Source: Vicinamibacteria bacterium (GTDB taxonomy: Bacteria; Acidobacteriota; Vicinamibacteria; Marinacidobacterales; Marinacidobacteraceae). From it: 64,000 nucleotides of DNA. Shown in pieces: positions 1 through 64,000 of this stretch. The stretch lies in the NCBI GenBank assembly GCA_965232015.1, contig OZ246946.1:245562-309561 (forward strand), given 5' to 3'. The notes beneath the pieces were generated by a model that had not been told where the DNA came from, searched no databases, and saw nothing but the letters and a program-made list of their open reading frames with translations. The translations under genes were made by a program, and so were the position numbers. Numbering within the stretch: position 1 is the first letter of the stretch; each line of letters starts with the position of its first letter.

Positions 1-409
1 CGTCGTCGAGATCGTCGGGATCGAGAAAGTCGGTGAACCGGGTGCGCAGCCCCCACCGCGCCAGCGCGGTCGAAAGCAGATGCATGGTGCCGTGGTAGGC
101 ATCTTGGGGCGCCAGTACCAGATCTCCGGGGGAGAGGGCGTACATCACCGAGTGGATCGCCGCCGTACCCGAGCCGAACGCGATGCACTCCGCCCCGCCC
201 TCGAGATCGGCCACGACGGTTTCGAGGGCGACCCGGTCCGGATTGCCGCTTCGACCATAGATGAATCCGCCGCGGAGTTCCCCCGAGTCGTCGCGCTCGA
301 ACGTCGTCGAGAGGTGGATCGAGGGCGCCACGGCGCCTGAACGTTCTACCGGCCGTCCGGCGTGAACGCTCCGCGTCTCGATGCGCCGGGAGGAACCGGA
401 TTCACTCAT
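1..409 (-). CDS. Cys/Met-metabolism PLP-dependent enzyme (cystathionine gamma-synthase/beta-lyase family), N-terminal part only; C-terminus runs off the left edge
   Basis: Reverse-strand translation MSESGSSRRIETRSVHAGR...YGRSGNPDRVALETVVADLEGGAECIAFGSGTAAI matches the Cys_Met_Meta_PP N-terminal signature (Y-R-NPT...LE...LEGG...SG). Start codon is the reverse complement of cat at 407-409. Confidence 0.8.
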   Translation of the reverse strand, partial: MSESGSSRRIETRSVHAGRPVERSGAVAPSIHLSTTFERDDSGELRGGFIYGRSGNPDRVALETVVADLEGGAECIAFGSGTAAIHSVMYALSPGDLVLAPQDAYHGTMHLLSTALARWGLRTRFTDFLDPDDLDD

Positions 410-443
410 GGCGGGGATTATCCGCCGTCCCCGTCCAAGCAGC

Positions 444-659
444 CTGTGGACAAAGTCACGCGGCCCGGTTCTCCCGGTAGGGGCTCGAGCGGCGATGCAT
501 CCCGCCTGAACGCACCCCTTCGCTTCGCTCCGGGGCGCTCTTCGTTGCGCATCGGTCGGAATACACCCGGTATTCCTCCCTCGCGCGCCGCCCCCACCGG
601 GAGAACTGGGTCAGCCGCGCGCCTCGCCACTCTCGGTGCTCACGCGACTTTATCCACAG
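444..659. mobile_element. 216-bp MITE-like element, copy 1; terminal inverted repeats CTGTGGACAAAGTCACGCG / CGCGACTTTATCCACAG; non-coding
   Basis: Near-identical ends and internal blocks are shared with the second copy at 42655-42870. It contains the CCCACCGGGAGAACTGG motif. ORFs inside it (362..784) are spurious. Confidence 0.6.
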
Positions 660-864
660 GCTGCAAGGAGAGCGGGGTGAACCGGAGCGGGAGAAACGGT
701 TCCGTCCTACAGGGGTGTAGGTGGGCGTCGCGTGTCGGGCCCGGGCTTCCCTCGTGGGATGCGCATCCCGCCCGCCAGTGGTGACTCCCGTTCGGAACTT
801 TAGTAGCCGGAACACGAGTCGCCGCGCCGGTTCGGGTTCAGTGTAACTGCGGTCCCCGGCCCGG

Positions 865-951
865 TGCCGGGAGCGGGGTTCGAACCCGCACGCCCCTGGA
901 GGGCGGGGAATTTTAAGTTCCCGACGTCTTCCTGAATTCCGTCATCCCGGC
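865..951 (-). tRNA. tRNA-Leu (anticodon TAA), class II with long variable arm; CCA not encoded
   Basis: Reverse complement reads GCCGGGATGACGGAATTCAGGAAGACGTCGGGAACTTAAAATTCCCCGCCCTCCAGGGGCGTGCGGGTTCGAACCCCGCTCCCGGCA. Acceptor stem GCCGGGA/TCCCGGC, anticodon loop CTTAAAA, T-arm GCGGG-TTCGAAC-CCCGC. Architecture is the same as E. coli tRNA-Leu(UAA). Confidence 0.8.
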
Positions 952-2355
952 GTCGGAGCGGTGCTTCCGATGCGGATGATACGAACGCGACCCGTCGCCT
1001 CGGACGCCGGGGGTGAGCCCGATCATCAGATCCATGACGTTCGTGCCGGTGGGGCCGGTCCGGAGGAGCTCTCCGGTGCGGTCGAACACGGTCCACGAGT
1101 CGTTTCGGGCGAGCGCGGCGGCGGGTTCGAGGCCGAGCTCCGACGCGCGCGCCCAGCTCCCCCCGTCCACGACCGCGCCCGCGGCGTCGGTGGGTCCGTC
1201 GGTGCCATCGGTGCCCCCGGCGAGAAGCGCCACACCGGAGGTTCCATCGAGCGCTCGCGCCGCGACCAGCGCGAACTCCTGACTGCGGCCGCCCTGGCCG
1301 TCCCCGGTCACCCGCAGGGTGAGTTCGCCGCCGGCGAGGAGCGCCGCGGGACCGGGGCGAGCCGCGACCTCGGCGAGTCTGGTCGCGAACGCCCGGGCCG
1401 TTCCCCCGACTTCGCCGGTGAGATCCCGGCCGAAGAACTCGACGGGGTAGCCGAGCCGCGCCGCCTCGGCAGCGGCGGCGTCGAGCGAGCGCCGGTTGCT
1501 CGCCAGGATGTGGTGCGGCGGGGCCGATCGGGCGTCGGAGGGCGTCTCCGGGATGCGGCCCGCCGCGCCCGCGTCGAGCCGACGCCGCACCGACTCCGGA
1601 ACCCTTCGGACGAGGTCGTAGCGGGAAAGCACCTCGAGCGCGTCGCCGAATGTCGTCGGATCCGGCGTCAGCGGCCCCGACCCGATGGAGGTCAGGTCGT
1701 CGCCCACGACATCGGAGATGACGAGGACCGCGGCCCGCAGGTCCCTGACGAGCGGCATGAGATGGCCGCCCTTCACCGCCGAGAGGTGCTTGCGGACCGT
1801 GTTGATCTCGTGGATATCGGCCCCGCTCGCGAGCAGGAGTTCGTTGGTCCGCGCTTTCGCTTCGAATCGGATCCCCGAAGCGGGCGCGACGAGCAGCGCC
1901 GAAGCCCCTCCGGTGAGCAGGAACAGGACCCGGCTTCCGGCCGGAACCCGCCGCAGGTCTTCGACGAGACGACGGGTCGCCGCCACCGAAGCAGTGTCCG
2001 GCACCGGGTGGGCCGCCTCTTCGACGGTGACGCCGCGGACCTCCTCGACGTGCCCCCGCTTCACGATGATCCGGCCGGACAGCCTCTCTCCTTCGAGCCC
2101 GCCGGCGATGGCCCGGCCGAGCGCCGCCGCCGCCTTCCCGGCGCCGAATACGAACACCCCCTCTTCGGGCGTGTGCGCCGCGGGGAGGAGCGGCGCGCCC
2201 CCGAGCGTCCATCCGGCGCGCGCCGAGCCACCGAGGCCGCGGGCGAGGATCGGGGCGGGGTCGGCGGCCGCCAGCCCGGCGCGGAGCACCCGGTGGAGAT
2301 CCCGCCGCAGCCCGGGTTCGCCCGGCGTCGGCGCGGCGTCGGCCACGTCGGTCAT
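913..2355 (-). CDS. glycerate 2-kinase (MOFRL family, TtuD/GckA-like)
   Basis: Motifs FVFGAGKAAAAL, LLTGGASALL, GGTDGTDGPTD, TGPTGTNVMDLMI. ATG is the reverse complement of 2353-2355. The C-terminal tail reads about 30 residues beyond the usual family end and overlaps the 5' half of tRNA-Leu. Confidence 0.8.
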   Translation of the reverse strand: MTDVADAAPTPGEPGLRRDLHRVLRAGLAAADPAPILARGLGGSARAGWTLGGAPLLPAAHTPEEGVFVFGAGKAAAALGRAIAGGLEGERLSGRIIVKRGHVEEVRGVTVEEAAHPVPDTASVAATRRLVEDLRRVPAGSRVLFLLTGGASALLVAPASGIRFEAKARTNELLLASGADIHEINTVRKHLSAVKGGHLMPLVRDLRAAVLVISDVVGDDLTSIGSGPLTPDPTTFGDALEVLSRYDLVRRVPESVRRRLDAGAAGRIPETPSDARSAPPHHILASNRRSLDAAAAEAARLGYPVEFFGRDLTGEVGGTARAFATRLAEVAARPGPAALLAGGELTLRVTGDGQGGRSQEFALVAARALDGTSGVALLAGGTDGTDGPTDAAGAVVDGGSWARASELGLEPAAALARNDSWTVFDRTGELLRTGPTGTNVMDLMIGLTPGVRGDGSRSYHPHRKHRSDAGMTEFRKTSGT

Positions 2356-2399
2356 TCGGGCCCTTTCGGAGCGGCGGGATGACGAAGTAGAGTCAGGCC

Positions 2400-2549
2400 A
2401 TGGTTCGGCCACCGGAGGTGAGCGATCCGGAGCCGGAACCGCGGCCGCTCCCGCGGCGTCTCTATGTCGTGCTGGCGTTCGCCCCGATCCTGCTCGCGGG
2501 GCTCGCGCTGGCCGGTCTGATCCTTTTTCACTGCGCGAGAGTATGACGG
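2400..2549 (+). CDS. possible 49-aa small membrane protein (MVRPPEVSDPEPEPRPLPRRLYVVLAFAPILLAGLALAGLILFHCARV) in the divergent intergenic region
   Basis: ATG-to-TGA ORF with one clear TM helix. Weak RBS. No homology evidence. Confidence 0.2.
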
Positions 2550-2586
2550 TCCGGGCGCCCGATCCCGGCTGCGACGGAGGTGTCCG

Positions 2587-3570
2587 GTGTCCGAGCTGTA
2601 TGTAGCCGAAGGAGGTCGGGTCGTCGGCCCGTTTCCGGTGTCGGAGGTCCGCCGCCGCCTCGATTCCGGCCGGTGGGGGCCGGGCGTTCAGGTCTGTCCG
2701 ACCGGCAGCCAGGAGTGGCGGCCGGCGTCCGCCGTCACCGGGCTCCTCGGCGGCCCGGCGCCGCCGCGCCCCCCGCGGTCGCAGCGGATGCACGAGGTGG
2801 ACTTCCGCGTCGTCGGGGAGGAGATGCAGTTCGTCGAGGTCGAGCTCGATCCTCGCGAAGGCGCCATCGCCGAAGCCGGGGCCATGATGTACATGACCTC
2901 CGGGATCGAGATGCAGACGATCTTCGGGGATGGAAGCCAGCGCGGCTTCATGGACAAGATGCTCGGCGCCGGGAAGCGCCTGCTCACCGGCGAGAGCCTG
3001 TTCATGACCGAGTTCGTGAACCGGGGCGCGGGCAAGCAGCACGTCGCCTTCGCCTCCCCCTACCCGGGGAAGATCATCCCCGTGGACCTCGCCGAGATCG
3101 GCGGCCGCGTCATCGCGCAGAAGGACGCGTTCCTCTGCGGCGCGAAGGGCGTCTCCGTCGGGATCGCCTTCCAGCGTCGCATCGGAACCGCGCTGTTCGG
3201 CGGCGAAGGCTTCATCATGCAGTCGGTCGAGGGGGACGGCATGGCTTTCCTGCATGCCGGCGGCACGATCGAACGGCGTGAACTCGGCCCCGGCGAGAGC
3301 CTCCGGGTGGACACCGGTTGCCTGGTCGCGCTCGCTCCCTCGGTGAACTACGACATCCAGACGGTCGGCGGCGTCAAGTCGGCGCTGTTCGGCGGCGAGG
3401 GCTTCTTCTTCGCCCGTCTCACCGGCCCCGGCTGGGTGTGGCTGCAGTCGCTGCCGTTCAGCCGCCTCGCGGGGCGGATCCACCAGGCGGCGCCCCAGAC
3501 CGGCCGCGGCGGCAAGGGCGAGGGATCGCTCCTCGGCCGGCTCTCGGGCGTGGGCTGGGACGGCAACTGA
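2587..3570 (+). CDS. DUF4339 (GYF-like) N-terminal domain fused to an AIM24/TIGR00266-family domain
   Basis: GTG start with GGAGG RBS at 2574-2578. N-terminus MSELYVAEGGRVVGPFPVSEVRRRLDSGRWGPGVQVCPTGSQEWRPA fits DUF4339. The rest (MQFVEVELDPREG...GEGFFFARLTGPGWVWLQSLP) fits the AIM24/DUF124 fold. Confidence 0.75.
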   Translation: MSELYVAEGGRVVGPFPVSEVRRRLDSGRWGPGVQVCPTGSQEWRPASAVTGLLGGPAPPRPPRSQRMHEVDFRVVGEEMQFVEVELDPREGAIAEAGAMMYMTSGIEMQTIFGDGSQRGFMDKMLGAGKRLLTGESLFMTEFVNRGAGKQHVAFASPYPGKIIPVDLAEIGGRVIAQKDAFLCGAKGVSVGIAFQRRIGTALFGGEGFIMQSVEGDGMAFLHAGGTIERRELGPGESLRVDTGCLVALAPSVNYDIQTVGGVKSALFGGEGFFFARLTGPGWVWLQSLPFSRLAGRIHQAAPQTGRGGKGEGSLLGRLSGVGWDGN

Positions 3571-3671
3571 GGCGCGTCATCGCTTCCTTTGGGGCTTCCT
3601 CCGCGCGCTCGTTCGTCGAACGGTTCCGCTGGGACGGCTGGACCCCGGACGAGCGCGCGACGCTCCTGTTC

Positions 3672-4136
3672 GTGGTCACCGGCGGGCGAATCCTGCTGAT
3701 CGAGAAGCACCGCGGGCTCGGCGAAGGGAAGGTGAACGGCCCCGGTGGACGCCTCGAACCCGGCGAGACGCCCCGGGAAGCCGCGATCCGGGAGACCGAG
3801 GAGGAGGTGCTCGTCCGCCCCACTGGAGTCCGGTTCGCGGGCGAGCTGCAGTTCCAGTTCACGAGCGGCTTTTCGATCCACGTCCACGTCTTCCGCGCCG
3901 ACGGCTGCATCGGAGAGCCCGGCGGGACCGAGGAAGCCACCCCGCTGTGGGCTTCGCTCGACCGGATCCCCTATGACCGCATGTGGGAAGACGACGCGGT
4001 GTGGCTGCCGCTCCTCCTGCGCCGGGAGCGGTTCTCGGGACGCTTCGTCTTCGAAGGGGACCGGATGCTCACCCACGAGATCCGGACCGGGGCGGAGATC
4101 GCCGAGCCGGAATCCGACCTCGACGCGCGGGCCTGA
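3672..4136 (+). CDS. NUDIX hydrolase (MutT-like)
   Basis: Nudix box GGRLEPGETPREAAIRETEEEVLV. No ATG is in frame after the upstream stop. GTG at 3672 is the most plausible start, but the in-frame upstream stretch FRWDGWTPDERATLLF looks protein-like. Confidence 0.7.
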   Translation: MVTGGRILLIEKHRGLGEGKVNGPGGRLEPGETPREAAIRETEEEVLVRPTGVRFAGELQFQFTSGFSIHVHVFRADGCIGEPGGTEEATPLWASLDRIPYDRMWEDDAVWLPLLLRRERFSGRFVFEGDRMLTHEIRTGAEIAEPESDLDARA

Positions 4137-4170
4137 CCGGACGCCGGGTCGAGCAGGTCGGAGCCGTCCG

Positions 4171-4647
4171 GTGCGAACTTCCGAGCTGAGCCGGGAGGTC
4201 TGGCTCCCGCGACCGCCGGAGGAGGTGTTCCCGTTCTTCGCCGACGCCGGAAACCTCAATCGGCTGACGCCGCCCTGGCTCCACTTCCGGATCCTCACCC
4301 CGCGACCCATCGAGATGGCGGTCGGCGCCCGGATTGACTACGGCCTTCGCCTCCACGGCCTCCCCATCCGCTGGCGGAGCGAGATCGCCGCGTGGGATCC
4401 GCCGCACGGCTTCGTGGACGAGCAGCGGCGCGGTCCTTACCGGGTCTGGATCCACCGCCACGGCTTCGAGCCCCACCGCGAAGGCACTCTCGTCACCGAT
4501 CACATCCGCTACGCCGTCCCCGGCGGCCCGCTCGTGGACCGGCTCTTCGTCCGTCGCGACCTGCGCCGCATCTTCGACTACCGCACCGCCCAGCTCCGCC
4601 GCCGGTTCCAACGCGTACCGTCCACGGGGCTGCGTGCGCGGTCGTAG
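4171..4647 (+). CDS. SRPBCC-family protein (polyketide cyclase/dehydrase-like fold)
   Basis: EVWLPRPPEEVFPFFADAGNLNRLTPPWLHFRILT... is typical of SRPBCC/COG4276 proteins. GTG start at 4171. Confidence 0.65.
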   Translation: MRTSELSREVWLPRPPEEVFPFFADAGNLNRLTPPWLHFRILTPRPIEMAVGARIDYGLRLHGLPIRWRSEIAAWDPPHGFVDEQRRGPYRVWIHRHGFEPHREGTLVTDHIRYAVPGGPLVDRLFVRRDLRRIFDYRTAQLRRRFQRVPSTGLRARS

Positions 4648-4656
4648 AGTCCATAG

Positions 4657-4678
4657 GCCCATATGCGCTAATATGGGC
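4657..4678. promoter_or_regulatory. perfect inverted repeat GCCCATAT-gcgcta-ATATGGGC immediately upstream of vapB; candidate operator overlapping a TAATAT -10-like hexamer
   Basis: 8-bp arms with a 6-bp spacer, 7 nt upstream of the antitoxin ATG. Confidence 0.4.
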
Positions 4679-4684
4679 TGCCGT

Positions 4685-4930
4685 ATGAAGACCACTGTTG
4701 AGCTCTCCGATCCTCTGGTCGCCAAGGCGAAGGCCTACGCCGCCCGGAACGGCGTCACGCTCCGGTCCCTCATCGAGATCGGGCTGCGGCTCGCGATGAG
4801 GGCGGGCCGGACCCGGGAGCCGTTCCGGCTGCGGGACCTCAGTGTGGGAGGGAAGGGGCTCCAGCCGCAGTACCGAGACGCGGACTGGTCGCGTATCCGG
4901 GAGGCGATCTACAAGGGGCGAGGAGGGTGA
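4685..4930 (+). CDS. vapB: VapB-type antitoxin
   Basis: MKTTVELSDPLVAKAKAYAARNGVTLRSLIEIGLRLAM resembles VapB/Rv0299-like antitoxins. Its stop overlaps the PIN toxin start (GTGA). Confidence 0.65.
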   Translation: MKTTVELSDPLVAKAKAYAARNGVTLRSLIEIGLRLAMRAGRTREPFRLRDLSVGGKGLQPQYRDADWSRIREAIYKGRGG

Positions 4931-5361
4931 TCGCCACCGACACCAACATTCTGGTGCACGCGCACCGCGCCGACTCCGAGTGGCACGAGTCCGCCAGTTC
5001 GCTGGTGCGGTCGCTGGCGGAGGGTCGGGTCGTCTGGGGCCTGCCTTGGCCCTGCGTGCACGAGTTCCTGGCGGTCGTGACCCATCCACGCATCTTCAAC
5101 CCCCCGTCCACGATCGCCCAGGCGGCGGAGCAGGTGGAGGCGTGGCTCGAATCGGACGCGGCGGCGCTCCTCACGGAGTCCGACTTCCACTGGGAAGTCC
5201 TCCGTCAACAGCTCTTGGGCCGAGGGATCCGAGGCCCCAAAGTGCATGATGCCCGGATTGCGGCCCTGTGCCTCGAGCACGGGGTCACGGAGTTCTGGAC
5301 GGCCGATCGGGACTTCAGTCGCTTCCCGGACCTGGCGACCCGCAACCCGTTGGGTCACTGA
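4927..5361 (+). CDS. vapC: PIN-domain VapC toxin
   Basis: IATDTNILVHA N-terminal acidic motif and C-terminal TADRDF. GTG start overlaps the antitoxin stop. Confidence 0.85.
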   Translation: MIATDTNILVHAHRADSEWHESASSLVRSLAEGRVVWGLPWPCVHEFLAVVTHPRIFNPPSTIAQAAEQVEAWLESDAAALLTESDFHWEVLRQQLLGRGIRGPKVHDARIAALCLEHGVTEFWTADRDFSRFPDLATRNPLGH

Positions 5362-5496
5362 CGCTCCGCCCGGCGGCAGGGCGCCGTCCGCCAGCGCCAA
5401 CCGAGGCTCTGATGGGTGGCTCAGCTTGCCCTCCAACGGGCCTTGGTCTTGGGCACGGGGATTGTTCGCGTCATTGTCGTAAAATCTCCGCGTATT

Positions 5497-6687
5497 TTGA
5501 CGACAGTCCCGCGATTCTTCCGTCCACCGCAATCCAGCTTCTTTCTCTTCGGTCCGCGGGGAGTGGGCAAGACCACCTGGGTGCGCTCCGCCTTCCCGGA
5601 CGCCCTCATGGTGGACCTACTCGATGCCGCGACCTACCGGGAGCTTGCGGCGCGACCCGAGCGGCTGGCCGCGCAGGTCGCCGCCACCGGAGCGACGACG
5701 GTCGTCGTGGATGAAGTCCAGCGCCTTCCTGAACTGCTCTACACGGTCCATTCCCTCATCGAGTCCGACCGCGCCCTCCGGTTCGTCCTGACCGGCTCCA
5801 GCATCCGGGCGCTCCGCCGCGCCGGCGTCAACCTCCTCGGCGGCCGCGCCGGCCACCGGGAACTCCACCCGTTCCTGGCCGCCGAGCTTGGCTCTCGGTT
5901 CCGTCTCGACGATGCGCTCGCCCACGGGCTCGTGCCCGTGGTGTCCCAGGCGAGAGATCGGCGCCGGGCCGCCTCCTCCTACGCATCCCTCTATGTGGAC
6001 GCGGAAGTACGCGCCGAGCAGTGGACGCGGAACATCGGCGGGTTCAGCCGCTTCCTCGAAGCGATGTCCTTCTCCCACGCCGCAGAGCTGAACCTCTCCG
6101 CAGTCGCCCGCGAAGCGGGAGTCCCACGCGCCACGGTCAGCGGTTTTCTCGAGATCCTCGAGGATCTCCTGCTCGGGTTCCGTCTCCGCGTCTTCTCCCG
6201 GCGAGCGAAGCGGCGTCTCGCTCGGCGCCCGAAGTTCTTCTTCTTCGACGCCGGGGTCTATCGCGCCTTTCGCCCCACCGGGCCGCTCGATCGCCCGACC
6301 GAAATCGAGGGACCGGCGCTCGAAGGCCTCGTGGTCCAGCACCTCCGGGCGTGGGCGGCCTGCCGGGACGGCAAGGAGCGCATCTCGACATGGCGCACTC
6401 GGGCCGGAGTCGAAGTCGACTTCGTGATCTACGGCCCGGACGAGTTCGCCGCGATCGAGGTGAAGAACAACCGGCGCGTCCGCCCCGAGGATCTGCGTGG
6501 CCTGTGCCGCTTCGGGGAGGACTACCCCGACGCCCGCCGCCTCCTCCTCTACCGCGGCGCAGACCGCCTCCTCACCGACGGCATCTTCTGCCTCCCGGTC
6601 GAGGAGTTCCTCACCGCCCTCCACCCCTCCGGCTCGCTGACCGCGGCCGCCGGCCCACCGGCTGATCAGAGCAGGCGAACGCGATGA
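5497..6687 (+). CDS. AAA-family ATPase (AAA_14 + DUF4143 architecture)
   Basis: Walker A LFGPRGVGKTTWV, Walker B VVVDEVQRL, and a DUF4143-like C-terminus. TTG at 5497 sits about 17 aa before the P-loop. The upstream stretch 5460-5495 is AT-rich with a TAAAAT hexamer and looks non-coding. Confidence 0.75.
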   Translation: MTTVPRFFRPPQSSFFLFGPRGVGKTTWVRSAFPDALMVDLLDAATYRELAARPERLAAQVAATGATTVVVDEVQRLPELLYTVHSLIESDRALRFVLTGSSIRALRRAGVNLLGGRAGHRELHPFLAAELGSRFRLDDALAHGLVPVVSQARDRRRAASSYASLYVDAEVRAEQWTRNIGGFSRFLEAMSFSHAAELNLSAVAREAGVPRATVSGFLEILEDLLLGFRLRVFSRRAKRRLARRPKFFFFDAGVYRAFRPTGPLDRPTEIEGPALEGLVVQHLRAWAACRDGKERISTWRTRAGVEVDFVIYGPDEFAAIEVKNNRRVRPEDLRGLCRFGEDYPDARRLLLYRGADRLLTDGIFCLPVEEFLTALHPSGSLTAAAGPPADQSRRTR

Positions 6688-7514
6688 AAGTGCTGACCTG
6701 GAACGTCAACCGGGCTGGGGAGTCGCGGCGCGGACTGTGGGAGTTCCTTCGGCGCGAACAGCCGGACATCGTCCTGCTTCAGGAGGTTGCGGGGATTCCG
6801 GCGCGCGTCCTCGACGGTTACCACAGTCACCGGGTCGCGCCGAGGTACTTCGACGGCAGAAGGGCACCGTTCTCGACGGCCATTCTCTCCCGGGGCGCCC
6901 TTGATGCGACCCCGTACCTCGGATCGGAGTTGCCGTGGGTGGAGAGGATCCACCGGGAGCGGCGCGGATGGATCATCGAGTGCCGGTCGGTGCTCCCCAG
7001 CGGGGAGAGCATCCGGGTTGTTTCCGTTCATTCGCCCGCGTTTCCCATTCCCGAGAGTGAGCTGGCCGGTGTGGACGTGGCCGGGATCCAACTGACGAAC
7101 AATCCGAAAGTCTGGTTCACGGAGATCCTGTGGGCTCTCCTTCGTAGCACCGGCGTCTCCGCCGATACGCACTGGATCGTCGCTGGTGACTTCAACAGCT
7201 CCGTGAAGTTCGATGACCCGTACGACAGGGGCAATCGCCAGATCATCGAACGCCTGAATGCTCTTGGCTTGACCGACTGTCTGAGTTACTTCCACAGCCG
7301 GGCGGTGCCGACATTCCAGCATTCGGGCAAGTCCGTCATTCATCAGTTGGACTACTGCTACGTGAGCTCTCCGTTGCTGTCGCGCCTTGCGCGGGCGGAC
7401 GTGCCCGGTCAGGACGAGGTCTTCCGGACGCAGCCGAGGCTGAGCGACCATCTTCCGATCGTGTGCGAATTCGACGGAGTCTCTTCCGATCCAGACCGCC
7501 CAGGAGATGCCTGA
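6684..7514 (+). CDS. endonuclease/exonuclease/phosphatase (EEP) family protein
   Basis: MKVLTWNVNRAG...IVLLQEV...WIVAGDFNS...SDHLPIV are the EEP motifs. Start ATGA-overlaps the preceding ATPase. The gene is lower GC than its flanks. Confidence 0.8.
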   Translation: MKVLTWNVNRAGESRRGLWEFLRREQPDIVLLQEVAGIPARVLDGYHSHRVAPRYFDGRRAPFSTAILSRGALDATPYLGSELPWVERIHRERRGWIIECRSVLPSGESIRVVSVHSPAFPIPESELAGVDVAGIQLTNNPKVWFTEILWALLRSTGVSADTHWIVAGDFNSSVKFDDPYDRGNRQIIERLNALGLTDCLSYFHSRAVPTFQHSGKSVIHQLDYCYVSSPLLSRLARADVPGQDEVFRTQPRLSDHLPIVCEFDGVSSDPDRPGDA

Positions 7515-7555
7515 ACAGGCCCTCACCCGGGCCGAGCGCCCGCGCCTCGCTCGCG

Positions 7556-10552
7556 CTACTGCGCGGCGGAGCAGCGGGTGATGAAAGTCCGCTGCTCCTC
7601 GGTGGAGGGGTCGTTGGCGGCGCAGGCGGCAAGGGCTTCGGCCGCTTCGTCCCGCCGACCGAGGGCGGTCAGCGCTTGCGCCCGGAACCAGAGCGGACGG
7701 GCCTCGGTGGCGCGGTGGGCTCGTCCGACGCCGAGGTTCTCCGGATAGGTGAGCGCGTGGTCGAAATGGGCCAACGCGGTCTCGGCCTCGCCCTCCGCGA
7801 GTGCGGCGCGTCCCAGTTCGACGTGGGCGGCCGAGAAGAGCTGCCAGATGGTGGCGTCGCCCTCGCGGAAGTTCACTTCGGCCCGCTCCAGCAGCGCGAT
7901 CGTGTCCTCGTAGCGGCCGGTGGCGCCCAGCGCTCGCGCCCACTCGATGTTGATGTCGTGGCGGCGTCGCAGCCCCTCCGGAATCCGCTCCAGCACCGCG
8001 GTCGCGGCGGCGGGGCGTCCCTGCTCGAGGTGGAGGCGGGCGAGGTCCCGGTAGAGGGTCTGATCGCGGTGGCGGGCGGCGATCGCCTGCTCGAGGTGGT
8101 GTTCTGCTTCCGTCGGCTGGTCGAGGAGCTTCCAGTGGATCATGCCGAGGCCCCGGTGGGCGGTGGAGAGACCCGGATCCCGCTCGATGGCGGCCTCCCA
8201 GGCGGCCATGGCCTCGTCGTAGCGGCTCAGTCCGGCGAGCAGCCGTCCCAGCAGCAGGCGGGGCGCGGGTTCGCCGGGCGCGGTCCGGGCGGCGTCGCGC
8301 AGCACGCGCACCGACTCGGGGCGCGAGGGGAAGTGGTAGTCGAGACGCGGCCGGTGCCCGCGCTGCCGGTTGCGGTCCCGCTCGGCGATGTCCCCGACCT
8401 GCCCGGCCCAGTCCCCCGCGTGGTACCAGAGCATCGGCCCCGGGGCGAATCCCGCGTCCTCGATCAGGGCGTCGAGCGCGTCGAGGGCGACTTGCGGCAG
8501 CCCGGCTTCGGCCGTGGTGAGGAGCGCCTCGATCAGGGCGAACTCGGGCTCTCCGGCCAGCGCCAGCATGGCCCGGGCGGCCTCGGCGCGACTCGCGTCG
8601 TCGCCCGCGGTGTGGATCCGGACGACCCACGGGATCAGGCTCACGGTGCCCGCTTCGATCTCCCGGTGGGCGTCGGCGGCGCTGGCGTCGGCGTCTCCGG
8701 TGGCGAGCCGCGCCAGCAACAGCCAGTCGGAAACCGGAGCGCCGAGCTCGGCCGCGGTCTCGAGGGCGCGCATGGCGGCTTCGGGCTCCCCCGTGTTCAG
8801 CAGGATCCGGCCGGCGAGACGCCAACCGACCGCCTCCGCTCCGGCGAGCTTGGTGGCGAGGTAGGCGGAGTCGAGCCCGGCTTCCGGATCTCCGGCGCGG
8901 TAATGAGCCACGCCGAGCAGGAAACGGGCGAATCCGTGCTCCGGATCGGCGCCCACGATCCGGGTGAGGCGCTTCGATGCCGCCTCCCACAACCCCGCCT
9001 TCAGGTCGAGGACGGCGAGGCCGACGCCGGCGTCCCGGTGGTCGGGGGCGAGGGCGAGCGCCCGTTCGTAGAGCCGGCGGGCCTCGGCCCGATTCAGGTC
9101 CTTGTCGGCCCGCTCCGCGGCGGCGAACGCCTCCTCCGCTGTAGTCGGCTCGGTCGCTACCGGGAGCGCCGGCGGCTCTTCAGCCGGGATCTCGAGCGGG
9201 GACCGGTAGGCGAGGATCGCCTCTCCCTCGACGATGACCTCGACCTGGACCGGCGTCGCCTGATCGCCCTCGGATCGCAGATTCGCGGGGAGTCGGACCT
9301 CCGTCGCCTCGGTCGGCGTGAGATCGCGCACCTCGGTGTGCTCGCCTGACGCGGTTCGAAGCGTCACTGCGGCGCTCGGCAGATCCCGGGCGGCGAGGAA
9401 CAGGAACCGGGTCGCTGCGTCGGCCTCGACGCGTTCCACCACGAGATCGGGCGCCGCGTACTCGAAGCCCTCGCCGAGCCCGAACACCGGCGCCCACTGC
9501 TCCCGCCACGCCACCGTCTGGCCGGGGTGGAGCCAGGCGTAGTCCGACTGGGTGGGCAGCGGCCCGCTCTGAACTTCGATGTAGGGGCCGTCCTCATCGG
9601 TGAGGTTGCGCTGGTTCATCGCCCCGTCGTCTCCCTGGCCCCATGTCCAGCCCTTCTTGCCGGGCAGCTCCCGGTGGTCGGCGGTCTGGACGATCCCCCG
9701 GTCATCACCGGAGTCGTAGGCGCCGAAGAAGTCGTGGACCGCGCGGTAGGCGAAGATCGAGGTCGGCTCCGGGTAGTTGGGGAGCCGGGTCATGTCCACG
9801 CCGTTGTCTTCCGGAAACCGGTAGAAGGTCGTCCCGAAGTGGTCGGAGGCCAGCGACATCGGGTAGATGAAGCGGGTTCCTTCGCGCTGCGGGAAGGCGG
9901 TGTTGTTCCAGAAGTAGTAGGGGTGCGGCAGGTCGGTCGGGTTGAACAACCGGATTTCCTGGTCGAGCCGCGCGACGCCGGGGCGCAGCGTCAGCCGGAC
10001 TTCCCAGCCGGTGCGGAAGCTCTGTTCGATCTCGCCGATCACCAGCGTCGCCGAGCCGTCCGGATTCTGAACGCCGGTCACGTTGACCGGGGAGTAGCTG
10101 GTGACGGTGTGGCCCTGCGGCCCCCGGTTCCACTCGATCCCGCCGGAGACCCACGCTCCCCGAAGCGCGATCAGACCGGGTCGGATGACCTGGTTGTTGT
10201 AGAACATCTGCTCGTTCTCGCGCTTGTCCAGCACCCACTGGATGCGTCCGCCGATCTCGGGCAGGCAGGCGATCCTGAGGTACTCGTTTTCGAGGAAGAA
10301 CGCCTTCCAGGTGTGGTCGGCGCGCTCGCTTCCCAGGTTGTCCTGCATCGTGTACGGATAGACGATGGAGCCGTCGGTCTCCCGGAATTGCGGGTTCGGG
10401 TCGTCGGGCAGGAGCGCGTAGGTCGGAAGCGTCAGCTCGCCCTCCCAGGCGCGGACCGCCTCCTGGGCGGCGGCGCCGGCGGGGACGAGAAGGGCCAGGC
10501 ACAGACAGGGGGCGCGGAAGGACCAGGCGGGGAATCGGAGCAAGGCGCTCAC
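7556..10552 (-). CDS. secreted DUF5107-like N-terminal domain protein with C-terminal TPR repeats
   Basis: Signal peptide VSALLRFPAWSFRAPCLCLALLVPAGAAAQ from GTG 10552 with a GAGG RBS. The C-terminal half has TPR-like helices. The N-terminal extension of the track ORF (to 10786) is Arg-rich and spurious. Confidence 0.75.
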   Translation of the reverse strand: MSALLRFPAWSFRAPCLCLALLVPAGAAAQEAVRAWEGELTLPTYALLPDDPNPQFRETDGSIVYPYTMQDNLGSERADHTWKAFFLENEYLRIACLPEIGGRIQWVLDKRENEQMFYNNQVIRPGLIALRGAWVSGGIEWNRGPQGHTVTSYSPVNVTGVQNPDGSATLVIGEIEQSFRTGWEVRLTLRPGVARLDQEIRLFNPTDLPHPYYFWNNTAFPQREGTRFIYPMSLASDHFGTTFYRFPEDNGVDMTRLPNYPEPTSIFAYRAVHDFFGAYDSGDDRGIVQTADHRELPGKKGWTWGQGDDGAMNQRNLTDEDGPYIEVQSGPLPTQSDYAWLHPGQTVAWREQWAPVFGLGEGFEYAAPDLVVERVEADAATRFLFLAARDLPSAAVTLRTASGEHTEVRDLTPTEATEVRLPANLRSEGDQATPVQVEVIVEGEAILAYRSPLEIPAEEPPALPVATEPTTAEEAFAAAERADKDLNRAEARRLYERALALAPDHRDAGVGLAVLDLKAGLWEAASKRLTRIVGADPEHGFARFLLGVAHYRAGDPEAGLDSAYLATKLAGAEAVGWRLAGRILLNTGEPEAAMRALETAAELGAPVSDWLLLARLATGDADASAADAHREIEAGTVSLIPWVVRIHTAGDDASRAEAARAMLALAGEPEFALIEALLTTAEAGLPQVALDALDALIEDAGFAPGPMLWYHAGDWAGQVGDIAERDRNRQRGHRPRLDYHFPSRPESVRVLRDAARTAPGEPAPRLLLGRLLAGLSRYDEAMAAWEAAIERDPGLSTAHRGLGMIHWKLLDQPTEAEHHLEQAIAARHRDQTLYRDLARLHLEQGRPAAATAVLERIPEGLRRRHDINIEWARALGATGRYEDTIALLERAEVNFREGDATIWQLFSAAHVELGRAALAEGEAETALAHFDHALTYPENLGVGRAHRATEARPLWFRAQALTALGRRDEAAEALAACAANDPSTEEQRTFITRCSAAQ

Positions 10553-11262
10553 CTCGGGGACAGCGGCTCGGGGGCGGGGAGAAGACGGAGGGGCCGGAAG
10601 GCGTCCGGTGCGTGGAAGCTGGGGCCGCCGGTGGGGGACCACGCCGCGAAGACGGCGCCCTCGGCGGGGGCTTCGGGACCGCCGGGACGCTTGATGCGGA
10701 AGACGTTGAACGCCATGGTGGTTCCCGGCCTTGGCGGAGCCTCCAGATCGAGTCCCCTCCACGGGAGGAAGGCGGTGGCGGTCCATCCGTCGTGGAACTC
10801 CGTCACCGAGACCTCGAGTCCGGCGACATCGAAGCCCCGGTCCATGACGCCCGCCGGGACCGGGATCTCGTCCGATCCGGACTCGCCCGGACCGAGTCGG
10901 CGCAGGTCGCAGACGACACCCGCCGGATTCACCTCGACCTCGACGTAGCGTCCGTCGCCGACCGGGTCGAGGAAGATCTCCACGACCTCCTCTTCCCAGA
11001 TCGGTGCATCCCGCTCGGACATGGTGAACCAGGGGGCGTCATCGTCGGCGTCGAAGCGGAGGTGGAGCCCGGCGGCGCTCCACAGCGCCCGGAAGCGGGT
11101 CCGATAGGGCGCGGGGCCCCAGGTGGCCGCCGGCGCCCGCGCCCACTCGGAAGCGTCCGCCCGAAGCAGATCGCCTGCATCGGCGTCCGTCCAGCCGGCG
11201 TCATGACCGGTCGAGGGAGCAGAGAGAAGAGCGGACCCGAGCAGGGCAGGGAGAAGCGGCAT
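10549..11262 (-). CDS. secreted carbohydrate-binding family 9 (CBM9)-like protein
   Basis: Signal peptide MPLLPALLGSALLSAPS. DGRYVEVEVNPAGVVCDL and WTATAFLPW resemble CBM9-like domains. Stop overlaps the downstream DUF5107 start (GTGA). Confidence 0.6.
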   Translation of the reverse strand: MPLLPALLGSALLSAPSTGHDAGWTDADAGDLLRADASEWARAPAATWGPAPYRTRFRALWSAAGLHLRFDADDDAPWFTMSERDAPIWEEEVVEIFLDPVGDGRYVEVEVNPAGVVCDLRRLGPGESGSDEIPVPAGVMDRGFDVAGLEVSVTEFHDGWTATAFLPWRGLDLEAPPRPGTTMAFNVFRIKRPGGPEAPAEGAVFAAWSPTGGPSFHAPDAFRPLRLLPAPEPLSPR

Positions 11263-11289
11263 GATCGGAGGCGGAAGGCTACCGGAGCG

Positions 11290-11540
11290 CCGCCTTGCCG
11301 GCGCGCCGGACTCCAGTCTCATGCCGGGCCCCCACCGGGAGAACTGGCGCCGGACTCCAGTCTCATGCCGGCGCGCCGGACTCCAGTCCGGCAATTTGTC
11401 GGCGCCGGCGCGCCGGCAGAGGAGTGCCGGCAGAGGAGCGCCGGCAGAGGAGCGCCGGCAGTGGCAGGCCGGCTTGGAATTGCCGGACTGGAGTCCGGCG
11501 CGCCGGCAGAGGCGCGCCGGCAGCGGAGCGCCGGCGCACC
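11290..11540. repeat. REP-like palindromic repeat cluster (about 8 units; core GCGCCGGACTCCAGTCCGGCAATT) in a divergent intergenic region
   Basis: Stem CCGGACT / AGTCCGG. Units occur in both orientations with degenerate copies. Translated ORFs here (PDWSPARRQ...) are spurious. Confidence 0.85.
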
Positions 11541-11599
11541 GCGTATCGTTGCGCGGTCATGTTCGGGACCGGAGGAGCCGTCCCGAGGGAGGACATCGA

Positions 11600-13318
11600 A
11601 TGCGGCGAACCAGCGGGAAGAAGCGGCTCGGAGCGGTGCTGACGGCGGTGGCGGGACTGAGCTGGGGGCTCGCCGGGGCGGGAGCGCGGCCGGCGGAGGC
11701 GTCGGTGATGGGCGCCAACGGGATGGTCGTGACATCGCATCCGCTCGCCGCCCAGGCCGGCCTCCGGATCCTGCAGGCGGGAGGGAACGCCTTCGATGCG
11801 GCGGTGGCGAGCGCCGCCGTGCTCGCGGTGGTCGAGCCGCTCATGTCCGGGCTCGGCGGCGTCGGCGGCTACGCCCTGATCCATGACGCCGAGACCGGCG
11901 CGGTCCGGTCGCTCGACTTCATCGGCGCCGCGCCCGCCGCCGCCGACCCGGAGGCGTTCTCGGCCGGGAGCCGACTGTGGGACCGCACCCACCCGGCGAG
12001 GGACAGCTTTCTCGCGCCGCTCGTCCCCGGCAACCTCGCCGGCTGGGCCGCGCTTCTCGAGGAGTACGGCTCCATGTCCTGGACCGAAGTGCTCGCGCCC
12101 GCGATCGGGTACGCCGAGGACGGCTTTGCGGTGACGCCGGCGGTCAGCGGCGCCTTCGGGACCAGCGGCTTCGGAGCCGACGTGGCGCGCTACCCGTACG
12201 GGGCCGGTATCTTCTTCAAGGCGGGCAAGCCGTGGCCGGTCGGCGAGATCCTGAAGCAGCCCGATCTGGCGAAGACGCTGCGGGCCGTCGCCGAGAGCGG
12301 GCCCGAGGTCTTCTACGGCGGCGCGCTCGCCGAGACCTTCGCCCGGACGTTTCGGGAGAACGGCGGCCTCCTGACCGCCGATGACTTCCGGAGCTACGAG
12401 GCCCGCTGGAGCGAGCCGCTCCGCACGACCTATCGCGGCTACACGGTGTACAGCCAGCCGCCGGGCGGCTCCGGGATGACCGTGCTCCAGACGCTGAACA
12501 TTCTCGAGCAGTTCGATGTGGCGGCGCTCGAGCACAACTCGCCCGAGTTCGTCCACCTCGTCGCCGAGGCCCTGAAACTCGCGTTCGTGGACGAGGACGG
12601 GTGGAACACCGGCAAGGACTACGCCGAGATCCCGCTCGACCGGTTGCTGTCCAAGGAGTACGCGGCGGAGCAGGCGGCGCGCATTGATCCGGACCGGGCG
12701 CAGTTCCACGCGGCGGCCCGATCGGCATCCGACCTCCCCACCGCCGTGGAGCACACCACCCACCACACGGTCGTGGACCGCGATCACAACGTGGTCACGA
12801 TCACCCAAACGCTCATGCTCCCCGCCGGAGTCGTCGTCCCCGAAACCGGCGTCATCTTCAACAACGGGATGTCCTACTTCAGCCTCGATCCCGACGACGT
12901 GAACCGGATCGAAGCGGGCCAGCGCCCCCGGTTCGTGATGAGCCCGACGATCGTGACCCGCTTCGACAGGCCGTACTTCGCGCTCGGATCGGCGGGCGGC
13001 TGGACGATTCCCCAGACGATCCTGCAGGTGCTCGTGCGCGCGCTCGATTACGACATGGACGCGGCCGCCGCCGTGGATGCGCCCCGTTTCGTCGTCCGCT
13101 ATCTCGACAACTCGATCCCCTACCTGCCCGGCACCGACCTCGTCCTCGAGAAGGACTTCTCGGCGGAGGTCGCCGAGGCGCTGAATGGGCGCGGCCATCG
13201 TCTTCGGGAGCCGGCGAACCGGCTCGGGATGCTGAACGCGATCCGGATCGTCCCCGGCTCGGGCGTCCTCTCCGGCGGGCCCGACCGACGCCGCGAGGGG
13301 CACGCGGCCGCCTGGTGA
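11600..13318 (+). CDS. ggt: gamma-glutamyltransferase
   Basis: MVVTSHPLAAQAGLRILQAGGNAFDAAVA..., the TTHHTVVD autoprocessing region, and a GGSGG C-terminal motif. GGGAGGA RBS. Confidence 0.9.
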   Translation: MRRTSGKKRLGAVLTAVAGLSWGLAGAGARPAEASVMGANGMVVTSHPLAAQAGLRILQAGGNAFDAAVASAAVLAVVEPLMSGLGGVGGYALIHDAETGAVRSLDFIGAAPAAADPEAFSAGSRLWDRTHPARDSFLAPLVPGNLAGWAALLEEYGSMSWTEVLAPAIGYAEDGFAVTPAVSGAFGTSGFGADVARYPYGAGIFFKAGKPWPVGEILKQPDLAKTLRAVAESGPEVFYGGALAETFARTFRENGGLLTADDFRSYEARWSEPLRTTYRGYTVYSQPPGGSGMTVLQTLNILEQFDVAALEHNSPEFVHLVAEALKLAFVDEDGWNTGKDYAEIPLDRLLSKEYAAEQAARIDPDRAQFHAAARSASDLPTAVEHTTHHTVVDRDHNVVTITQTLMLPAGVVVPETGVIFNNGMSYFSLDPDDVNRIEAGQRPRFVMSPTIVTRFDRPYFALGSAGGWTIPQTILQVLVRALDYDMDAAAAVDAPRFVVRYLDNSIPYLPGTDLVLEKDFSAEVAEALNGRGHRLREPANRLGMLNAIRIVPGSGVLSGGPDRRREGHAAAW

Positions 13319-13336
13319 GCCGGGTCGGCCGATCCG

Positions 13337-15286
13337 TCAGCGAATGAAGAACTCCAGTTCGCCCGCCGCGGTGCGGTCGCGCCGGTCGTCGGTCACCCGA
13401 ACCACGGCGGTGTAGCGGCCGGCGCGGAGGCCGGCGGTCTGGAGCGGGAGCATCACCGGGGTGCCCTCGCGCCGCGTCGGATCGATCTCGAACAGATCCG
13501 GCCGCTCCGCTTCGACCACGACCTCGCCCAATTCGTCCAGCACCTCGTAGGCGACCTGGACCCGCGACGGTGGACCGGCGTCCCCGGGGAGAATGAAGAA
13601 CGCGACCCGGGCGTTTTCCGCCGGAGCGAACACCGCCACCGGCCGCACCGGAGGACCGACCGCCTCCGGCTGATGGGCTTCGGCGACGAAGGGGAACACG
13701 CTCGAGAGGGTGAACTCGCTCCCGAGACGCGCCGGCACCGAGAACTCGGTGGCGACGGAATGGACCGCGCGTCCTCCCCGCTCGATGCGGATCTCGAACT
13801 CATGGGTCCCGGAGGGGAGTTCGACGGGGACGCCCACCCAGAAGCGCCGCGGATCCACGGCGGCCTCCGCCTCGGCGAGAGTCGTCCCGCCTTCTCCGGT
13901 GACCTGCAGCCGGAGTGTTCCCGGCTCCTCGACCCAGGACTCCGGCAGCGCCGCCGTGAGCACCGCGAACGCGCCGTCGGGACGGGGATTCAGGAGGTAG
14001 GCGTAGCTGTGGATGTTCTCCGGGAAGGCGTAGCCGTAATCGCCCCGGGCGGTGGCCTCGACGATCTCGCCGCGGCGTTCTCTGGCGAAGTAGCCGGGGC
14101 GGGCGATGACGCGCAGATCCCGATCCCCCGGGACCCGCACCTCGATGCGTCGGTAGCTGCCGTCGAGCTCGCTGTTCGACGGCGAGAACGACAGCAGGTA
14201 GTAGAGCTCGTTCTGGACGCCGATGCGGTTCAGCGCCACCGCGAAGTTCGTCTGGTTGGGGAAGTGGGCCCCTCCGGTGGCCACCGCGAGCGAGGCGTTC
14301 CCCCCCTCCGCGAGCACGTTCGCGGCGATGTTCATCCGCGTCATGATGTCGTCCGGGGGCATGACCCCCATGTCGTTCCCGAGCGAGTCGAAGCTGTTCT
14401 GGCTCGCGGTCAGGATGTTGTTCTCGTTGCCGTAAACGCCCTCGATATCAACGGAGTAGAGCGTCGCGTTCGCGTGGTTCAGTTGCTGGATGGCGGCGAG
14501 CAGCGCGTTCGTCTCGTCTTGCGCGCTCCGACCCGGGAACCCCTCGACCATGTTGCCGGCGACCTCGTCCACGATCTGCCTCGAATCGGCAAACGTCTGG
14601 AGCATTGAGGACAGCAACACCACGATCTTGCGCCCCGGGACCGGCTCGAGCGCCTCGGCGAGCGCCGAGAGCATCTGGAACGACTCGCGGGCGTCGGCTT
14701 CGGGCACGAAGCTCGAGTAGGTGCCGGGGACGATCCGCCGCACGCTCGCGAGCGTCTGCTCCTTGCCGGGCCAGAACTCCTGCAGCACGCGCACTTCGTT
14801 GGCGAACTCGAGGATCATCGTCTCGTCGCCTTCCACCATGTTGTTGGCGACGAACTCCTCGAGCCCGCGCTTGGCGCGCCGGAGGTTCACCGGATCGGCG
14901 CGGCGCCGGTTGAAGACGATGACGAAGCGACGGGGGGAGGCGTTGATCTCGCCCGCGGGCGCCGCCTCTTCGGTCGCCAGCGCCCCCTCACCCTCGGCCA
15001 CCACATCGTCGGAGGGGCCGTAGCGCTCCCAGTCCACCACGTCGAGGCTCAGGACCCGCTGCGGTTCACCCTCCTCGAGCAGCTCGAAGTCGTCCGGCGT
15101 GAGTCCGGGGACCGGGTTCCCGTCCTCGTCGAGGACCAGCACGTCCACGATGACCCGAGTCGCTGCGGTTCGGAACCGGAACCCCTGGGCGGAAGCCGGG
15201 GCGGCGGAGACGGCGGCCACGGCGAGCGCGGCCAGTCCGACGGGAAGCGCGCGGCCGATTCCGCGTCGGATCGGGAACCCGGACAT
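13337..15286 (-). CDS. VWA domain protein, TIGR03436 (VWFA-related acidobacterial domain) family, secreted
   Basis: N-terminus FRTAATRVIVDVLVLDEDGNPVPGLTPDDFELLEEGEPQRV is the TIGR03436 signature. Signal peptide present. Confidence 0.75.
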   Translation of the reverse strand: MSGFPIRRGIGRALPVGLAALAVAAVSAAPASAQGFRFRTAATRVIVDVLVLDEDGNPVPGLTPDDFELLEEGEPQRVLSLDVVDWERYGPSDDVVAEGEGALATEEAAPAGEINASPRRFVIVFNRRRADPVNLRRAKRGLEEFVANNMVEGDETMILEFANEVRVLQEFWPGKEQTLASVRRIVPGTYSSFVPEADARESFQMLSALAEALEPVPGRKIVVLLSSMLQTFADSRQIVDEVAGNMVEGFPGRSAQDETNALLAAIQQLNHANATLYSVDIEGVYGNENNILTASQNSFDSLGNDMGVMPPDDIMTRMNIAANVLAEGGNASLAVATGGAHFPNQTNFAVALNRIGVQNELYYLLSFSPSNSELDGSYRRIEVRVPGDRDLRVIARPGYFARERRGEIVEATARGDYGYAFPENIHSYAYLLNPRPDGAFAVLTAALPESWVEEPGTLRLQVTGEGGTTLAEAEAAVDPRRFWVGVPVELPSGTHEFEIRIERGGRAVHSVATEFSVPARLGSEFTLSSVFPFVAEAHQPEAVGPPVRPVAVFAPAENARVAFFILPGDAGPPSRVQVAYEVLDELGEVVVEAERPDLFEIDPTRREGTPVMLPLQTAGLRAGRYTAVVRVTDDRRDRTAAGELEFFIR

Positions 15287-15302
15287 CGTTCAGCCGTCTC
15301 CC

Positions 15303-17669
15303 TCAGAGGCGGAACAGGTAGTTCAGCTTGAGCGAGAGGCTGCGGTTGCGCACGAAGAACACGTCCGAAGCCCACTCGTCCAGCTCGGTATAGACGAGGA
15401 ACAGATCGGTCCCGGGCTTCGGGATCCAGTTGAACCGGACGTTGGAGGCCAGATCGCCGGTCGCCTCGTTGTACTGGAACAGCCCGAGCAGCACCAGATC
15501 ATTGCGGAACGCCACGCGCATCCGGGTGGAGACGAGATGGGTGTCGAGGTCTCCCCCGGGCAGGCGCAGACGGTTGTATTCGTAGTTCCCGTCGAGCCCG
15601 AAGTTCCGGTTCACCCGGTAGTTGCCCCCGAGGGACCAGGTGTTCCGGCTGCCTCCCCAGAAGCCCCCGAACTCGTAGCTGGTGCGGACCCCGGCATAGC
15701 GGCGGCGGTAGGTGTTGAGCCGGATCGTGTAGCGACGGAACGGGTACTCGCCGGCGGGCACGAGGACATCCTGGATCGTGTAGTCGCTGGTTGTGTACTC
15801 GAACATGTCGCTGACCTCGAACTGGACCTCGTCGCCGCTCTCGAGGGTGGCCCGACCCTGCAGGTTGGCGCGCCGGGTCTCGAGGACGTTGTCGAAGTTC
15901 CAGATCGTGGCCATGTTCGCGGTGAAGTGGACCTGACGCATCCACGGCGCGTCGGGCCGCGGCGAGACCCCGCCGGAGAAGTAGCTCTTCCGCATCCCCC
16001 GACGCTGGACGAAGCCGATCCCGGGATCGAAGTTGTCCCCGATCTCGATGTACTTCGCGGTGCCCTGGATGAGATCCGTCTCGTAGTCCAGCCGTCCGGT
16101 CGCGAGGTCCGACCCATCGAGGTCGGCTCCGGTGGACACCCGGGACCAAAGACCCTCGAACGTCCAGGCGTTGCCGGCGTGCAGGCTGGTGTCGAATCCG
16201 ATGACCCGGTTGAAGGCGTCCCCGCCGGTGGCCGAGCGATCGGTGAACACCGCGCCCACGCTGGAGCGGGTGGAGATGTCCCGCTTGACGCGCGCCACCG
16301 AGAACGACTCCCCCGGGGCGCCGCCGTGGTCGCCCGTGACCATCTCCATCAGTCCGACCGTGTAGCGCCCCTGCCGACCGGAGAGGCGGGCCCCTCCGAG
16401 GATGGGAACCGCTTCACCGCTGTTGGACAGACCGATCCGACGGGTGAAGACGACATCGGCGTCGCGGCGCTCCCCGAACGCGAAGTCCCGCTGCCCTTCG
16501 AGGAAGATCTGGCGCTTCTCCGGGAACCGCAGCGAGAACCGGGTGAAGTTGAGCTGGAGGTCGTCCACCTCTTCCTGGGCGAAGTCGGTGTTCCAGGTGA
16601 AGTCGGCCGTCAGCCCGGGAGTGACGCCCCATTTCGCGTCGATGCCGCCGTCGGTCCGGGTCGTCGCTCCATCCCAGTCGCCGCCGCCGTCGAGCCCTCC
16701 GGCGGCGTAGGGCCGGATTTCGACGTTGCGTCCCGGCCGGATCCCTTCCAGTCCGTGGAGCTTGCCGAGCTCGGCGGGGCGGTACCAGGTGGAGTCGTTC
16801 GAGACGAACGGCCAATAGACCTCTTCCTTCTTCTGCGGGATGTTCCGCTTGAACCCGATGCCGAACTCGATCGGCTCCCCCTCCCGGGGAGGCCGGAACC
16901 GGAGCGACTTGAACGGGATCCGGATCTCGGAGGTCCATCCCCACGGGAAGGTGCGGCCGCGGGCTTCCCAGACCATGTCCCAGTCCAGGTTGCGGGTCCT
17001 CTCGTTCTGCCCGTTCTGGCTCATGTCGAACAGGATCCCGTTCGCGTTGGTGGCGAGGAAGACGGCGCTGCGCTGGTCGTTGTAGGCGTCGAGCAGGATC
17101 GCCACCGCGTCGTCGCTGCCGATGTTCTCGTCGCGGAACATGGTGCGTGGACGGCTCGCCTCGGCGTTCGTCATGGTGCAGGCGAACCCCACGTAGAGGT
17201 TCTCGTCGTCGTAGAGGATGCGCACGACGGTGCTCTCGGTGGACGGCAGCCCCTCGCGGGTCTCCCGTTCGTAGAAGTCTCCGATCGGGATTGCGGTCCG
17301 CCACACCGCTTCGTCGAGGCTTCCGTCCACTTCGATGCCGTCCGGGGCGCGGGCGGCCTGCATCTCCCACGGCCGCGCCTCGAGCGCGCTGACCCGTTCC
17401 TCCCGGCTCATGCCCCGGAGCTCGTCCGCGGTCGGGAAGACATCCGGCGGCGCCGGTAGCGCCAGAACGCCCCCGTCGCTGGCGGCGTCTTCGGCCGCGG
17501 CGCCCTGAACGGCTGGACCGGCGGCCAGATCCTGCTGGAGGCGCTCGAGGAGCGCCCTCCCCCGATCCTTCGGCTCGTCGTCCTCTGCCGGCGCCGCGAC
17601 GCCGAGGCCCGCGACGGCGACCGCGAACGCGGCGAACGCCGTCATCCGGCGCCTGCGATCCCTGTTCAT
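15303..17669 (-). CDS. DUF5916 domain protein with N-terminal CBM9-like module (predicted outer-membrane/secreted hydrolase-like)
   Basis: Signal peptide MNRDRRRRMTAFAAFAVAVAG, DGSLDEAVW...YVGFAC CBM9-like region, and a long beta-rich C-terminus ending ...LNYLFRL. Alternative start at 17645. Confidence 0.75.
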   Translation of the reverse strand: MNRDRRRRMTAFAAFAVAVAGLGVAAPAEDDEPKDRGRALLERLQQDLAAGPAVQGAAAEDAASDGGVLALPAPPDVFPTADELRGMSREERVSALEARPWEMQAARAPDGIEVDGSLDEAVWRTAIPIGDFYERETREGLPSTESTVVRILYDDENLYVGFACTMTNAEASRPRTMFRDENIGSDDAVAILLDAYNDQRSAVFLATNANGILFDMSQNGQNERTRNLDWDMVWEARGRTFPWGWTSEIRIPFKSLRFRPPREGEPIEFGIGFKRNIPQKKEEVYWPFVSNDSTWYRPAELGKLHGLEGIRPGRNVEIRPYAAGGLDGGGDWDGATTRTDGGIDAKWGVTPGLTADFTWNTDFAQEEVDDLQLNFTRFSLRFPEKRQIFLEGQRDFAFGERRDADVVFTRRIGLSNSGEAVPILGGARLSGRQGRYTVGLMEMVTGDHGGAPGESFSVARVKRDISTRSSVGAVFTDRSATGGDAFNRVIGFDTSLHAGNAWTFEGLWSRVSTGADLDGSDLATGRLDYETDLIQGTAKYIEIGDNFDPGIGFVQRRGMRKSYFSGGVSPRPDAPWMRQVHFTANMATIWNFDNVLETRRANLQGRATLESGDEVQFEVSDMFEYTTSDYTIQDVLVPAGEYPFRRYTIRLNTYRRRYAGVRTSYEFGGFWGGSRNTWSLGGNYRVNRNFGLDGNYEYNRLRLPGGDLDTHLVSTRMRVAFRNDLVLLGLFQYNEATGDLASNVRFNWIPKPGTDLFLVYTELDEWASDVFFVRNRSLSLKLNYLFRL

Positions 17670-17773
17670 GACTACCCCGAACCGGATTCTACCCGACGCC
17701 GGTCGGGCGGGACGGGCGCCTCGCAGCGCCGCGCAGCCGAAGCGCTGGCCCCTTGCGAACCGGCCGGCTCCGG

Positions 17774-18358
17774 CTACCAGACCGAGATGTCCACCCGGGC
17801 GTCCCGATCGCGAACCTCGACTTCCGCGCCTCGCGCGAACCGGATCACGGCGCTCGCGAGCGCGCGGCCGTCGCACCGCACCGTCGCCGAGGCGTGGTCT
17901 CGCTCGTCGTCGTCGGGCGCCGTTTCCGCGCACGCCTCGGCGGCGCGGGCGAGCGCCCGGATCGGGGCCCGCACCAAGACCCGCGCGTCGGAGCCCTCCT
18001 CCCGGATCCGGACGACGATGTCCTCCTGTTCCTTGGCCACCAGGACCAGCTCGTCGCCGTCCTCGACCCGGACCAGGACCGCCTCGTCCACGTCTTCGAG
18101 GCTGGTGAGAAGAGCTCCGAGGGCGAGGAGCGCGGGACCGGCGTCGCGGTCGAGGTCGGCGTGGGCCTCGTCGAACAGGCGCTCCGGGAGGAACTCGAGA
18201 GCCGCGAGGGGGATGAGCAGCGGAACCGGCGCGACGATCGTGGGGCCGTCGTCGCTGACCACCGAGACCACCGCCACGCCGCAGGCGGCGAGGCAGGCGC
18301 CGAACAGCAGGGCGGCGGCGAGCGCCGCGAGCGCGAGAAGACCGAGGAAGCGCACCAT
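17774..18358 (-). CDS. hypothetical protein with N-terminal TM anchor
   Basis: MVRFLGLLALAALAALLFGACLAACGVAVV followed by an acidic D/V-rich domain. Adjacent to the similar gene 18363..18944. Confidence 0.45.
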   Translation of the reverse strand: MVRFLGLLALAALAAALLFGACLAACGVAVVSVVSDDGPTIVAPVPLLIPLAALEFLPERLFDEAHADLDRDAGPALLALGALLTSLEDVDEAVLVRVEDGDELVLVAKEQEDIVVRIREEGSDARVLVRAPIRALARAAEACAETAPDDDERDHASATVRCDGRALASAVIRFARGAEVEVRDRDARVDISVW

Positions 18359-18362
18359 CGAA

Positions 18363-18944
18363 CTACTGCGGCCCGATCCAGACGCGGACCCGGCCGTCCC
18401 CGCCGTCCACGACCACGAGGTCGCCCTCGTGGTCGGCGAGTCGCCGGACGGCCCCGGCGAAGTCCACTTCCCCGTCGTCGTCCGCGAACAGCGCATCGCC
18501 GACCGCCGTCGGGAACCGGACGTTCAGCGAGCCGTCCTCGTCGGTCGTGGTGATCCGCACTTCGTCGCCGTCCATTCGGGCGCGCAGCCCGCCATCGTCG
18601 TCATCCATCGAAACCCACGCTCCCGGTTCATCGCGCAGCGCCTGCCACAGGGCGCGCAGTTCCTCGACCTCGAGATCCCTCTCCCGGGAGTGGTCGGCGT
18701 GCTCGATCGCGTTCGCGAAGGCCTCCCGTCCCATGCGGTCGGAGAGCGCTTCCACGGCGGCGAGGGGCAGATTCACCTCGACCCTGGCCCGGTCCGACTC
18801 GTCCTCGACCTGGACGTGGAGCCACGGGGCATCCGACTGACCGGCCGCCGAAGCGGCGGTGAACGCCAGCAGGCACGCGGCGACGGCGGCCGTCACGAAG
18901 CGCCGGGACCGCGCGTGGGATGGAATACGCAAGGTGTTGAACAT
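18363..18944 (-). CDS. hypothetical secreted protein
   Basis: Signal peptide MFNTLRIPSHARSRRFVTAAVAACLLAFTAASAAGQ, then an acidic domain. Its ATG overlaps head-to-head with the ATG of the divergent gene at 18943. Confidence 0.45.
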   Translation of the reverse strand: MFNTLRIPSHARSRRFVTAAVAACLLAFTAASAAGQSDAPWLHVQVEDESDRARVEVNLPLAAVEALSDRMGREAFANAIEHADHSRERDLEVEELRALWQALRDEPGAWVSMDDDDGGLRARMDGDEVRITTTDEDGSLNVRFPTAVGDALFADDDGEVDFAGAVRRLADHEGDLVVVDGGDGRVRVWIGPQ

Positions 18945-19857
18945 GTCTCCCCGTAACGCGGACGATTCCGGGCCGGTTCCGGTTGCGGGTCCGCCTGCGC
19001 CCCGTCCGCGGTCGCTGCTCTACGTTCCGGCGTCGAAACCGAGGATGGTGGCGAAGGCCGCATCCCGCGGCGCCGATGCGGTGATCCTCGATCTCGAGGA
19101 CGGCGTCCATCCGGCCTCCCGACCAGCGGCGCGGGCCGCGCTTCCGGAGGCCTGCGAAGTGTCGGCCGGTCTCGGCGCGCCGGTCGCGGTGCGCGTGAGC
19201 CCCGCCGGGACCAGCGATCGCGCTCGCGATCTGGAGGCGGTCGCCCACGCCGCGCCCGATGCGGCGCTTCTCGCCAAGGCGGAGACGGAGGAGGAGATCC
19301 GCGAGGCGCGGGCCGCGCTCGGGGACGGGATTCGGGTGTGGCTGATGATCGAGACCGCTCGCGGCGCGGCCGAGGTCTTCCGGTTGGCGCGGACGCCCGG
19401 TGTCAGCGGCCTGGTGTTCGGTTCCGCCGACTTCCGCCTGAGCATCGGAGGTTCCGGCCTGCCCGGGGAGCGCGACCTCGATTTCGTGAGGTCCCGGCTG
19501 GTGCTGGCGGCGCGGGCCGCGGGCGTTGCGGTGTGGGATGCGCCGTGGTTCGCGTTCCGGGATCTCGACGGCCTGCGGCGTAGCGCCCGGCGCGCCTTCG
19601 CGCTCGGCTTCGACGGCAAATCCGCGGTCCATCCGATGCAGATCGAACCGATCCACCGGGCGTTCGCGCCGTCGCCGGAGCAGCGGGCGTGGGCCGAGCG
19701 GGTGGTGCAGGCGGTCGAGGCGGCCGAGCGCCGGGGCGAGAGCGTGGTGGAACTGGACGGGCAGCTCGTGGAGGCGCTCCACCGGCGCGAGGCGCTTCGG
19801 CTGCTGCGCCTCGCGTCGTCCACGCCGAGGGCGGGGGTCAGTCCTTCGTCGCCCTGA
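18943..19857 (+). CDS. HpcH/HpaI aldolase / citrate lyase beta subunit (CitE)-like CoA-ester lyase
   Basis: SLLYVPASKPRMVAKAASRGADAVILDLEDGV, MIETARG, and DGK are CitE-family motifs. Confidence 0.8.
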   Translation: MSPRNADDSGPVPVAGPPAPRPRSLLYVPASKPRMVAKAASRGADAVILDLEDGVHPASRPAARAALPEACEVSAGLGAPVAVRVSPAGTSDRARDLEAVAHAAPDAALLAKAETEEEIREARAALGDGIRVWLMIETARGAAEVFRLARTPGVSGLVFGSADFRLSIGGSGLPGERDLDFVRSRLVLAARAAGVAVWDAPWFAFRDLDGLRRSARRAFALGFDGKSAVHPMQIEPIHRAFAPSPEQRAWAERVVQAVEAAERRGESVVELDGQLVEALHRREALRLLRLASSTPRAGVSPSSP

Positions 19858-21047
19858 CCGCCGCGACAACGCGGGCGAGCGCTTCCCCAGCGAGGTCGGA
19901 GAGCGCCATCCCATCGCCGCCCACGTTGCGCAGCAGGGCGACCGAGACGCCCGAGACCGGCTCGATCCACGCGGCCGCCCGGTAGCCAGCCACGCTCCCG
20001 CCGTGCCCGTAGGCGGTGAACGGCGCCCCGTCCGCGTCCACGAGTCGCCGGGTCTGGAAGCCGAAGCCGTAGCCGCTCGAGAGGTCTCCGGCGGCGAAGG
20101 CGCGGGTCAGGTTGTCCTGACGGACTCCACCGGGGAGCACGGCGTCGAACGGCGCCCCCTCGGCGCCCGTCAGGAAGCGCAGGAATCGGTCGAGATCGTT
20201 CACCGTGGAGTAGAGCGCGCCGTTCGGCACCTTGTAGCCGCGGCCCCGATGCTCCCGCGCCGGGGTGTCGAAGTCGAGTCCCTCCGGCGCTGCAGTGGCG
20301 CCGGCGGCGATCCGTTCCTCGACCGCCGGAACGGGGAGGAACACGGTCGAGTCCATGCCGAGGGGAGCGAGCAGGTGGGAGGCGACGTGGTCGAGGAACG
20401 GCTCGCCGGCGGCCGCTTCCACCGCGGCTCCGAGGACGGCGTAGCCGATGTTGGAGTACTGGTAGCGGGTGCCCGGCTCGTACTCGAAGGAGGTCTCCTC
20501 GAGCGCCCGAAACGCGACCACCTTCCACTCGGCCGGCGCGCCCACGAGGTAGTCGGGGAGGTTTTCCGGCTCGCGGGCGAGCCCGCCGGTCATGGTGGCG
20601 AGCTGGAACAGGGTGGGACCGGGCGTGTGGGCGAAGGGGTTGTCCACGCGGTCCAGCTCCGGGACGAGCGCGGCGACCGGATCCCCCAGCCGCGCCTTCC
20701 CCTCGTGGACGAGCCGCAGCATGGCCATCGCGGTCACCGGCTTCGTGATGGAGCCGATCCGGAACAGGTGGTCGGCCTCGACCGGCGTACTCCGCGCCTC
20801 GTCGGCAAAACCGAATCCCGCTGCGGCGAGCGCCGCGCCATCCCGAAAGACGCCGAACGACGCCCCTCCGCGCCCGTCCTCCTCCACGAGTCCCCGGATG
20901 TCCTCCGCCGCCTGGTGCGCGGCCTCCGCCGGGGTCTTGGGAACCCCGTCCGGCGGCTGCGCGCCACCGCAACCGGACGCAGCGATGGCGGCGGCGAGCA
21001 AACCGGCGCGGACGGGCATGCGGCGAACGGGAATCGGGAACGTCATG
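19838..21047 (-). CDS. serine hydrolase of the beta-lactamase/PBP family; lipoprotein
   Basis: SITK (S-x-x-K), YSN, and HGG motifs. Lipobox AASGC. Alternative start at 21019. Confidence 0.8.
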
Positions 21048-21068
21048 GCGCAGAAGTATGGAACGCTC

Positions 21069-21104
21069 CTGCCGGCGCGCCGGACTCCAGTCCGGCACCG
21101 AGAG
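21069..21104. repeat. single REP-like unit
   Basis: CTGCCGGCGCGCCGGACTCCAGTCCGGCACC. Confidence 0.8.
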
Positions 21105-21171
21105 ACGCTCCCAGCCCGTTCCTCCCCACCGGCCCGCCCTCGGTCCGCGGCCCCGAGTACTCTCCCGCCGC

Positions 21172-22080
21172 ATGCCGAGCGCCGCCCGGCCGCAGCCGGG
21201 GATCCTCGCCGACATTCCGCGGCTCGCCCGCTATCTCGTCTTCCGGCGTGCTCCGGGGACGGGCGGCGCCCGCGAGGCCCTCGAAGCCGTCGGCGAGCCG
21301 CCACCGGAGGCAGTCGGCGTGAAGCGCGTGGTCGGATTGGGGAGTTCGCTGGTCGCAGAGCTGGGCGGCTCCGTCCCCGGACTGCGCGATCTCCAGCCCG
21401 CCTCCGGTCCGGGCTTCACCGTCCCCTCGACTCCGGCGGCGCTGTGGGTCTGGCTGCGCGGCGATGACCGGGGCGATCTCTTCCACGAGACCCGCCGACT
21501 TGCCGGGCTGCTCGCCCCGGCATTTCGTCTGGACGACGTGGTGGACGCCTTCCGGTACCGGGGCGGGCTCGACCTGACCGGCTACGAGGACGGCACCGAG
21601 AACCCCACCGGAACCGCCGCCCGCGCCGCCGCGCTCGTCGCCGGCGCGGGACCCGGCCTCGACGGCTCCTCATTCGTCGCGGCGCAGGTCTGGGAGCACG
21701 ACCTCGAGCGCTTCGAGCGCTTCTCCGGCCCGGTCCAGGACCACATCATCGGCCGCCGCCGCAGCGACAACGCCGAGCTTCCCGACGGCCCCGACGCCGC
21801 GCATGTCCAGCGCACCGAGCAGGAGGCGTTCGATCCGCCGACGTTCCTGCTCCGGCGTTCCATGCCGTGGGCCGACGCGCGCCGCGCCGGGCTCGTCTTC
21901 GTCGCGTTCGTCCGCGAACTCGATGCCTTCGAGCGCCACCTCGACCGGATGGTTGGCAAGGACGACCGGGTCGTGGACCACCTCTTCCGCTTCACCCGCC
22001 CTCTGACCGGCGCCTTCTTCTGGTGTCCCCCCGTCCGCGACGGACGGCTGGACCTCACTGCGATCGACGGGGAGGCCTGA
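21172..22080 (+). CDS. Dyp-type peroxidase
   Basis: Fold and motifs include GYEDGTENP and FVAFVRELDAFE... Length about 300 aa. Confidence 0.8.
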   Translation: MPSAARPQPGILADIPRLARYLVFRRAPGTGGAREALEAVGEPPPEAVGVKRVVGLGSSLVAELGGSVPGLRDLQPASGPGFTVPSTPAALWVWLRGDDRGDLFHETRRLAGLLAPAFRLDDVVDAFRYRGGLDLTGYEDGTENPTGTAARAAALVAGAGPGLDGSSFVAAQVWEHDLERFERFSGPVQDHIIGRRRSDNAELPDGPDAAHVQRTEQEAFDPPTFLLRRSMPWADARRAGLVFVAFVRELDAFERHLDRMVGKDDRVVDHLFRFTRPLTGAFFWCPPVRDGRLDLTAIDGEA

Positions 22081-22084
22081 GGCG

Positions 22085-22858
22085 ATGTCCCCCGGACCCA
22101 TCGCCCGCAAGGCGACGCGGTTCTTGCTGCGGGCGGTGGTCCACGAGATCGGGTCGGCGGCCCGGGGCAAGCCAGCCAGTCGGCGCGAGACCCCATCCCG
22201 GCCGCGTCGCCTCGTCGCCGAGTTCCTCGGGACGGCCGGCCTCCTCGCCGTCATCATCGGCTCCGGCATCATGGCCGACACCCTCTCTGGAGGGAACGAC
22301 GGGGTCGCGCTGATCGGTTGCGTCGCCGCGATCGCCGCCGGACTGACCGTCCTGATCTGGATCTTCGGGCCGGTCTCGGGCTGCCACATCAACCCCGCGG
22401 TCACCCTCGCCTTCCGCCTCCGTGGAGAAATCGGGACCGGGGACGCCGGGCTCTACTGGCTCGCGCAGTTCGCCGGAGGGGTGACCGGCACCATCGCGGC
22501 GCACGCCATGTTTGACCAGCCGCTCCTCCAGGTCGCGACCACGGTCCGCACCGGCCCGGGGCAATGGCTCTCCGAACTCGTCGCCACCGGCGGCCTGCTG
22601 CTCGTGATCTTCGCCTGCGTCCGGGTGCGGAAGGAAGCGGTCGGGGTCGCGGTCGGCCTCTACATCTTCGCGGCCTGCTGGTTCACCGCCTCCACCTCGT
22701 TCGCGAACCCCGCGGTCACGCTGGCGAGGTCGTTCTCGGACACCTTCTGCGGCATCCGCCCCGCCGACGCGCCCGCCTTCATCGCCGTCGAGTTCCTCGC
22801 GGCCCTGATCGTGACCCCCTTCGCCGCCTGGCTCTACCGGGGAGACCCGGTGGAGTAG
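22085..22858 (+). CDS. MIP/aquaporin-family channel
   Basis: Two NPA boxes (HINPAVT, ANPAVT) and six TM helices. About 40-aa N-terminal extension before the first TM. Confidence 0.9.
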   Translation: MSPGPIARKATRFLLRAVVHEIGSAARGKPASRRETPSRPRRLVAEFLGTAGLLAVIIGSGIMADTLSGGNDGVALIGCVAAIAAGLTVLIWIFGPVSGCHINPAVTLAFRLRGEIGTGDAGLYWLAQFAGGVTGTIAAHAMFDQPLLQVATTVRTGPGQWLSELVATGGLLLVIFACVRVRKEAVGVAVGLYIFAACWFTASTSFANPAVTLARSFSDTFCGIRPADAPAFIAVEFLAALIVTPFAAWLYRGDPVE

Positions 22859-23165
22859 CGGCCCCAGATCGGAGTCCGTGCGACGGGTTTGTCACAGACG
22901 AGCCGGGGGACCTCCGGCCGCTCCCGGCTCCTCGTCGCGGAGGCGGTTTACCAGGTCCAGGTCGGGTGCCTGGAAGCCGGGAATGCCCACGGGCGGGGGA
23001 GGGAACACGGGAACGCCGTTTCGGAGCCTCGGTCGCTTCGGATGCGGCATCACAGAGGGGACGGACGATGTGCCGTGACTGGTGTTCGAGGTGCCCCTCT
23101 CCAGAGCGGAGTGTGCTGCGCCTTTTCTCCGAGTCGTGGTCCTGCGCAAGTTCATGCCCGGCACC

Positions 23166-23468
23166 CTACTCATCTCCGGGCGCACGAGTTCCGTCGGCGT
23201 TCACGGCGCCGGCCGATGAAAAGCGGCGATTCTCGTTCGCAGAAGGGGTCGGAGTCGCGGCGGCTGCCCCGGGGTTCGGGAGCGAGCCGCGCGCCTCGTG
23301 ACGGATCAGCTCCAGGCGGCCATCGGACCGCGCCTCGGCGAGAGCCTCGCGCGACGGAAACCAGACCTTCGGCTCACCGGGAGCGGGGGTGTGCTCCCCT
23401 CGCGCAATCGCCAGCGTGCGCGCCTTCATCTGGTCGTAGTCGGCGATGCCGATCTCAGGCGTCGTCAT
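23166..23468 (-). CDS. small hypothetical protein, possibly a truncated COG4190-like putative DNA-binding protein
   Basis: Strong RBS GAGGAGG. N-terminus MTTPEIGIADYDQMKARTLAIARGEHTPAPGEPKVWFPSREALAEA resembles small HTH regulators. The C-terminal 45 aa are low-complexity, so the HTH is probably lost. Confidence 0.4.
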   Translation of the reverse strand: MTTPEIGIADYDQMKARTLAIARGEHTPAPGEPKVWFPSREALAEARSDGRLELIRHEARGSLPNPGAAAATPTPSANENRRFSSAGAVNADGTRAPGDE

Positions 23469-23486
23469 GGGATTGATCCTCCTCGG

Positions 23487-24902
23487 TCAGCCGGGGCGGG
23501 CGGCCGGGGATTCGTCGGCGAGCAGGTGGGCGATCGTGTTGGCGTAGTAGTCGAGGAACTGGCGGCGGGCTTCGCGCACGTGGAGCCGTCCGTCCGTCCG
23601 AACCACGATCCGCCGTTGGAGGAGCAGGCGAATCCCGAGCTCCACCGCCGGTTCGCGGTCGGCCCGGGGGATGTCGAGGAAGCCCCGGAGCGCGGCGAGC
23701 TGATCCAGAATCCGCAGCGCCGCCTCGCGCGCGGCGGGCAGCGACAGCCCTTCGGGAGGGCCCTTCCGCAGGACGGCCGCGACCAGCGGCACCGGCAGCA
23801 CCGGCATGTTCTCCCCGATGCGGCGCATGAGGTCCCGGGCGAGCGTCTGGACCCGGGCGGAGCGGACCTCGGCGTCCACCGGCCCGGCGGGGAAGCCGTG
23901 CGCATCCAGCCACTGCCGCAGCGAGACGGGAGCGCCCACCCGCACGGTGGCGGCGCCGAACGGTCTCCACCGGTGGCGAAGGCGCAGCCCGATCTGCTGG
24001 GTCGCGAAACCGAGGCTGGCCCGCCATGACCGGAGACGGGTCGGACTCCAGCCCCGCGTCTTCAGGAACTGCAGGTTCGCGTCCTCCGGCACCCGGTCGT
24101 AGTTCGCCGCCACCGGAACGAAGGCGATGTCCCTCCCGCCGTCGGCCGCCAGCGAGCGGACCACGTACTCCAGCATTCCGAGGCGCGGCTCGCCGAGGCG
24201 CCCGTCGGCGGAGAGCCGTCCCTCGATGAAGAACGCCTGCGCCACCCCCGAGCGGACGGCCGCCCGCACCTGTCCGGCGAGCACCGCCCGGTAGAGCCGG
24301 TTCCGGGAACCCCGGCGCAGGAACGAACCGCCGAGAGCGCGCACGAAGGGCTCGAGCGGCCAGTAGCGGGCCCACTCCCCGACGACACACGACACGATGG
24401 CGTGGTCCGAGAGCGACGTGGCCGCGATCACGTAATCGAGGTTGCTCCGATGGTTCATCACGAACACCGGCGTCGTCCCGGCGAGCGCGCCACGGAACGC
24501 GCGTTCATCCCGGTACTCGACCTGGATCCGGAACCACCTGGCGAGGAACGACTTCATGGGCCCGCGAACCAGCCGCAGGTAGAGCCCGGCGTTCAGCGAC
24601 GGCGAGATCTCCATCGCGTAGCCGCGGGCCTCGGCGAACGCCTCCGCCTGCGACCGCCCGCTCTCGACCGCCGCCCGCAGGATGGCTTCCCGGACCCGGG
24701 AGTCGCCGAGGACCAGATCGCTGGCGGCGGCCCGGCCGAGCCGCTGGAACGCCGGGGGTGGCGCGGTGAGCTGCGCCTTCCGGAGAACTTCCGAGGTGAT
24801 GCGCGCCCGCCGACGCCTCGCGAGCGGCCGCAGCAGCAACCCGTAGGCGCAGCCGGCGACGAGCGCCCCGAGGACCAGGACCGGAATCGTCACCGGCGTC
24901 AC
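23487..24902 (-). CDS. glycerol-3-phosphate/1-acylglycerol-3-phosphate acyltransferase family (PlsB/GPAT-like)
   Basis: HX4D motif VMNHRSNLDY and an FIEGRLS block. GTG start. N-terminal TM helix. Confidence 0.75.
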   Translation of the reverse strand: MTPVTIPVLVLGALVAGCAYGLLLRPLARRRRARITSEVLRKAQLTAPPPAFQRLGRAAASDLVLGDSRVREAILRAAVESGRSQAEAFAEARGYAMEISPSLNAGLYLRLVRGPMKSFLARWFRIQVEYRDERAFRGALAGTTPVFVMNHRSNLDYVIAATSLSDHAIVSCVVGEWARYWPLEPFVRALGGSFLRRGSRNRLYRAVLAGQVRAAVRSGVAQAFFIEGRLSADGRLGEPRLGMLEYVVRSLAADGGRDIAFVPVAANYDRVPEDANLQFLKTRGWSPTRLRSWRASLGFATQQIGLRLRHRWRPFGAATVRVGAPVSLRQWLDAHGFPAGPVDAEVRSARVQTLARDLMRRIGENMPVLPVPLVAAVLRKGPPEGLSLPAAREAALRILDQLAALRGFLDIPRADREPAVELGIRLLLQRRIVVRTDGRLHVREARRQFLDYYANTIAHLLADESPAARPG

Positions 24903-24939
24903 CTGATCCTCCCGCTGGAGCTGCCGATCGGCGAGGCCC

Positions 24940-26709
24940 TCAGCCGAATGCCGGGATGCGGATCCCTTCGTCGAGCGTTTCGAGGAGCGCCGCCCGACGC
25001 TCGAGGAGCTCGTCGGCGAGGCGCTCCGCCGGGACCACCTCGGACTGCCGTTCCCCCCGGAGCCGCAGCTCGACGCCGCCGCGGGCGAGCGACCGGCGGG
25101 AGACGACGACCCGGAGCGGGATCCCGATCAGGTCGGCGTCGGCGAACTTCACTCCGGCGCGCTCGTCGCGGTCATCCATGAGGACATCGAGCCCGGCGGC
25201 CCGGAGCGAGCGGTAGATCGCTTCGGCGCGGCGCACCGACTCGTCCGCCGCTCCCGCCTTGCCGCCGAGCGGGAGGAGGTGGACATCGAACGGCGCGACG
25301 CTCATCGGCCAGACGAGGCCGTGCTCGTCGTGGTGCTCTTCGGCGATGCACGCGAGGAGGCGTCCAGAGCCGATCCCGTAGGAACCCATCCAGATCGGAC
25401 GCTCCTCGCCGCTCTCGTCGAGGAACGAGGCCCCGACCGCATCCCCGTAGCGGGTGCCGAGCTGGAAGATGTTGCCCACCTCGACGCCGCGGGAGGTCCG
25501 CATCGGCTCCCCGCAGTCCGGACAAGCGCACCCCTCGGCGGCGGCAGCGATGTCGGTGACCACGTCGGGCTCGTAGTCCCGCCCGGCGTTCACGTTCCGG
25601 AGGTGGAAACCCGCTTCGTTCGCTCCCGCCACGAGGTTGGGGGACGCCGGCACCGAGTCGTCGCACACGACCGTGACGTTGCGGAGCCCGATCGGCGAGG
25701 CGTAGCCGGCGACGGCGCCCGAAGCGCGGATCGCGTCGGCCTCGGCCGGCTGCAGCCAGGACGCCCCCACCGCGTTCGCCAGTTTCGTCTCGTTGACCTC
25801 CATGTCGCCGCGGATGACGGCGAGGATGAGCTGCTCGCGGGCGCCGCCCTCGAGTCCGGCGGTCAGGAACACCGCCTTCGCGGTCTTCGACTCGGGCACC
25901 GACAGGAACTCGCTCAGGTCGCGGATGGTCCGCGCGCCGGGCGTCGCCACTTTCTCGATGGGTCGGCGCTCCTCCGCTACCGCCGCCGGCTTCCGGAAGC
26001 GGGCGATCTGGCGATTCGCTGCGTAGCCGCACGCCCCGCACAGGACGAGAGTGTCCTCCCCGATCGGGGTCAGATACATGTACTCGTGGGCCTGCGAGCC
26101 GCCCATCATCCCCACGTCCGAGCCCACCGCGATCGTCGGGAGCCCGCACCGCCAGAAGATGCGGAAATAGGCCTCGTAGTGGTTCCGGTACTGGCGCGCC
26201 AGACCCTCGGCGTCACGGTCGAGGGTGTAGGAGTCCTTCATGGTGAACTCGCGCACCCGGATCAGTCCGGCGCGTGGCCGCGCGTCGTCCCGGAACTTGG
26301 TCTGGATGTGGTAAACGACCTGCGGGAGCTGTCGGTGGGAGCGGATCTCGGTGCGGCAGAGGTCGGCGACCACCTCCTCGTGCGTCATCGCGAGCACCAG
26401 GTCGCTGTTCCTGCGGTCCTTGAACCGCGCCATCTCCGGCCCGACCGCGTCGTAGCGTCCCGACCGTCGCCACACCTCGGCCGGATGGACGACCGGCATC
26501 GTCATCTCCTGGCCGCCGATCCGGTTCATCTCCTCGCGGAGGATGTCCTCGATCTTCGTGATCGCCCGGTGCGCGAGCGGCAGACAGGAATACAGGCCCT
26601 GCCCGAGCTGGCGGATGTAGCCGGCCCGCAGCAGGAGGCGGTGGCTCGCCGCCTCGACCCCGGCGGGGGCCTCGCGGAGGGTGACGCCGAACGCGGTGGA
26701 AAGACGCAT
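24940..26709 (-). CDS. proS: proline--tRNA ligase
   Basis: Class II aaRS motifs plus the bacterial INS editing domain. MRLSTAFGVTLREAPAGVEAASHRLLLRAGYIRQL. Confidence 0.9.
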   Translation of the reverse strand: MRLSTAFGVTLREAPAGVEAASHRLLLRAGYIRQLGQGLYSCLPLAHRAITKIEDILREEMNRIGGQEMTMPVVHPAEVWRRSGRYDAVGPEMARFKDRRNSDLVLAMTHEEVVADLCRTEIRSHRQLPQVVYHIQTKFRDDARPRAGLIRVREFTMKDSYTLDRDAEGLARQYRNHYEAYFRIFWRCGLPTIAVGSDVGMMGGSQAHEYMYLTPIGEDTLVLCGACGYAANRQIARFRKPAAVAEERRPIEKVATPGARTIRDLSEFLSVPESKTAKAVFLTAGLEGGAREQLILAVIRGDMEVNETKLANAVGASWLQPAEADAIRASGAVAGYASPIGLRNVTVVCDDSVPASPNLVAGANEAGFHLRNVNAGRDYEPDVVTDIAAAAEGCACPDCGEPMRTSRGVEVGNIFQLGTRYGDAVGASFLDESGEERPIWMGSYGIGSGRLLACIAEEHHDEHGLVWPMSVAPFDVHLLPLGGKAGAADESVRRAEAIYRSLRAAGLDVLMDDRDERAGVKFADADLIGIPLRVVVSRRSLARGGVELRLRGERQSEVVPAERLADELLERRAALLETLDEGIRIPAFG

Positions 26710-26789
26710 GGGGGCAGGAAGCCGCGCAGTGTACCGAGGCGTCGGCGCGCCGGACCGGGGCCCGAGCCGAGTGGAACCCGCGGGGCGCC

Positions 26790-28169
26790 TCAGGGCGCGA
26801 CGAGGGTCTCGGCCGGCGGCGCCGGCAACTCCATCGGGGCGGCGGAGGACCTCCGGGCCGGCATGCCGCGCAGGTACCGGAGCGCGTCGCCGAGCAGGAA
26901 GATGGAGCCGGCGACGACGACCTCTCCGTCCGGCCCGACCGCGTCGAAGGCGCGTTCGAGGGCCCGCCCCACCCCCTCCACGGCATCGGGCCCGGCGCCT
27001 TCCTCCCACGGGAAAGCGGCGGCGCGCTCGACGAGCCGTTCGAGCGGCAGCGCGCGCCGGGATGCTGCCGCTGTGAGGACGACCCGGTCGCAGTGCGGGA
27101 CGAGCTCGGGCAGCATCCCGGCGACTCGCTTGTCGCCGCTCGCTCCGAAGACGAGAACGCGGCCGCCGCGGCGCGGCATGGCGGCCAGGTAGGCGCCGAG
27201 CTCGGCGGCGCCGCTCGGGTTGTGGGCGGCGTCGAGCAGGATGGCCGGCCGGCCGGCTCCGGCGGGCAGCCACTCGAGTCGTCCCGGCCACCGGGCCTCC
27301 CGGATCCCCCGTCGAACCCGCTCCGGGTTGGGGGCCGGGTGCCCCAGCCGCGCGAACAGCCGCTCGGCGCCCCGGACCGCGAGCGCCAGGTTATCCACCT
27401 GGTGACGCCCCGGGAGCGGGAGCCACAGGTCGTCGTAGAGCCCTTCCGGCGTTCGGAGCCGTCCCCGCGAGCCCATCGGCAGGATCTCGAAGTCGGCCTC
27501 GGTCTCCTCCGGCACAGACCGGAATCGGGCGCCGCGGGTTCGCGCCTCGATTTTCAGGACCCGTTCCGCCCCGGGGGTCTGGCGCCCGGCGAGGAGCTCC
27601 CCGTCGGGGCGGGCGACCCCCGCCTTCTCCGCCGCGATCGCCTCGACGGTCGGCCCGAGATAGCGCTGGTGGTCGAGGGCGATCCGGGTCACGAGTCCGA
27701 GTGGCGCGTCGGTCGCGGTGGTGGCGTCCCACCGTCCGCCCATCCCCACCTCGAACACCGCGGCGTCCACCCGGTGGGCGGCGAAGGCGATCATCGCGGT
27801 GGCGGTGACCGACTCGAAGAAGGACGGCCGGAAGTCCGGCGACAGTCGGTCCGAGGCCGCCGCCACTTCGCCCACCAGCCCCGCGAACTCGTCCCGATCG
27901 AGCCGCCGCCCGTCCACGGTGACCCGCTCCTCGATCTCGACCAGGTGGGGAGAAGTGAACCGTCCGACCAAGAGCCCCTGCGCCCGCAGGATCGAATCGA
28001 GCAGCGCCGCGGTCGAGCCCTTGCCGTTCGTTCCGGCGATGATGACCGACGGGTAGCGCCGTTCCGGGTGTCCGAGCTCGGCGGCGACCCGGCGGATGTT
28101 CCGGGTTCCCACCTTGACCTGGAACCGCTCGCGTCCCCGCAGGAAGGCGAGCGCCGCTTCGGGAGTCAC
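26790..28169 (-). CDS. folC: bifunctional folylpolyglutamate synthase / dihydrofolate synthase
   Basis: Mur-ligase P-loop AGTNGKGST and FEVGMGGRWD. Lies in the accD-folC arrangement known from E. coli. Confidence 0.85.
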   Translation of the reverse strand: MTPEAALAFLRGRERFQVKVGTRNIRRVAAELGHPERRYPSVIIAGTNGKGSTAALLDSILRAQGLLVGRFTSPHLVEIEERVTVDGRRLDRDEFAGLVGEVAAASDRLSPDFRPSFFESVTATAMIAFAAHRVDAAVFEVGMGGRWDATTATDAPLGLVTRIALDHQRYLGPTVEAIAAEKAGVARPDGELLAGRQTPGAERVLKIEARTRGARFRSVPEETEADFEILPMGSRGRLRTPEGLYDDLWLPLPGRHQVDNLALAVRGAERLFARLGHPAPNPERVRRGIREARWPGRLEWLPAGAGRPAILLDAAHNPSGAAELGAYLAAMPRRGGRVLVFGASGDKRVAGMLPELVPHCDRVVLTAAASRRALPLERLVERAAAFPWEEGAGPDAVEGVGRALERAFDAVGPDGEVVVAGSIFLLGDALRYLRGMPARRSSAAPMELPAPPAETLVAP

Positions 28170-28202
28170 GGATCGGACGGGAGGCGGGCCGATCCGCCGG
28201 CG

Positions 28203-29155
28203 TTACGGGGCGGCCCGGACCAGAACCGGTTCCCGAGCGGGCTCCGTCTGCGGCTTCGCGGCCCGGCGGGGGGTCTCCTCCGGGTCATGGAGGAAACGAA
28301 GCAGGGCTCCGATCACGCCCCGCAGCTCCCGCCGGTGGACGACCCGGTCCAGCATCCCGTGCCGGAGGAGGAACTCGGACCGCTGGAATCCTTCGGGCAG
28401 CTCCCCGCGGATCGTCTGCTGGATGACCCGGGGCCCCGCGAACCCGATGAGCGCTCCCGGTTCGGCGATGTTCAGGTCGCCGAGCATCGCGTAACTGGCG
28501 GTCACTCCGCCGGTTGTCGGATGGGTCAGCACCGAGAGGAAGGGCAGCCCCTCGTCGTCGAAAGCGGCGAGCGCGGCCGAAATCTTGGCCATCTGCATCA
28601 GCGACAGCGCCCCTTCCTGCATCCGGGCGCCTCCGGAGCAGGACACGATGATCAGCGGGCGTCGCTCGTCGAGCGCAGTCTCGATGGCGCAGGTGATCTG
28701 CTCGCCGACCACGACGCCCATGCTGCCGCCGATGAAGCCGTACTCCATGACCGCGAGGACGACCGGAGTGCGTTCGATCCGGGCGCGGACGACGAGGATG
28801 GCGTCGTCGAGTCCGGTCTTCTCCGAGGCCTTGCGGAGCCGAACGTAGTAATCCATCCGGTCGCGGAACCGGAGCGGATCGTTCGATCGGATCCCGCCCG
28901 GTAGCTCGCGGGCGGTGCCCCCGTCCACGAGCATCCGGACCCGGTCCCGCGCCGAGAGCCGCATATGGAAGTCGCATCGGGGGCAGACCTCGAGGTTCTC
29001 CCGGAGCGCCCGGCCGTAGATGATCTCGGAGCAGCCGTCGCAGCGGAGGAACAGCCCCTTCGGAACCTGGGGGCGGGGGCGCTCGGAGGCATCCGGAGCG
29101 GAAGCGACGGGCGCGGGAGCGGCCTCGCCCAAGGGAGTGGACACGGGGATTGGCA
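28203..29155 (-). CDS. accD: acetyl-CoA carboxylase carboxyltransferase subunit beta
   Basis: Zn ribbon CDGCSEIIYGRALRENLEVCPRCDFH and carboxyltransferase motifs GGSMGVVVGE, GGARMQEG. Confidence 0.9.
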
Positions 29156-29235
29156 TCCTAACAGAGTCATGGGCCCTCGCGACGGAGCCAGAATCGGTAG
29201 CGCCCACCGGAGTCCGTCTGACCTCCCGGTAGTGT

Positions 29236-29458
29236 CGGAGCGCCGGACTCCAGTCCCTTGCCTGCGCGCCGGACTCCAGTCGCTTGCCGGAGCGCCGGAC
29301 CCCAGTCCGGCAATTCCACGCGAGGCTGGACCTCGGTGCCTGCACTCCTCGGCCTGCGCGCCGGACTCCAGTCGCTTGCCGGCGCGCCGGACTCCAGTCC
29401 GGCAATTCCACGCGAGGCGGCTCCTCGGTGCTGGCGCTCCTCCGCCGGCGCGCCGGCA
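29236..29458. repeat. REP-like repeat cluster (about 7 units)
   Basis: Repeated GCGCCGGACTCCAGTC(C/G)... units in the same orientation. Confidence 0.85.
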
Positions 29459-29462
29459 ACCG

Positions 29463-29657
29463 CTACCGGCTGGGCTCTCCGGTCCTCGCCGCGAGGTCCG
29501 CGAGGAAGAGCATGGCCCCCTCGATCCGGGCGACCCGCTCGCCCAGCGAGCGCAGATCCGCACGGATCGCCCGCTGCCCGGAGATGATGAGCGTGGCAAG
29601 GCCGATGCCCAGTGTGGCGCCGACTGCGATGATGGCGATGACTTCGGAGCTCACATT
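29463..29657 (-). CDS. possible 64-aa small membrane protein (MSSEVIAIIAVGATLGIGLATLIISGQRAIRADLRSLGERVARIEGAMLFLADLAARTGEPSR)
   Basis: GTG start. One TM helix plus an amphipathic helix. Fills the 220-nt gap between the REP cluster and the RNA ligase. No clear RBS. Confidence 0.3.
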   Translation of the reverse strand, partial: NVSSEVIAIIAVGATLGIGLATLIISGQRAIRADLRSLGERVARIEGAMLFLADLAARTGEPSR

Positions 29658-29681
29658 GGTGACTCTAGCGTGATGGTGGTC

Positions 29682-30377
29682 CCCCGCGGTACGGCGTACT
29701 CTCCGCGCCCCGTGGCCGCCCTCAAGTACCCCAAGACGCCCTACTGGCCGTGGTCGCCGTCCATCGGCCGCGATGACCGGGTGCTCCGGGATCCCTCCGT
29801 CTTCGTGGGGCCGGAAGTCGTCGTCACCGAGAAGCTCGACGGCGGCAACACTCTGCTCCACCGCGGCCAGGTCTATGCGCGCAGCGTCAGCACCCCGTCG
29901 AGCGCCGCGTGGATGGCGATGGTCCGGAAGCACCACGCCTGGAAGGTGACAGAGCCCAATGTCCTGCTCTACGGGGAGGACCTCTACGGGGTCCACTCGA
30001 TCGAATACGACCCCATGCCGGAGGACCAGACTTTCCGCGCCTTCGCCCTCCGCACCCCGGAAGCCGGCTTCGCTTGCTTCGACGACCTGAAAGCGTACGC
30101 GGACGCCCGCGACATCCCGGTCGCCCCGACGCTGTTCCGCGGTCGCTTCGACTCGGTGTCGGCTATCCGGCGGTTCCTCGAGACCGCCCACCGCCAACCC
30201 TCCGTCCTCGGCGGCGAGCGGGAAGGGATGGTGCTTCGCCCGGCCGGCGCCTTCCAGGAAGGCTCTTTCGGTCAGCTCACCGCGAAGTCGGTCCGCGCGA
30301 ACCACGTCCAGACCGACCGCCACTGGACCCGAAACTGGCGCCCCTGCCAGCTCCTCCGGGCGACGGCCACGGGGTGA
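29682..30377 (+). CDS. RNA ligase family protein (Rnl2-like nucleotidyltransferase, PF09414-like)
   Basis: Motif I VTEKLDGGN (KxDG). Convergent with the PIN-ATPase-MTase operon. Confidence 0.65.
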   Translation, partial: PRGTAYSPRPVAALKYPKTPYWPWSPSIGRDDRVLRDPSVFVGPEVVVTEKLDGGNTLLHRGQVYARSVSTPSSAAWMAMVRKHHAWKVTEPNVLLYGEDLYGVHSIEYDPMPEDQTFRAFALRTPEAGFACFDDLKAYADARDIPVAPTLFRGRFDSVSAIRRFLETAHRQPSVLGGEREGMVLRPAGAFQEGSFGQLTAKSVRANHVQTDRHWTRNWRPCQLLRATATG

Positions 30378-30401
30378 ACGGATGCGACCAGCGCCTACGG
30401 A

Positions 30402-30908
30402 TCACCGGGCCGGCTTGCCGACCTTGCTCTGGTGCTGGGGACAGAGCTGCTCCAGAGGTACGCCGAGACGCTCCAGGAGAGCGCTCTGCTCGTCCCAGTC
30501 GCTGTCGGTGGCGTTAAGGATCGCTGCGCCGGCCTTCACGGCTACGGCCAGGAACTTCCGATCAGACGGATCGAGTTCGTTCTTGGGGAGCTCTGCGAAT
30601 CCTCGCGACTCGTCCGATGGCGTGATCCGTACCCACTCCGTTGCCGCGGTGTGCGATCCGCCCATGACGGCGATGCAGAATTCACTTCCAACGCCTCGGC
30701 CTGCTCGATTGTCGAGAAGTCTCTTCCGGTACTCACCCAGGACGCCCCACGACGCATCGACACAGACGATGGTCCGGCTGCGAGTCACTGCTTCGAGTCG
30801 CGCCGTGCACGCCCGTTGACAATCCAGGTCGGCGTGTGTGTCCACATCCCCACAGCTTCCCGCCTCGGCGGCGATCAGAACATTCGTGTCCACGACAACG
30901 CGTGTCAC
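30402..30908 (-). CDS. PIN-domain nuclease
   Basis: MTRVVVDTNVLIAAEAG and ATDSDWD acidic residues. GTG start overlaps the ATPase stop (GTGA). Confidence 0.8.
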   Translation of the reverse strand: MTRVVVDTNVLIAAEAGSCGDVDTHADLDCQRACTARLEAVTRSRTIVCVDASWGVLGEYRKRLLDNRAGRGVGSEFCIAVMGGSHTAATEWVRITPSDESRGFAELPKNELDPSDRKFLAVAVKAGAAILNATDSDWDEQSALLERLGVPLEQLCPQHQSKVGKPAR

Positions 30909-32296
30909 GCCTGGTCCTCCATCCGCCGCCGCATTCCCGCCTCCTGGATCGCGAACACTTCCGCGAGCTCATCGCCGAAAAAGTCCTTGGGCCAATTCTT
31001 GATCTGACCGTAGCGATCGAGTTCGAGGTCGTTGAGTTGAGCTCCACTGTCGCCCGTAGAAACGAAGAAGAGTCTCACGTCGGCGGAGCCCTCTGCTCCC
31101 TCGGCCCTGCGCCGTTGAATTCGACGCAGGAGGTGCTCGCTGTGGCTCTCCATGACGATCTGAACATCGCGTGTCTGCGCCGCGTGCAAAAACACATCCG
31201 CCAGGATCGCTTGTGCGGAAGGATGAAGGTGGATCTCGGGTTGCTCCAAAAGGACAATGGAACCTTGGGGAACGTGATACAGAAGGACAAGAATCGGCAA
31301 GACCTGAGAGACCCCGAACCCGACATCGGTGAGCGTGGACTCGCATCCATTCGGGCTGGTCGTCACGAGTGCCCGCCACAGGTTGGACTGCTCGTCGATC
31401 CGTACGATCCGAAAACCTGACACGAGACCCATTTCCTTGAGCCAGTGAGCGATGACCTCCTGAAACGGACGGCCGCGCCCCTTCTCGTCAATTAGTTCCT
31501 CGCCGGACTCGGTTGCCGCGAGCAGAGCATCAATAGTCAGTTCTCCGCGTGTGCCGACATCGGTAGGCCGGACTCCGCCGAAGCGATAGAATCGGTGAGG
31601 GCGCGCCCGTAGCGGACCTAGGTATGAGATGGAGTCCATCATGATTTCATACAGGAAGGGCGCAATGCGGAGTTGACGTATGACCTGACGGTCTTTTCTG
31701 CTCCCGGTGTCCTTGGTGCGGGAGGCACCGGCCCAGTAATGCGTTGGAAGAACGTAGCTCTTGGCCGGCGCGATTCGACCGCCGCGGTGTGAAGAGAGTC
31801 GCCTCACCTCCTCAATCGGCCCGTCGTTGTTGATGAACTCATAGCCGTCGGCTTCGTGTGCGCGCCGAATGCCGATCCAATGGTCCCCGACGTGATAACA
31901 GAGGTCGATCGTCTCGGGAGCGGACCCGCGTAGGCGCACGCTGGACTCCAGACGGTGCTCCGGCGCGCTCCTTAGCGAGGGATGGTCGGCACGAAACGGT
32001 CGGCGATGGCGTTCGTACCAGCTCACCGTCCACGACAGGGCGAGACTCTGGTCGTGTCGGTGAATCAGGTCTCGGTAACTGCCGAGATTGACGAGTTGGT
32101 CTGGACCTCCGAAGTTCAGCGTGACGGCGGGGTCTGTCGCGTTCCTCGTCTGCTTCAGCATGAGGAGGAACTGGAACAGGCTGCTCTTGCCGGAGCTGTT
32201 CGTCCCGAAGATGCCGGTGAGCTGGCCGAACTCCAAGTCGACAGCCTTCCATGCCTTGAAGTTCTCGAGGTGAAGTCTGGTGATCACGGTCCCTCC
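30905..32296 (-). CDS. ABC-type (OLD/Septu/PARIS-like) AAA ATPase, AAA_15/21 with DUF3696-like C-terminal region
   Basis: Walker A GIFGTNSSGKSSLFQ and Walker B / H-loop IVLLEQPEIHLHPSAQ. GTG start at 32296 with strong RBS AAGGAGGG. Lower GC (about 57-60%) than the backbone. Confidence 0.8.
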   Translation of the reverse strand, partial: GGTVITRLHLENFKAWKAVDLEFGQLTGIFGTNSSGKSSLFQFLLMLKQTRNATDPAVTLNFGGPDQLVNLGSYRDLIHRHDQSLALSWTVSWYERHRRPFRADHPSLRSAPEHRLESSVRLRGSAPETIDLCYHVGDHWIGIRRAHEADGYEFINNDGPIEEVRRLSSHRGGRIAPAKSYVLPTHYWAGASRTKDTGSRKDRQVIRQLRIAPFLYEIMMDSISYLGPLRARPHRFYRFGGVRPTDVGTRGELTIDALLAATESGEELIDEKGRGRPFQEVIAHWLKEMGLVSGFRIVRIDEQSNLWRALVTTSPNGCESTLTDVGFGVSQVLPILVLLYHVPQGSIVLLEQPEIHLHPSAQAILADVFLHAAQTRDVQIVMESHSEHLLRRIQRRRAEGAEGSADVRLFFVSTGDSGAQLNDLELDRYGQIKNWPKDFFGDELAEVFAIQEAGMRRRMEDQA

Positions 32297-32354
32297 TTCG
32301 CCGGGATGGCGCCGAACGGTGACGGGCGGCTGCGCCCAAGCCCGTTTCCGAACT

Positions 32355-33747
32355 CTACCGGCGGATGAGGCCAAGGACGAACTCCTCGTGCATCCGTCGC
32401 TCGATCCCGGACCTCGTCGCTGCGCCCCAGCGAGCCGGCATCATCCGGCGGTCGCGATCCAGCCGCCGCCGACCGATGCCCGCGACCTCGAAACCGGTCT
32501 CCTCCGCGAGCGCCGCCAGCGCGAGGTGGGTCTCGACGTCGAGGCCGCGCAGCACGGAAGTGCCCACGACCACGATCGCCGCCCCTCCCGGCCGGAGGAC
32601 GCGCTCCGTTTCGCGCAGCACGGCCGCCATGTCCCCGAAGTAGCGCCGGAGAACCGCGGCCTTGCGCCGGTCGAGCTCCGCGAGGGCCGCCACCGTGCGT
32701 CCGCAGCGATCGGGCAGGTCGCCCCGGCCGCCGCCGAGCACGGCGTCGTGCCCGACGTAGCGCCGGCGCAGGCGGGTCAGATCGGCAATCCTCCAACCCA
32801 GCCACACCAGCGAGAACTTGTGCGCCCGCATGTAATCAATCGCGCCGTTGGCGTAGGGCGGCGACGTCACGACCAGATCCACGCCCTCGGGCGGCAACCC
32901 GGTGTCCGTCGCCGGGGCGTCGAGCACTCGGGCGGTCGGCGCGTCGTCCCCGGCCCCGGCCGGAGCGCCCCGGGACCGGACGATGCGGCGGAGACGGCCC
33001 TCGAACACCGCCAGCGCCGGTTTCGGCTGCTTCGCCTCGACCCGGTGGGGCCGGGTGTGGGCCAGATCCCGCGCCAGCGAGACGCCACCCGACTTGGCGA
33101 TGATCGTCGAAGAGAGGACGACCTCGAGGAATCTCCGCGTTCGGGGCTCGCGCACGCCGGAAACCGCGGCGGCGAGCGCTTCCAGCTCGAGCTGCTGCGC
33201 CGGGCGGAACCAGTAGTCCACGAACTTCCGCGTTGCGGCGTCGAAGCGGCGGTCGAGGTCGCGCGTCAGCCCGGCGGCATCGCTCCGCAGGCGGGCGCCG
33301 GCGAGCGCGAGAACATCGCGTCCCGCCTCCGCGGCGGCTCCCGGGTCCGGCGGAGCCAGCTTGGCGAGCGCGATCCGGCGGGCGAGCGGATCAATATCGC
33401 AGCCGATGGCTCGCCGCCCGAGCGACTGCGCCTCGACGAGGGTCGTTCCGGAGCCCGCCATCGGGTCGAGCACGGCGTCGCCGGGCCGCGACAGGACCTC
33501 GATGAACCGGCGGGGCAGGGCGGGGGGGAACTTCGCCGGGAACGGATGCCAGCGGTGGCGGCCGGACGAGCCCCGGCGCCCGTGGAAGCCGAGATCCGCG
33601 TCGAGCAGCGCCCGGAGCCGCTCGCCGACCGGTTGCACCTCCGCGTCGGCCGAAGTCTTCGAGCGCGGCGCTGCCGGGTCGGGGAGCGGGAACAGCGAGG
33701 GCGCCTCGGGCACGGTGCGTCCGGCGGCGCGATTGCGGCCCGGCATT
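32355..33747 (-). CDS. site-specific DNA methyltransferase (N6-adenine/N4-cytosine, PF01555-type, circularly permuted motif order)
   Basis: AdoMet motif HPFPAKFPPALPRRFIEVLSRPGDAVLDPMAGSGTT comes first, then catalytic TSPPY and RVLRPGGAAIVVVG. Alternative start at 33809. Confidence 0.8.
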
Positions 33748-33772
33748 GTGTGCTGGCGGCGCGGCCCCCGGA

Positions 33773-33792
33773 GGCGCCATTGTCCCGCGCCG
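33773..33792. repeat. 20-bp direct repeat GGCGCCATTGTCCCGCGCCG, left copy
   Basis: Identical 20-mer at 36066-36085. The pair brackets a 2.3 kb segment. Confidence 0.7.
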
Positions 33793-33809
33793 CTGGCGCC
33801 CCGGCTCAC

Positions 33810-34400
33810 GAGGCTGAAGCGCGCGGCGTGACATCTGCCGCAAACGACCCGGTCGAGGAGTCTTCACCCCCTTTTGGACGCTCGGTCGTCGCCTGCCCCC
33901 GCTGCGCCGTTCGTCTGCGTGAGGAGTGGGATGGCGGTGATGCAGCCGGACGTGTGGCGGGTACGCGCGGGCGGGGACGGCCCATGAACTCCGACGACGC
34001 AGTCTTGACGCTCATCGTGCTTGGCCGGTGGAACTGCGGCATCATCGTGGCGTGGTAACGGATGATCCGGCGCGACACCCGGCATGAGTTCGGCGCACTC
34101 CGCCGGGATCTCCGTCGCGGGTTCGCGCAGGCCCGCCAGGTACGACTCGAACGCCGGCGGGAGTTGGTGAGCCCGCTTTCCCGGGATGGAGCAGCGTCTT
34201 CGTCGGCATGACGACGGCGACCTCGACGCCATCGGTGGCGAACCAGTCGCACGTGTTCACCATCACGGCCTGGATTGCCCGTGGCTCACCTCTGCCACTG
34301 CACCTCGCGGGTGCGATGCGTGGTGGCAGCATACGAAGAATGATGCCGAGCCGACGCAACCTGTGAGCTGTGCGCCTCAGCCTGCCAATCGGTAGGATCA
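33810..34400 (-). pseudogene. gene remnant: several partial frame-shifted protein-like fragments, no intact ORF
   Basis: Fragments VMVNTCDWFATDGVEVAVVMPTKTLLHPGK, FESYLAGLREPATEIPAECAELMPG and IRYHATMMPQFHRPSTMSVKTASSEFMG lie in three different frames. Confidence 0.3.
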
Positions 34401-34820
34401 GCGGTCCCTGTTCGACCAGAGCGCTCGGAAACCCTCCTGGGTGAAGTGCCTGTCTCCGGTGAGGACATCGCTAATGTCGAGTTTCCGCATTACGACCATG
34501 GAGACGCAATCCGTCAGGCTGTAGCCCTTGTCCTCTCGCTGCTCGTACAAGTCCAAGCCGGCCAGGAACGAGCTCCGGGTCTGGGGTTCTACCCGGATGC
34601 TGCGGTCGTCGAGGATCTCTCGCACCGTGATCGTGGCGCGCTTTCTCGCACGGGATCCGAGCGTGCACAGTGCGGCAAGGAATTCGACCAGCACTTCATC
34701 TGTAGTCACGAGTTGGGCCCCTGCGACTGCGTTCCCGGCTCTTGTCGCGGCCCTGTGCCAAGGATCCCTCGGATTCGCCACGGCGATCCAGTACGCCGCG
34801 TCCACGAAGACTAGCTTCAC
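34398..34820 (-). CDS. PIN-domain VapC-like toxin
   Basis: MKLVFVDAAYWIA...TTDEVLVEF...TDCVSMVVMRKLDISDVLTGDRHF. GTG start overlaps the stop of the upstream partner. Confidence 0.8.
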   Translation of the reverse strand: MKLVFVDAAYWIAVANPRDPWHRAATRAGNAVAGAQLVTTDEVLVEFLAALCTLGSRARKRATITVREILDDRSIRVEPQTRSSFLAGLDLYEQREDKGYSLTDCVSMVVMRKLDISDVLTGDRHFTQEGFRALWSNRDR

Positions 34821-35722
34821 GTGTCGTCCACGCCGTAAATGTAGTGATCCAGCCGAGCGGACAAGTCACTTGGGAGCTTCTCCCACTCCTCATCGGGGAC
34901 ATCGGAGAAGATTTCGGCGATGCGCGCCTGGATAGCCGGTGCGTCCGTCAGAGAAGACGGTCGTCCGTCATCAACCAGAGTGATCGAGTCGGCCAGAGTG
35001 ACCTCGGTCAGAGCACCCATGGGTTCGAAGCGCCCCCTGCCAGCCACTCGGATCCGCGCCACCCGGTGTTCCTTGAGCGCCTCCGTGACAACCGCTTCCT
35101 GAGGCTTTGTGAAGCGGACGGGGATGCATCGCCCGTCATCCGTCCAGAGCTGAAACTTCCACCGGTGGACATCGGCTTCGAGCACCCGCCCTTCCAGGTA
35201 AATCGAGTCCGGGTACGGCTGGTCCATGAGGGAGCGGACGACGGTCCGCGTCTTATCGGACACGATCGTTGTCGGTCGGTTAGGGGAAGTGAAGGAAAAA
35301 CGCGCGCCCGCCGGAAGGTCTCGTCCCAACCCCTGACACACCCGCACGACGTGCATCGGAACACCTCGTGGAGGAGGCTCATCGCGATTGGCCGCTCCCA
35401 GCGTCTCGGAGGTCAACCGGACCGCTTCCTCCATCACCGTGGGGGCATCAAGCAGGGGAGTAGGGTCGGGCGAACGCGGCGCGAGCCGGATCGACACGCT
35501 TCCCGCCTCGATCGCCGTGAAACAGAGCTGAGTCCGTTCGTCGAAGCCCTTGGGGACGCGCTCGCGTGCCGGATGGCGCACCTTCCAGACAGCGCGAGCC
35601 GCCTCGGTCACGATCTTCTGGAACTGAAGCACGGTCCGGAGGGCACCCGCATCCAGCGCTCCACCCGCGTAGGGCTCCCCCCCAAAGTGGAGCCGCACGA
35701 GCTCCGAGCGTCCTGTCGTCAT
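34817..35722 (-). CDS. 301-aa hypothetical protein in the antitoxin position upstream of PIN toxin; no recognisable antitoxin fold
   Basis: MTTGRSELVRLHFGGEPYAGGALDAGALRTVLQFQKIVTEAARAVWK... Stop overlaps the PIN start. RBS GAGGGA. Confidence 0.5.
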   Translation of the reverse strand: MTTGRSELVRLHFGGEPYAGGALDAGALRTVLQFQKIVTEAARAVWKVRHPARERVPKGFDERTQLCFTAIEAGSVSIRLAPRSPDPTPLLDAPTVMEEAVRLTSETLGAANRDEPPPRGVPMHVVRVCQGLGRDLPAGARFSFTSPNRPTTIVSDKTRTVVRSLMDQPYPDSIYLEGRVLEADVHRWKFQLWTDDGRCIPVRFTKPQEAVVTEALKEHRVARIRVAGRGRFEPMGALTEVTLADSITLVDDGRPSSLTDAPAIQARIAEIFSDVPDEEWEKLPSDLSARLDHYIYGVDDT

Positions 35723-35775
35723 GAGCGGCCGTCCCTCGGACCAAACGCGGCGAAATCCGCGCTGCCCAGTGTTCG

Positions 35776-35797
35776 CCGACAATATACATTGACACGG
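35776..35797 (-). promoter_or_regulatory. AT-rich imperfect palindrome CGACAATATACATTGACACGG upstream of the 34817..35722 / PIN operon; candidate promoter (-10 TATATT on minus strand) / operator
   Basis: The only AT-rich patch in an otherwise 70% GC intergenic region, about 55 nt upstream of the start codon. Confidence 0.3.
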
Positions 35798-36065
35798 CTC
35801 GTGTCGGGGCCCTGTGCCTGGCTGAGTCGCCCCCGAGGTCCCGGCGACAGGAGATCGCGCCCGGCGCGGAACAGTTCGGCCGAGTCGGGGACGACGAGGA
35901 GGCCGAGGCCCTCGGGCGGGAACACCTTGAGAGGCAGGCGGTCAGGGCGGAAGGGGAGGAGATGCGCACGGGCGAGGAGGCTTGGTGCCTCGCCGATGAG
36001 GACCATCTGCTGGCGGGGCTGGCCGCCATCACCGCGCGCCCCGACGCCTCGGGGCCGCGCTTCTC

Positions 36066-36085
36066 GGCGCCATTGTCCCGCGCCG
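36066..36085. repeat. 20-bp direct repeat GGCGCCATTGTCCCGCGCCG, right copy
   Basis: Identical to 33773-33792. Confidence 0.7.
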
Positions 36086-36142
36086 TTCGGCACGCCGGGC
36101 GCGGCTCGCCTAAGATCGCACCCCGCGGAGGTTCCCCGACCC

Positions 36143-37933
36143 ATGGAAGCGAAGACCCTGAACCAGCTCCTCGCCGCCGCCTGCGCCCGGCACGACAAGC
36201 CCGACGCCCTCATGCACAAGGCCGACGGCGAGTGGAAGAACATCTCGTCCGCCGAGTGGCTGGATGCAGCCCGCGACGTGGCGATGGGCCTCCACGCTTT
36301 CGGCGTGAAGAAGGGCGAGCGCGTGGTCCTGCTCTCCGAGAACCGCGTCGAGTGGTTCTTCGTGGAGGCCGGGCTCCAGATCCTCGGCGCCGTGACCGTG
36401 CCGATCTATCCCAGCCTGACCGCCGGCCAGGTGGCTTACATCGTCAACAACTCGGGGGCCCGGGTCGTCGTTTGTTCGACCGCCGAGCAGCAGGCCAAGG
36501 TCGCGGAGGTCCGCGACGAGCTCTCCACCGTGGAGGCCGTCTATTCGTTCGACGAGCCGACCATCGAGTCCAACGCCGAGTCGTGGACGGCGGTCACCGA
36601 CGCCGGGAAGCGCGCCCGCGAGGCCGACCCCGGGGGTGCCGAGCGGCTCGCGGCGCAGGTCGAGGAGGACGACCTCGCGACCATCATCTATACCTCGGGC
36701 ACGACCGGGGACCCCAAGGGGGTGATGCTGACCCAGGCGAACCTCCTGACCAACGCGATCGTGGGCGCCCGCACCATCGCAACGATCGACGAGGACGACA
36801 TCGCGATGTCGGTCCTCCCCTACGCCCACGTGTTCGCCCGCATGGTGGCGCACTACCTCTACCCGCACCTGGGGGTCACGATCGCCATCGCCGAGAGCAT
36901 GGACAACCTCGTCGCGAACATCGGCGAGGTGCGTCCCACGGTCATGGCCTGCGTGCCGCGCTTCTACGAGAAGATGCGCGACCGGGTCATGGAGTCGGCG
37001 GCGGCCGGCAGCCCGGTGAAGCAGAAGATCTTCCACTGGGCGTTCCGGGTGGGCCACGCGGTGGGCCGTCACCGCCAGGACGGTACGGAGCCGTCCGGCT
37101 GGTTGGCGTTCCGCTACAAGGTGGCCACGAAGCTGGTGTTCAGCAAGCTGCACGCCCGTCTCGGTGGCCGGATGCGGCTGTTCGTCTCGGGCGGCGCCGC
37201 GCTGCCACGCGATGTGGCCGAGTTCTTCCTCGCCGCCGGCTGGCTGGTGATCGAGGGCTACGGCCTCACCGAGACCTCCCCCGTGATCAGCGTGAACCGG
37301 CCGAGCCGCTTCCGGTTCGGGACCGTGGGGCCGGTGGTCGAGGGCGTCGAGGTGCGCATCGCGGACGACGGCGAGATCCTCTGCCGCGGCCACAACATCA
37401 TGAAGGGCTACTTCGGGAACGAGGCGGCCACCGCCGAGGCGATCCGCGACGGCTGGTTCCACACCGGCGACATCGGGGAGTTCGACGCGGACGGCTTCCT
37501 CCGGATCACCGACCGCAAGAAGGACCTGCTGGTGACCGCCGGGGGCAAGAATGTCGCGCCGCAGCCCATCGAGGGCAGGCTCAAGGCGAGCGCGCTGATC
37601 TCCGAGATCGTGATGGTGGGCGACGGCAAGCCCTATCTGTCGGCGCTCGTGGCGCCCGACTTCGCAGCGCTCGCCGCCTGGTGCGCCGATAACGGCGTCG
37701 CGGCGGACGGTCCCGAGGCGATGGCCGCCAGCAGCCGCGTGCGCGAGCAGCTCATGTCCGAGGTCGAGCGGCTCAGCGAGGGACTCGCCTCCTTCGAACG
37801 CGTGAAGAAGATCGCGGTGATCGCGGCGGAGTTCTCGATCGAGACCGGCGAGCTGACCCCGACGCTGAAGGTGAAGCGACCGGTGGTCGCGAAGCGCTAC
37901 GCCGACGTGATCGAGAACCTCTACGCGGCCTGA
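36143..37933 (+). CDS. AMP-dependent synthetase/ligase (long-chain fatty-acid--CoA ligase-like)
   Basis: AMP-binding motifs TSGTTGDPKGVML, YGLTETS, GWFHTGDIG, GKNVAP. Confidence 0.85.
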   Translation: MEAKTLNQLLAAACARHDKPDALMHKADGEWKNISSAEWLDAARDVAMGLHAFGVKKGERVVLLSENRVEWFFVEAGLQILGAVTVPIYPSLTAGQVAYIVNNSGARVVVCSTAEQQAKVAEVRDELSTVEAVYSFDEPTIESNAESWTAVTDAGKRAREADPGGAERLAAQVEEDDLATIIYTSGTTGDPKGVMLTQANLLTNAIVGARTIATIDEDDIAMSVLPYAHVFARMVAHYLYPHLGVTIAIAESMDNLVANIGEVRPTVMACVPRFYEKMRDRVMESAAAGSPVKQKIFHWAFRVGHAVGRHRQDGTEPSGWLAFRYKVATKLVFSKLHARLGGRMRLFVSGGAALPRDVAEFFLAAGWLVIEGYGLTETSPVISVNRPSRFRFGTVGPVVEGVEVRIADDGEILCRGHNIMKGYFGNEAATAEAIRDGWFHTGDIGEFDADGFLRITDRKKDLLVTAGGKNVAPQPIEGRLKASALISEIVMVGDGKPYLSALVAPDFAALAAWCADNGVAADGPEAMAASSRVREQLMSEVERLSEGLASFERVKKIAVIAAEFSIETGELTPTLKVKRPVVAKRYADVIENLYAA

Positions 37934-37994
37934 GGCACCTGGTCCCGCGTCTCCCGTCGCCCTCGCCGCCACCGGGGCGCGGATCACGCACTCC

Positions 37995-39488
37995 GTGACC
38001 ACGGACCGGTTCGAAACCGTGATCGGGCTCGAAGTCCACGTGCAGCTCGACACCCGGACCAAGCTGTTCTGCCCCTGCCGCAACACGTTCGGCGAGCCGC
38101 CCAACTCGCAGATCTGTCCGGTCTGTTACGGCCTCCCCGGGGCGCTTCCGGTTCCGAACCTCCGCGCCGTGGAACTCGCAGTCGTCGCGGCGCTCGCGCT
38201 CGACTGCGAGGTGGAGCCGGAGTCCATCTTCGAGCGGAAGAACTACTTCTACCCCGATCTGCCGAAGGGCTACCAGATCACCCAGTACGACAGGCCGATC
38301 GCCCGGCGCGGCGGCGTCCGGATCCAGGTGGGAGACGCGTCTCCGCGCATCATCCGCATTCACCGCATCCAGCTCGAGGAGGACGCCGGAAAGCTGGTCC
38401 ACGACGGCTACCGGGGGTCGGAGGAAGGGAGCGGGGTGGACTTCAACCGGGCCGGCGTCCCGCTCATCGAGATCGTGAGCGAGCCCGATCTTCGGTCCGC
38501 CGCCGAAGCGGGCGACTACGCCCGCACCCTCCGGCAGCGCATCGTCCACGCCGGGGTCTCCGACGCCGACATGGAGAAGGGCAACCTGCGGATGGACGGG
38601 AACATTTCGATCCGCCGCCGCGGGGATGCCGCTCTCGGCGCGAAGGTGGAGCTGAAGAACCTGAACTCCTTCCGCTATCTCGAGCGGGCGCTCGCCTACG
38701 AGGAGGTCCGTCAGCGGAGGATCCTCCGCTCCGGAGGCGTCGTGGTCCAGGAGACGCGCCTGTTCGACGAGGGCCAGGGCCGCAGCTTCGCCATGCGGTC
38801 CAAGGAGGAGGCGGCCGATTACCGCTACTTCCCCGACCCGGACCTGCCCCCGCTGCGGTTGCCGCCGGGGCTGGTGGAGTCCGCCCGCGCCGGACTCCCC
38901 GAGTTCCCGACCGACCGGGCCGCGCGCTTCGTCCGCGACTACGGGATTCCGGAGGACGCCGCCCACCAGATCGCGGCGCGGCGCGGGCTCGCCTCGTACT
39001 TCGAGACTGTCGTCGAGGCGGCTGCGGGGTCCGGGACCCCGGCCCGCGACGTCGCGCCGGTCGCGGCGGCGTTCCTGACCACCGATGTCGTCGCGCGCGA
39101 GAAGCAGGACGGCGGCTTCCGCGCGCCGCCGCGCCCCCTCGGCCAACTGATGGCCCGCCTCGCCGACGGCCGGCTGCCCCGCAACGCGGTTCGGGATCTC
39201 TTCAACGCGCTCGCCGACCGCGGGGAGGATGCTCCCGAACTCGATGCGCTGATCGCCGAGCTCGGGTTCGACCATTTCGCCGGCGGGGACCGCCTCGAGC
39301 GGGCGGCGGCGGAGGTTGTCGCGGCGTACCCCGACGAGGCGGCGGCCTACCGGTCCGGCAGGAAGAAGGTCATCGGCTTCCTCATGGGTCGGCTCCTGCG
39401 CGAACTCCGCGGCAAGGCGGACGCCCGGGCCGCCCGCTCCGCGCTCGAACGGGTGCTCGAAGGAGCGCCGGACTCCAGTACGGCCTGA
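37995..39488 (+). CDS. gatB: Asp-tRNA(Asn)/Glu-tRNA(Gln) amidotransferase subunit B
   Basis: FETVIGLEVHVQL, CPCRNTFGEPPNSQICPVCYGLPG, and the GatB/YqeY C-terminal domain. GTG start. Confidence 0.9.
   Translation: MTTDRFETVIGLEVHVQLDTRTKLFCPCRNTFGEPPNSQICPVCYGLPGALPVPNLRAVELAVVAALALDCEVEPESIFERKNYFYPDLPKGYQITQYDRPIARRGGVRIQVGDASPRIIRIHRIQLEEDAGKLVHDGYRGSEEGSGVDFNRAGVPLIEIVSEPDLRSAAEAGDYARTLRQRIVHAGVSDADMEKGNLRMDGNISIRRRGDAALGAKVELKNLNSFRYLERALAYEEVRQRRILRSGGVVVQETRLFDEGQGRSFAMRSKEEAADYRYFPDPDLPPLRLPPGLVESARAGLPEFPTDRAARFVRDYGIPEDAAHQIAARRGLASYFETVVEAAAGSGTPARDVAPVAAAFLTTDVVAREKQDGGFRAPPRPLGQLMARLADGRLPRNAVRDLFNALADRGEDAPELDALIAELGFDHFAGGDRLERAAAEVVAAYPDEAAAYRSGRKKVIGFLMGRLLRELRGKADARAARSALERVLEGAPDSSTA
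39463..39485. repeat. single REP-like unit at the gatB / kinase junction
   Basis: GGAGCGCCGGACTCCAGTACGGCC. Confidence 0.7.
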
Positions 39489-40159
39489 CCGCGCTCGCGC
39501 CGCTCGTCGCCATCGCCGGCGCGAGCTGCACCGGAAAGACCCGGTTCGCGCGGAAGCTGGCGGAGGCGCTCGCTCCCCGCCGCGCGGTGGCGCTGTCGCT
39601 CGACGACTACTACCGGGACACCTCGCACCTCACCCGCGCCGAACGCCGCCGGGTGAACTACGACGAGCCGGCGGCGTTCGCGCTCGACGCCTTCGTCACC
39701 GATCTGCGGGCGGTTCGTCGGGGCGGCATCGCGCCGCGGCGCCGCTACGACTTCGCGACCGGCGCCGCCCGGACCGACGGCGCGCTGGGACCGGCGGACA
39801 TCGTGCTCGCCGAAGGACTGTTCGCCCTCCGCGAGCCGCGGATCGCCGAGGCCGCCAACCTCCGCATCCTCCTCGAAGGGGACGACGACCGCCTCCTCGC
39901 GCGGCGCGTCACCCGGGACGGCGCCGAGCGCGCCTACAGCCCGGAGGAGGTCGAGGAGCGTTTCCGGAGCACCGTGATCCCGTCGCAGCGCCGGTTCCTC
40001 CGCGGTGCGGCGGAGGGGGCCGATCTGGTGTTCCCGATGGACTGGGGCAGCCGCGATGTCGCACTCGCCGCCTTCCGTCTCCTTCCTTCGGATGGCCGCG
40101 GCGGGGATACTTGCGGCCGGAGACGACCCCGCCAGCCCCGGAAAGGACTCAATCCGTGA
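39485..40159 (+). CDS. uridine kinase / phosphoribulokinase-family nucleoside kinase
   Basis: P-loop LVAIAGASCTGKTRF and LSLDDYYRD. There is no ATG/GTG/TTG upstream of the P-loop. CTG at 39485 overlaps the gatB stop, so the start is uncertain. Confidence 0.55.
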   Translation: MTALAPLVAIAGASCTGKTRFARKLAEALAPRRAVALSLDDYYRDTSHLTRAERRRVNYDEPAAFALDAFVTDLRAVRRGGIAPRRRYDFATGAARTDGALGPADIVLAEGLFALREPRIAEAANLRILLEGDDDRLLARRVTRDGAERAYSPEEVEERFRSTVIPSQRRFLRGAAEGADLVFPMDWGSRDVALAAFRLLPSDGRGGDTCGRRRPRQPRKGLNP

Positions 40160-40992
40160 CCGCCCCCATCCTTCGCATCGGGCACAGCCCCGATCCCGAC
40201 GACGCCTTCATGTTCTGCGCCCTCGCCCACGGCGCGGTCCGGATCCGCGACTACGAAGTCGAGCACGTCCTCGAGGACATCGAGAGCCTGAACCGGCGGG
40301 CGATGCGGGGCGACCTCCCGATCACCGCGATCTCGGCCCACGCCTACCTCTCGGTGGCGGACCGCTACTGGATCATGGCGTCGGGCGCGAGCATGGGCGA
40401 GAACTACGGTCCGGTGGTCGTGAGCCGCCGTCCCGGAAGCCTCGCCGACCTCGTCGGCCGCCGGGTCGCGATCCCCGGCCCGCGGACCACCGCCGCGCTG
40501 CTGGCGCGCTGCTACATCGGCGACTTCGAACCGGTCGTCGTCCCCTTCGACGAGATCTTCGACGCGGTGGACGAGGGCCGCGCCGAGGCCGGGGTGGTGA
40601 TCCACGAGGGGCAGCTCACCTACGGCGCGCGCGGCTACCACCTGCTCTCCGACTTCGGCGTCCGCTGGGAGGAGGAGTGCGGTCTGCCGCTCCCGCTCGG
40701 GCTCGATGTGGTGCGCCGGGATCTCGGCCGGGAACTCGCGACCGAAGTGAACCGGGCGATGCGCGACAGCATCGACTGGGCCTACGCCAACGAGGACGAG
40801 GCGCTCGACTACGCGCTGCAGTTCGGGCGCGGGCTCGAGCGCGAGCTGGGACGACGTTTCGTCAAGATGTACGTCTCGGCGCTCACCCGGGACATGGGAG
40901 ACGCCGGCGAGGCGGCGCTCAGGCGATTGTTCGCGATGGCCGCGGAGGCGGGCGTCGTCGAGGAAGCCCCCGACTTCACGCTGATCCGGTAA
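40156..40992 (+). CDS. MqnA/MqnD-family protein (futalosine-pathway menaquinone biosynthesis, PF02621)
   Basis: ILRIGHSPDPDDAFMFCALAHGAV and ISAHAY. GTG start overlaps the kinase stop. Confidence 0.7.
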   Translation: MTAPILRIGHSPDPDDAFMFCALAHGAVRIRDYEVEHVLEDIESLNRRAMRGDLPITAISAHAYLSVADRYWIMASGASMGENYGPVVVSRRPGSLADLVGRRVAIPGPRTTAALLARCYIGDFEPVVVPFDEIFDAVDEGRAEAGVVIHEGQLTYGARGYHLLSDFGVRWEEECGLPLPLGLDVVRRDLGRELATEVNRAMRDSIDWAYANEDEALDYALQFGRGLERELGRRFVKMYVSALTRDMGDAGEAALRRLFAMAAEAGVVEEAPDFTLIR

Positions 40993-41035
40993 CGGCCGCC
41001 CGCGCCGAAGGGCAAGGAGTAAGGAAGAGATCGCC

Positions 41036-41827
41036 ATGCTGCTCGCGTTCGACGTCGGCAACACCAAGACGGCGATCGGGCTCCACGACGGCGGGCAGTG
41101 GGTCCACGCCTGGCGGGTGTCCACCCGGCCCGGCCGGCTCCCGGACGAAATGGCGGTGCAGCTCGACGGGCTCCTCCGCCTCGCCGGACACTCGCGGGAG
41201 CGGATCGTCCGGCTGGCGGCGGCGAGCGTCGTGCCGGCGGTGACCGGCGCGCTCCGGGATCTCTCCGAACGGCGCTTCGGGAGTCCGCTCTTCGTGCTCG
41301 ACCACCGGACCGCGCACGGCATCACCCTCGCGGTGGAGACCCCCGAGGACACCGGGCCCGACCGGATCGCGAACACGATCGCCGTCCACCACCACCACGG
41401 CGTGGACGCCATCGTGCTCGACGCCGGGACGGCGCTGACCTTCGATGTGATCTCGCGCGACGGCGAGTACCGGGGCGGAGCGATCGCCCCCGGGCTCGGG
41501 GTTTCGGCGGAGGCGCTCGTCGGACGCACCGCCCGCCTGCCGCGGATCGAGCTGAAGCCGCCGAAGCGCGTCGTCGGCCGGGACACGGTGTCGGCGCTCC
41601 GCTCGGGGCTCGTCCTCGGGTGGACCGGCATGGTCCGCGAGATGGTCCGGTTGCTCCGCGCCGAGGTCGGCGGCGAGCCGCTGGTGATCGCCACCGGCGG
41701 CGCCGCCCGTCAGGTCGCGGACTGGAGCGGGGTGGTGGACCGGGTGGACGAGCGCCTCACGCTCGAGGGCGTCCGCCTCGCCTGGTCCCGGGACCGCGCC
41801 GGGAAGCCGGGGAGCGCCGTTACCTGA
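41036..41827 (+). CDS. coaX: type III pantothenate kinase
   Basis: MLLAFDVGNTKTAIGL and GGAIAPG are CoaX motifs. Confidence 0.85.
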   Translation: MLLAFDVGNTKTAIGLHDGGQWVHAWRVSTRPGRLPDEMAVQLDGLLRLAGHSRERIVRLAAASVVPAVTGALRDLSERRFGSPLFVLDHRTAHGITLAVETPEDTGPDRIANTIAVHHHHGVDAIVLDAGTALTFDVISRDGEYRGGAIAPGLGVSAEALVGRTARLPRIELKPPKRVVGRDTVSALRSGLVLGWTGMVREMVRLLRAEVGGEPLVIATGGAARQVADWSGVVDRVDERLTLEGVRLAWSRDRAGKPGSAVT

Positions 41828-42593
41828 CGCGAACCCCGGCGAGTCGCCCGACCTGGCCGATCGCGGCGCCGAAGGTCGCGAACTGCCAGAACATCCCCGG
41901 GATCACCCCGACGATGCACAGCACGATCGAGAGATCCCCGAGGATCGCGATGAAGATGAGGGTGAGGAGCAGGAAGAAGTAGTTCCCGCGGGCCCGGCGG
42001 ACGTTGTCGAAGGCGTCCCCGAACGCGAATCCGGAGCCCAGCGATCCGGTGGCGGCGAGGTTCATCAGGTTGGCCGGGAGGATGCCCTTCGCGAGGAGCA
42101 CCGTCATCATGAGCAGGAAGAGGGAGAAGAGCCCGATCAGCGCGCCGACGACCATCAGGCCGGGGGCGTCGTCGGCTTCGCCGAACCCGATGAGCATGCC
42201 CCCGAAAGCGAGGAGCGCCAACCCGACCGCGACCGCGACCACGATGTGGACGACGATCACGATGGCGGCCTTGAGCCCGTCCATCAGGATGCCTCCGAAC
42301 TCGTCCCCCCAGTCCGGCATGGGATGCTCGTCGCCCCGCATCACGCCGCGGGCGGTGCGGAGCCCGAACCCGAGCAGCAGGAACAATCCGAGCCCGAGGA
42401 ACGGGATGAGCAGCACCGCGACGCACCCCACCAGGAACTTGCCGAGGGCGTGCGGATCGCGAAACGCCGTCCCCAGGACGCTGGAGAAATCGAACCGGCC
42501 GGAGGCGTCGTCGGCTGGCGGCGGCGCGCCGGGTTCGGGGGGTGGTGGGGGAGCGCCCGGCGAGGAGCCCTGGGTGGCGGATGCGTCGTTCAC
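41820..42593 (-). CDS. DUF4013-like polytopic membrane protein with Pro-rich N-terminus
   Basis: Multiple TM helices, N-terminal PPPPPEPGAPPP. Confidence 0.6.
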   Translation of the reverse strand: MNDASATQGSSPGAPPPPPEPGAPPPADDASGRFDFSSVLGTAFRDPHALGKFLVGCVAVLLIPFLGLGLFLLLGFGLRTARGVMRGDEHPMPDWGDEFGGILMDGLKAAIVIVVHIVVAVAVGLALLAFGGMLIGFGEADDAPGLMVVGALIGLFSLFLLMMTVLLAKGILPANLMNLAATGSLGSGFAFGDAFDNVRRARGNYFFLLLTLIFIAILGDLSIVLCIVGVIPGMFWQFATFGAAIGQVGRLAGVRVR

Positions 42594-42654
42594 TTCGAAT
42601 GGTCCTTTCGGGGCGTCCGCCCCGGTATCCTTTCCTGCTTCGCTCTGAATCAGG

Positions 42655-42870
42655 CTGTGGACAAAGTCACGCGGCCCGGTTCTCCCGGCAGGGCTCGAGC
42701 GGCGATGTAACCGGGCTGGCCCCCACCGGGAGAACTGGCGCGCCCCTCCGCTACGCTCCGGGCCGCTGTTCGTTGCGCATCGGTCGAAAGACGGTGCGGT
42801 CTTCCTCCCTCGCGCGCCTGGTCAGCCGGGTGCCTCACCGCTCTCGGCGCTCACGCGACTTCATCCACAG
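42655..42870. mobile_element. 216-bp MITE-like element, copy 2
   Basis: Same TIRs and internal blocks as 444-659, with internal block order partly rearranged. Sits in the divergent acnA promoter region. Confidence 0.6.
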
Positions 42871-42882
42871 CCTCTTACGCAA

Positions 42883-45588
42883 ATGCTACGGAATCCGTTC
42901 AACTCCCTCGAAACTCACGAAACCCCCGACGGCCCGGCGCGGATCTACGCGCTCGACGCCCTCGAGCGGGCCGGTCTCGGTTCCCTGTCGCGGCTCCCGT
43001 TCTCGATCCGCGTTCTCCTCGAGTGCCTGCTGCGCAACGAGGACGGCCGCACCGTCACCGAGGACGACGTGGCCGGGCTCATCGCATGGGACGGCAAGAG
43101 CCCGTCCCGGCGGGAGGTTCCGTTCCGCCCCGCCCGGGTCGTCCTGCAGGACTTCACCGGGGTTCCGGCGCTCGTGGATCTCGCGGCGATGCGGTCGGCC
43201 CTCGCCCGCATGGGTGGCGATCCGTCCCGGATCAATCCGAAGGCGCCGGTGGATCTCGTCATTGATCACTCGGTCGTCGTGGACGCCTTCGGCAGCCCGA
43301 TGGCGCACCGCGAAAACGCGAAGCGCGAGTTCGAGCGGAACCAGGAGCGCTACCGGTTCCTGCGGTGGGGCCAGAAGGCGTTCTCGCGCTTCCGCGTGGT
43401 CCCGCCCGCGACCGGGATCGTCCACCAGGTGAACCTCGAGCTGCTCGCCAAGGTGGTCGTCGCCGACGGGAAAGGGGACGAGCGGGTCCTGTTCCCCGAC
43501 ACCCTGGTGGGGACCGACTCCCACACCACCATGATCAACGGTCTCGGCGTCCTCGGCTGGGGCGTCGGCGGGATCGAGGCGGAAGCCGCGATGCTCGGCC
43601 AGCCCTGCTACCTGATCACGCCGCGCGTCGTCGGGTTCCGGCTGTCGGGCGAACTTGCGGAAGGCGTCACCGCGACCGACCTCGTCCTCACGATCACCGA
43701 GCGCCTGCGCGCTCACGGCGTCGTCGAGAGCTTCGTCGAATTCTTCGGCGAGGGGCTCGCGCAGATCTCCCTCTCGGATCGCGCCACCGTCGCCAACATG
43801 GCGCCCGAGTACGGGGCCACCATGGGGTTCTTCCCGGTGGACGCCGAGACGCTCGCCTACCTCCGCCGCACCGGCCGCACCGACGAGGAAGTGGATCGGG
43901 TGGAGGCCTACACGAAGCGGCAGGGTCTCTTCCGCACCGACGAGACCCCGGACCCCGAGTACTCGGATGTCCTCGATCTCGACCTCGGTTCGGTGGTTCC
44001 GAGCCTCGCCGGACCCAAGCGGCCGCAGGACCGGGTGGCGCTCTCCGACATGAAGCGCGCGTTCCGCGAGTCGCTCAGCGCGCCGGTGGGCGCGAGCGGC
44101 TTCGGACTCGCGGCGGACGAGCTGGGCCGCACCGCGAACGCCGGGAACGGCGCCAACCTCGGCCACGGCGCCGTCGTCATCGCAGCGATCACCTCCTGCA
44201 CGAACACATCGAACGCCGGCGTCATGCTGGCGGCCGGCCTGCTGGCGCGCAAGGCGGTGGAGCGGGGGCTGCTGACGCCTTCCCACGTGAAGACCTCGCT
44301 GGCGCCCGGCTCCAAGGCGGTCACCGAGTACCTGCAGGAGGCGGGACTGCTCGGCCCGCTCGCCGATCTGGGCTTCCACCTCGTCGGCTACGGCTGCACC
44401 ACCTGCATCGGGAACAGCGGCCCGCTTCCGGAGGCCGTGGACCAGGCGATCCACGGCGCCGATCTGGTGGCGGCGTCGGTCCTCTCCGGCAATCGGAACT
44501 TCGAGGGCCGGGTCCACGCGAGCGTGCGCGCGAACTACCTCGCCTCGCCACCGCTGGTGGTCGCCTATGCGCTCGCCGGGACGGTGGACATCAATCTGAC
44601 GACCGAACCGCTCGGGAGGGATGCGAACGGCGACGCGGTCTACCTGCGCGACCTCTGGCCGAGCAGCGACGAGGTCAGCGCCGCGCTCGACCGGGCGCTC
44701 CGGCCGGAGACGTTCCGGCGGATGTACGGGAACGTCTGGAACGGCAACCCGACCTGGAACGAGATCCCGGTGGACGCCTCCGAGCTCTACCCTTGGGACG
44801 AGACCTCCACCTACATCCAGGAGCCCCCGTTCTTCGAGGGGATGAGCGTCGCCCCGTCCGCCCCCGCCGATGTGGAAGATGCGCGCATCCTTGTTCTATG
44901 TGGGGATTCGGTCACCACCGACCACATCTCCCCGGCGGGATCCATCGCCGGCGACGCGCCCGCCGCCGCGTATCTGGAGGACCGCGGCGTCTCCCGGCGC
45001 GATTTCAACTCCTACGGCTCCCGGCGCGGGAACGATCGGATCATGCTGCGCGGCACGTTCGCGAACATCCGGTTCCGCAACGAGCTGGTGCCCGGGGTAG
45101 AGGGCGGCTTCACCGTCCACCACCCGTCGGGAGAGCGGACGACGATCTTCGAGGCGGCGCGCCGCTACCGGGAGGAAGGCGCTCCGCTCGTCATCCTCGC
45201 CGGCAGGGAGTACGGCACCGGATCCTCCCGGGACTGGGCCGCGAAGGGCACCCTCCTCCTCGGCGTGCGCGCCGTGATCGCGGAGAGCTTCGAGCGCATC
45301 CACCGCAGCAACCTGGTCGGCATGGGAGTGCTCCCTCTCGAGTTCCCGGAGGGGGAGAGCGCGGCCTCGCTCGGCCTCCGGGGCGACGAGACGATCCGGA
45401 TCACCGGCGTCGCCAACGGGCTCGCCCCGGGAACGGAGCTCGAGGTGACCGCCACGGCGGCCGACGGCTCCACCCGGACGTTCAGCGCCCGCTGCCGCCT
45501 CGACTCGGCCGTCGAGGTGGACTACTACCGCAACGGCGGCATCCTCCCCACCGTCCTCCGCGAGCTCGCCAGCGGCCGCCCGGACTAG
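42883..45588 (+). CDS. acnA: aconitate hydratase A
   Basis: Full-length aconitase with 4Fe-4S cluster-ligand motifs and SRDWAAKG... swivel domain. Confidence 0.95.
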
Positions 45589-45620
45589 CGTCCGGCGCGG
45601 CCGCTGGCGAGCGCGTGGAA

Positions 45621-45808
45621 CGCCGGACTCCAGTCCGGCAATTTGCAGCCGGCGCTCCGCCCTCCAGTCCCCTGCCGGCGCGCCTTGCCGGCGCGCCGGA
45701 CTCCAGTCCGGCAATTTGCTGCCGGCGCTCCGCCCTCCAGTCCCTTGCCGGCGCGCCGGACTCCAGTCCGGCAATTTGCAGCCGGCGCTCCGCGCTGCCG
45801 GCGCGCCG
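45621..45808. repeat. REP-like repeat cluster (about 6 units)
   Basis: Repeated GCCGGACTCCAGTCCGGCAATTTGC units between convergent genes. Confidence 0.85.
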
Positions 45809-45838
45809 CCCCCGGATCAAGCCGAAGCCACCCCGAAC

Positions 45839-48631
45839 TCAGGTCACCGGTCTCACACCGCCCTTCCGGCCAAGACCGTATCCGACCCGAAACACGTCGG
45901 GGATGTCCACGCGACCGTCTCGGAGACGCCGGAACACCCCGATAGCCTCGAGATCCTCACGACGCCGGGCGCCTCGGCGACCGAGGCCCCTGGGCGGAAG
46001 CTCGGCTCCGCTGCCTTCCATCCGATCCGAGACCCCATCGGTGGCGTCCGTGGTCTGCCAGATCTGCTTGATGACGTCGAAGGCGCAGGGAACGACCGTC
46101 CCGGAGAGCGGACGGAGAAGGAGTTCCACCCACGGGTAATCCTCCCCGAGTTCCCGGATGCGAATCTTCGATGCTTCCCGGACTCCGCGCTTCACGCTCT
46201 CGTAATGCAGCGCGTACCGGTAATCCGGGTAGCGATCCGCCGTGTTGGCGGCCGCAGCTCGCAGCGCCTCGATGAACGATCGCGGGCTCACGTTGCCGTC
46301 GGCGTCTCCCAGGTGGTTCGGGATCCAGGTGTAGGGGAACCCCCGCCTCCGGTCCCGACCCATCCACGGTCCGGTGATCACCGAGTGAAACAGCTTCCGA
46401 CGGGTTTCTTCGTCGATCGCCGGGGACCGAAAATAGAGCTGGTTCCCGACTTCGGTGGCCTCCCAGCCGTCAGGCCCCAGCAGAGGGCGCAGCTCCTCTC
46501 CGCGGTCTCCGTTGCCGAGGTACTGCCATAGCATCCCGTAGAGGGCGTCCCGCGGCCAGGAGAGTTCCACGCTGGAATTGAGCACCTTGGACGCATCCGG
46601 GAAATCGGCTATGCACGACTCCTGCGCCTGATCGAGTCGGAGGAAGACCTTCGCGCGCAGCCTCCGGAAGGACCGCATATCGAGCGCGTGGCGAAGCAGG
46701 CCTCGGATCAAGTCGAGAACGGAGGGCCAGTCGTCAGCGCTGCGATCGAGCCCGTCGAACAGCAGCAGGGAGGTTCGGCCCCGCCGGTCGAACCGACCGT
46801 CGCAGTCACGAAACAGGCGGGCAACCCCTTCCGGATTCTCCTCCACATGCTTCACGCGCCGGGACCAGGAATCCAGGGCCTTCAGGGAGTGACCCGCCTC
46901 CGCGAGCTGGTGCGCATGCACGGTGCGCCAGATGTCTCGATGTCGTGAACCGGACGCGATGATGGTCCGAATCTCATCCGGTCCCGGGTAGAAGTTCGGC
47001 GCCTCGACGACACCGAACCCGGGTCCCACATCGGTTGGCGCCCCCGGAAACCGGCGCTGAGGCGAGTCGAGCGCCAGCAGCTTCCGGGTCGAGGCCTGCT
47101 GCAGCGCGCTCCACCAGAAGGTCTTGCCGGCCCCCCTCATCCCCGTCACGAGCAGGACATCGGGATCCAGCGCCTTGCGGTGAGCGGGCGACAGGTACAC
47201 ATGGGAGAGAGGCGGCGCGGCGCCGTGGCTCGTACCCTCCGGAAGATCGCGCAGGGCGGCGCGGGCGATCTCGGCATCGCGCGTCGCTGCGGAGGGCCTC
47301 CCTGTCTTGAGCTCAAACGTCGAGCCGACCGCGGATCCTCCGAACTCCCCCGCAGCGAGGCCACGGTGTTGCTGCCCGAAACGCTCGAGGAAGGGCGCGT
47401 AGGCCTGCATCACCACGGATTCACCGAGGCGTCGCAGCGGAGTTCCCCCGGCGAATCCGCGATTCCAGTGGATGACCAGCGGACTGTGGGGCGCATCCTC
47501 CTCCGCGACATCGTAGGAAACCGGATCGGCGGACGCGTCGCCGGCTCCTCCCAGCGTGTCGTAGAGACAGTCCCGAAAGAGGTCCCAGGCGTTCTCGCGG
47601 AAGCTCGCGAGGTATCGGTCGGTGGCGATGTTCGGCGTCAGGCCGGAGACGAGCGACAGACGCTCGCGAATCTTGGACGCGAGTCCCAGCACCCTCCAGT
47701 GCTCGAAGAGAACCCGGTAGCCGGTCCAGGTGGCTGGAGAATCCACGCCGAACAGCAGAACCTCGGCCCCGACATCCATCAGCGTTGCGGCTGCGATGTC
47801 GTGGAGGCCGCTTCGGCTCTCCAGGAGAACAACGGTCGGCCTGAGTCTGGTTTCCAGAGAATGGAGCATGCGCCGAAGCCGAAGAGTCCAGGGGTCCGAC
47901 GCGGTGTCCATATACACCCGCCCCAGCTTGGCGAGGTATTCCCCCGGGTCGCGCCCGTGCGCTGGTGCAACCCACACGTTTCCCGGCAGATCGCGGGCCC
48001 AGGCCGGACTCCCCACCATGTCCGGGAGCACGCGGTCCCCCTGTCCGACCAGTTCCTCCACGAACCAGTCAGCGACCCCGAAGTCGGGTCGGGCCCGCTC
48101 TTCGAACAGCGCCGGCGCAAGACCCGGAGACTCGAGGTCCAGATCCACGGCCAGGACATCCTCTCCCCGGCGCGCGAGGTGCCAGGCGAGAACCGCCACT
48201 GTCGTGCTCCGGCCGACGCCCCCCTTGATCGAGTAGAGCGTGTACCGGAGTGGTCGTCCGTCGGTGTCCTCCTCGCCGAGCGTCCACCAGCCCCTGCCTG
48301 CGGTGAGCCGGTCGGCCAGGACGACTCCCGGAGCGATCTCCTGGGCCGTGCTCTCGAGCGTGCCAAGCAACCCGGGATCGCTCCACAACAACACCCGCTC
48401 CGCAGGACGCCCGTGAGCCCCGAGCCGGCGGTGTACCTCGCGAGCCAGTCTCTCGAGGGCGCTCCGCAGACGATCGTCGCCGTCGAACTCTTCGGAGACC
48501 GAGATCCCGACCCTGCCGAACAGATCTCGCACCACGTAGATGCGGGGAACGCCGTTCGGGAGGTCCGCCGCCTCGAACGCCGCCTTGAGCTGGCCTCGCA
48601 GCTCGTCGAACGGCACGAAGGGGATGCTCAT
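45839..48631 (-). CDS. 930-aa double P-loop protein: N-terminal unknown domain, ParA/MinD-like domain with deviant Walker A (SIKGGVGRST), and C-terminal NACHT/STAND-like NTPase
   Basis: ParA-like YSIKGGVGRSTTVAVLAWHLARRGEDVLAVDLDLESPGL. Second P-loop VLLVTGMRGAGKTFWW with NACHT-type Walker B LLLFDGLDRSADD. ATG overlaps the stop of the upstream small gene (ATGA). Confidence 0.7.
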   Translation of the reverse strand: MSIPFVPFDELRGQLKAAFEAADLPNGVPRIYVVRDLFGRVGISVSEEFDGDDRLRSALERLAREVHRRLGAHGRPAERVLLWSDPGLLGTLESTAQEIAPGVVLADRLTAGRGWWTLGEEDTDGRPLRYTLYSIKGGVGRSTTVAVLAWHLARRGEDVLAVDLDLESPGLAPALFEERARPDFGVADWFVEELVGQGDRVLPDMVGSPAWARDLPGNVWVAPAHGRDPGEYLAKLGRVYMDTASDPWTLRLRRMLHSLETRLRPTVVLLESRSGLHDIAAATLMDVGAEVLLFGVDSPATWTGYRVLFEHWRVLGLASKIRERLSLVSGLTPNIATDRYLASFRENAWDLFRDCLYDTLGGAGDASADPVSYDVAEEDAPHSPLVIHWNRGFAGGTPLRRLGESVVMQAYAPFLERFGQQHRGLAAGEFGGSAVGSTFELKTGRPSAATRDAEIARAALRDLPEGTSHGAAPPLSHVYLSPAHRKALDPDVLLVTGMRGAGKTFWWSALQQASTRKLLALDSPQRRFPGAPTDVGPGFGVVEAPNFYPGPDEIRTIIASGSRHRDIWRTVHAHQLAEAGHSLKALDSWSRRVKHVEENPEGVARLFRDCDGRFDRRGRTSLLLFDGLDRSADDWPSVLDLIRGLLRHALDMRSFRRLRAKVFLRLDQAQESCIADFPDASKVLNSSVELSWPRDALYGMLWQYLGNGDRGEELRPLLGPDGWEATEVGNQLYFRSPAIDEETRRKLFHSVITGPWMGRDRRRGFPYTWIPNHLGDADGNVSPRSFIEALRAAAANTADRYPDYRYALHYESVKRGVREASKIRIRELGEDYPWVELLLRPLSGTVVPCAFDVIKQIWQTTDATDGVSDRMEGSGAELPPRGLGRRGARRREDLEAIGVFRRLRDGRVDIPDVFRVGYGLGRKGGVRPVT

Positions 48632-49046
48632 GGCATTCCGTCCTGTTCCATCAGCCGAACCATTTGACGGATATGGCGGGCTGCTCCCCGGTGTCTGTCC
48701 ACAGCCGCCCGGTCGGTATATCCGGTCCCGGAATACCGGTTGTGGTGCGACCAATCCGAGAAAGGGCTTGCGGGCGGGAGAGCTCGCACGTATGCGGCGG
48801 CTCTATGCTCGCTGAACCGCTTGAACTTCGCCCACAAGGCCTGGATGTGCTTGCGGTGGCGATGTTCCAGAGGATGACCGGAGGCGTTCAGGGGCATACC
48901 GTGCCTTGCCATGACCGCCTTGAGCCCGCATTCGGCGCTGAGGCCGAAGAGCTGGTCCGCATTTCCCCATCGCTGGCGGGCGTACAGCAGCTCGGCATCT
49001 TCCCAGTGCCTCCCTTGCGCCTCCGGGAAACTGGCTCTCAGATTCA
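48628..49046 (-). CDS. 139-aa hypothetical protein translationally coupled to the ParA-NACHT protein
   Basis: GTG start with GGAGGAG RBS. MNLRASFPEAQGRHWEDAELLYARQRWGNADQLFGLSAECGLKAV...EHRHRKHIQALW. No confident family assignment. The track ORF's N-terminal extension runs into a repeat and is spurious. Confidence 0.5.
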
Positions 49047-49113
49047 CGGATCGGGCTCCTCCTGCGGGTGCCGGGGCCAAGCGGCTACTCGCAACAGTAG
49101 CGCGGCCCTGCCC

Positions 49114-49180
49114 GCGCGCCGGACTCCGCCGGTTCTCCCGGCCAGTTCTCCCGGTGGGGGCGGGGCGGGGCCCGGCAATG
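49114..49180. repeat. variant REP / CCGGTTCTCCCGG-family repeat block
   Basis: CGCGCCGGACTCCGCCGGTTCTCCCGGCCAGTTCTCCCGGTGGGGG, preceded by hairpin GCTACTcgcaacAGTAGC. Confidence 0.6.
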
Positions 49181-49204
49181 CAGCGCACCAGCCGGCGGCG
49201 CCGC

Positions 49205-49696
49205 CTACACCGCGCGCTGCACCGACCGCCGCGCCACCAGCCAGGTGATGAGCCCGCCGATCAGCGTCGTCCACAGGATCAGCCAGAAGCCGACCTGGGC
49301 GAGGAAGCCGCCATAGAACCACTGCGCCCACACACCCATCTCGGCCTCCATCTCAGGCGGGTAGGCGTCGTAGTGCGTGCCCCAGTCGCCGAGCGTGGCG
49401 AACAGCATGATGAGGATCACCGGGATCCGCGCCCCCAGCCCGTACACGAAGTTCACGCAGAGGGCCGACTTGAACCCGGCCTCCCCCGCCGCGGCGAGCT
49501 TCCGCCCGAACCACACGGCGAAGATGGGCGCCAGCCAACTGATCCCGATGATCGCCCCCGTGCCTCCGGCCTCCCGGTTCACCAGGAAGTCGGGCAGTCC
49601 GCCGAGCGCGCCGAGCAGCCGCACCAGCGTCACGGCGAGCGAGATCCAGACCGCGGCCTGGACCAGCCGCCATGCAGAAGAACAAGATGTAGCCAC
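49205..49696 (-). CDS. hypothetical polytopic membrane protein
   Basis: GTG start. 4-5 TM helices. The overlapping alternative frame is Arg-rich junk. Confidence 0.55.
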   Translation of the reverse strand: MATSCSSAWRLVQAAVWISLAVTLVRLLGALGGLPDFLVNREAGGTGAIIGISWLAPIFAVWFGRKLAAAGEAGFKSALCVNFVYGLGARIPVILIMLFATLGDWGTHYDAYPPEMEAEMGVWAQWFYGGFLAQVGFWLILWTTLIGGLITWLVARRSVQRAV

Positions 49697-49813
49697 GGAA
49701 ACCGTCCTCGGGCTGGCGGGGCGAGAGCCGTCGCGGACGATCCACGCCGGCCGCCCTCGCCGCGCCCCAATTCTGGCAGACTAACGATCCATCCCGAAGT
49801 GAGGCGCCCTCCA

Positions 49814-51775
49814 ATGCATTTCTCTTGTTGTCGCATCCTCTTTCTTGTGGGTTCCGCAGGGATCGCAGCCGGCTTCGCAGCTTCCGGCTGCGCCGCGCCG
49901 GCCCCCCGGTTCGACGAGGCCCGGCTCCTCGAGCACATCTCGACGCTCTCCTCGGACGAATTCGGAGGCCGCGCCCCCGGCTCGCCCGGTGAGGAGAAAA
50001 CCGTCGAGTTTCTGACCCGCGGCTTCGCCGAGGCGGGGGTCGAGCCCGGCAACCCGGCGCTCGACGGCGCGGCGGCGTGGACCCAGCCGGTCCCGCTCGT
50101 CGGCTACGGCGCGACCACGATGGAGGCTTCCTCGGATCCGGGCGGCGGCTGGACCCCCGGCGAGGCGTTCGTCGCGTGGACGCGCCGCGACGAGCCGGTG
50201 ACGGAGGCGTCGGGCGAGCTGGTGTTCGCGGGCTACGGCGTTCAGGCCCCCGAATACGGCTGGGACGACTTCGGGGACGCCGACCTCGACGGCAAGATCA
50301 TCGTGGTCCTCGTGAACGACCCGCCCGGCGACCACCACTTCGGTGGCGACGCGATGACCTACTACGGCCGCTGGACCTACAAGTACGAGCAGGCGCTCGC
50401 CGCCGGAGCTCTCGGCGCGCTGATCGTCCACGAGACCGGCCCGGCGGGGTATCCGTGGGAAGTCGTCCAGGGCTCGTGGACCGGCCCCCAGTTCGATCTC
50501 CGCGCCCCGGCCGGGGACGATGCGCCCGAGCATCTCCCGGTCCAGGGCTGGATCCATCTCGACCTCGCGACCTCGCTCTTCGCGGCGGCAGGCGCGGATT
50601 TCGCCGAGGCGAAGGCGCGCGCCGCCGACGCCGGGTTCGTCCCCGAGCCGCTCGGCGTCACCGCCGAGTTTCGGATCGAGACCACCCGCACCGAGCTCGA
50701 ATCGAACAACGTGATCGCCCGGATCCCGGGAACCGAAGCGCCCGACGAGACGGTGATCTACACCGCCCACTGGGACCACCTCGGGACCGCCGAAGGCATG
50801 GAGGGCGACAACATCTTCAACGGCGCATTCGACAACGCCACCGGGACGGCGGGTCTCCTCGCCCTCGCCGAGGCGTTCATGGCGGAGGGCGCGCCGCGCC
50901 GCAGCATCGTCTTCCTCGCCGTGACGGCAGAGGAGCAGGGGCTCCTCGGCTCACGCCACTACGCGGACAACCCGCTCTACCCCCGGGCCGACACGGTGGC
51001 GGCGCTGAACATGGACGGTCTGAACGTGTGGGGCCCGACGTCCGACATCACCGTCGTCGGTCTCGGCCAGTCCGATCTCGACGACGTGGCCGCGGAGGTC
51101 GCCGCCGGGCTCGGACGCACGCTCAGCCCCGACCCGGAGCCGGAGAAGGGCTATTACTACCGCTCCGACCACTTCGAGTTCGCCCGGGTGGGGATCCCGG
51201 CGTTCTATCCGGACACCGGCACCGACTTCATCGGTCGCAGCCCCGACTACGGCATGGAGGTCCGCGACGCCTACGTGGCCGAGCGCTACCACAAGCCCGG
51301 TGACGAAGTGCTGCCCGAGTGGGATCTCGGCGGCATGGTGACGGATCTCGAGTTCCTCTACCGCATGGGCCGGAGGCTCGCGGAGGACGACGACTGGCCC
51401 GCCTGGTCTCCCACCAGCGAGTTCCGCGCCCGCCGCCGGCGCGCCGGACTCCAGTCCGGCACCGAGCGTCCCGGCCAACCGGCGCCTCCCTGCCGGAGCG
51501 CCGGACTCCAGTCCGGCACCGAGCGTCCCGGCCAACCGGCGCCTCCCCCCCGGAGCGCCGGACTCCAGTCCCTTGCCGGCGCGCCGGACTCCAGTCCGGC
51601 AATTCCACGCCGGCGCACGCTGCGGGAGCGCCGGACTCCAGTCAGGCACCGGTCAAGAGGGTTGCGTGCCGGACTGGAGTCCGGCGCTCCAGGGCGCTCC
51701 ATCGCGACCGCGTCGGGGCGGCAGGATTTGAACCTGCGACCCCCTGATCCCGAACCAGGTGCTCTGCCAGACTGA
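49814..51775 (+). CDS. M28-family peptidase (PA domain + M28 aminopeptidase), lipoprotein
   Basis: Lipobox AASGC. Motifs HWDHLG, NGAFDNATG, FLAVTAEEQGLLGS, RSDHFEF. The 3' end has no in-frame stop until 51773, reading through the REP cluster into tRNA-Pro, so the true C-terminus is uncertain. Confidence 0.7.
   Translation: MHFSCCRILFLVGSAGIAAGFAASGCAAPAPRFDEARLLEHISTLSSDEFGGRAPGSPGEEKTVEFLTRGFAEAGVEPGNPALDGAAAWTQPVPLVGYGATTMEASSDPGGGWTPGEAFVAWTRRDEPVTEASGELVFAGYGVQAPEYGWDDFGDADLDGKIIVVLVNDPPGDHHFGGDAMTYYGRWTYKYEQALAAGALGALIVHETGPAGYPWEVVQGSWTGPQFDLRAPAGDDAPEHLPVQGWIHLDLATSLFAAAGADFAEAKARAADAGFVPEPLGVTAEFRIETTRTELESNNVIARIPGTEAPDETVIYTAHWDHLGTAEGMEGDNIFNGAFDNATGTAGLLALAEAFMAEGAPRRSIVFLAVTAEEQGLLGSRHYADNPLYPRADTVAALNMDGLNVWGPTSDITVVGLGQSDLDDVAAEVAAGLGRTLSPDPEPEKGYYYRSDHFEFARVGIPAFYPDTGTDFIGRSPDYGMEVRDAYVAERYHKPGDEVLPEWDLGGMVTDLEFLYRMGRRLAEDDDWPAWSPTSEFRARRRRAGLQSGTERPGQPAPPCRSAGLQSGTERPGQPAPPPRSAGLQSLAGAPDSSPAIPRRRTLRERRTPVRHRSRGLRAGLESGAPGRSIATASGRQDLNLRPPDPEPGALPD
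51431..51690. repeat. REP-like repeat cluster (about 7 units, both orientations)
   Basis: Repeated GCGCCGGACTCCAGTCCGGCACCGAGCGTCCCGGCCAACCGGCGCCTCCC superunits. Confidence 0.85.
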
Positions 51776-51786
51776 GCCACGCCCCG
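51713..51786 (-). tRNA. tRNA-Pro (anticodon CGG)
   Basis: Reverse complement CGGGGCGTGGCTCAGTCTGGCAGAGCACCTGGTTCGGGATCAGGGGGTCGCAGGTTCAAATCCTGCCGCCCCGA. Anticodon loop TTCGGGA is identical to E. coli tRNA-Pro(CGG). Confidence 0.85.
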
Positions 51787-51879
51787 TCGGTCGAAGTCGC
51801 GGATTCTAGCCGGGGGCCGACCTGCGGCCGCGCGCGAACGCCAAACCGTGGGCTCGGTCCGCTGCCGACGGCGAACCGC

Positions 51880-52758
51880 TCAGCGGGACAGCCAGCGGAA
51901 GATGACTCTCGTCGCCTCCGCCAGCCCGGCGCCCAGACCGATCAGGGCGGCGCGCCGCCACCAGTCGGCGCGCTTCCTCCGGCGTGTCTCGCGCGCCATG
52001 ACAAGGGCCTCCAGCCGGTCGAAGCGGCGGAGGAGCTCCTGGATGCCTTCACGCAGCTCCGCCCGTTCGGCGCGAGCCTCGGCGAAGCCCTTTTCCCGCT
52101 CGGCGCGAGCCTCGGTGAAGCCCTTTTCGCGCTCGGCGCGAGCCTCGGCGAAGCCCTTCTCGCGCTCGGCGCGAGCCTCGGCGAAGCCCTTCTCGCGCTC
52201 GGCGCGAGCCTCGGCGAACCCGTCCTCCATGTCGGTTCGCGTCTTGGCGTCGGTCCTCTGGAGGTCGGACTTCGCTTCCGAGATGCGGTCAGCGAGCCGC
52301 TTCTCCATTGCCTCGCGCTCAGCGCGGGCCTCGGCGAAGCCCTTGTCCCGAGCAGCGCGGGCCTCGGCGAAGCCGCGCGCCACATCCGATCGGGTCTGGG
52401 CGTCGGACCTCTCGAGATCAGCCTTGGTCTCCGAGATGCGCTCGGTCAGCCGCTTCTCCGTCTCGTGTCGGTCCGCCCGGGCCTCCTCGCGCTGGTCGCG
52501 CGCCATGCGGACGGCGAGACCGAGGAATCCGCTCTCGGTGACGGGCGCCTCCGTCGGCCGGCCGGGCGGCGGAGCAGGCGGAGATGCGCCTGGATGCTCG
52601 GCGCCAGCCACCTTCGGCGACATGGACGACGAACTGGAGGGGCTCATGCGGGTCGCGCGCCTCGCGGGCGACGCGGATTCAGTGTAGGCCGTCTCCGAAG
52701 AGCCCGCAACCGATCCGGACGCCGGGGCGGCGCCAGGAGGTGCTTCTCGATGCTTCAT
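51880..52758 (-). CDS. coiled-coil protein with five 11-residue tandem repeats (KGFAEARAERE) and a C-terminal TM anchor
   Basis: 33-bp DNA tandem repeats at 52069-52230. C-terminus WWRRAALIGLGAGLAEATRVIFRWL. S/P-rich N-terminus. Start could be the internal M at 52506. Confidence 0.55.
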   Translation of the reverse strand: MKHREAPPGAAPASGSVAGSSETAYTESASPARRATRMSPSSSSSMSPKVAGAEHPGASPPAPPPGRPTEAPVTESGFLGLAVRMARDQREEARADRHETEKRLTERISETKADLERSDAQTRSDVARGFAEARAARDKGFAEARAEREAMEKRLADRISEAKSDLQRTDAKTRTDMEDGFAEARAEREKGFAEARAEREKGFAEARAEREKGFTEARAEREKGFAEARAERAELREGIQELLRRFDRLEALVMARETRRRKRADWWRRAALIGLGAGLAEATRVIFRWLSR

Positions 52759-53097
52759 GCTTTCTTCTTCTGGCGGGTCTTGGCGGGGTCAAGATCGGGA
52801 GCCGGACCGGACGCGCCCGCCTCCCGGAAAGAGAGACGGAGGACCGCGGCGTCCCAACCATCGGCCCCGCCAGACCGACGCACCATGGCCTGGAACCCGC
52901 CGATCGAAGCCCGGAGAGGGGCCGGGCCAACCCCCCGAAATCCATGCTTGACATCCCCGCCCGTACTGTGTTGAAGTAAACGCCCGTGCTCGCACTCCGG
53001 CAGTCGTCCCCTTGGATGTACTACCCCGGCGCGAGCCAACTCCTTCTACTGGTTCCCGCCATGCGCAGCATCAAGCCGTCTCCCGACGTTTTGACCT

Positions 53098-53125
53098 TGC
53101 CCCCCGAAGCCTTCCTGCCTATACT
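53098..53125 (+). promoter_or_regulatory. candidate sigma70-like promoter (TTGCCC -16- TATACT) in a low-GC patch upstream of the first FN3 lipoprotein gene
   Basis: The region 52930-53200 is conspicuously AT-richer than the genome. Confidence 0.3.
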
Positions 53126-53296
53126 TTCTCGGCAGTTGGCCCGTGGGCTGTGTGCGCACCGGGCCGCCCCGTCCTACGGGAGGTAGAAATGATTTTCACG
53201 AGACGGCGCCTTGCCCTCTCCGGATCCCCACCGGGATCTTCGGACCAGGCTGCAGACGCGGTCCTGTCCATCAACGCCCTACAGGAGGTAGGCGAA

Positions 53297-55900
53297 ATGA
53301 CGCAGTTCACGAGGAAGTCGGTCCCCCGCGGGCTGACCCTCCTCCTTGCCCTGTTCCTGGGTGCCGGTCTCGTGCTCTCGGGATGCGGTGAGGACGAAAC
53401 CCCCGCCCCGGCGCCGGCTCCGGCCCCTGCGCCACCCCCTGCCCCCGAGCCTGAGCCCGAACCGGAACCCGAGCCAGAGCCCGAGCCGCCCGCTACGCCT
53501 ACCGGCCTCATGGTTTCGGAGACCACCGAAACCTCCATCACCTGGACCTGGGACGCCGTCGAAGGCGCGATCGGTTACGCAGTGCAGGCCAGCGCGGATC
53601 AGGTGTTCGACGACTCGGACATGATCCACCCTGCGGCCGAGACCACCTTCACCGCTGCGGACCTCGAGCCGGGCACCACCATGTCGGTCCGCGTGGCCGC
53701 CGCGGGAGCGCTCGACGGGTCGCTGAACAGCGCGTGGACGACCCACATCACCGCCACGTCGGCGGTGCCTCCTCCGGTGGTGATTCCGGTCCCGAGCGGC
53801 TTCATGGCCGAGGGTGGAGACGGCTCCATCACGTGGAGCTGGGACGCCGTTGAGGGCGCCGACGGGTATGCGATCCAGGTCAGCTCGGACGAGATGTTCG
53901 ATGACATGGACGCGACGACCTACACGATGGAGACCTCGCACACCGTCGAGGATCTCGGTTACTCCGAGAGCAGGTTCGCGCGAGTTGCGTCCACTGCTGG
54001 TGAGGGCGACGACATGATGATGAGCATGTGGAGCACCCACATGACGGGCATGTCGGCCGCCGCAGCTCCCCTGCCTCCGCCTTCCGTGACGTTCTCCCTG
54101 CCGGACGGTCAGAGCCACTTCATGGTCGCGGACGACGACGATGACGAGGCCACGGCCATGGCTTGGATCAACCCCAAGACCGTCGTGGAGTCGGACTCCA
54201 CCGCGATCATCACTCCGATGTTCGTGGACGGCGCCAACGGGGTCCATGTGGGCGCCAGTGACGACAACATGCCGTTCACCTACGTGGGAGCCGAGGACAA
54301 CTGGGAAATGCTCCAGAGCGCCGTGCTCGACGGTGGCGCGACCTTCATGGTCCAGCGGACCACGATGGGCGCCAACCAGGAGATGGAGCCGAGCAACGAT
54401 GTGTCCTACTACACCTGCGGTCCGTTCGAGTGCGCGGAGGGAGAGGACGCCCCGGATCTTTCGATCGCCAACTCCAAGGCCTGCACGGCTTGGGATCCGA
54501 TGGTGGAGATCCAGGTCGGCAAGGTGGACAACGACGTCATCGTTCCCGATGACGGTGAGGAAACCGCGGACGGCTTGAACACGAACGACGGTATCGACTT
54601 GGGCATCGTCACCAGCTCCAGTCTCGAGATGAATGTCAAGAGCGTCTTTTCTGGTGTTGAGGGAGGCACGAACACCTCTTCCACCGTTGAGGCCGCGAGC
54701 GGCAGCAACAAGACCCTCGAAGTGACGGCCGTCAACGGGGTGATCCGGATCGATGGAGACAACCTGGACACCGATGCCGACGAGGAGGACTACGTGGTCT
54801 GCGACAACGACTACACATTGGAAAATGTGAGCAGTAAGGCAGACCGGCCTGTGGGCTGCTTCCGGCTGATCGGTCCCGGCGCCATGGGCAGGGACGCTGC
54901 CAAGGGCCCTGACTACTTGTCCGGCTGGAGCATCGAGCTGAGTCCCGTGGACGGCGACGTGACTTGGGGCAACGTTGACTGGGAGGACGATCCGTTCGAG
55001 GATCTCGAGTGCGGCGCCGCCGATCCGATCATGGTGGCCGACCATGTGGATGTCTGCTCCATGTTCGAGGCCGAGGTGGATGGCGCCACCGCCCGGGGCT
55101 GGACCCCTGAAGTGGTGTTCGACGGGACGAGCAATCAGGTCACCATGTGGCGCGCCAGCACCCGCGCTGCCACTGACCACGAGGCGATGTTCAAGACGCT
55201 CTGGTTCGACGACAATCTGAATGGCAAGATCAAGAATGACGGGACCCTTGCCCGCGCACGCCCCGCGCCTGCGGATGGGGCTACTGCCAACGCCATGCAC
55301 GATCTCTACGATCAGAATGAGAACGATGGGAACCTTGAGGTGATCTGGGAGCACCTGACCGACTCCGATGGGGACCTGATCAGCGCCGTGGGCGACCTCG
55401 GCAAGGCTGACCTTCTGAGCGACTCGGACAACAAGAGTACTGTCGACGATGAGCGCACGATTTTGGTGGAGACGTGCACCGGAGACGGGGCGACTTGGAC
55501 GCCGGCAAGTTACACCGGTACCGACCCCAGTGCCGGTTGTGTCGGGGGTACCTACAACACCACCGGCGACTTGGCGATCAAGACCAACCCGGACGGCAAC
55601 GCGGACAACTATGTCGATACTGCCCCCTCGGTCGTCTTCTCTGACTTCCGCGGATGCAGCGAGGATGACGGCGGCGACGATGCCGACGGTTCCGAATGCG
55701 ATGCGACGTGGGTCCACGATGTCACGATTCTGTTCGCGGACGGCACGTTCGGCTGCAGCACGACTCGAGATGTGACCATCACGTGCGAGTGGGACGCTGA
55801 CGGCGGAATGGCCCAGGGCCGTAACGCTCTGCCGAACAGCTTTGACGGAGAGGGCGATGACAGCAATCTCGACAACTTCCTCAAGTGCACCGCCAACTAG
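53297..55900 (+). CDS. secreted lipoprotein with (PE)n linker, two FN3-like domains and a large acidic C-terminal domain
   Basis: Signal/lipobox LLLALFLGAGLVLSGC. AGGAGG RBS. PAPAPAPAPPPAPEPEPEPEPEPEP linker. FN3 pattern PTGLMVSETTETSITWTWDAVEGAIGYAVQ. About 60% GC. An in-frame upstream ATG at 53189 (MIFTRRR...) also has an RBS. Confidence 0.7.
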   Translation: MTQFTRKSVPRGLTLLLALFLGAGLVLSGCGEDETPAPAPAPAPAPPPAPEPEPEPEPEPEPEPPATPTGLMVSETTETSITWTWDAVEGAIGYAVQASADQVFDDSDMIHPAAETTFTAADLEPGTTMSVRVAAAGALDGSLNSAWTTHITATSAVPPPVVIPVPSGFMAEGGDGSITWSWDAVEGADGYAIQVSSDEMFDDMDATTYTMETSHTVEDLGYSESRFARVASTAGEGDDMMMSMWSTHMTGMSAAAAPLPPPSVTFSLPDGQSHFMVADDDDDEATAMAWINPKTVVESDSTAIITPMFVDGANGVHVGASDDNMPFTYVGAEDNWEMLQSAVLDGGATFMVQRTTMGANQEMEPSNDVSYYTCGPFECAEGEDAPDLSIANSKACTAWDPMVEIQVGKVDNDVIVPDDGEETADGLNTNDGIDLGIVTSSSLEMNVKSVFSGVEGGTNTSSTVEAASGSNKTLEVTAVNGVIRIDGDNLDTDADEEDYVVCDNDYTLENVSSKADRPVGCFRLIGPGAMGRDAAKGPDYLSGWSIELSPVDGDVTWGNVDWEDDPFEDLECGAADPIMVADHVDVCSMFEAEVDGATARGWTPEVVFDGTSNQVTMWRASTRAATDHEAMFKTLWFDDNLNGKIKNDGTLARARPAPADGATANAMHDLYDQNENDGNLEVIWEHLTDSDGDLISAVGDLGKADLLSDSDNKSTVDDERTILVETCTGDGATWTPASYTGTDPSAGCVGGTYNTTGDLAIKTNPDGNADNYVDTAPSVVFSDFRGCSEDDGGDDADGSECDATWVHDVTILFADGTFGCSTTRDVTITCEWDADGGMAQGRNALPNSFDGEGDDSNLDNFLKCTAN

Positions 55901-55918
55901 GATGCGGCGTCTCCTGAA

Positions 55919-55973
55919 GTCCGGCTGAGTTCGGACCTCAGAGAGCCCCGGGGTCTTCGGACCTCGGGGCTCT
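55919..55973 (+). terminator. tandem GC-rich hairpins downstream of FN3 gene 1 (GTCCG-8nt-CGGAC; AGAGCCCCG-14nt-CGGGGCTCT)
   Basis: Perfect stems; weak U-tract. Confidence 0.3.
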
Positions 55974-56100
55974 TGGCGTGTACGCCGGCTATGGAGCGCG
56001 TGTCCTCACCAGTCCTCCCGGCCAGTTCTCCGGGTGGGGGGTGGGGCGGGTGGAGTGCGGCACGGTCCCAGGGGGAGCACGGGACTCCAATCGGGCACGG

Positions 56101-56163
56101 TGTCAATGGCTGTCAATGGCCATCGAAAATGCGACACTTCTGGCCGCCGAAAATGCGACACTT
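56101..56163. promoter_or_regulatory. two tandem direct-repeat pairs: TGTCAATGGC x2 and CGAAAATGCGACACTT x2 (8-nt spacer) in a low-GC patch
   Basis: Exact repeats. The arrangement is typical of direct-repeat transcription factor binding sites. Confidence 0.3.
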
Positions 56164-56563
56164 TGGGGGTCGAGGCTCGTCGCGGGAAGCTCGCCCCGTT
56201 CATTGGCGTGGAGGCGCGATGCGGCCGAGCCCGGGGTCGTTCGGGGCTGCGTTCGGGCTTGCGGTCCAGGGCGGATCGGTATCCCTCGCCGCGGGGCCCG
56301 CTTCGGCGGGGCGCCTCGGAGACGAGGCGGTCGGCTCGTGTGTCGGGTGCGGGGCGGTCAACTCGCGCTCGCCCGCGGCGAGGGAAGGATCCGGCCCGTT
56401 CCGGGTCGCAACGCCGAGGGAGGCGGAGCAGCGCGAGCGTCCGGGCGGTGCGGGGTCGCCTGGAACGGCCCGGGCGGCGTTGGCGCGCCAGCCGGGGCCC
56501 GATCGCAGGCGAGGTTGGGCCGGGCGTCCGTACGTCGAACTCCGCCCGGGAGGATCGGGGACC

Positions 56564-56600
56564 GCCGGCGCGCCGGGCTCCAGTCGGGCAATTGCCGGCC
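56564..56600. repeat. degenerate REP-like unit
   Basis: GCCGGCGCGCCGGGCTCCAGTCGGGCAATTGCCGGCC. Confidence 0.6.
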
Positions 56601-56879
56601 GGGCTGGGCCGCGCAGAGAGAGGTCAGTTGGGTCCCCGTTAGCGAACGGTTGCGCGCCGGCCGGCGGCGCTGCGAGCCCCTGATAGGCTAGACGCCAAGG
56701 CATGGGGGAACCGCCCGACGGGTTGGTCCTCGCATGTCGCCGCAGGGGCCAGAGCGATCGGCCGCCCGCGATGACCGGTAGCGGGCCGCGGGCTGAGTGT
56801 GGTACCATGCGGCTGATAGATGTGTCCTGACATGCGCGGGCAGAGCCTGCGCCGCAACACCGGCCGGGAGGTAGGTGAC

Positions 56880-59447
56880 ATGAAGTCGCTCACAGGCAAG
56901 TTTTCGTCCGTCCGCGGATGGGCTTTGCTGCTGATCCTGTTCCTCGGCGCGGGCCTCATGATGGCGGCCTGCGGGGATGACGAACCGGCGACCACTCCGG
57001 TGCCGGCTCCGGCCCCCGAGCCCGAGCCCGAGCCCGAGCCCGATCCGCCGGCTGTGCCGACTGGCCTCCGCATCGCCGCCATCGGTCAGGACTTCATCGA
57101 GTGGATCTGGACGCCGGTGGGGAACGTGAGCGGCTACGACGTGCAATACAGCGTCAACGAGGTGTTCACCGACGAGGACGAGATCATCGCCCGGACGGCC
57201 GAGCAGGTCACCTACCGCCGGGAGGGCCTCGAACCGGAGGCTAGCGGGTCGGTGCGGGTGCGGTCCGCCGCCGGAACCGGCGACGATCGGATCACGAGCG
57301 GCTGGTCCACCCACGTGACCGGGATGGCGATGGCCGTTCCGGTGGCGCCCCCGACTCCGACCGGCCTCGCGGTTTCGGCGACGGAGACTTCGATCACCTG
57401 GACCTGGACCGCCGCCCCGGGAGCGGAGGGCTACGTGGTGCAGATCAGCGAGGATGAGGTGTTCGAGACGATGTTCGAGGGGGCGGACCACTACGCGGTG
57501 ACCCGCGAGACGTCCCACACGATCGCCGGGCTGGAGGCGGAGACGACCCGGTATGCGCGGGTGGCGGCCGGGGTGCTGACGGGCGCGGTTCCTTCGCTGG
57601 ATCCGGGCGACTACCTGCTCAGCGCGTGGACGATCCACGCGACGGGGATGACGGAGGCGGCGGCGCCGGAGAGGCCGCCAGCCCCGGCGAACGTGCGGCT
57701 GAGGATGCGGGGCTCCGACTACCTCGAGTGGACGTGGGACGCGGTCGAGGGGGCGAGCGGCTACCAGAGCCAGTTCAGCGCCAGTTCGACCTTCCCGAGC
57801 GGGCAGGCGGGCAGCGAGATCCACCAGGGGATGGCCAGCACCACCCGCCGGGTCGCGAACCTGGACGCGGAATCGGACGGCCACCTCCGGGTGCGGACTT
57901 ACACGGGGACTCTGACCGAGCCGACCTACGGGGACTGGAGCGACGGCCATCGGGCGACGACCGCCGAGCCGCCGCCAGCGGTGGCGCTCGACGCTCCCGA
58001 GGGCCTGCGGGGCTCGGCCGAGACTGCGACTTCGATCACGCTCACGTGGGACGAGGTGGACGATGCCGACGCCTACGAGGTGCGGCAGCGGGAGCCTGGC
58101 GGCGCGTGGTCTGACGCGAGCTGCGGATCGGCGACCGCGGACAACGAGGTTGCCGACGAGGAATGCGTCGCGAGCGGCCTGGACTCGGGCACCGACTACG
58201 ACTTCGGGGTTCGGGCGCTCCCGGCGAACAACGACAGGGCGCACAACGCCAGCACGTGGAGCGACACGCTGGAGTCGAGCACGACCGGCACCTCCACCAC
58301 GACCCCACCCCCAACCACCTCCGGCGGCGAGAGCGGACCGCTCAACATCAGTTGGGACAGCAGCGGCGGAACGATCACCTGGTATTGGGACCAGGCCGCA
58401 GACCGAACCTCCGACTACGAGAGATGGAAGTCTGCAGCGTCTGCGGACGGCGTGGATGCCGCCATAAAGTGTCCCGCAGCCAGCGCCGCCGTTTGGGCCG
58501 CCGGCGGCGGGACTCGCACCCTGGACGGAGACACGCGGGAGCCCCAGGAGGCTGCCACGCCTGGCAGCGCGTACCTCCTGTGCGTTCGGTCCGTCAAGGA
58601 AAACACGCGGAGCGCGGTCTCCTACGCCTGGGCGATCGTCCCTACCGACATCACGGGCGGCGAGCCCAGCGCAGAATCCAGACAGGTGACGACCGCCATC
58701 AGCTTTGGCATCACTCTCGATCCGGGCTTCACCTACCAGCTTCGCCGCGTTTCCACGAGCGTCAACGACGATACCTTCGACGCGCGCGACTGCAGCGGTG
58801 GCACGGCGCTCCGCGATGAGGTCAGCGATTTCCCGAGTCTCCCACTGGGGTCCTACGAGGTGGGAGCCCTGTCTCCATACACTCGCTATGGGCTGTGCTA
58901 TCGCGCCACAAACGACGCCGGCGCCTCGGAGTGGCAGTTCACGGAGAACGGCGTCCTGACTCTTCCTGGCCGGCCGAGCGCACCTGTCGCGGCGGTCAGT
59001 TCCATCGCGCATGATGCGACGTCCCGCGATGCCGTGTGGAACGTGGCGACTAGCGGAAACGCCCGGGTGCCGCGGGCTCACGAGGCATACGACGTCAAAG
59101 TGATCTCGATGCGCTCAGCCAACCCCTACGTCAGCGGTGACACCGGCCCGAGGAGCCCTGACCTGTCGCTAGCGGATTGTGAAGCCACCTCGGCGCGCAC
59201 GAATACGACATCCGAAGACGTTGCGCCGGGAGATCGGAGCAACAATCAGAGGGGATTCACCGTGACACACGATGTGGAGGGGCCCGCAACGCCAACGGCA
59301 GAGGAGCCGAACATGGACCAGGACTACCGGGTCTGCGTTCGCGCTCACCTGGGCGGCGGCACGCACCAGGGGGCCGCCGACGCGCGAAAGGGCCCGTGGG
59401 TCCTTGGTTCGCTCGTCGTGAAGAGGGACGCTCCTGCGTCGAACTAG
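56880..59447 (+). CDS. secreted lipoprotein with (PE)n linker and about six FN3-like domains; paralog of 53297..55900
   Basis: MKSLTGKFSSVRGWALLLILFLGAGLMMAAC lipobox. RBS GGGAGG. Repeated PTGL...SITWTW... FN3 modules. Confidence 0.7.
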   Translation: MKSLTGKFSSVRGWALLLILFLGAGLMMAACGDDEPATTPVPAPAPEPEPEPEPDPPAVPTGLRIAAIGQDFIEWIWTPVGNVSGYDVQYSVNEVFTDEDEIIARTAEQVTYRREGLEPEASGSVRVRSAAGTGDDRITSGWSTHVTGMAMAVPVAPPTPTGLAVSATETSITWTWTAAPGAEGYVVQISEDEVFETMFEGADHYAVTRETSHTIAGLEAETTRYARVAAGVLTGAVPSLDPGDYLLSAWTIHATGMTEAAAPERPPAPANVRLRMRGSDYLEWTWDAVEGASGYQSQFSASSTFPSGQAGSEIHQGMASTTRRVANLDAESDGHLRVRTYTGTLTEPTYGDWSDGHRATTAEPPPAVALDAPEGLRGSAETATSITLTWDEVDDADAYEVRQREPGGAWSDASCGSATADNEVADEECVASGLDSGTDYDFGVRALPANNDRAHNASTWSDTLESSTTGTSTTTPPPTTSGGESGPLNISWDSSGGTITWYWDQAADRTSDYERWKSAASADGVDAAIKCPAASAAVWAAGGGTRTLDGDTREPQEAATPGSAYLLCVRSVKENTRSAVSYAWAIVPTDITGGEPSAESRQVTTAISFGITLDPGFTYQLRRVSTSVNDDTFDARDCSGGTALRDEVSDFPSLPLGSYEVGALSPYTRYGLCYRATNDAGASEWQFTENGVLTLPGRPSAPVAAVSSIAHDATSRDAVWNVATSGNARVPRAHEAYDVKVISMRSANPYVSGDTGPRSPDLSLADCEATSARTNTTSEDVAPGDRSNNQRGFTVTHDVEGPATPTAEEPNMDQDYRVCVRAHLGGGTHQGAADARKGPWVLGSLVVKRDAPASN

Positions 59448-59689
59448 CCCTTCTCGTCCGGCCCTGGGTCGTCCCCGGGGCCGGCGTCATGAACCCGGCG
59501 TCGCTCGGCGCCGGGTTCTCGCTTGTACGGCGTGATCGCTCACGCCACCCGATCGCGGCCCGCGATCAGCGTGCGTCGCCCACCTCCTACGGGACTCTCC
59601 GCGCCGAGAGTTGGCGAGACTCTCCGGGCGCCCTGCTCATCGCGGTCATCCTGACCGTCGCTGCCGGTCGCGAGGGTGAGTACAAACAA

Positions 59690-59719
59690 GACCCGGCGCG
59701 TCTTCGGACGCGCCGGGTC
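59690..59719 (-). terminator. strong intrinsic-terminator hairpin GACCCGGCGCGTC-TTCG-GACGCGCCGGGTC with U-tract (TTGTTTGT) on the minus strand; usable by both convergent genes
   Basis: 13-bp perfect stem, tetraloop, and a T-rich tail in the minus-strand reading direction. Confidence 0.5.
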
Positions 59720-60143
59720 TTCGCATGTACGGGCTGCACGGCGACGGGGTCAAGGCGATTCGAAGAGGCGGCGCTCTCCGGGTCGTGAGGAAACGCGGTT
59801 CCGCCTGTTTCCGGTCGGAAACAGTGGGGACGGCGGGGCCTGTACAACGACCGAGTCCGCGACCCACTGCGCCCTGTTCCCCGCGGTCGGTTCCTGGATG
59901 CCTCAGCCGCGTCTCGCGCTGATCGTGCCCGGTGCCTAATCGCCGGAACCCGCCGGCGCCACCTCCACATGCGTACGCCCCAGCGCGTCCCCGTTTGCCC
60001 AGTCCAGGAAGTCGAAGCTCGGGCGGGATCCCGAAGCGGCCGGAACTCAAGCCGCAAGGCTACTCCCGCCCGTGGCGACGCACCTACCCTAGGCACGGGG
60101 GGGCGGCCGAAGCCGCCCCCGCTACCAGTCCTGTTGATGACAG

Positions 60144-62435
60144 CTACTCGGTCTTCTGTCTGATTTCCGAAGAGTCGCTGATGACCCAAGGACCGGCGCG
60201 CCAACCGCCTTCAGCCTTTACTCGAACACACAGCTGCACCCTCCGGTCGTCAAGGTCCGGATCGTCAAGCTCAGGGCGTGCGAATTCGCCGGACTCGACT
60301 GTGATTCCTTGCGGGTTGTCCGTCGCAGAAATCAGGGCGCTCTCGCTCGGGTCGAATCCCGGAGTGCTAAGGGTACCCGCGCTGCACGCAGCCTGTACAT
60401 CCCTGGAGGGAACGCTCGTAACAGTCCTGAGTGCGGTACCGGTATCGCTGTCGTGATCGTACTTTTCGCGATAGCTGAGAGTTCTCGCGTCGAACTCAGC
60501 GCCATTCCTCGGGACATCCCGCCTACTGCGGACGGGCAGCGTCCACACTACCTTGCTCGCGGTGTCGTGATCCAGTGTCGTTCTCGAACTGTCCACGACA
60601 GGCCTCGGCGGGGCGGCTGGAAGAGTAGTGACCTGGCCTGTAGTTGCCACCCACGATGTCTGCCCTTTGGCGTTGTGGTACCGCATGCAGAGGGAGTACC
60701 TCGTGAAAGATTGAAGACCTTGGCTGAAGGGGACGTCAACATCTACCAGTGGGACGTCTGTGTCGCCCTGAGCAACGACCGCTCCCGAGGCACACGCACT
60801 CCCCAACTCGCTCGCACTTGCCGGGACGTTGTCGCGTCCGGGTGTGGCTATCGTGCGGAGGTCATAGTTGAAACCGCCCGCGATATTCGCAACAGTCCAT
60901 TGAACCGATGTGGTTCGACTTCCGTCCTCCCGGTCAGTGAAGGTGCCGGCAGCGGGGAGGGCCGGAGTCGTAATCGCCCACGCGAACGAAACATCATCCT
61001 CTTCGTCGTGTGGCCTCACGCACAGCAAACGAGTGTTTCCCGGCTCCAAACTCAGGCTAGTCAAAGTGTGAGAGGTCTGTGCGGAGTTGTATCCGGCCGT
61101 GTTGGCGTCTGCTGGCCAGGTCACCGCGGTACCGGTACAGGGGTTTGAGGAGTCGCTATAGGTGGTTGCAGTAGAGACTACGAAGTCATACCGCCCCTCT
61201 CCAACACGATCCCAGATCCAAGTGATGCTAGTGGCCGTACTCTCCCAACGGACGTTCAGGTTTCCGGAGCCGCCGCCGGTGGTCGGGGGTGGAGTGGTCG
61301 TGGAGGTGCCGGTGGTGCGCGACTCCAGCGTGTCGCTCCACGCGCTGGCGTTGTGCGCCCTGTCGTTGTTCGCCGGGAGCGCCCGAACCCCGAAGTCGTA
61401 GTCGGTGCCCGAGTCCAGGCCGCTGGCCACGCATTCCTCGTCGGCAACCTCGTTGTCCGCGGTCGCCGATCCGCAGCTCGCGTCAGACCACGCGCCGCCA
61501 GGCTCCCGCTGCCGCACCTCGTAGGTGTCGGCATCGTCCACCTCGTCCCAGGTGAGCGTGATCGAAGTCGCAGTCTCGGCGGAGCCCCGCAGTCCCTCGG
61601 GAGCACCGAGCGCCACCGCTGGCGGCGGCTCGGCGGTCGTCGCCCGATGGCCGTCGCTCCAGTCCCCGTAGGTCGGCTCGGTCAGAGTCCCCGTGTAAGT
61701 CCGCACCCGGAGGTGGCCCTCCGATTCCGCGTCCAGGTTCGCGACCCGGCGGGTGGTGCTGGCCATCCCCTGGTGGATCTCGCTGCCCGCCTGCCCGCTC
61801 GGGAAGGTCGAACTGGCGCTGAACTGGCTCTGGTAGCCGCTCGCCCCCTCGACCGCGTCCCACGTCCACTCGAGGAAGTCGGAGCCCCGCGTCCTCAGCC
61901 GGACGTTCGCCGGGGCTGGCGGCCTCTCCGGCGCCGCCGCCTCCGTCATCCCCGTCGCGTGGATCGTCCACGCGCTGAGCAGGTAGTCGCCCGGATCCAG
62001 CGAAGGAACCGCGCCCGTCAGCACCCCGGCCGCCACCCGCGCATACCGGGTCGTCTCCGCCTCCAGCCCGGCGATCGTGTGGGACGTCTCGCGGGTCACC
62101 GCGTAGTGGTCCGCCCCCTCGAACATCGTCTCGAACACCTCATCTTCGCTGATCTGCACCACGTAGCCCTGCGCTCCCGGGGCCGCGGTCCAGGTCCAGG
62201 TGATCGAAGTCTCCGTCGCCGAGACCGCGAGGCCGGTGGGAGTCGGGGGCGCCACCGGAACGGCCATCGCCATCCCGGTCACATGGGTGGACCAGTCGCT
62301 CGTGATCCGATCGTCGTCGGTTCCGGCGGCGGACCGCACCCGCACCGACCCGCTAGCCTCCGGTTCGAGGCCCTCCCGGCGGTAGGTGACCTGCTCGGCC
62401 GTCCGGGCGATGATCTCGTCCTCGTCGGTGAACAC
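60144..62435 (-). pseudogene. 5'-truncated inverted paralog of the FN3 lipoprotein at 56880..59447 (no signal peptide, lacks first FN3); break-point at a REP element
   Basis: The first 480 residues are near-identical at the DNA level to 57135-58315. Homology ends exactly at the REP unit at 62468. The remaining C-terminus is divergent but FN3-like. Only a GTG start and no signal peptide. Confidence 0.55.
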
Positions 62436-62467
62436 CTCGTTGACGCTGTATTGCGGCCAGCGCGCCT

Positions 62468-62500
62468 CTGCCGGCGCGCCGGACTCCAGTCCGGCAATTC
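62468..62500. repeat. REP-like unit at the duplication break-point
   Basis: CTGCCGGCGCGCCGGACTCCAGTCCGGCAATTC. Confidence 0.8.
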
Positions 62501-62594
62501 ACCAAGGCAATGCGGGTCGCGGCCCCGCTCTGGAGAACCCCACCGGGAGCGCCTTCGGCCGGTGTCGGCCATCAGGAACGGGCGCCCGATGCGG

Positions 62595-63193
62595 CTATGC
62601 CGGCCAGCCCATCTCGTCGAAACCGGACCGCAGCTCATCAAGGCTCTCGTCCACTGTCCGGACATGGGCGTTCACGTGCTCCGCGTCGTCGAGCGCCGGG
62701 CCGCAGGCAACCGCCGCGGCGGTATTCAGCCCCAAGTCGCCCCACCAGACCCCCGTGGCCTTCTCGAGCATCGGACTGGATCCGAGCACGTAGCCGAGCC
62801 GCAGCCTCGCCATCCCGTAGCCTTGGCGAAGGTGCGAGCGACGATCACCGGGCCGTCCGCCACCGCGAGGGACACGGCGTCCTCTCTTTCGTCCCGGAAC
62901 TCGCCGTAGGCCTCATCCACGATCAGGATCCCGCCGCAGGAGAACCGCTCGGCCACAGAGACGATGTCGGCGCGCGAGACCGGGGCGCCGGTGGGGTTGT
63001 TCGGGTTCGCCAGATACACGATCCGGGTGTCGCGACGGATCGCCTGACGCATCGCCACGACATTGAGCGTCCCTTCGGGGCCCATCGGAGCGCGGATCAC
63101 TTCCGCGCCGATCGCCTCCGCGAGGCCGCCCCACCAGCCGCAGGTGGTTTCGCGGAGCACGACGCTCGTAGCTCCCGGCTCGCCCGTACACAC
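62595..63193 (-). pseudogene. class I/II aminotransferase (HisC-like) remnant: 5'-truncated and carrying a 1-nt frameshift
   Basis: Frame A gives VYLANPNNPTGAPVSRADIVSVAERFSCGGILIVDEAYGEF...VARTFAKATG. Frame B continues MARLRLGYVLGS. Removing one nt restores the consensus RTFAKATGMARLRLGY. The N-terminal about 100 aa are absent. Confidence 0.6.
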
Positions 63194-63282
63194 TCTTGAA
63201 ACATCCGGGAGTCCCGACTAGCATCACGCTACCCTTTCGTTCTCGCGGCCGAGTCGCTTCTCACCACTGCTCGGAGTGCTCC

Positions 63283-63744
63283 ATGACAGCAGACACCCCG
63301 TTCTTCATTGACGGCAAGCCCCATGGGTTTGAGCGCCAACTGAGCGTGTCTAAGCTTCTCGACATGGCTGGACAATCCACTCGCGCCGCCGTTCTGGTCA
63401 CTGAGGACGGAACGGAGCACGAAAATCCCGACGAGCTGATCACGATCGCGCCACGTGAGCACTTTCAGACCAAGATGCGCGACGCGTGTCAAGAGCCTGC
63501 TGACCCTTCAATCCGTTACGCTGTGAACGGCGAGGCGAACTCCACGACCGAGAATCCGATATCGCTCCGGTCCATCCTGCAAAACGCCGGAGTCGGAGCC
63601 GCGATCGACCTCTCAGACCTGGACAGCTATTACCTGGAGAACACGGTGGATGGTCGCAAGTACGAGCACCTCGACGATCTGGTCACGGTCTCAGGCGGGG
63701 ACAATTTCCTCGCGATCCACGTTGGCAGCACACCCGTAGCGTGA
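63283..63744 (+). CDS. multiubiquitin-domain protein (tandem beta-grasp, PF14452-like)
   Basis: Two ubiquitin-like repeats: FFIDGKPHGFERQLSVSKLLDMAGQ...ITIAP and IRYAVNGEANSTTENPISLRSILQNAGVGAAIDLSDL...VTVSGGDNFLAIHVGS. About 58% GC. Confidence 0.55.
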   Translation: MTADTPFFIDGKPHGFERQLSVSKLLDMAGQSTRAAVLVTEDGTEHENPDELITIAPREHFQTKMRDACQEPADPSIRYAVNGEANSTTENPISLRSILQNAGVGAAIDLSDLDSYYLENTVDGRKYEHLDDLVTVSGGDNFLAIHVGSTPVA

Positions 63745-63750
63745 ACTCCA

Positions 63751-64000
63751 GTGCTCGAAACAATCTGCGACGAGTTGCGGGATATCGGGCTTGCACCGAG
63801 GATCGTCGAGTTCCCGGGTTTTTCGCACTCGAGTCGCGCCGTCATCTTTGATGTGGAGGTGCAGCACGGCCGTTACAAGGGGGCGATCCTGGCGATCGCT
63901 GTGAGCTTTCAAGAGGACGCATATCCCGAATACCCACCGCACTTCGTGCACTTCAAGTCGTCCATTGACACGAAGTTCAGGGAGCACACCACGCACGTCT
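63751..64000 (+). CDS. prokaryotic E2 (ubiquitin-conjugating enzyme-like) protein, N-terminal part; continues beyond the window
   Basis: GTG start 6 nt after the multiubiquitin stop. VLETICDELRDIGLAPRIVEFPGFSHSSRAVIFDVEVQHGRYKGAILAIAVSFQEDAYPEYPPHFVHF has the UBC-like YP-x-x-PP-x-F signature. Confidence 0.5.
   Translation, partial: MLETICDELRDIGLAPRIVEFPGFSHSSRAVIFDVEVQHGRYKGAILAIAVSFQEDAYPEYPPHFVHFKSSIDTKFREHTTHV

Follow-up and report, generated by a model that had tools for sequence, protein, structure and literature searches.

At the right edge of the analysed DNA (hereafter the window, 64,000 nucleotides of contig OZ246946.1 from a Vicinamibacteria bacterium), a damaged aminotransferase gene is followed by two small genes that resemble components of bacterial ubiquitin-like (Ubl) conjugation pathways. 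The locus raises two questions: which kind of conjugation system starts here, and did its arrival destroy the aminotransferase? The window itself contains no more of the system than the Ubl gene and two thirds of the E2 gene, and the rest was reconstructed from identical or 95%-identical DNA elsewhere. Our preferred reading, to which we assign a probability of roughly 0.6, is that the two genes open a mobile five-gene cassette, probably antiphage, in which a BubE-less variant of the Bub ('6e') lineage is coupled to an ATPase-nuclease pair in the style of Menshen and PARIS.

Five genes of a Bub-like cassette

Four loci (L001, L002, L023 and L024) match the last 516-898 nt of the window with two mismatches at the most. 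From position 63132 rightwards, L001 and L003 are identical to the window, and the window-matching contigs run into a 125-aa E2, a 492-aa JAB-E1 protein and at least 346 aa of an ATPase. All five cassette genes are intact in a sister genome (L031; 93-95% identical), and an exact-pattern scan of JGI metagenomes for an extension of the window's own cassette found nothing. The cassette is 4.2 kb long, has a low GC content and consists, in this order, of a promoter candidate and the genes for the Ubl, the E2, the JAB-E1 fusion, an ABC ATPase and a PIN protein. Extending the sequence through the identical contigs and L031 therefore confirmed the ubiquitin-like conjugation operon of the original prediction, and the E1 and JAB domains expected beyond the window turned out to reside in one polypeptide.

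The promoter candidate, a sigma-70-like site (TTGAAA-17 nt-TAGCAT; 63196..63224, plus strand) found by sequence scan, lies inside the conserved cassette, 59 nt before the ATG of the Ubl gene. It is the sole promoter-like site within 62400-64000, compared with a mean of 0.2 in shuffles, and the block around it is kept in L001-L003, L031, L004 and L005. The Ubl gene (63283..63744, plus strand), with GGAG 7 nt upstream of its ATG, encodes a 153-aa protein with two tandem beta-grasp domains, as judged from an AF2 model, Foldseek and a homologue alignment. Both beta-grasp halves are evident in the model (mean pLDDT 82.4), and the best Foldseek matches in the PDB are bacterial 'multi-ubiquitin domain' proteins (9cd2, 9d5a and 8u38), linear di-ubiquitin and ISG15. 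The C-terminus is invariant in the alignment of 72 homologues (...GSTPVA) and ends in alanine, which is unusual for an E1 substrate. An alternative TTG start at 63196, giving a 182-aa ORF, was rejected, because the homologues align from the ATG at 63283.

The Ubl stop codon (TGA, 63742-63744) is separated by a 6-nt spacer from the GTG start of the E2 gene at 63751, of which the first 83 of 125 codons (63751..64000, plus strand) precede the end of the window. The predicted structure of the full 125-aa protein has a UBC fold, with BubB as the best structural match. There is no conserved cysteine and a single invariant serine, Ser93, in the motif W-x-x-x-S-(L/R)-P-P; Ser93 is a candidate counterpart of BubB S333. 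Neither the Ubl nor the E2 of the window has a match in Pfam (up to E = 10, including Multiubiq PF14452 and Prok-E2_E PF14462), NCBIfam or PADLOC, and sequence and profile searches with the E2 against PDB sequences returned nothing relevant; PF14462 is matched by seven of 30 E2 relatives (best 1.6e-7). The AF2 model, the Foldseek matches and the UBC fold thus bear out the proposed succession of a tandem beta-grasp protein and, 6 nt further on, a UBC-like E2. As for the similarity of both ORFs to multiubiquitin and E2 profiles, direct matches failed to appear, whereas fold matches and the Prok-E2_E matches of the E2 relatives did. The two identities are accordingly drawn from predicted structure, gene context and transitive homology.

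The third protein, encoded just right of the window and read in contigs identical to it, consists of a JAB metalloprotease fused N-terminally to a ThiF-type E1 (ThiF Pfam domain) with a single adenylation domain (492 aa in total). Its closest solved relative is BubCD, with both domains aligned in the profile match (7.7e-24). The JAB motif is complete (HSHP...S..D), H92, H94 and D106 being aligned with H91, H93 and D104 of BubCD, and E30 is invariant. The E1 contains no conserved cysteine between the CLRC and C..C motifs, and two of its tyrosines, Y356 and Y374, are near-invariant.

An NsnB/PDC-M55A-like ABC ATPase comes fourth, matching PADLOC NsnB at 1.8e-33 for a cassette member and at 3e-44, over the full length, for a stand-alone relative. 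A GxG-like 'GYG' motif replaces the ABC signature, and ATP hydrolysis may be weak, since the D-E of Walker B is replaced by QQ. The fifth is a PIN-only protein of about 166 aa with D8, E50, D95 and D120 as invariant residues and D114 as a near-invariant one. One member (L017) scores 25.5 bits with the Pfam PIN profile PF01850 (cut-off 23.6), others match weakly, and one cluster bears the NCBI name 'PIN domain-containing protein'. With its intact D-E-D-D acidic set, the protein is a predicted RNase-type effector. Its invariant N-terminal Cys2 was considered as an acceptor for Ubl ligation and discarded, because stand-alone PIN homologues without Ubl genes also start with MC and likewise carry the C-terminal Cys.

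Relationship to known systems and a possible mechanism

Type I Bub (BubAB, BubCD and BubE; class '6e'/6E.1) shares with the cassette a beta-grasp Ubl (one to three domains in Type I Bub), a Cys-free UBC-fold E2 with an invariant Ser (accompanied in Type I Bub by His/Asp helper residues) and a JAB-E1 fusion. The E1 crossover loop of Type I Bub contains no Cys and carries a catalytic Tyr (BubCD Y370), to which either Y356 or Y374 of the cassette E1 may correspond. However, Type I Bub produces a Ubl-E2 fusion (BubAB) released by the JAB at a conserved C-terminal Gly, whereas the cassette in the window has separate genes and an Ala end; the E2 motif of Type I Bub is S-x-H in place of the local S-L-P-P. 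BubE, a DUF6527 serine protease, reportedly accompanies every Bub operon (PMC11601596, Ye et al., 2024), yet DUF6527 is absent from the Pfam gene lists of L023, L028, L029 and L031, and there is no sixth conserved gene in the 19 cassette loci compared. Conversely, the ABC ATPase and PIN genes are obligatory in the cassette. The survey of 544 Bub operons described conjugation by oxyester chemistry without a catalytic cysteine (PMC11601596); its authors found no phage-protection phenotype and no target, and a role in stress response has been proposed.

Bil (BilABCD) also combines a two-domain ISG15-like Ubl, an E2, an E1 and a JAB in one operon directed against phage, but it relies on cysteine thioesters and pairs an E1 of IAD-AAD-CYS architecture with a JAB that stands alone; the cassette has none of the three. 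Of the 'Bil/Bub system' proposed originally, the Bub half holds, in the sense of the '6e' lineage of Iyer (2006), with BubCD and BubB as the closest solved structures; the Bil half falls for want of a Bil-type E1 and a Cys E2. Nor is this a canonical Bub operon, given the absence of BubE/DUF6527, the separate Ubl and E2 genes, the Ala-ended Ubl and the two extra, unforeseen genes for the ATPase and the PIN protein.

The last two genes find their closest parallel in Menshen (NsnA/NsnB/NsnC; PMC12065111), where an NsnB-type ATPase, with a GxG-like motif instead of the ABC signature and an altered Walker B, is likewise followed by a small PIN-fold partner. Menshen has an NsnA (ParB/DUF262) sensor where the cassette has the Ubl conjugation module, and no NsnA-type gene was found in or beside the cassettes. 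The PIN-like N-terminal domains of NsnC are described as inactive (PMC12065111) and are followed by a C-terminal toxin domain, whereas the cassette PIN protein has no toxin domain and keeps D-E-D-D. More widely, the pair resembles the ATPase-nuclease pairs of PARIS (AriA/AriB) and Septu (PtuA/PtuB). A precedent for placing a defence effector pathway under the regulation of an added E1, E2 and JAB peptidase is provided by Cap2/Cap3 of Type II CBASS, although Cap2, in which E2 and E1 are fused and have catalytic cysteines, conjugates the CD-NTase itself, and CBASS has no separate Ubl, ATPase or PIN protein.

By analogy with these systems, the E1 would adenylate the Ubl C-terminus, and the Ubl would move via oxyesters as it does in Bub pathways, carried initially by a crossover-loop tyrosine of the E1 and subsequently by E2 Ser93, to end on a target lysine. 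The JAB would trim precursors where these exist (Ubl-E2 fusions and Ubls with short C-terminal tails) and otherwise remove conjugates. In the manner of Menshen, PARIS and Septu, the ATPase would hold the PIN RNase and control it. Ubl conjugation would switch or prime the ATPase-PIN complex, or would mark a phage protein for that complex, and infection would then lead to RNA cleavage and abortive infection. That Ubl conjugation directly controls the nuclease effector in this manner, the alanine-ended di-Ubl being attached by the Cys-free E1 and E2 to the ATPase, the PIN protein or a phage protein recognised by the ATPase, and the JAB resetting the system, is a tentative proposal, which we regard as possible but somewhat doubtful. 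If true, it would mark the first bacterial example of an RNase effector under ubiquitin-like control, and the Bub-type oxyester pathway would gain both a substrate and a read-out. The cassette joins Bub-like machinery in one operon to a recognisable effector pair, making the ATPase and the PIN protein concrete candidate substrates with a measurable output (RNase activity, toxicity or defence). It further shows that one branch of the Bub lineage can do without BubE and that conjugation may proceed from a C-terminal alanine.

Conservation of the cassette as a unit

The first four genes occur in the same order in all 19 loci, drawn from Gemmatimonadota, Acidobacteriota, Binatia, Gammaproteobacteria and Rhodothermales, and the PIN gene is present in 18 of them; the gene order is fixed in these 19 genome loci as well as in L028 and L031. 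Within 10 kb on either side of the 19 loci, no other gene is conserved beyond the five of the cassette. In most loci, stop codons overlap with the start codon of the following gene or lie very close to it, including an overlap at the E1-ATPase junction, and the ATPase-PIN spacer measures 10 nt in 12 of 15 loci. Fusions of Ubl and E2 occur in a minority alone, namely in L014-L016 and in representatives 201-286 aa long. Pairwise identity matrices of the E1 and the ATPase are correlated at r = 0.97, a value reached in none of 2000 permutations, and those of the E1 and the PIN protein at r = 0.94. The promoter-like site and the PIN stop codon mark the two ends of the conserved block. The five genes travel and diverge together, and the cassette has spread horizontally between genomes.

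Biochemical coupling of the two modules is nonetheless putative, because each of them also occurs alone: a Ubl-E2-E1 trio stands by itself in L029 and, as a second set lacking the ATPase and PIN genes, in L028, whereas L025-L027 contain ATPase-PIN pairs devoid of Ubl genes. As defence genes commonly cluster, the locus could combine two separate defence systems that merely move together, namely a Bub-like trio with a target of its own and a self-sufficient ATPase-PIN abortive-infection pair. We consider such a partnership without a biochemical link rather unlikely, given the fixed order, the stop/start overlap between E1 and ATPase, the correlated divergence and the limits of the conserved block, all of which argue for a single operon, comparable to the addition of Cap2/Cap3 to CBASS.

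Left boundary and genomic surroundings

The neighbour of this putative coupled cassette is a pseudogene remnant of a HisC-like (class I/II) aminotransferase (62537..63193, minus strand), recognised by Pfam and TIGR01141 matches and by alignment with L031, to which (positions 6763-7405) its DNA is 88% identical. The ORF at 62726..63193 matches Aminotran_1_2 at 3.6e-18 (profile positions 108-237 of 361), and the match is carried on in another frame by the ORF at 62595..62813 (0.003; positions 223-296). Three-frame translations and the L031 alignment place the frameshift at 62821..62822 (minus strand), where one base is absent just 3' of the PLP-lysine codon (TFAK/GYG). Inserting one base there yields a continuous 199-aa fragment, including ...VARTFAKGYGMARLRLGY..., which matches the hisC model TIGR01141 at 1.1e-29 (positions 93-279 of 349), its 103 bits falling below the cut-off of 276; the remnant is not a full-length HisC (about 350 aa) with an intact frame. 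The truncation and the 1-nt frameshift first noticed here are therefore real, and the position given for the latter, near 62820, was right; the suggested cure, deletion of one base, does not restore the frame, and L031 possesses the extra base at this column. Other lesions are a premature TAG stop (62595..62597, minus strand), which the alignment and translations show as TGG in L031, and further indels at the 3' end. About 92 N-terminal residues and the C-terminal end are missing, the 5' end being cut at 63193. The gene is an old, decaying pseudogene unrelated to the cassette, and since its remaining lesions differ between the window and L031, they point to independent decay in the two genomes. 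Lesions that arose independently in three lineages establish that the gene is dead.

Comparison of the window with other loci by blastn locates the deletion junction and left cassette boundary at 63180..63195: aminotransferase homology stops at 63179-63193, and homology to the cassettes of other species (L004 and L005) begins at 63195. GC falls from 0.69 at 62900-63199 to 0.59 over the rest of the window, starting at 63200, matching the drop to about 58% originally reported just past the aminotransferase. The truncated gene end at 63193 abutting the first base of the cassette at 63195, the onset of the GC drop at this point and the unrelated contexts of the cassette in other genomes could all be taken to mean that a canonical Bil/Bub island integrated into the aminotransferase and destroyed it, as was first supposed. 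However, the same pseudogene in L031 retains coding sequence at least 25 residues further 5', and about 300 nt and an IS element of roughly 2 kb lie between it and the cassette. Exactly L031 7406-9899 is absent from the window, L001 and L003 (L002 starts right of the junction), and the right end of the gap is the IS terminus, the L031 match resuming at window position 63182 (L031 9900), one base past the IS inverted repeat at 9887-9898. Because L031 keeps both the 5' part of the gene and an IS between pseudogene and cassette, the truncation is the product of a later, IS-associated deletion beside the cassette. Insertion is in our view already refuted and, with BubE, a Bil-type E1 and a cysteine E2 all missing and two extra genes obligatory, the canonical-island reading as a whole is very improbable. 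A search of the cassette ends in L031 for direct or inverted terminal repeats, 9 nt or longer, found none.

The family is rare, with 68 representatives among 1.84 billion proteins, and its members are scattered over phyla. Most come from uncultured marine MAGs, and some of these bear names known from sponge symbionts; a scan of viral contigs found no relative. Housekeeping or stress-related protein tagging, or a sulphur-carrier pathway of the ThiS/MoaD-ThiF type, without a role in phage defence, would accord with the ThiF-family E1 and with the stress response proposed as a role for Bub, but is very improbable in view of a Ubl ending in Ala instead of Gly-Gly, the lack of linked sulphurtransferase or cofactor-biosynthesis genes, the E2-fold, JAB, ATPase and PIN components of the system, and a rare, patchy, cross-phylum occurrence, with GC lower than in the host and with R-M, Cas3 and IS genes alongside. 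Genes adjoining cassettes or stand-alone ATPase-PIN modules include those for an MmeI-type R-M enzyme, a DUF1156 methylase, Cas3 and transposases.

Extent and distribution of the cassette

The window holds 1.7 cassette genes, namely, the Ubl gene (153 aa; 63283..63744, plus strand, stop TGA) and the 5' part of the E2 gene on the same strand, which starts with GTG at 63751, six bases past the Ubl stop, and runs off the window; the remainder was read from identical or 95%-identical DNA in other assemblies. Four metagenome contigs (L001, L002, L023 and L024) match the last 516-898 nt of the window with at most two mismatches and carry on jointly into the rest of E2, an overlapping gene for a 492-aa protein and a fourth gene, of which they show at least 346 aa; L001 and a further contig, L003, show no difference from the window from 63132 rightwards. 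All five genes are intact in the sister genome L031 (a 3.81-Mb contig with 93-95% cassette identity to the window), where Ubl, E2, JAB-E1, ATPase and PIN comprise 153, 125, 492, 422 and 168 aa, respectively. The E1 and JAB that the original prediction placed beyond the window are both there, joined in the 492-aa protein.

Homology between species begins at window position 63195, just before a promoter-like site (TTGAAA-17-TAGCAT; 63196-63224, plus strand), and stops at the PIN stop codon. The drop in GC content noted beside the aminotransferase is borne out: the value is 0.69-0.71 as far as 63199 and falls to 0.59 for the sequence starting at 63200; in L031, the low-GC tract (0.57-0.64, with flanks of 0.69-0.73) coincides exactly with the 4.19-kb cassette. 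No direct or inverted terminal repeats of 9 nt or longer were found at the cassette ends in L031.

A search through one genome of each species, with taxa taken from record titles, yielded 19 loci, from Longimicrobiales and other Gemmatimonadota, Ca. Palauibacter, Binatia, three orders of Acidobacteriota, Gammaproteobacteria, Rhodothermales and Ca. Poriferihabitans. The order Ubl (~154 aa), E2 (~125), JAB-E1 (~490) and ABC ATPase (~420) is found in all 19, and a small fifth protein (~166 aa) follows the ATPase in 18. When all ORFs lying up to 10 kb to either side of the loci were compared with one another, no further conserved gene came to light, and these ORFs include neither DUF6527/BubE nor a conserved regulator. 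Neighbouring cassette genes overlap or nearly abut in most loci, and the ATPase-PIN spacer is 10 nt in 12 of 15. Matrices of pairwise identity correlate at r = 0.97 between E1 and ATPase, a value reached by none of 2000 permutations, and at r = 0.94 between E1 and PIN. Taken together, the shared ends, low-GC block, tight junctions and correlated divergence indicate that the five genes have travelled between phyla, and diverged, as a single unit.

The flanks of the cassette include an MmeI-type restriction-modification enzyme, a DUF1156 methylase, a MORC-like ATPase and IS21/IS3 transposases, and a scan of viral contigs recovered no relatives. Judging from MAG names, some of the carriers are probably sponge-associated. 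One MAG holds two copies (L017 and L018). Frameshifts break the E1 gene in L004 (10846-12355) and L020 (10825-12272), the latter also missing the PIN gene, and the ATPase gene in L017 (12059-13563); these split genes are either decaying copies or assembly errors.

The conjugation genes and their relation to Bub

The profile similarity expected for the Ubl and E2 ORFs fails at the sequence level: neither matches any Pfam, PADLOC or NCBIfam profile. With the profile searches silent, the identity of the Ubl was settled by structure prediction instead. The model (37 homologues; mean pLDDT 82.4) contains two beta-grasp units (residues 5-65 and 77-146) and a disordered C-terminal tail, and its closest PDB folds are those of the bacterial 'multi-ubiquitin domain' (9cd2, 9d5a, 9d5b, 8u38), linear di-ubiquitin and ISG15 (E 1e-6 to 1e-4), in agreement with the tandem beta-grasp multiubiquitin protein originally proposed. 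The C-terminal ...GSTPVA does not vary, and in most homologues the stop codon comes next; a few have short extensions past the alanine, and in three loci (L014-L016) Ubl is fused to E2 (...TPVA-NLNC...).

The E2 has just 68 relatives (34 at E <= 1e-10) among 1.84 billion representative proteins, some of them Ubl-E2 fusions (201-286 aa). In a set of 30 diverse members, invariance is limited to P63, S93 and W100; H64 and H117 come close to it, and there is no conserved cysteine. Pfam Prok-E2_E is matched by seven of these 30 (best 1.6e-7) and RWD by two, which ties the family to the E2/RWD-like protein of Iyer class 6e, a protein called 'inactive' in that classification and now known as the serine E2 BubB (PMC11601596). 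The UBC-like E2 predicted six nucleotides past Ubl stands, as a putative serine-type E2 with a UBC fold.

In the 492-aa protein, the ThiF domain starts at about residue 185, and E30, H92, H94, S103 and D106 are invariant in the N-terminal domain. The family profile matches Citrobacter BubCD at 7.7e-24 (single-sequence match, 1.2e-16), and the alignment covers both domains, with HSHP...S..D falling on BubCD H91/H93/D104; therefore, both E1 and JAB are present, in one fusion protein. CLRC (349-352) together with C435/C439 looks, in our reading, like a structural zinc site of the ThiF/MoeB type. The loop past CLRC is devoid of cysteine, and Y356 and Y374 are near-invariant; either may be the counterpart of the catalytic tyrosine of the Type I Bub E1.

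Among known systems, Type I Bub (6E.1; BubAB, BubCD, BubE) comes closest: the cassette has in common with it a predicted multi-beta-grasp Ubl, a serine-type E2 with a UBC fold and the JAB-E1 fusion. However, the cassette lacks BubE, which is said to occur in all Bub operons, the Ubl-E2 fusion obligatory in Type I Bub is not so in the cassette family, and Ubl ends in alanine rather than glycine. Full-text literature searches found no description of the five-gene architecture. The cassette lies outside Bub as currently defined; its first three genes very probably work like Bub.

The ATPase-PIN pair and its proposed coupling to conjugation

The ATPase and PIN genes, which make up the second half of the cassette, are similar to the NsnB-NsnC pair of Menshen; NsnA is absent, and the paper describing Menshen does not mention ubiquitin, ThiF or JAB (PMC12065111). 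The first PADLOC match of the ATPase is NsnB (1.8e-33), followed by PDC-M55A, HEC-03B and AriA. Its motifs are Walker A GENSxGKT, GYG at the place of the ABC signature, Walker B LLQQPEVHLHP, and ETHSD. Walker B carries Q-Q where D-E is usual (e.g. L031 12318-13583 and L023 2139-3176), and the motif deviations are similar to, but not the same as, those described for NsnB; judging from these motifs, ATP hydrolysis may be impaired or regulated. In the fifth protein, D8, E50, D95 and D120 are invariant and D114 nearly so; these are the acidic residues that characterise PIN domains. One member exceeds the threshold of the Pfam PIN profile, others score weakly, and NCBI names one cluster 'PIN domain-containing protein'. 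Unlike its Menshen counterpart, the protein has no toxin domain and appears catalytically competent. Every member of the family (A7; P0173-P0197), stand-alone modules included, starts with Met-Cys, and a conserved Cys lies a few residues before the C-terminus, in stand-alone members too.

Catalytic roles were assigned from conservation and fold. By analogy with Bub (PMC11601596), E1 would adenylate the Ubl C-terminus and hand Ubl to its crossover-loop tyrosine and then to Ser93 of E2, as oxyesters, Ubl finally ending on a target lysine. The JAB domain would mature fused or tailed Ubl precursors; in the majority of members, that of the window included, Ubl is already mature, so JAB would strip conjugates. 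As in Menshen, PARIS and Septu (PMC12065111), an ATPase oligomer would bind and gate the PIN RNase. Judging by the operon structure, conjugation may prime or trigger this effector, like Cap2 for CBASS, or mark a phage protein for it. We give this overall reading, Bub-like conjugation coupled to an ATPase-PIN effector, a probability of about 0.6; no defence phenotype is known for Bub itself.

Both modules also occur on their own. Distant PIN homologues are found in two-gene ATPase-PIN modules lacking Ubl genes (L025/L026, and L027, where a Cas3 gene adjoins); the stand-alone ATPase gives a full-length match to NsnB (3e-44) and has all the cassette ATPase motifs. Distant E2 relatives belong to three-gene Ubl-E2-ThiF operons, as in locus L029 (219-3561; Ubl 85 aa, E2 129 aa with a weak Prok-E2_E match, ThiF 492 aa), beside which lies a divergent HTH_3/HTH_31 and Peptidase_M78 gene pair; regulators of this type (CapH/CapP) are reported for Bub (PMC11601596) and other defence operons. 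In locus L028 (7792-9955 and 10027-13788, both minus strand), a second trio (Ubl 89, E2 126, ThiF 506 aa) lies beside a complete five-gene cassette, on the strand opposite to it, and is followed by DUF2188, Peptidase_S8 (773 aa) and AAA ATPase genes; this conjugation module may thus be paired with further effectors there. In the cassette, then, a Bub-like conjugation module and an ATPase-PIN module are stably united. That the two work independently of each other is, in our view, unlikely; non-defence roles and the original account of insertion into the aminotransferase are together less likely still.

The aminotransferase pseudogene and the left flank

The class I/II aminotransferase remnant occupies 62537-63193 on the minus strand. 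Its Pfam Aminotran_1_2 match in ORF 62726..63193 (3.6e-18; profile 108-237 of 361) resumes in another frame in ORF 62595..62813 (profile 223-296), the frames joining at ...VARTFAK/GYGMARLRLGY... with one G common to the codons AAG and GGC. Adding one base at 62821/62822 gives an unbroken 199-aa fragment, with hisC TIGR01141 as the best NCBIfam match (1.1e-29; profile 93-279 of 349, in a single stretch); removing a base does not restore the frame. The proposed 1-nt frameshift is therefore real and was correctly placed, but a base is missing, not extra.

The claim that the island inserted into and destroyed this gene is contradicted by L031, in which the pseudogene, flanked as in the window by the fn3 gene and the cassette, is longer at both ends and separated from the cassette by ~300 nt and then an IS element (7900-9898; DDE_Tnp_1_4 transposase; 12-nt inverted repeats at 7900-7911 and 9887-9898). 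The L031 copy retains the C-terminus (...FLRISVGLTEDHW...) and is coding 5'-ward to at least HisC residue 72, versus 97 in the window (tblastn with an E. coli HisC query); an NPLDPGP motif lies upstream of this match in another frame. L031 7406-9899 is absent from the window, L001 and L003, with an identical junction in all three (L002 starts to the right of it), and the gap ends one base beyond the IS terminus. The 5' truncation is therefore a deletion that took out the IS together with the sequence upstream and the beginning of the gene, rather than a scar of cassette entry. The remaining lesions are lineage-specific: one missing base, TGG -> TAG, one inserted base and 3' deletions in the window; in L031, the PLP lysine K -> N, a TRKG* stop within the frame, and three indels. 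L001/L003 have the TRKG* stop too, and unrelated DNA cuts off their pseudogene at 62922, on the left.

Within 192 nt of the pseudogene (62940-63131), 18 positions (~9%) of L001 and L003 disagree with the window; over the next 869 and 665 nt, respectively, covering the promoter-like site, Ubl and E2, both are identical to it. The pattern resembles a recombination breakpoint near 63131, as expected if diverged strains had recently exchanged the cassette. L031 also carries an IS21 element (IstA/IstB; 2308-4163) between fn3 genes; the two IS of L031 and the differing left junction of L001/L003 mark the locus as a rearrangement hot spot.

Three very large window ORFs contain fibronectin type III (fn3) domains: 53012-55897 (plus strand, 962 aa, 1.3e-9), 56820-59444 (plus, 875 aa, 1.1e-22) and 60144-62435 (minus, 763 aa, 2.4e-17), the last with an inner low-GC stretch (60200-61250, ~0.60). 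The L031 fn3 gene that is otherwise syntenic with 61210-62466 shares, on its reverse strand, 86% identity with window 57143-58900; the fn3 genes are accordingly either paralogues or rearranged. A tRNA-Pro(CGG) gene lies at 51712-51786 on the minus strand, ~11.4 kb left of the cassette.
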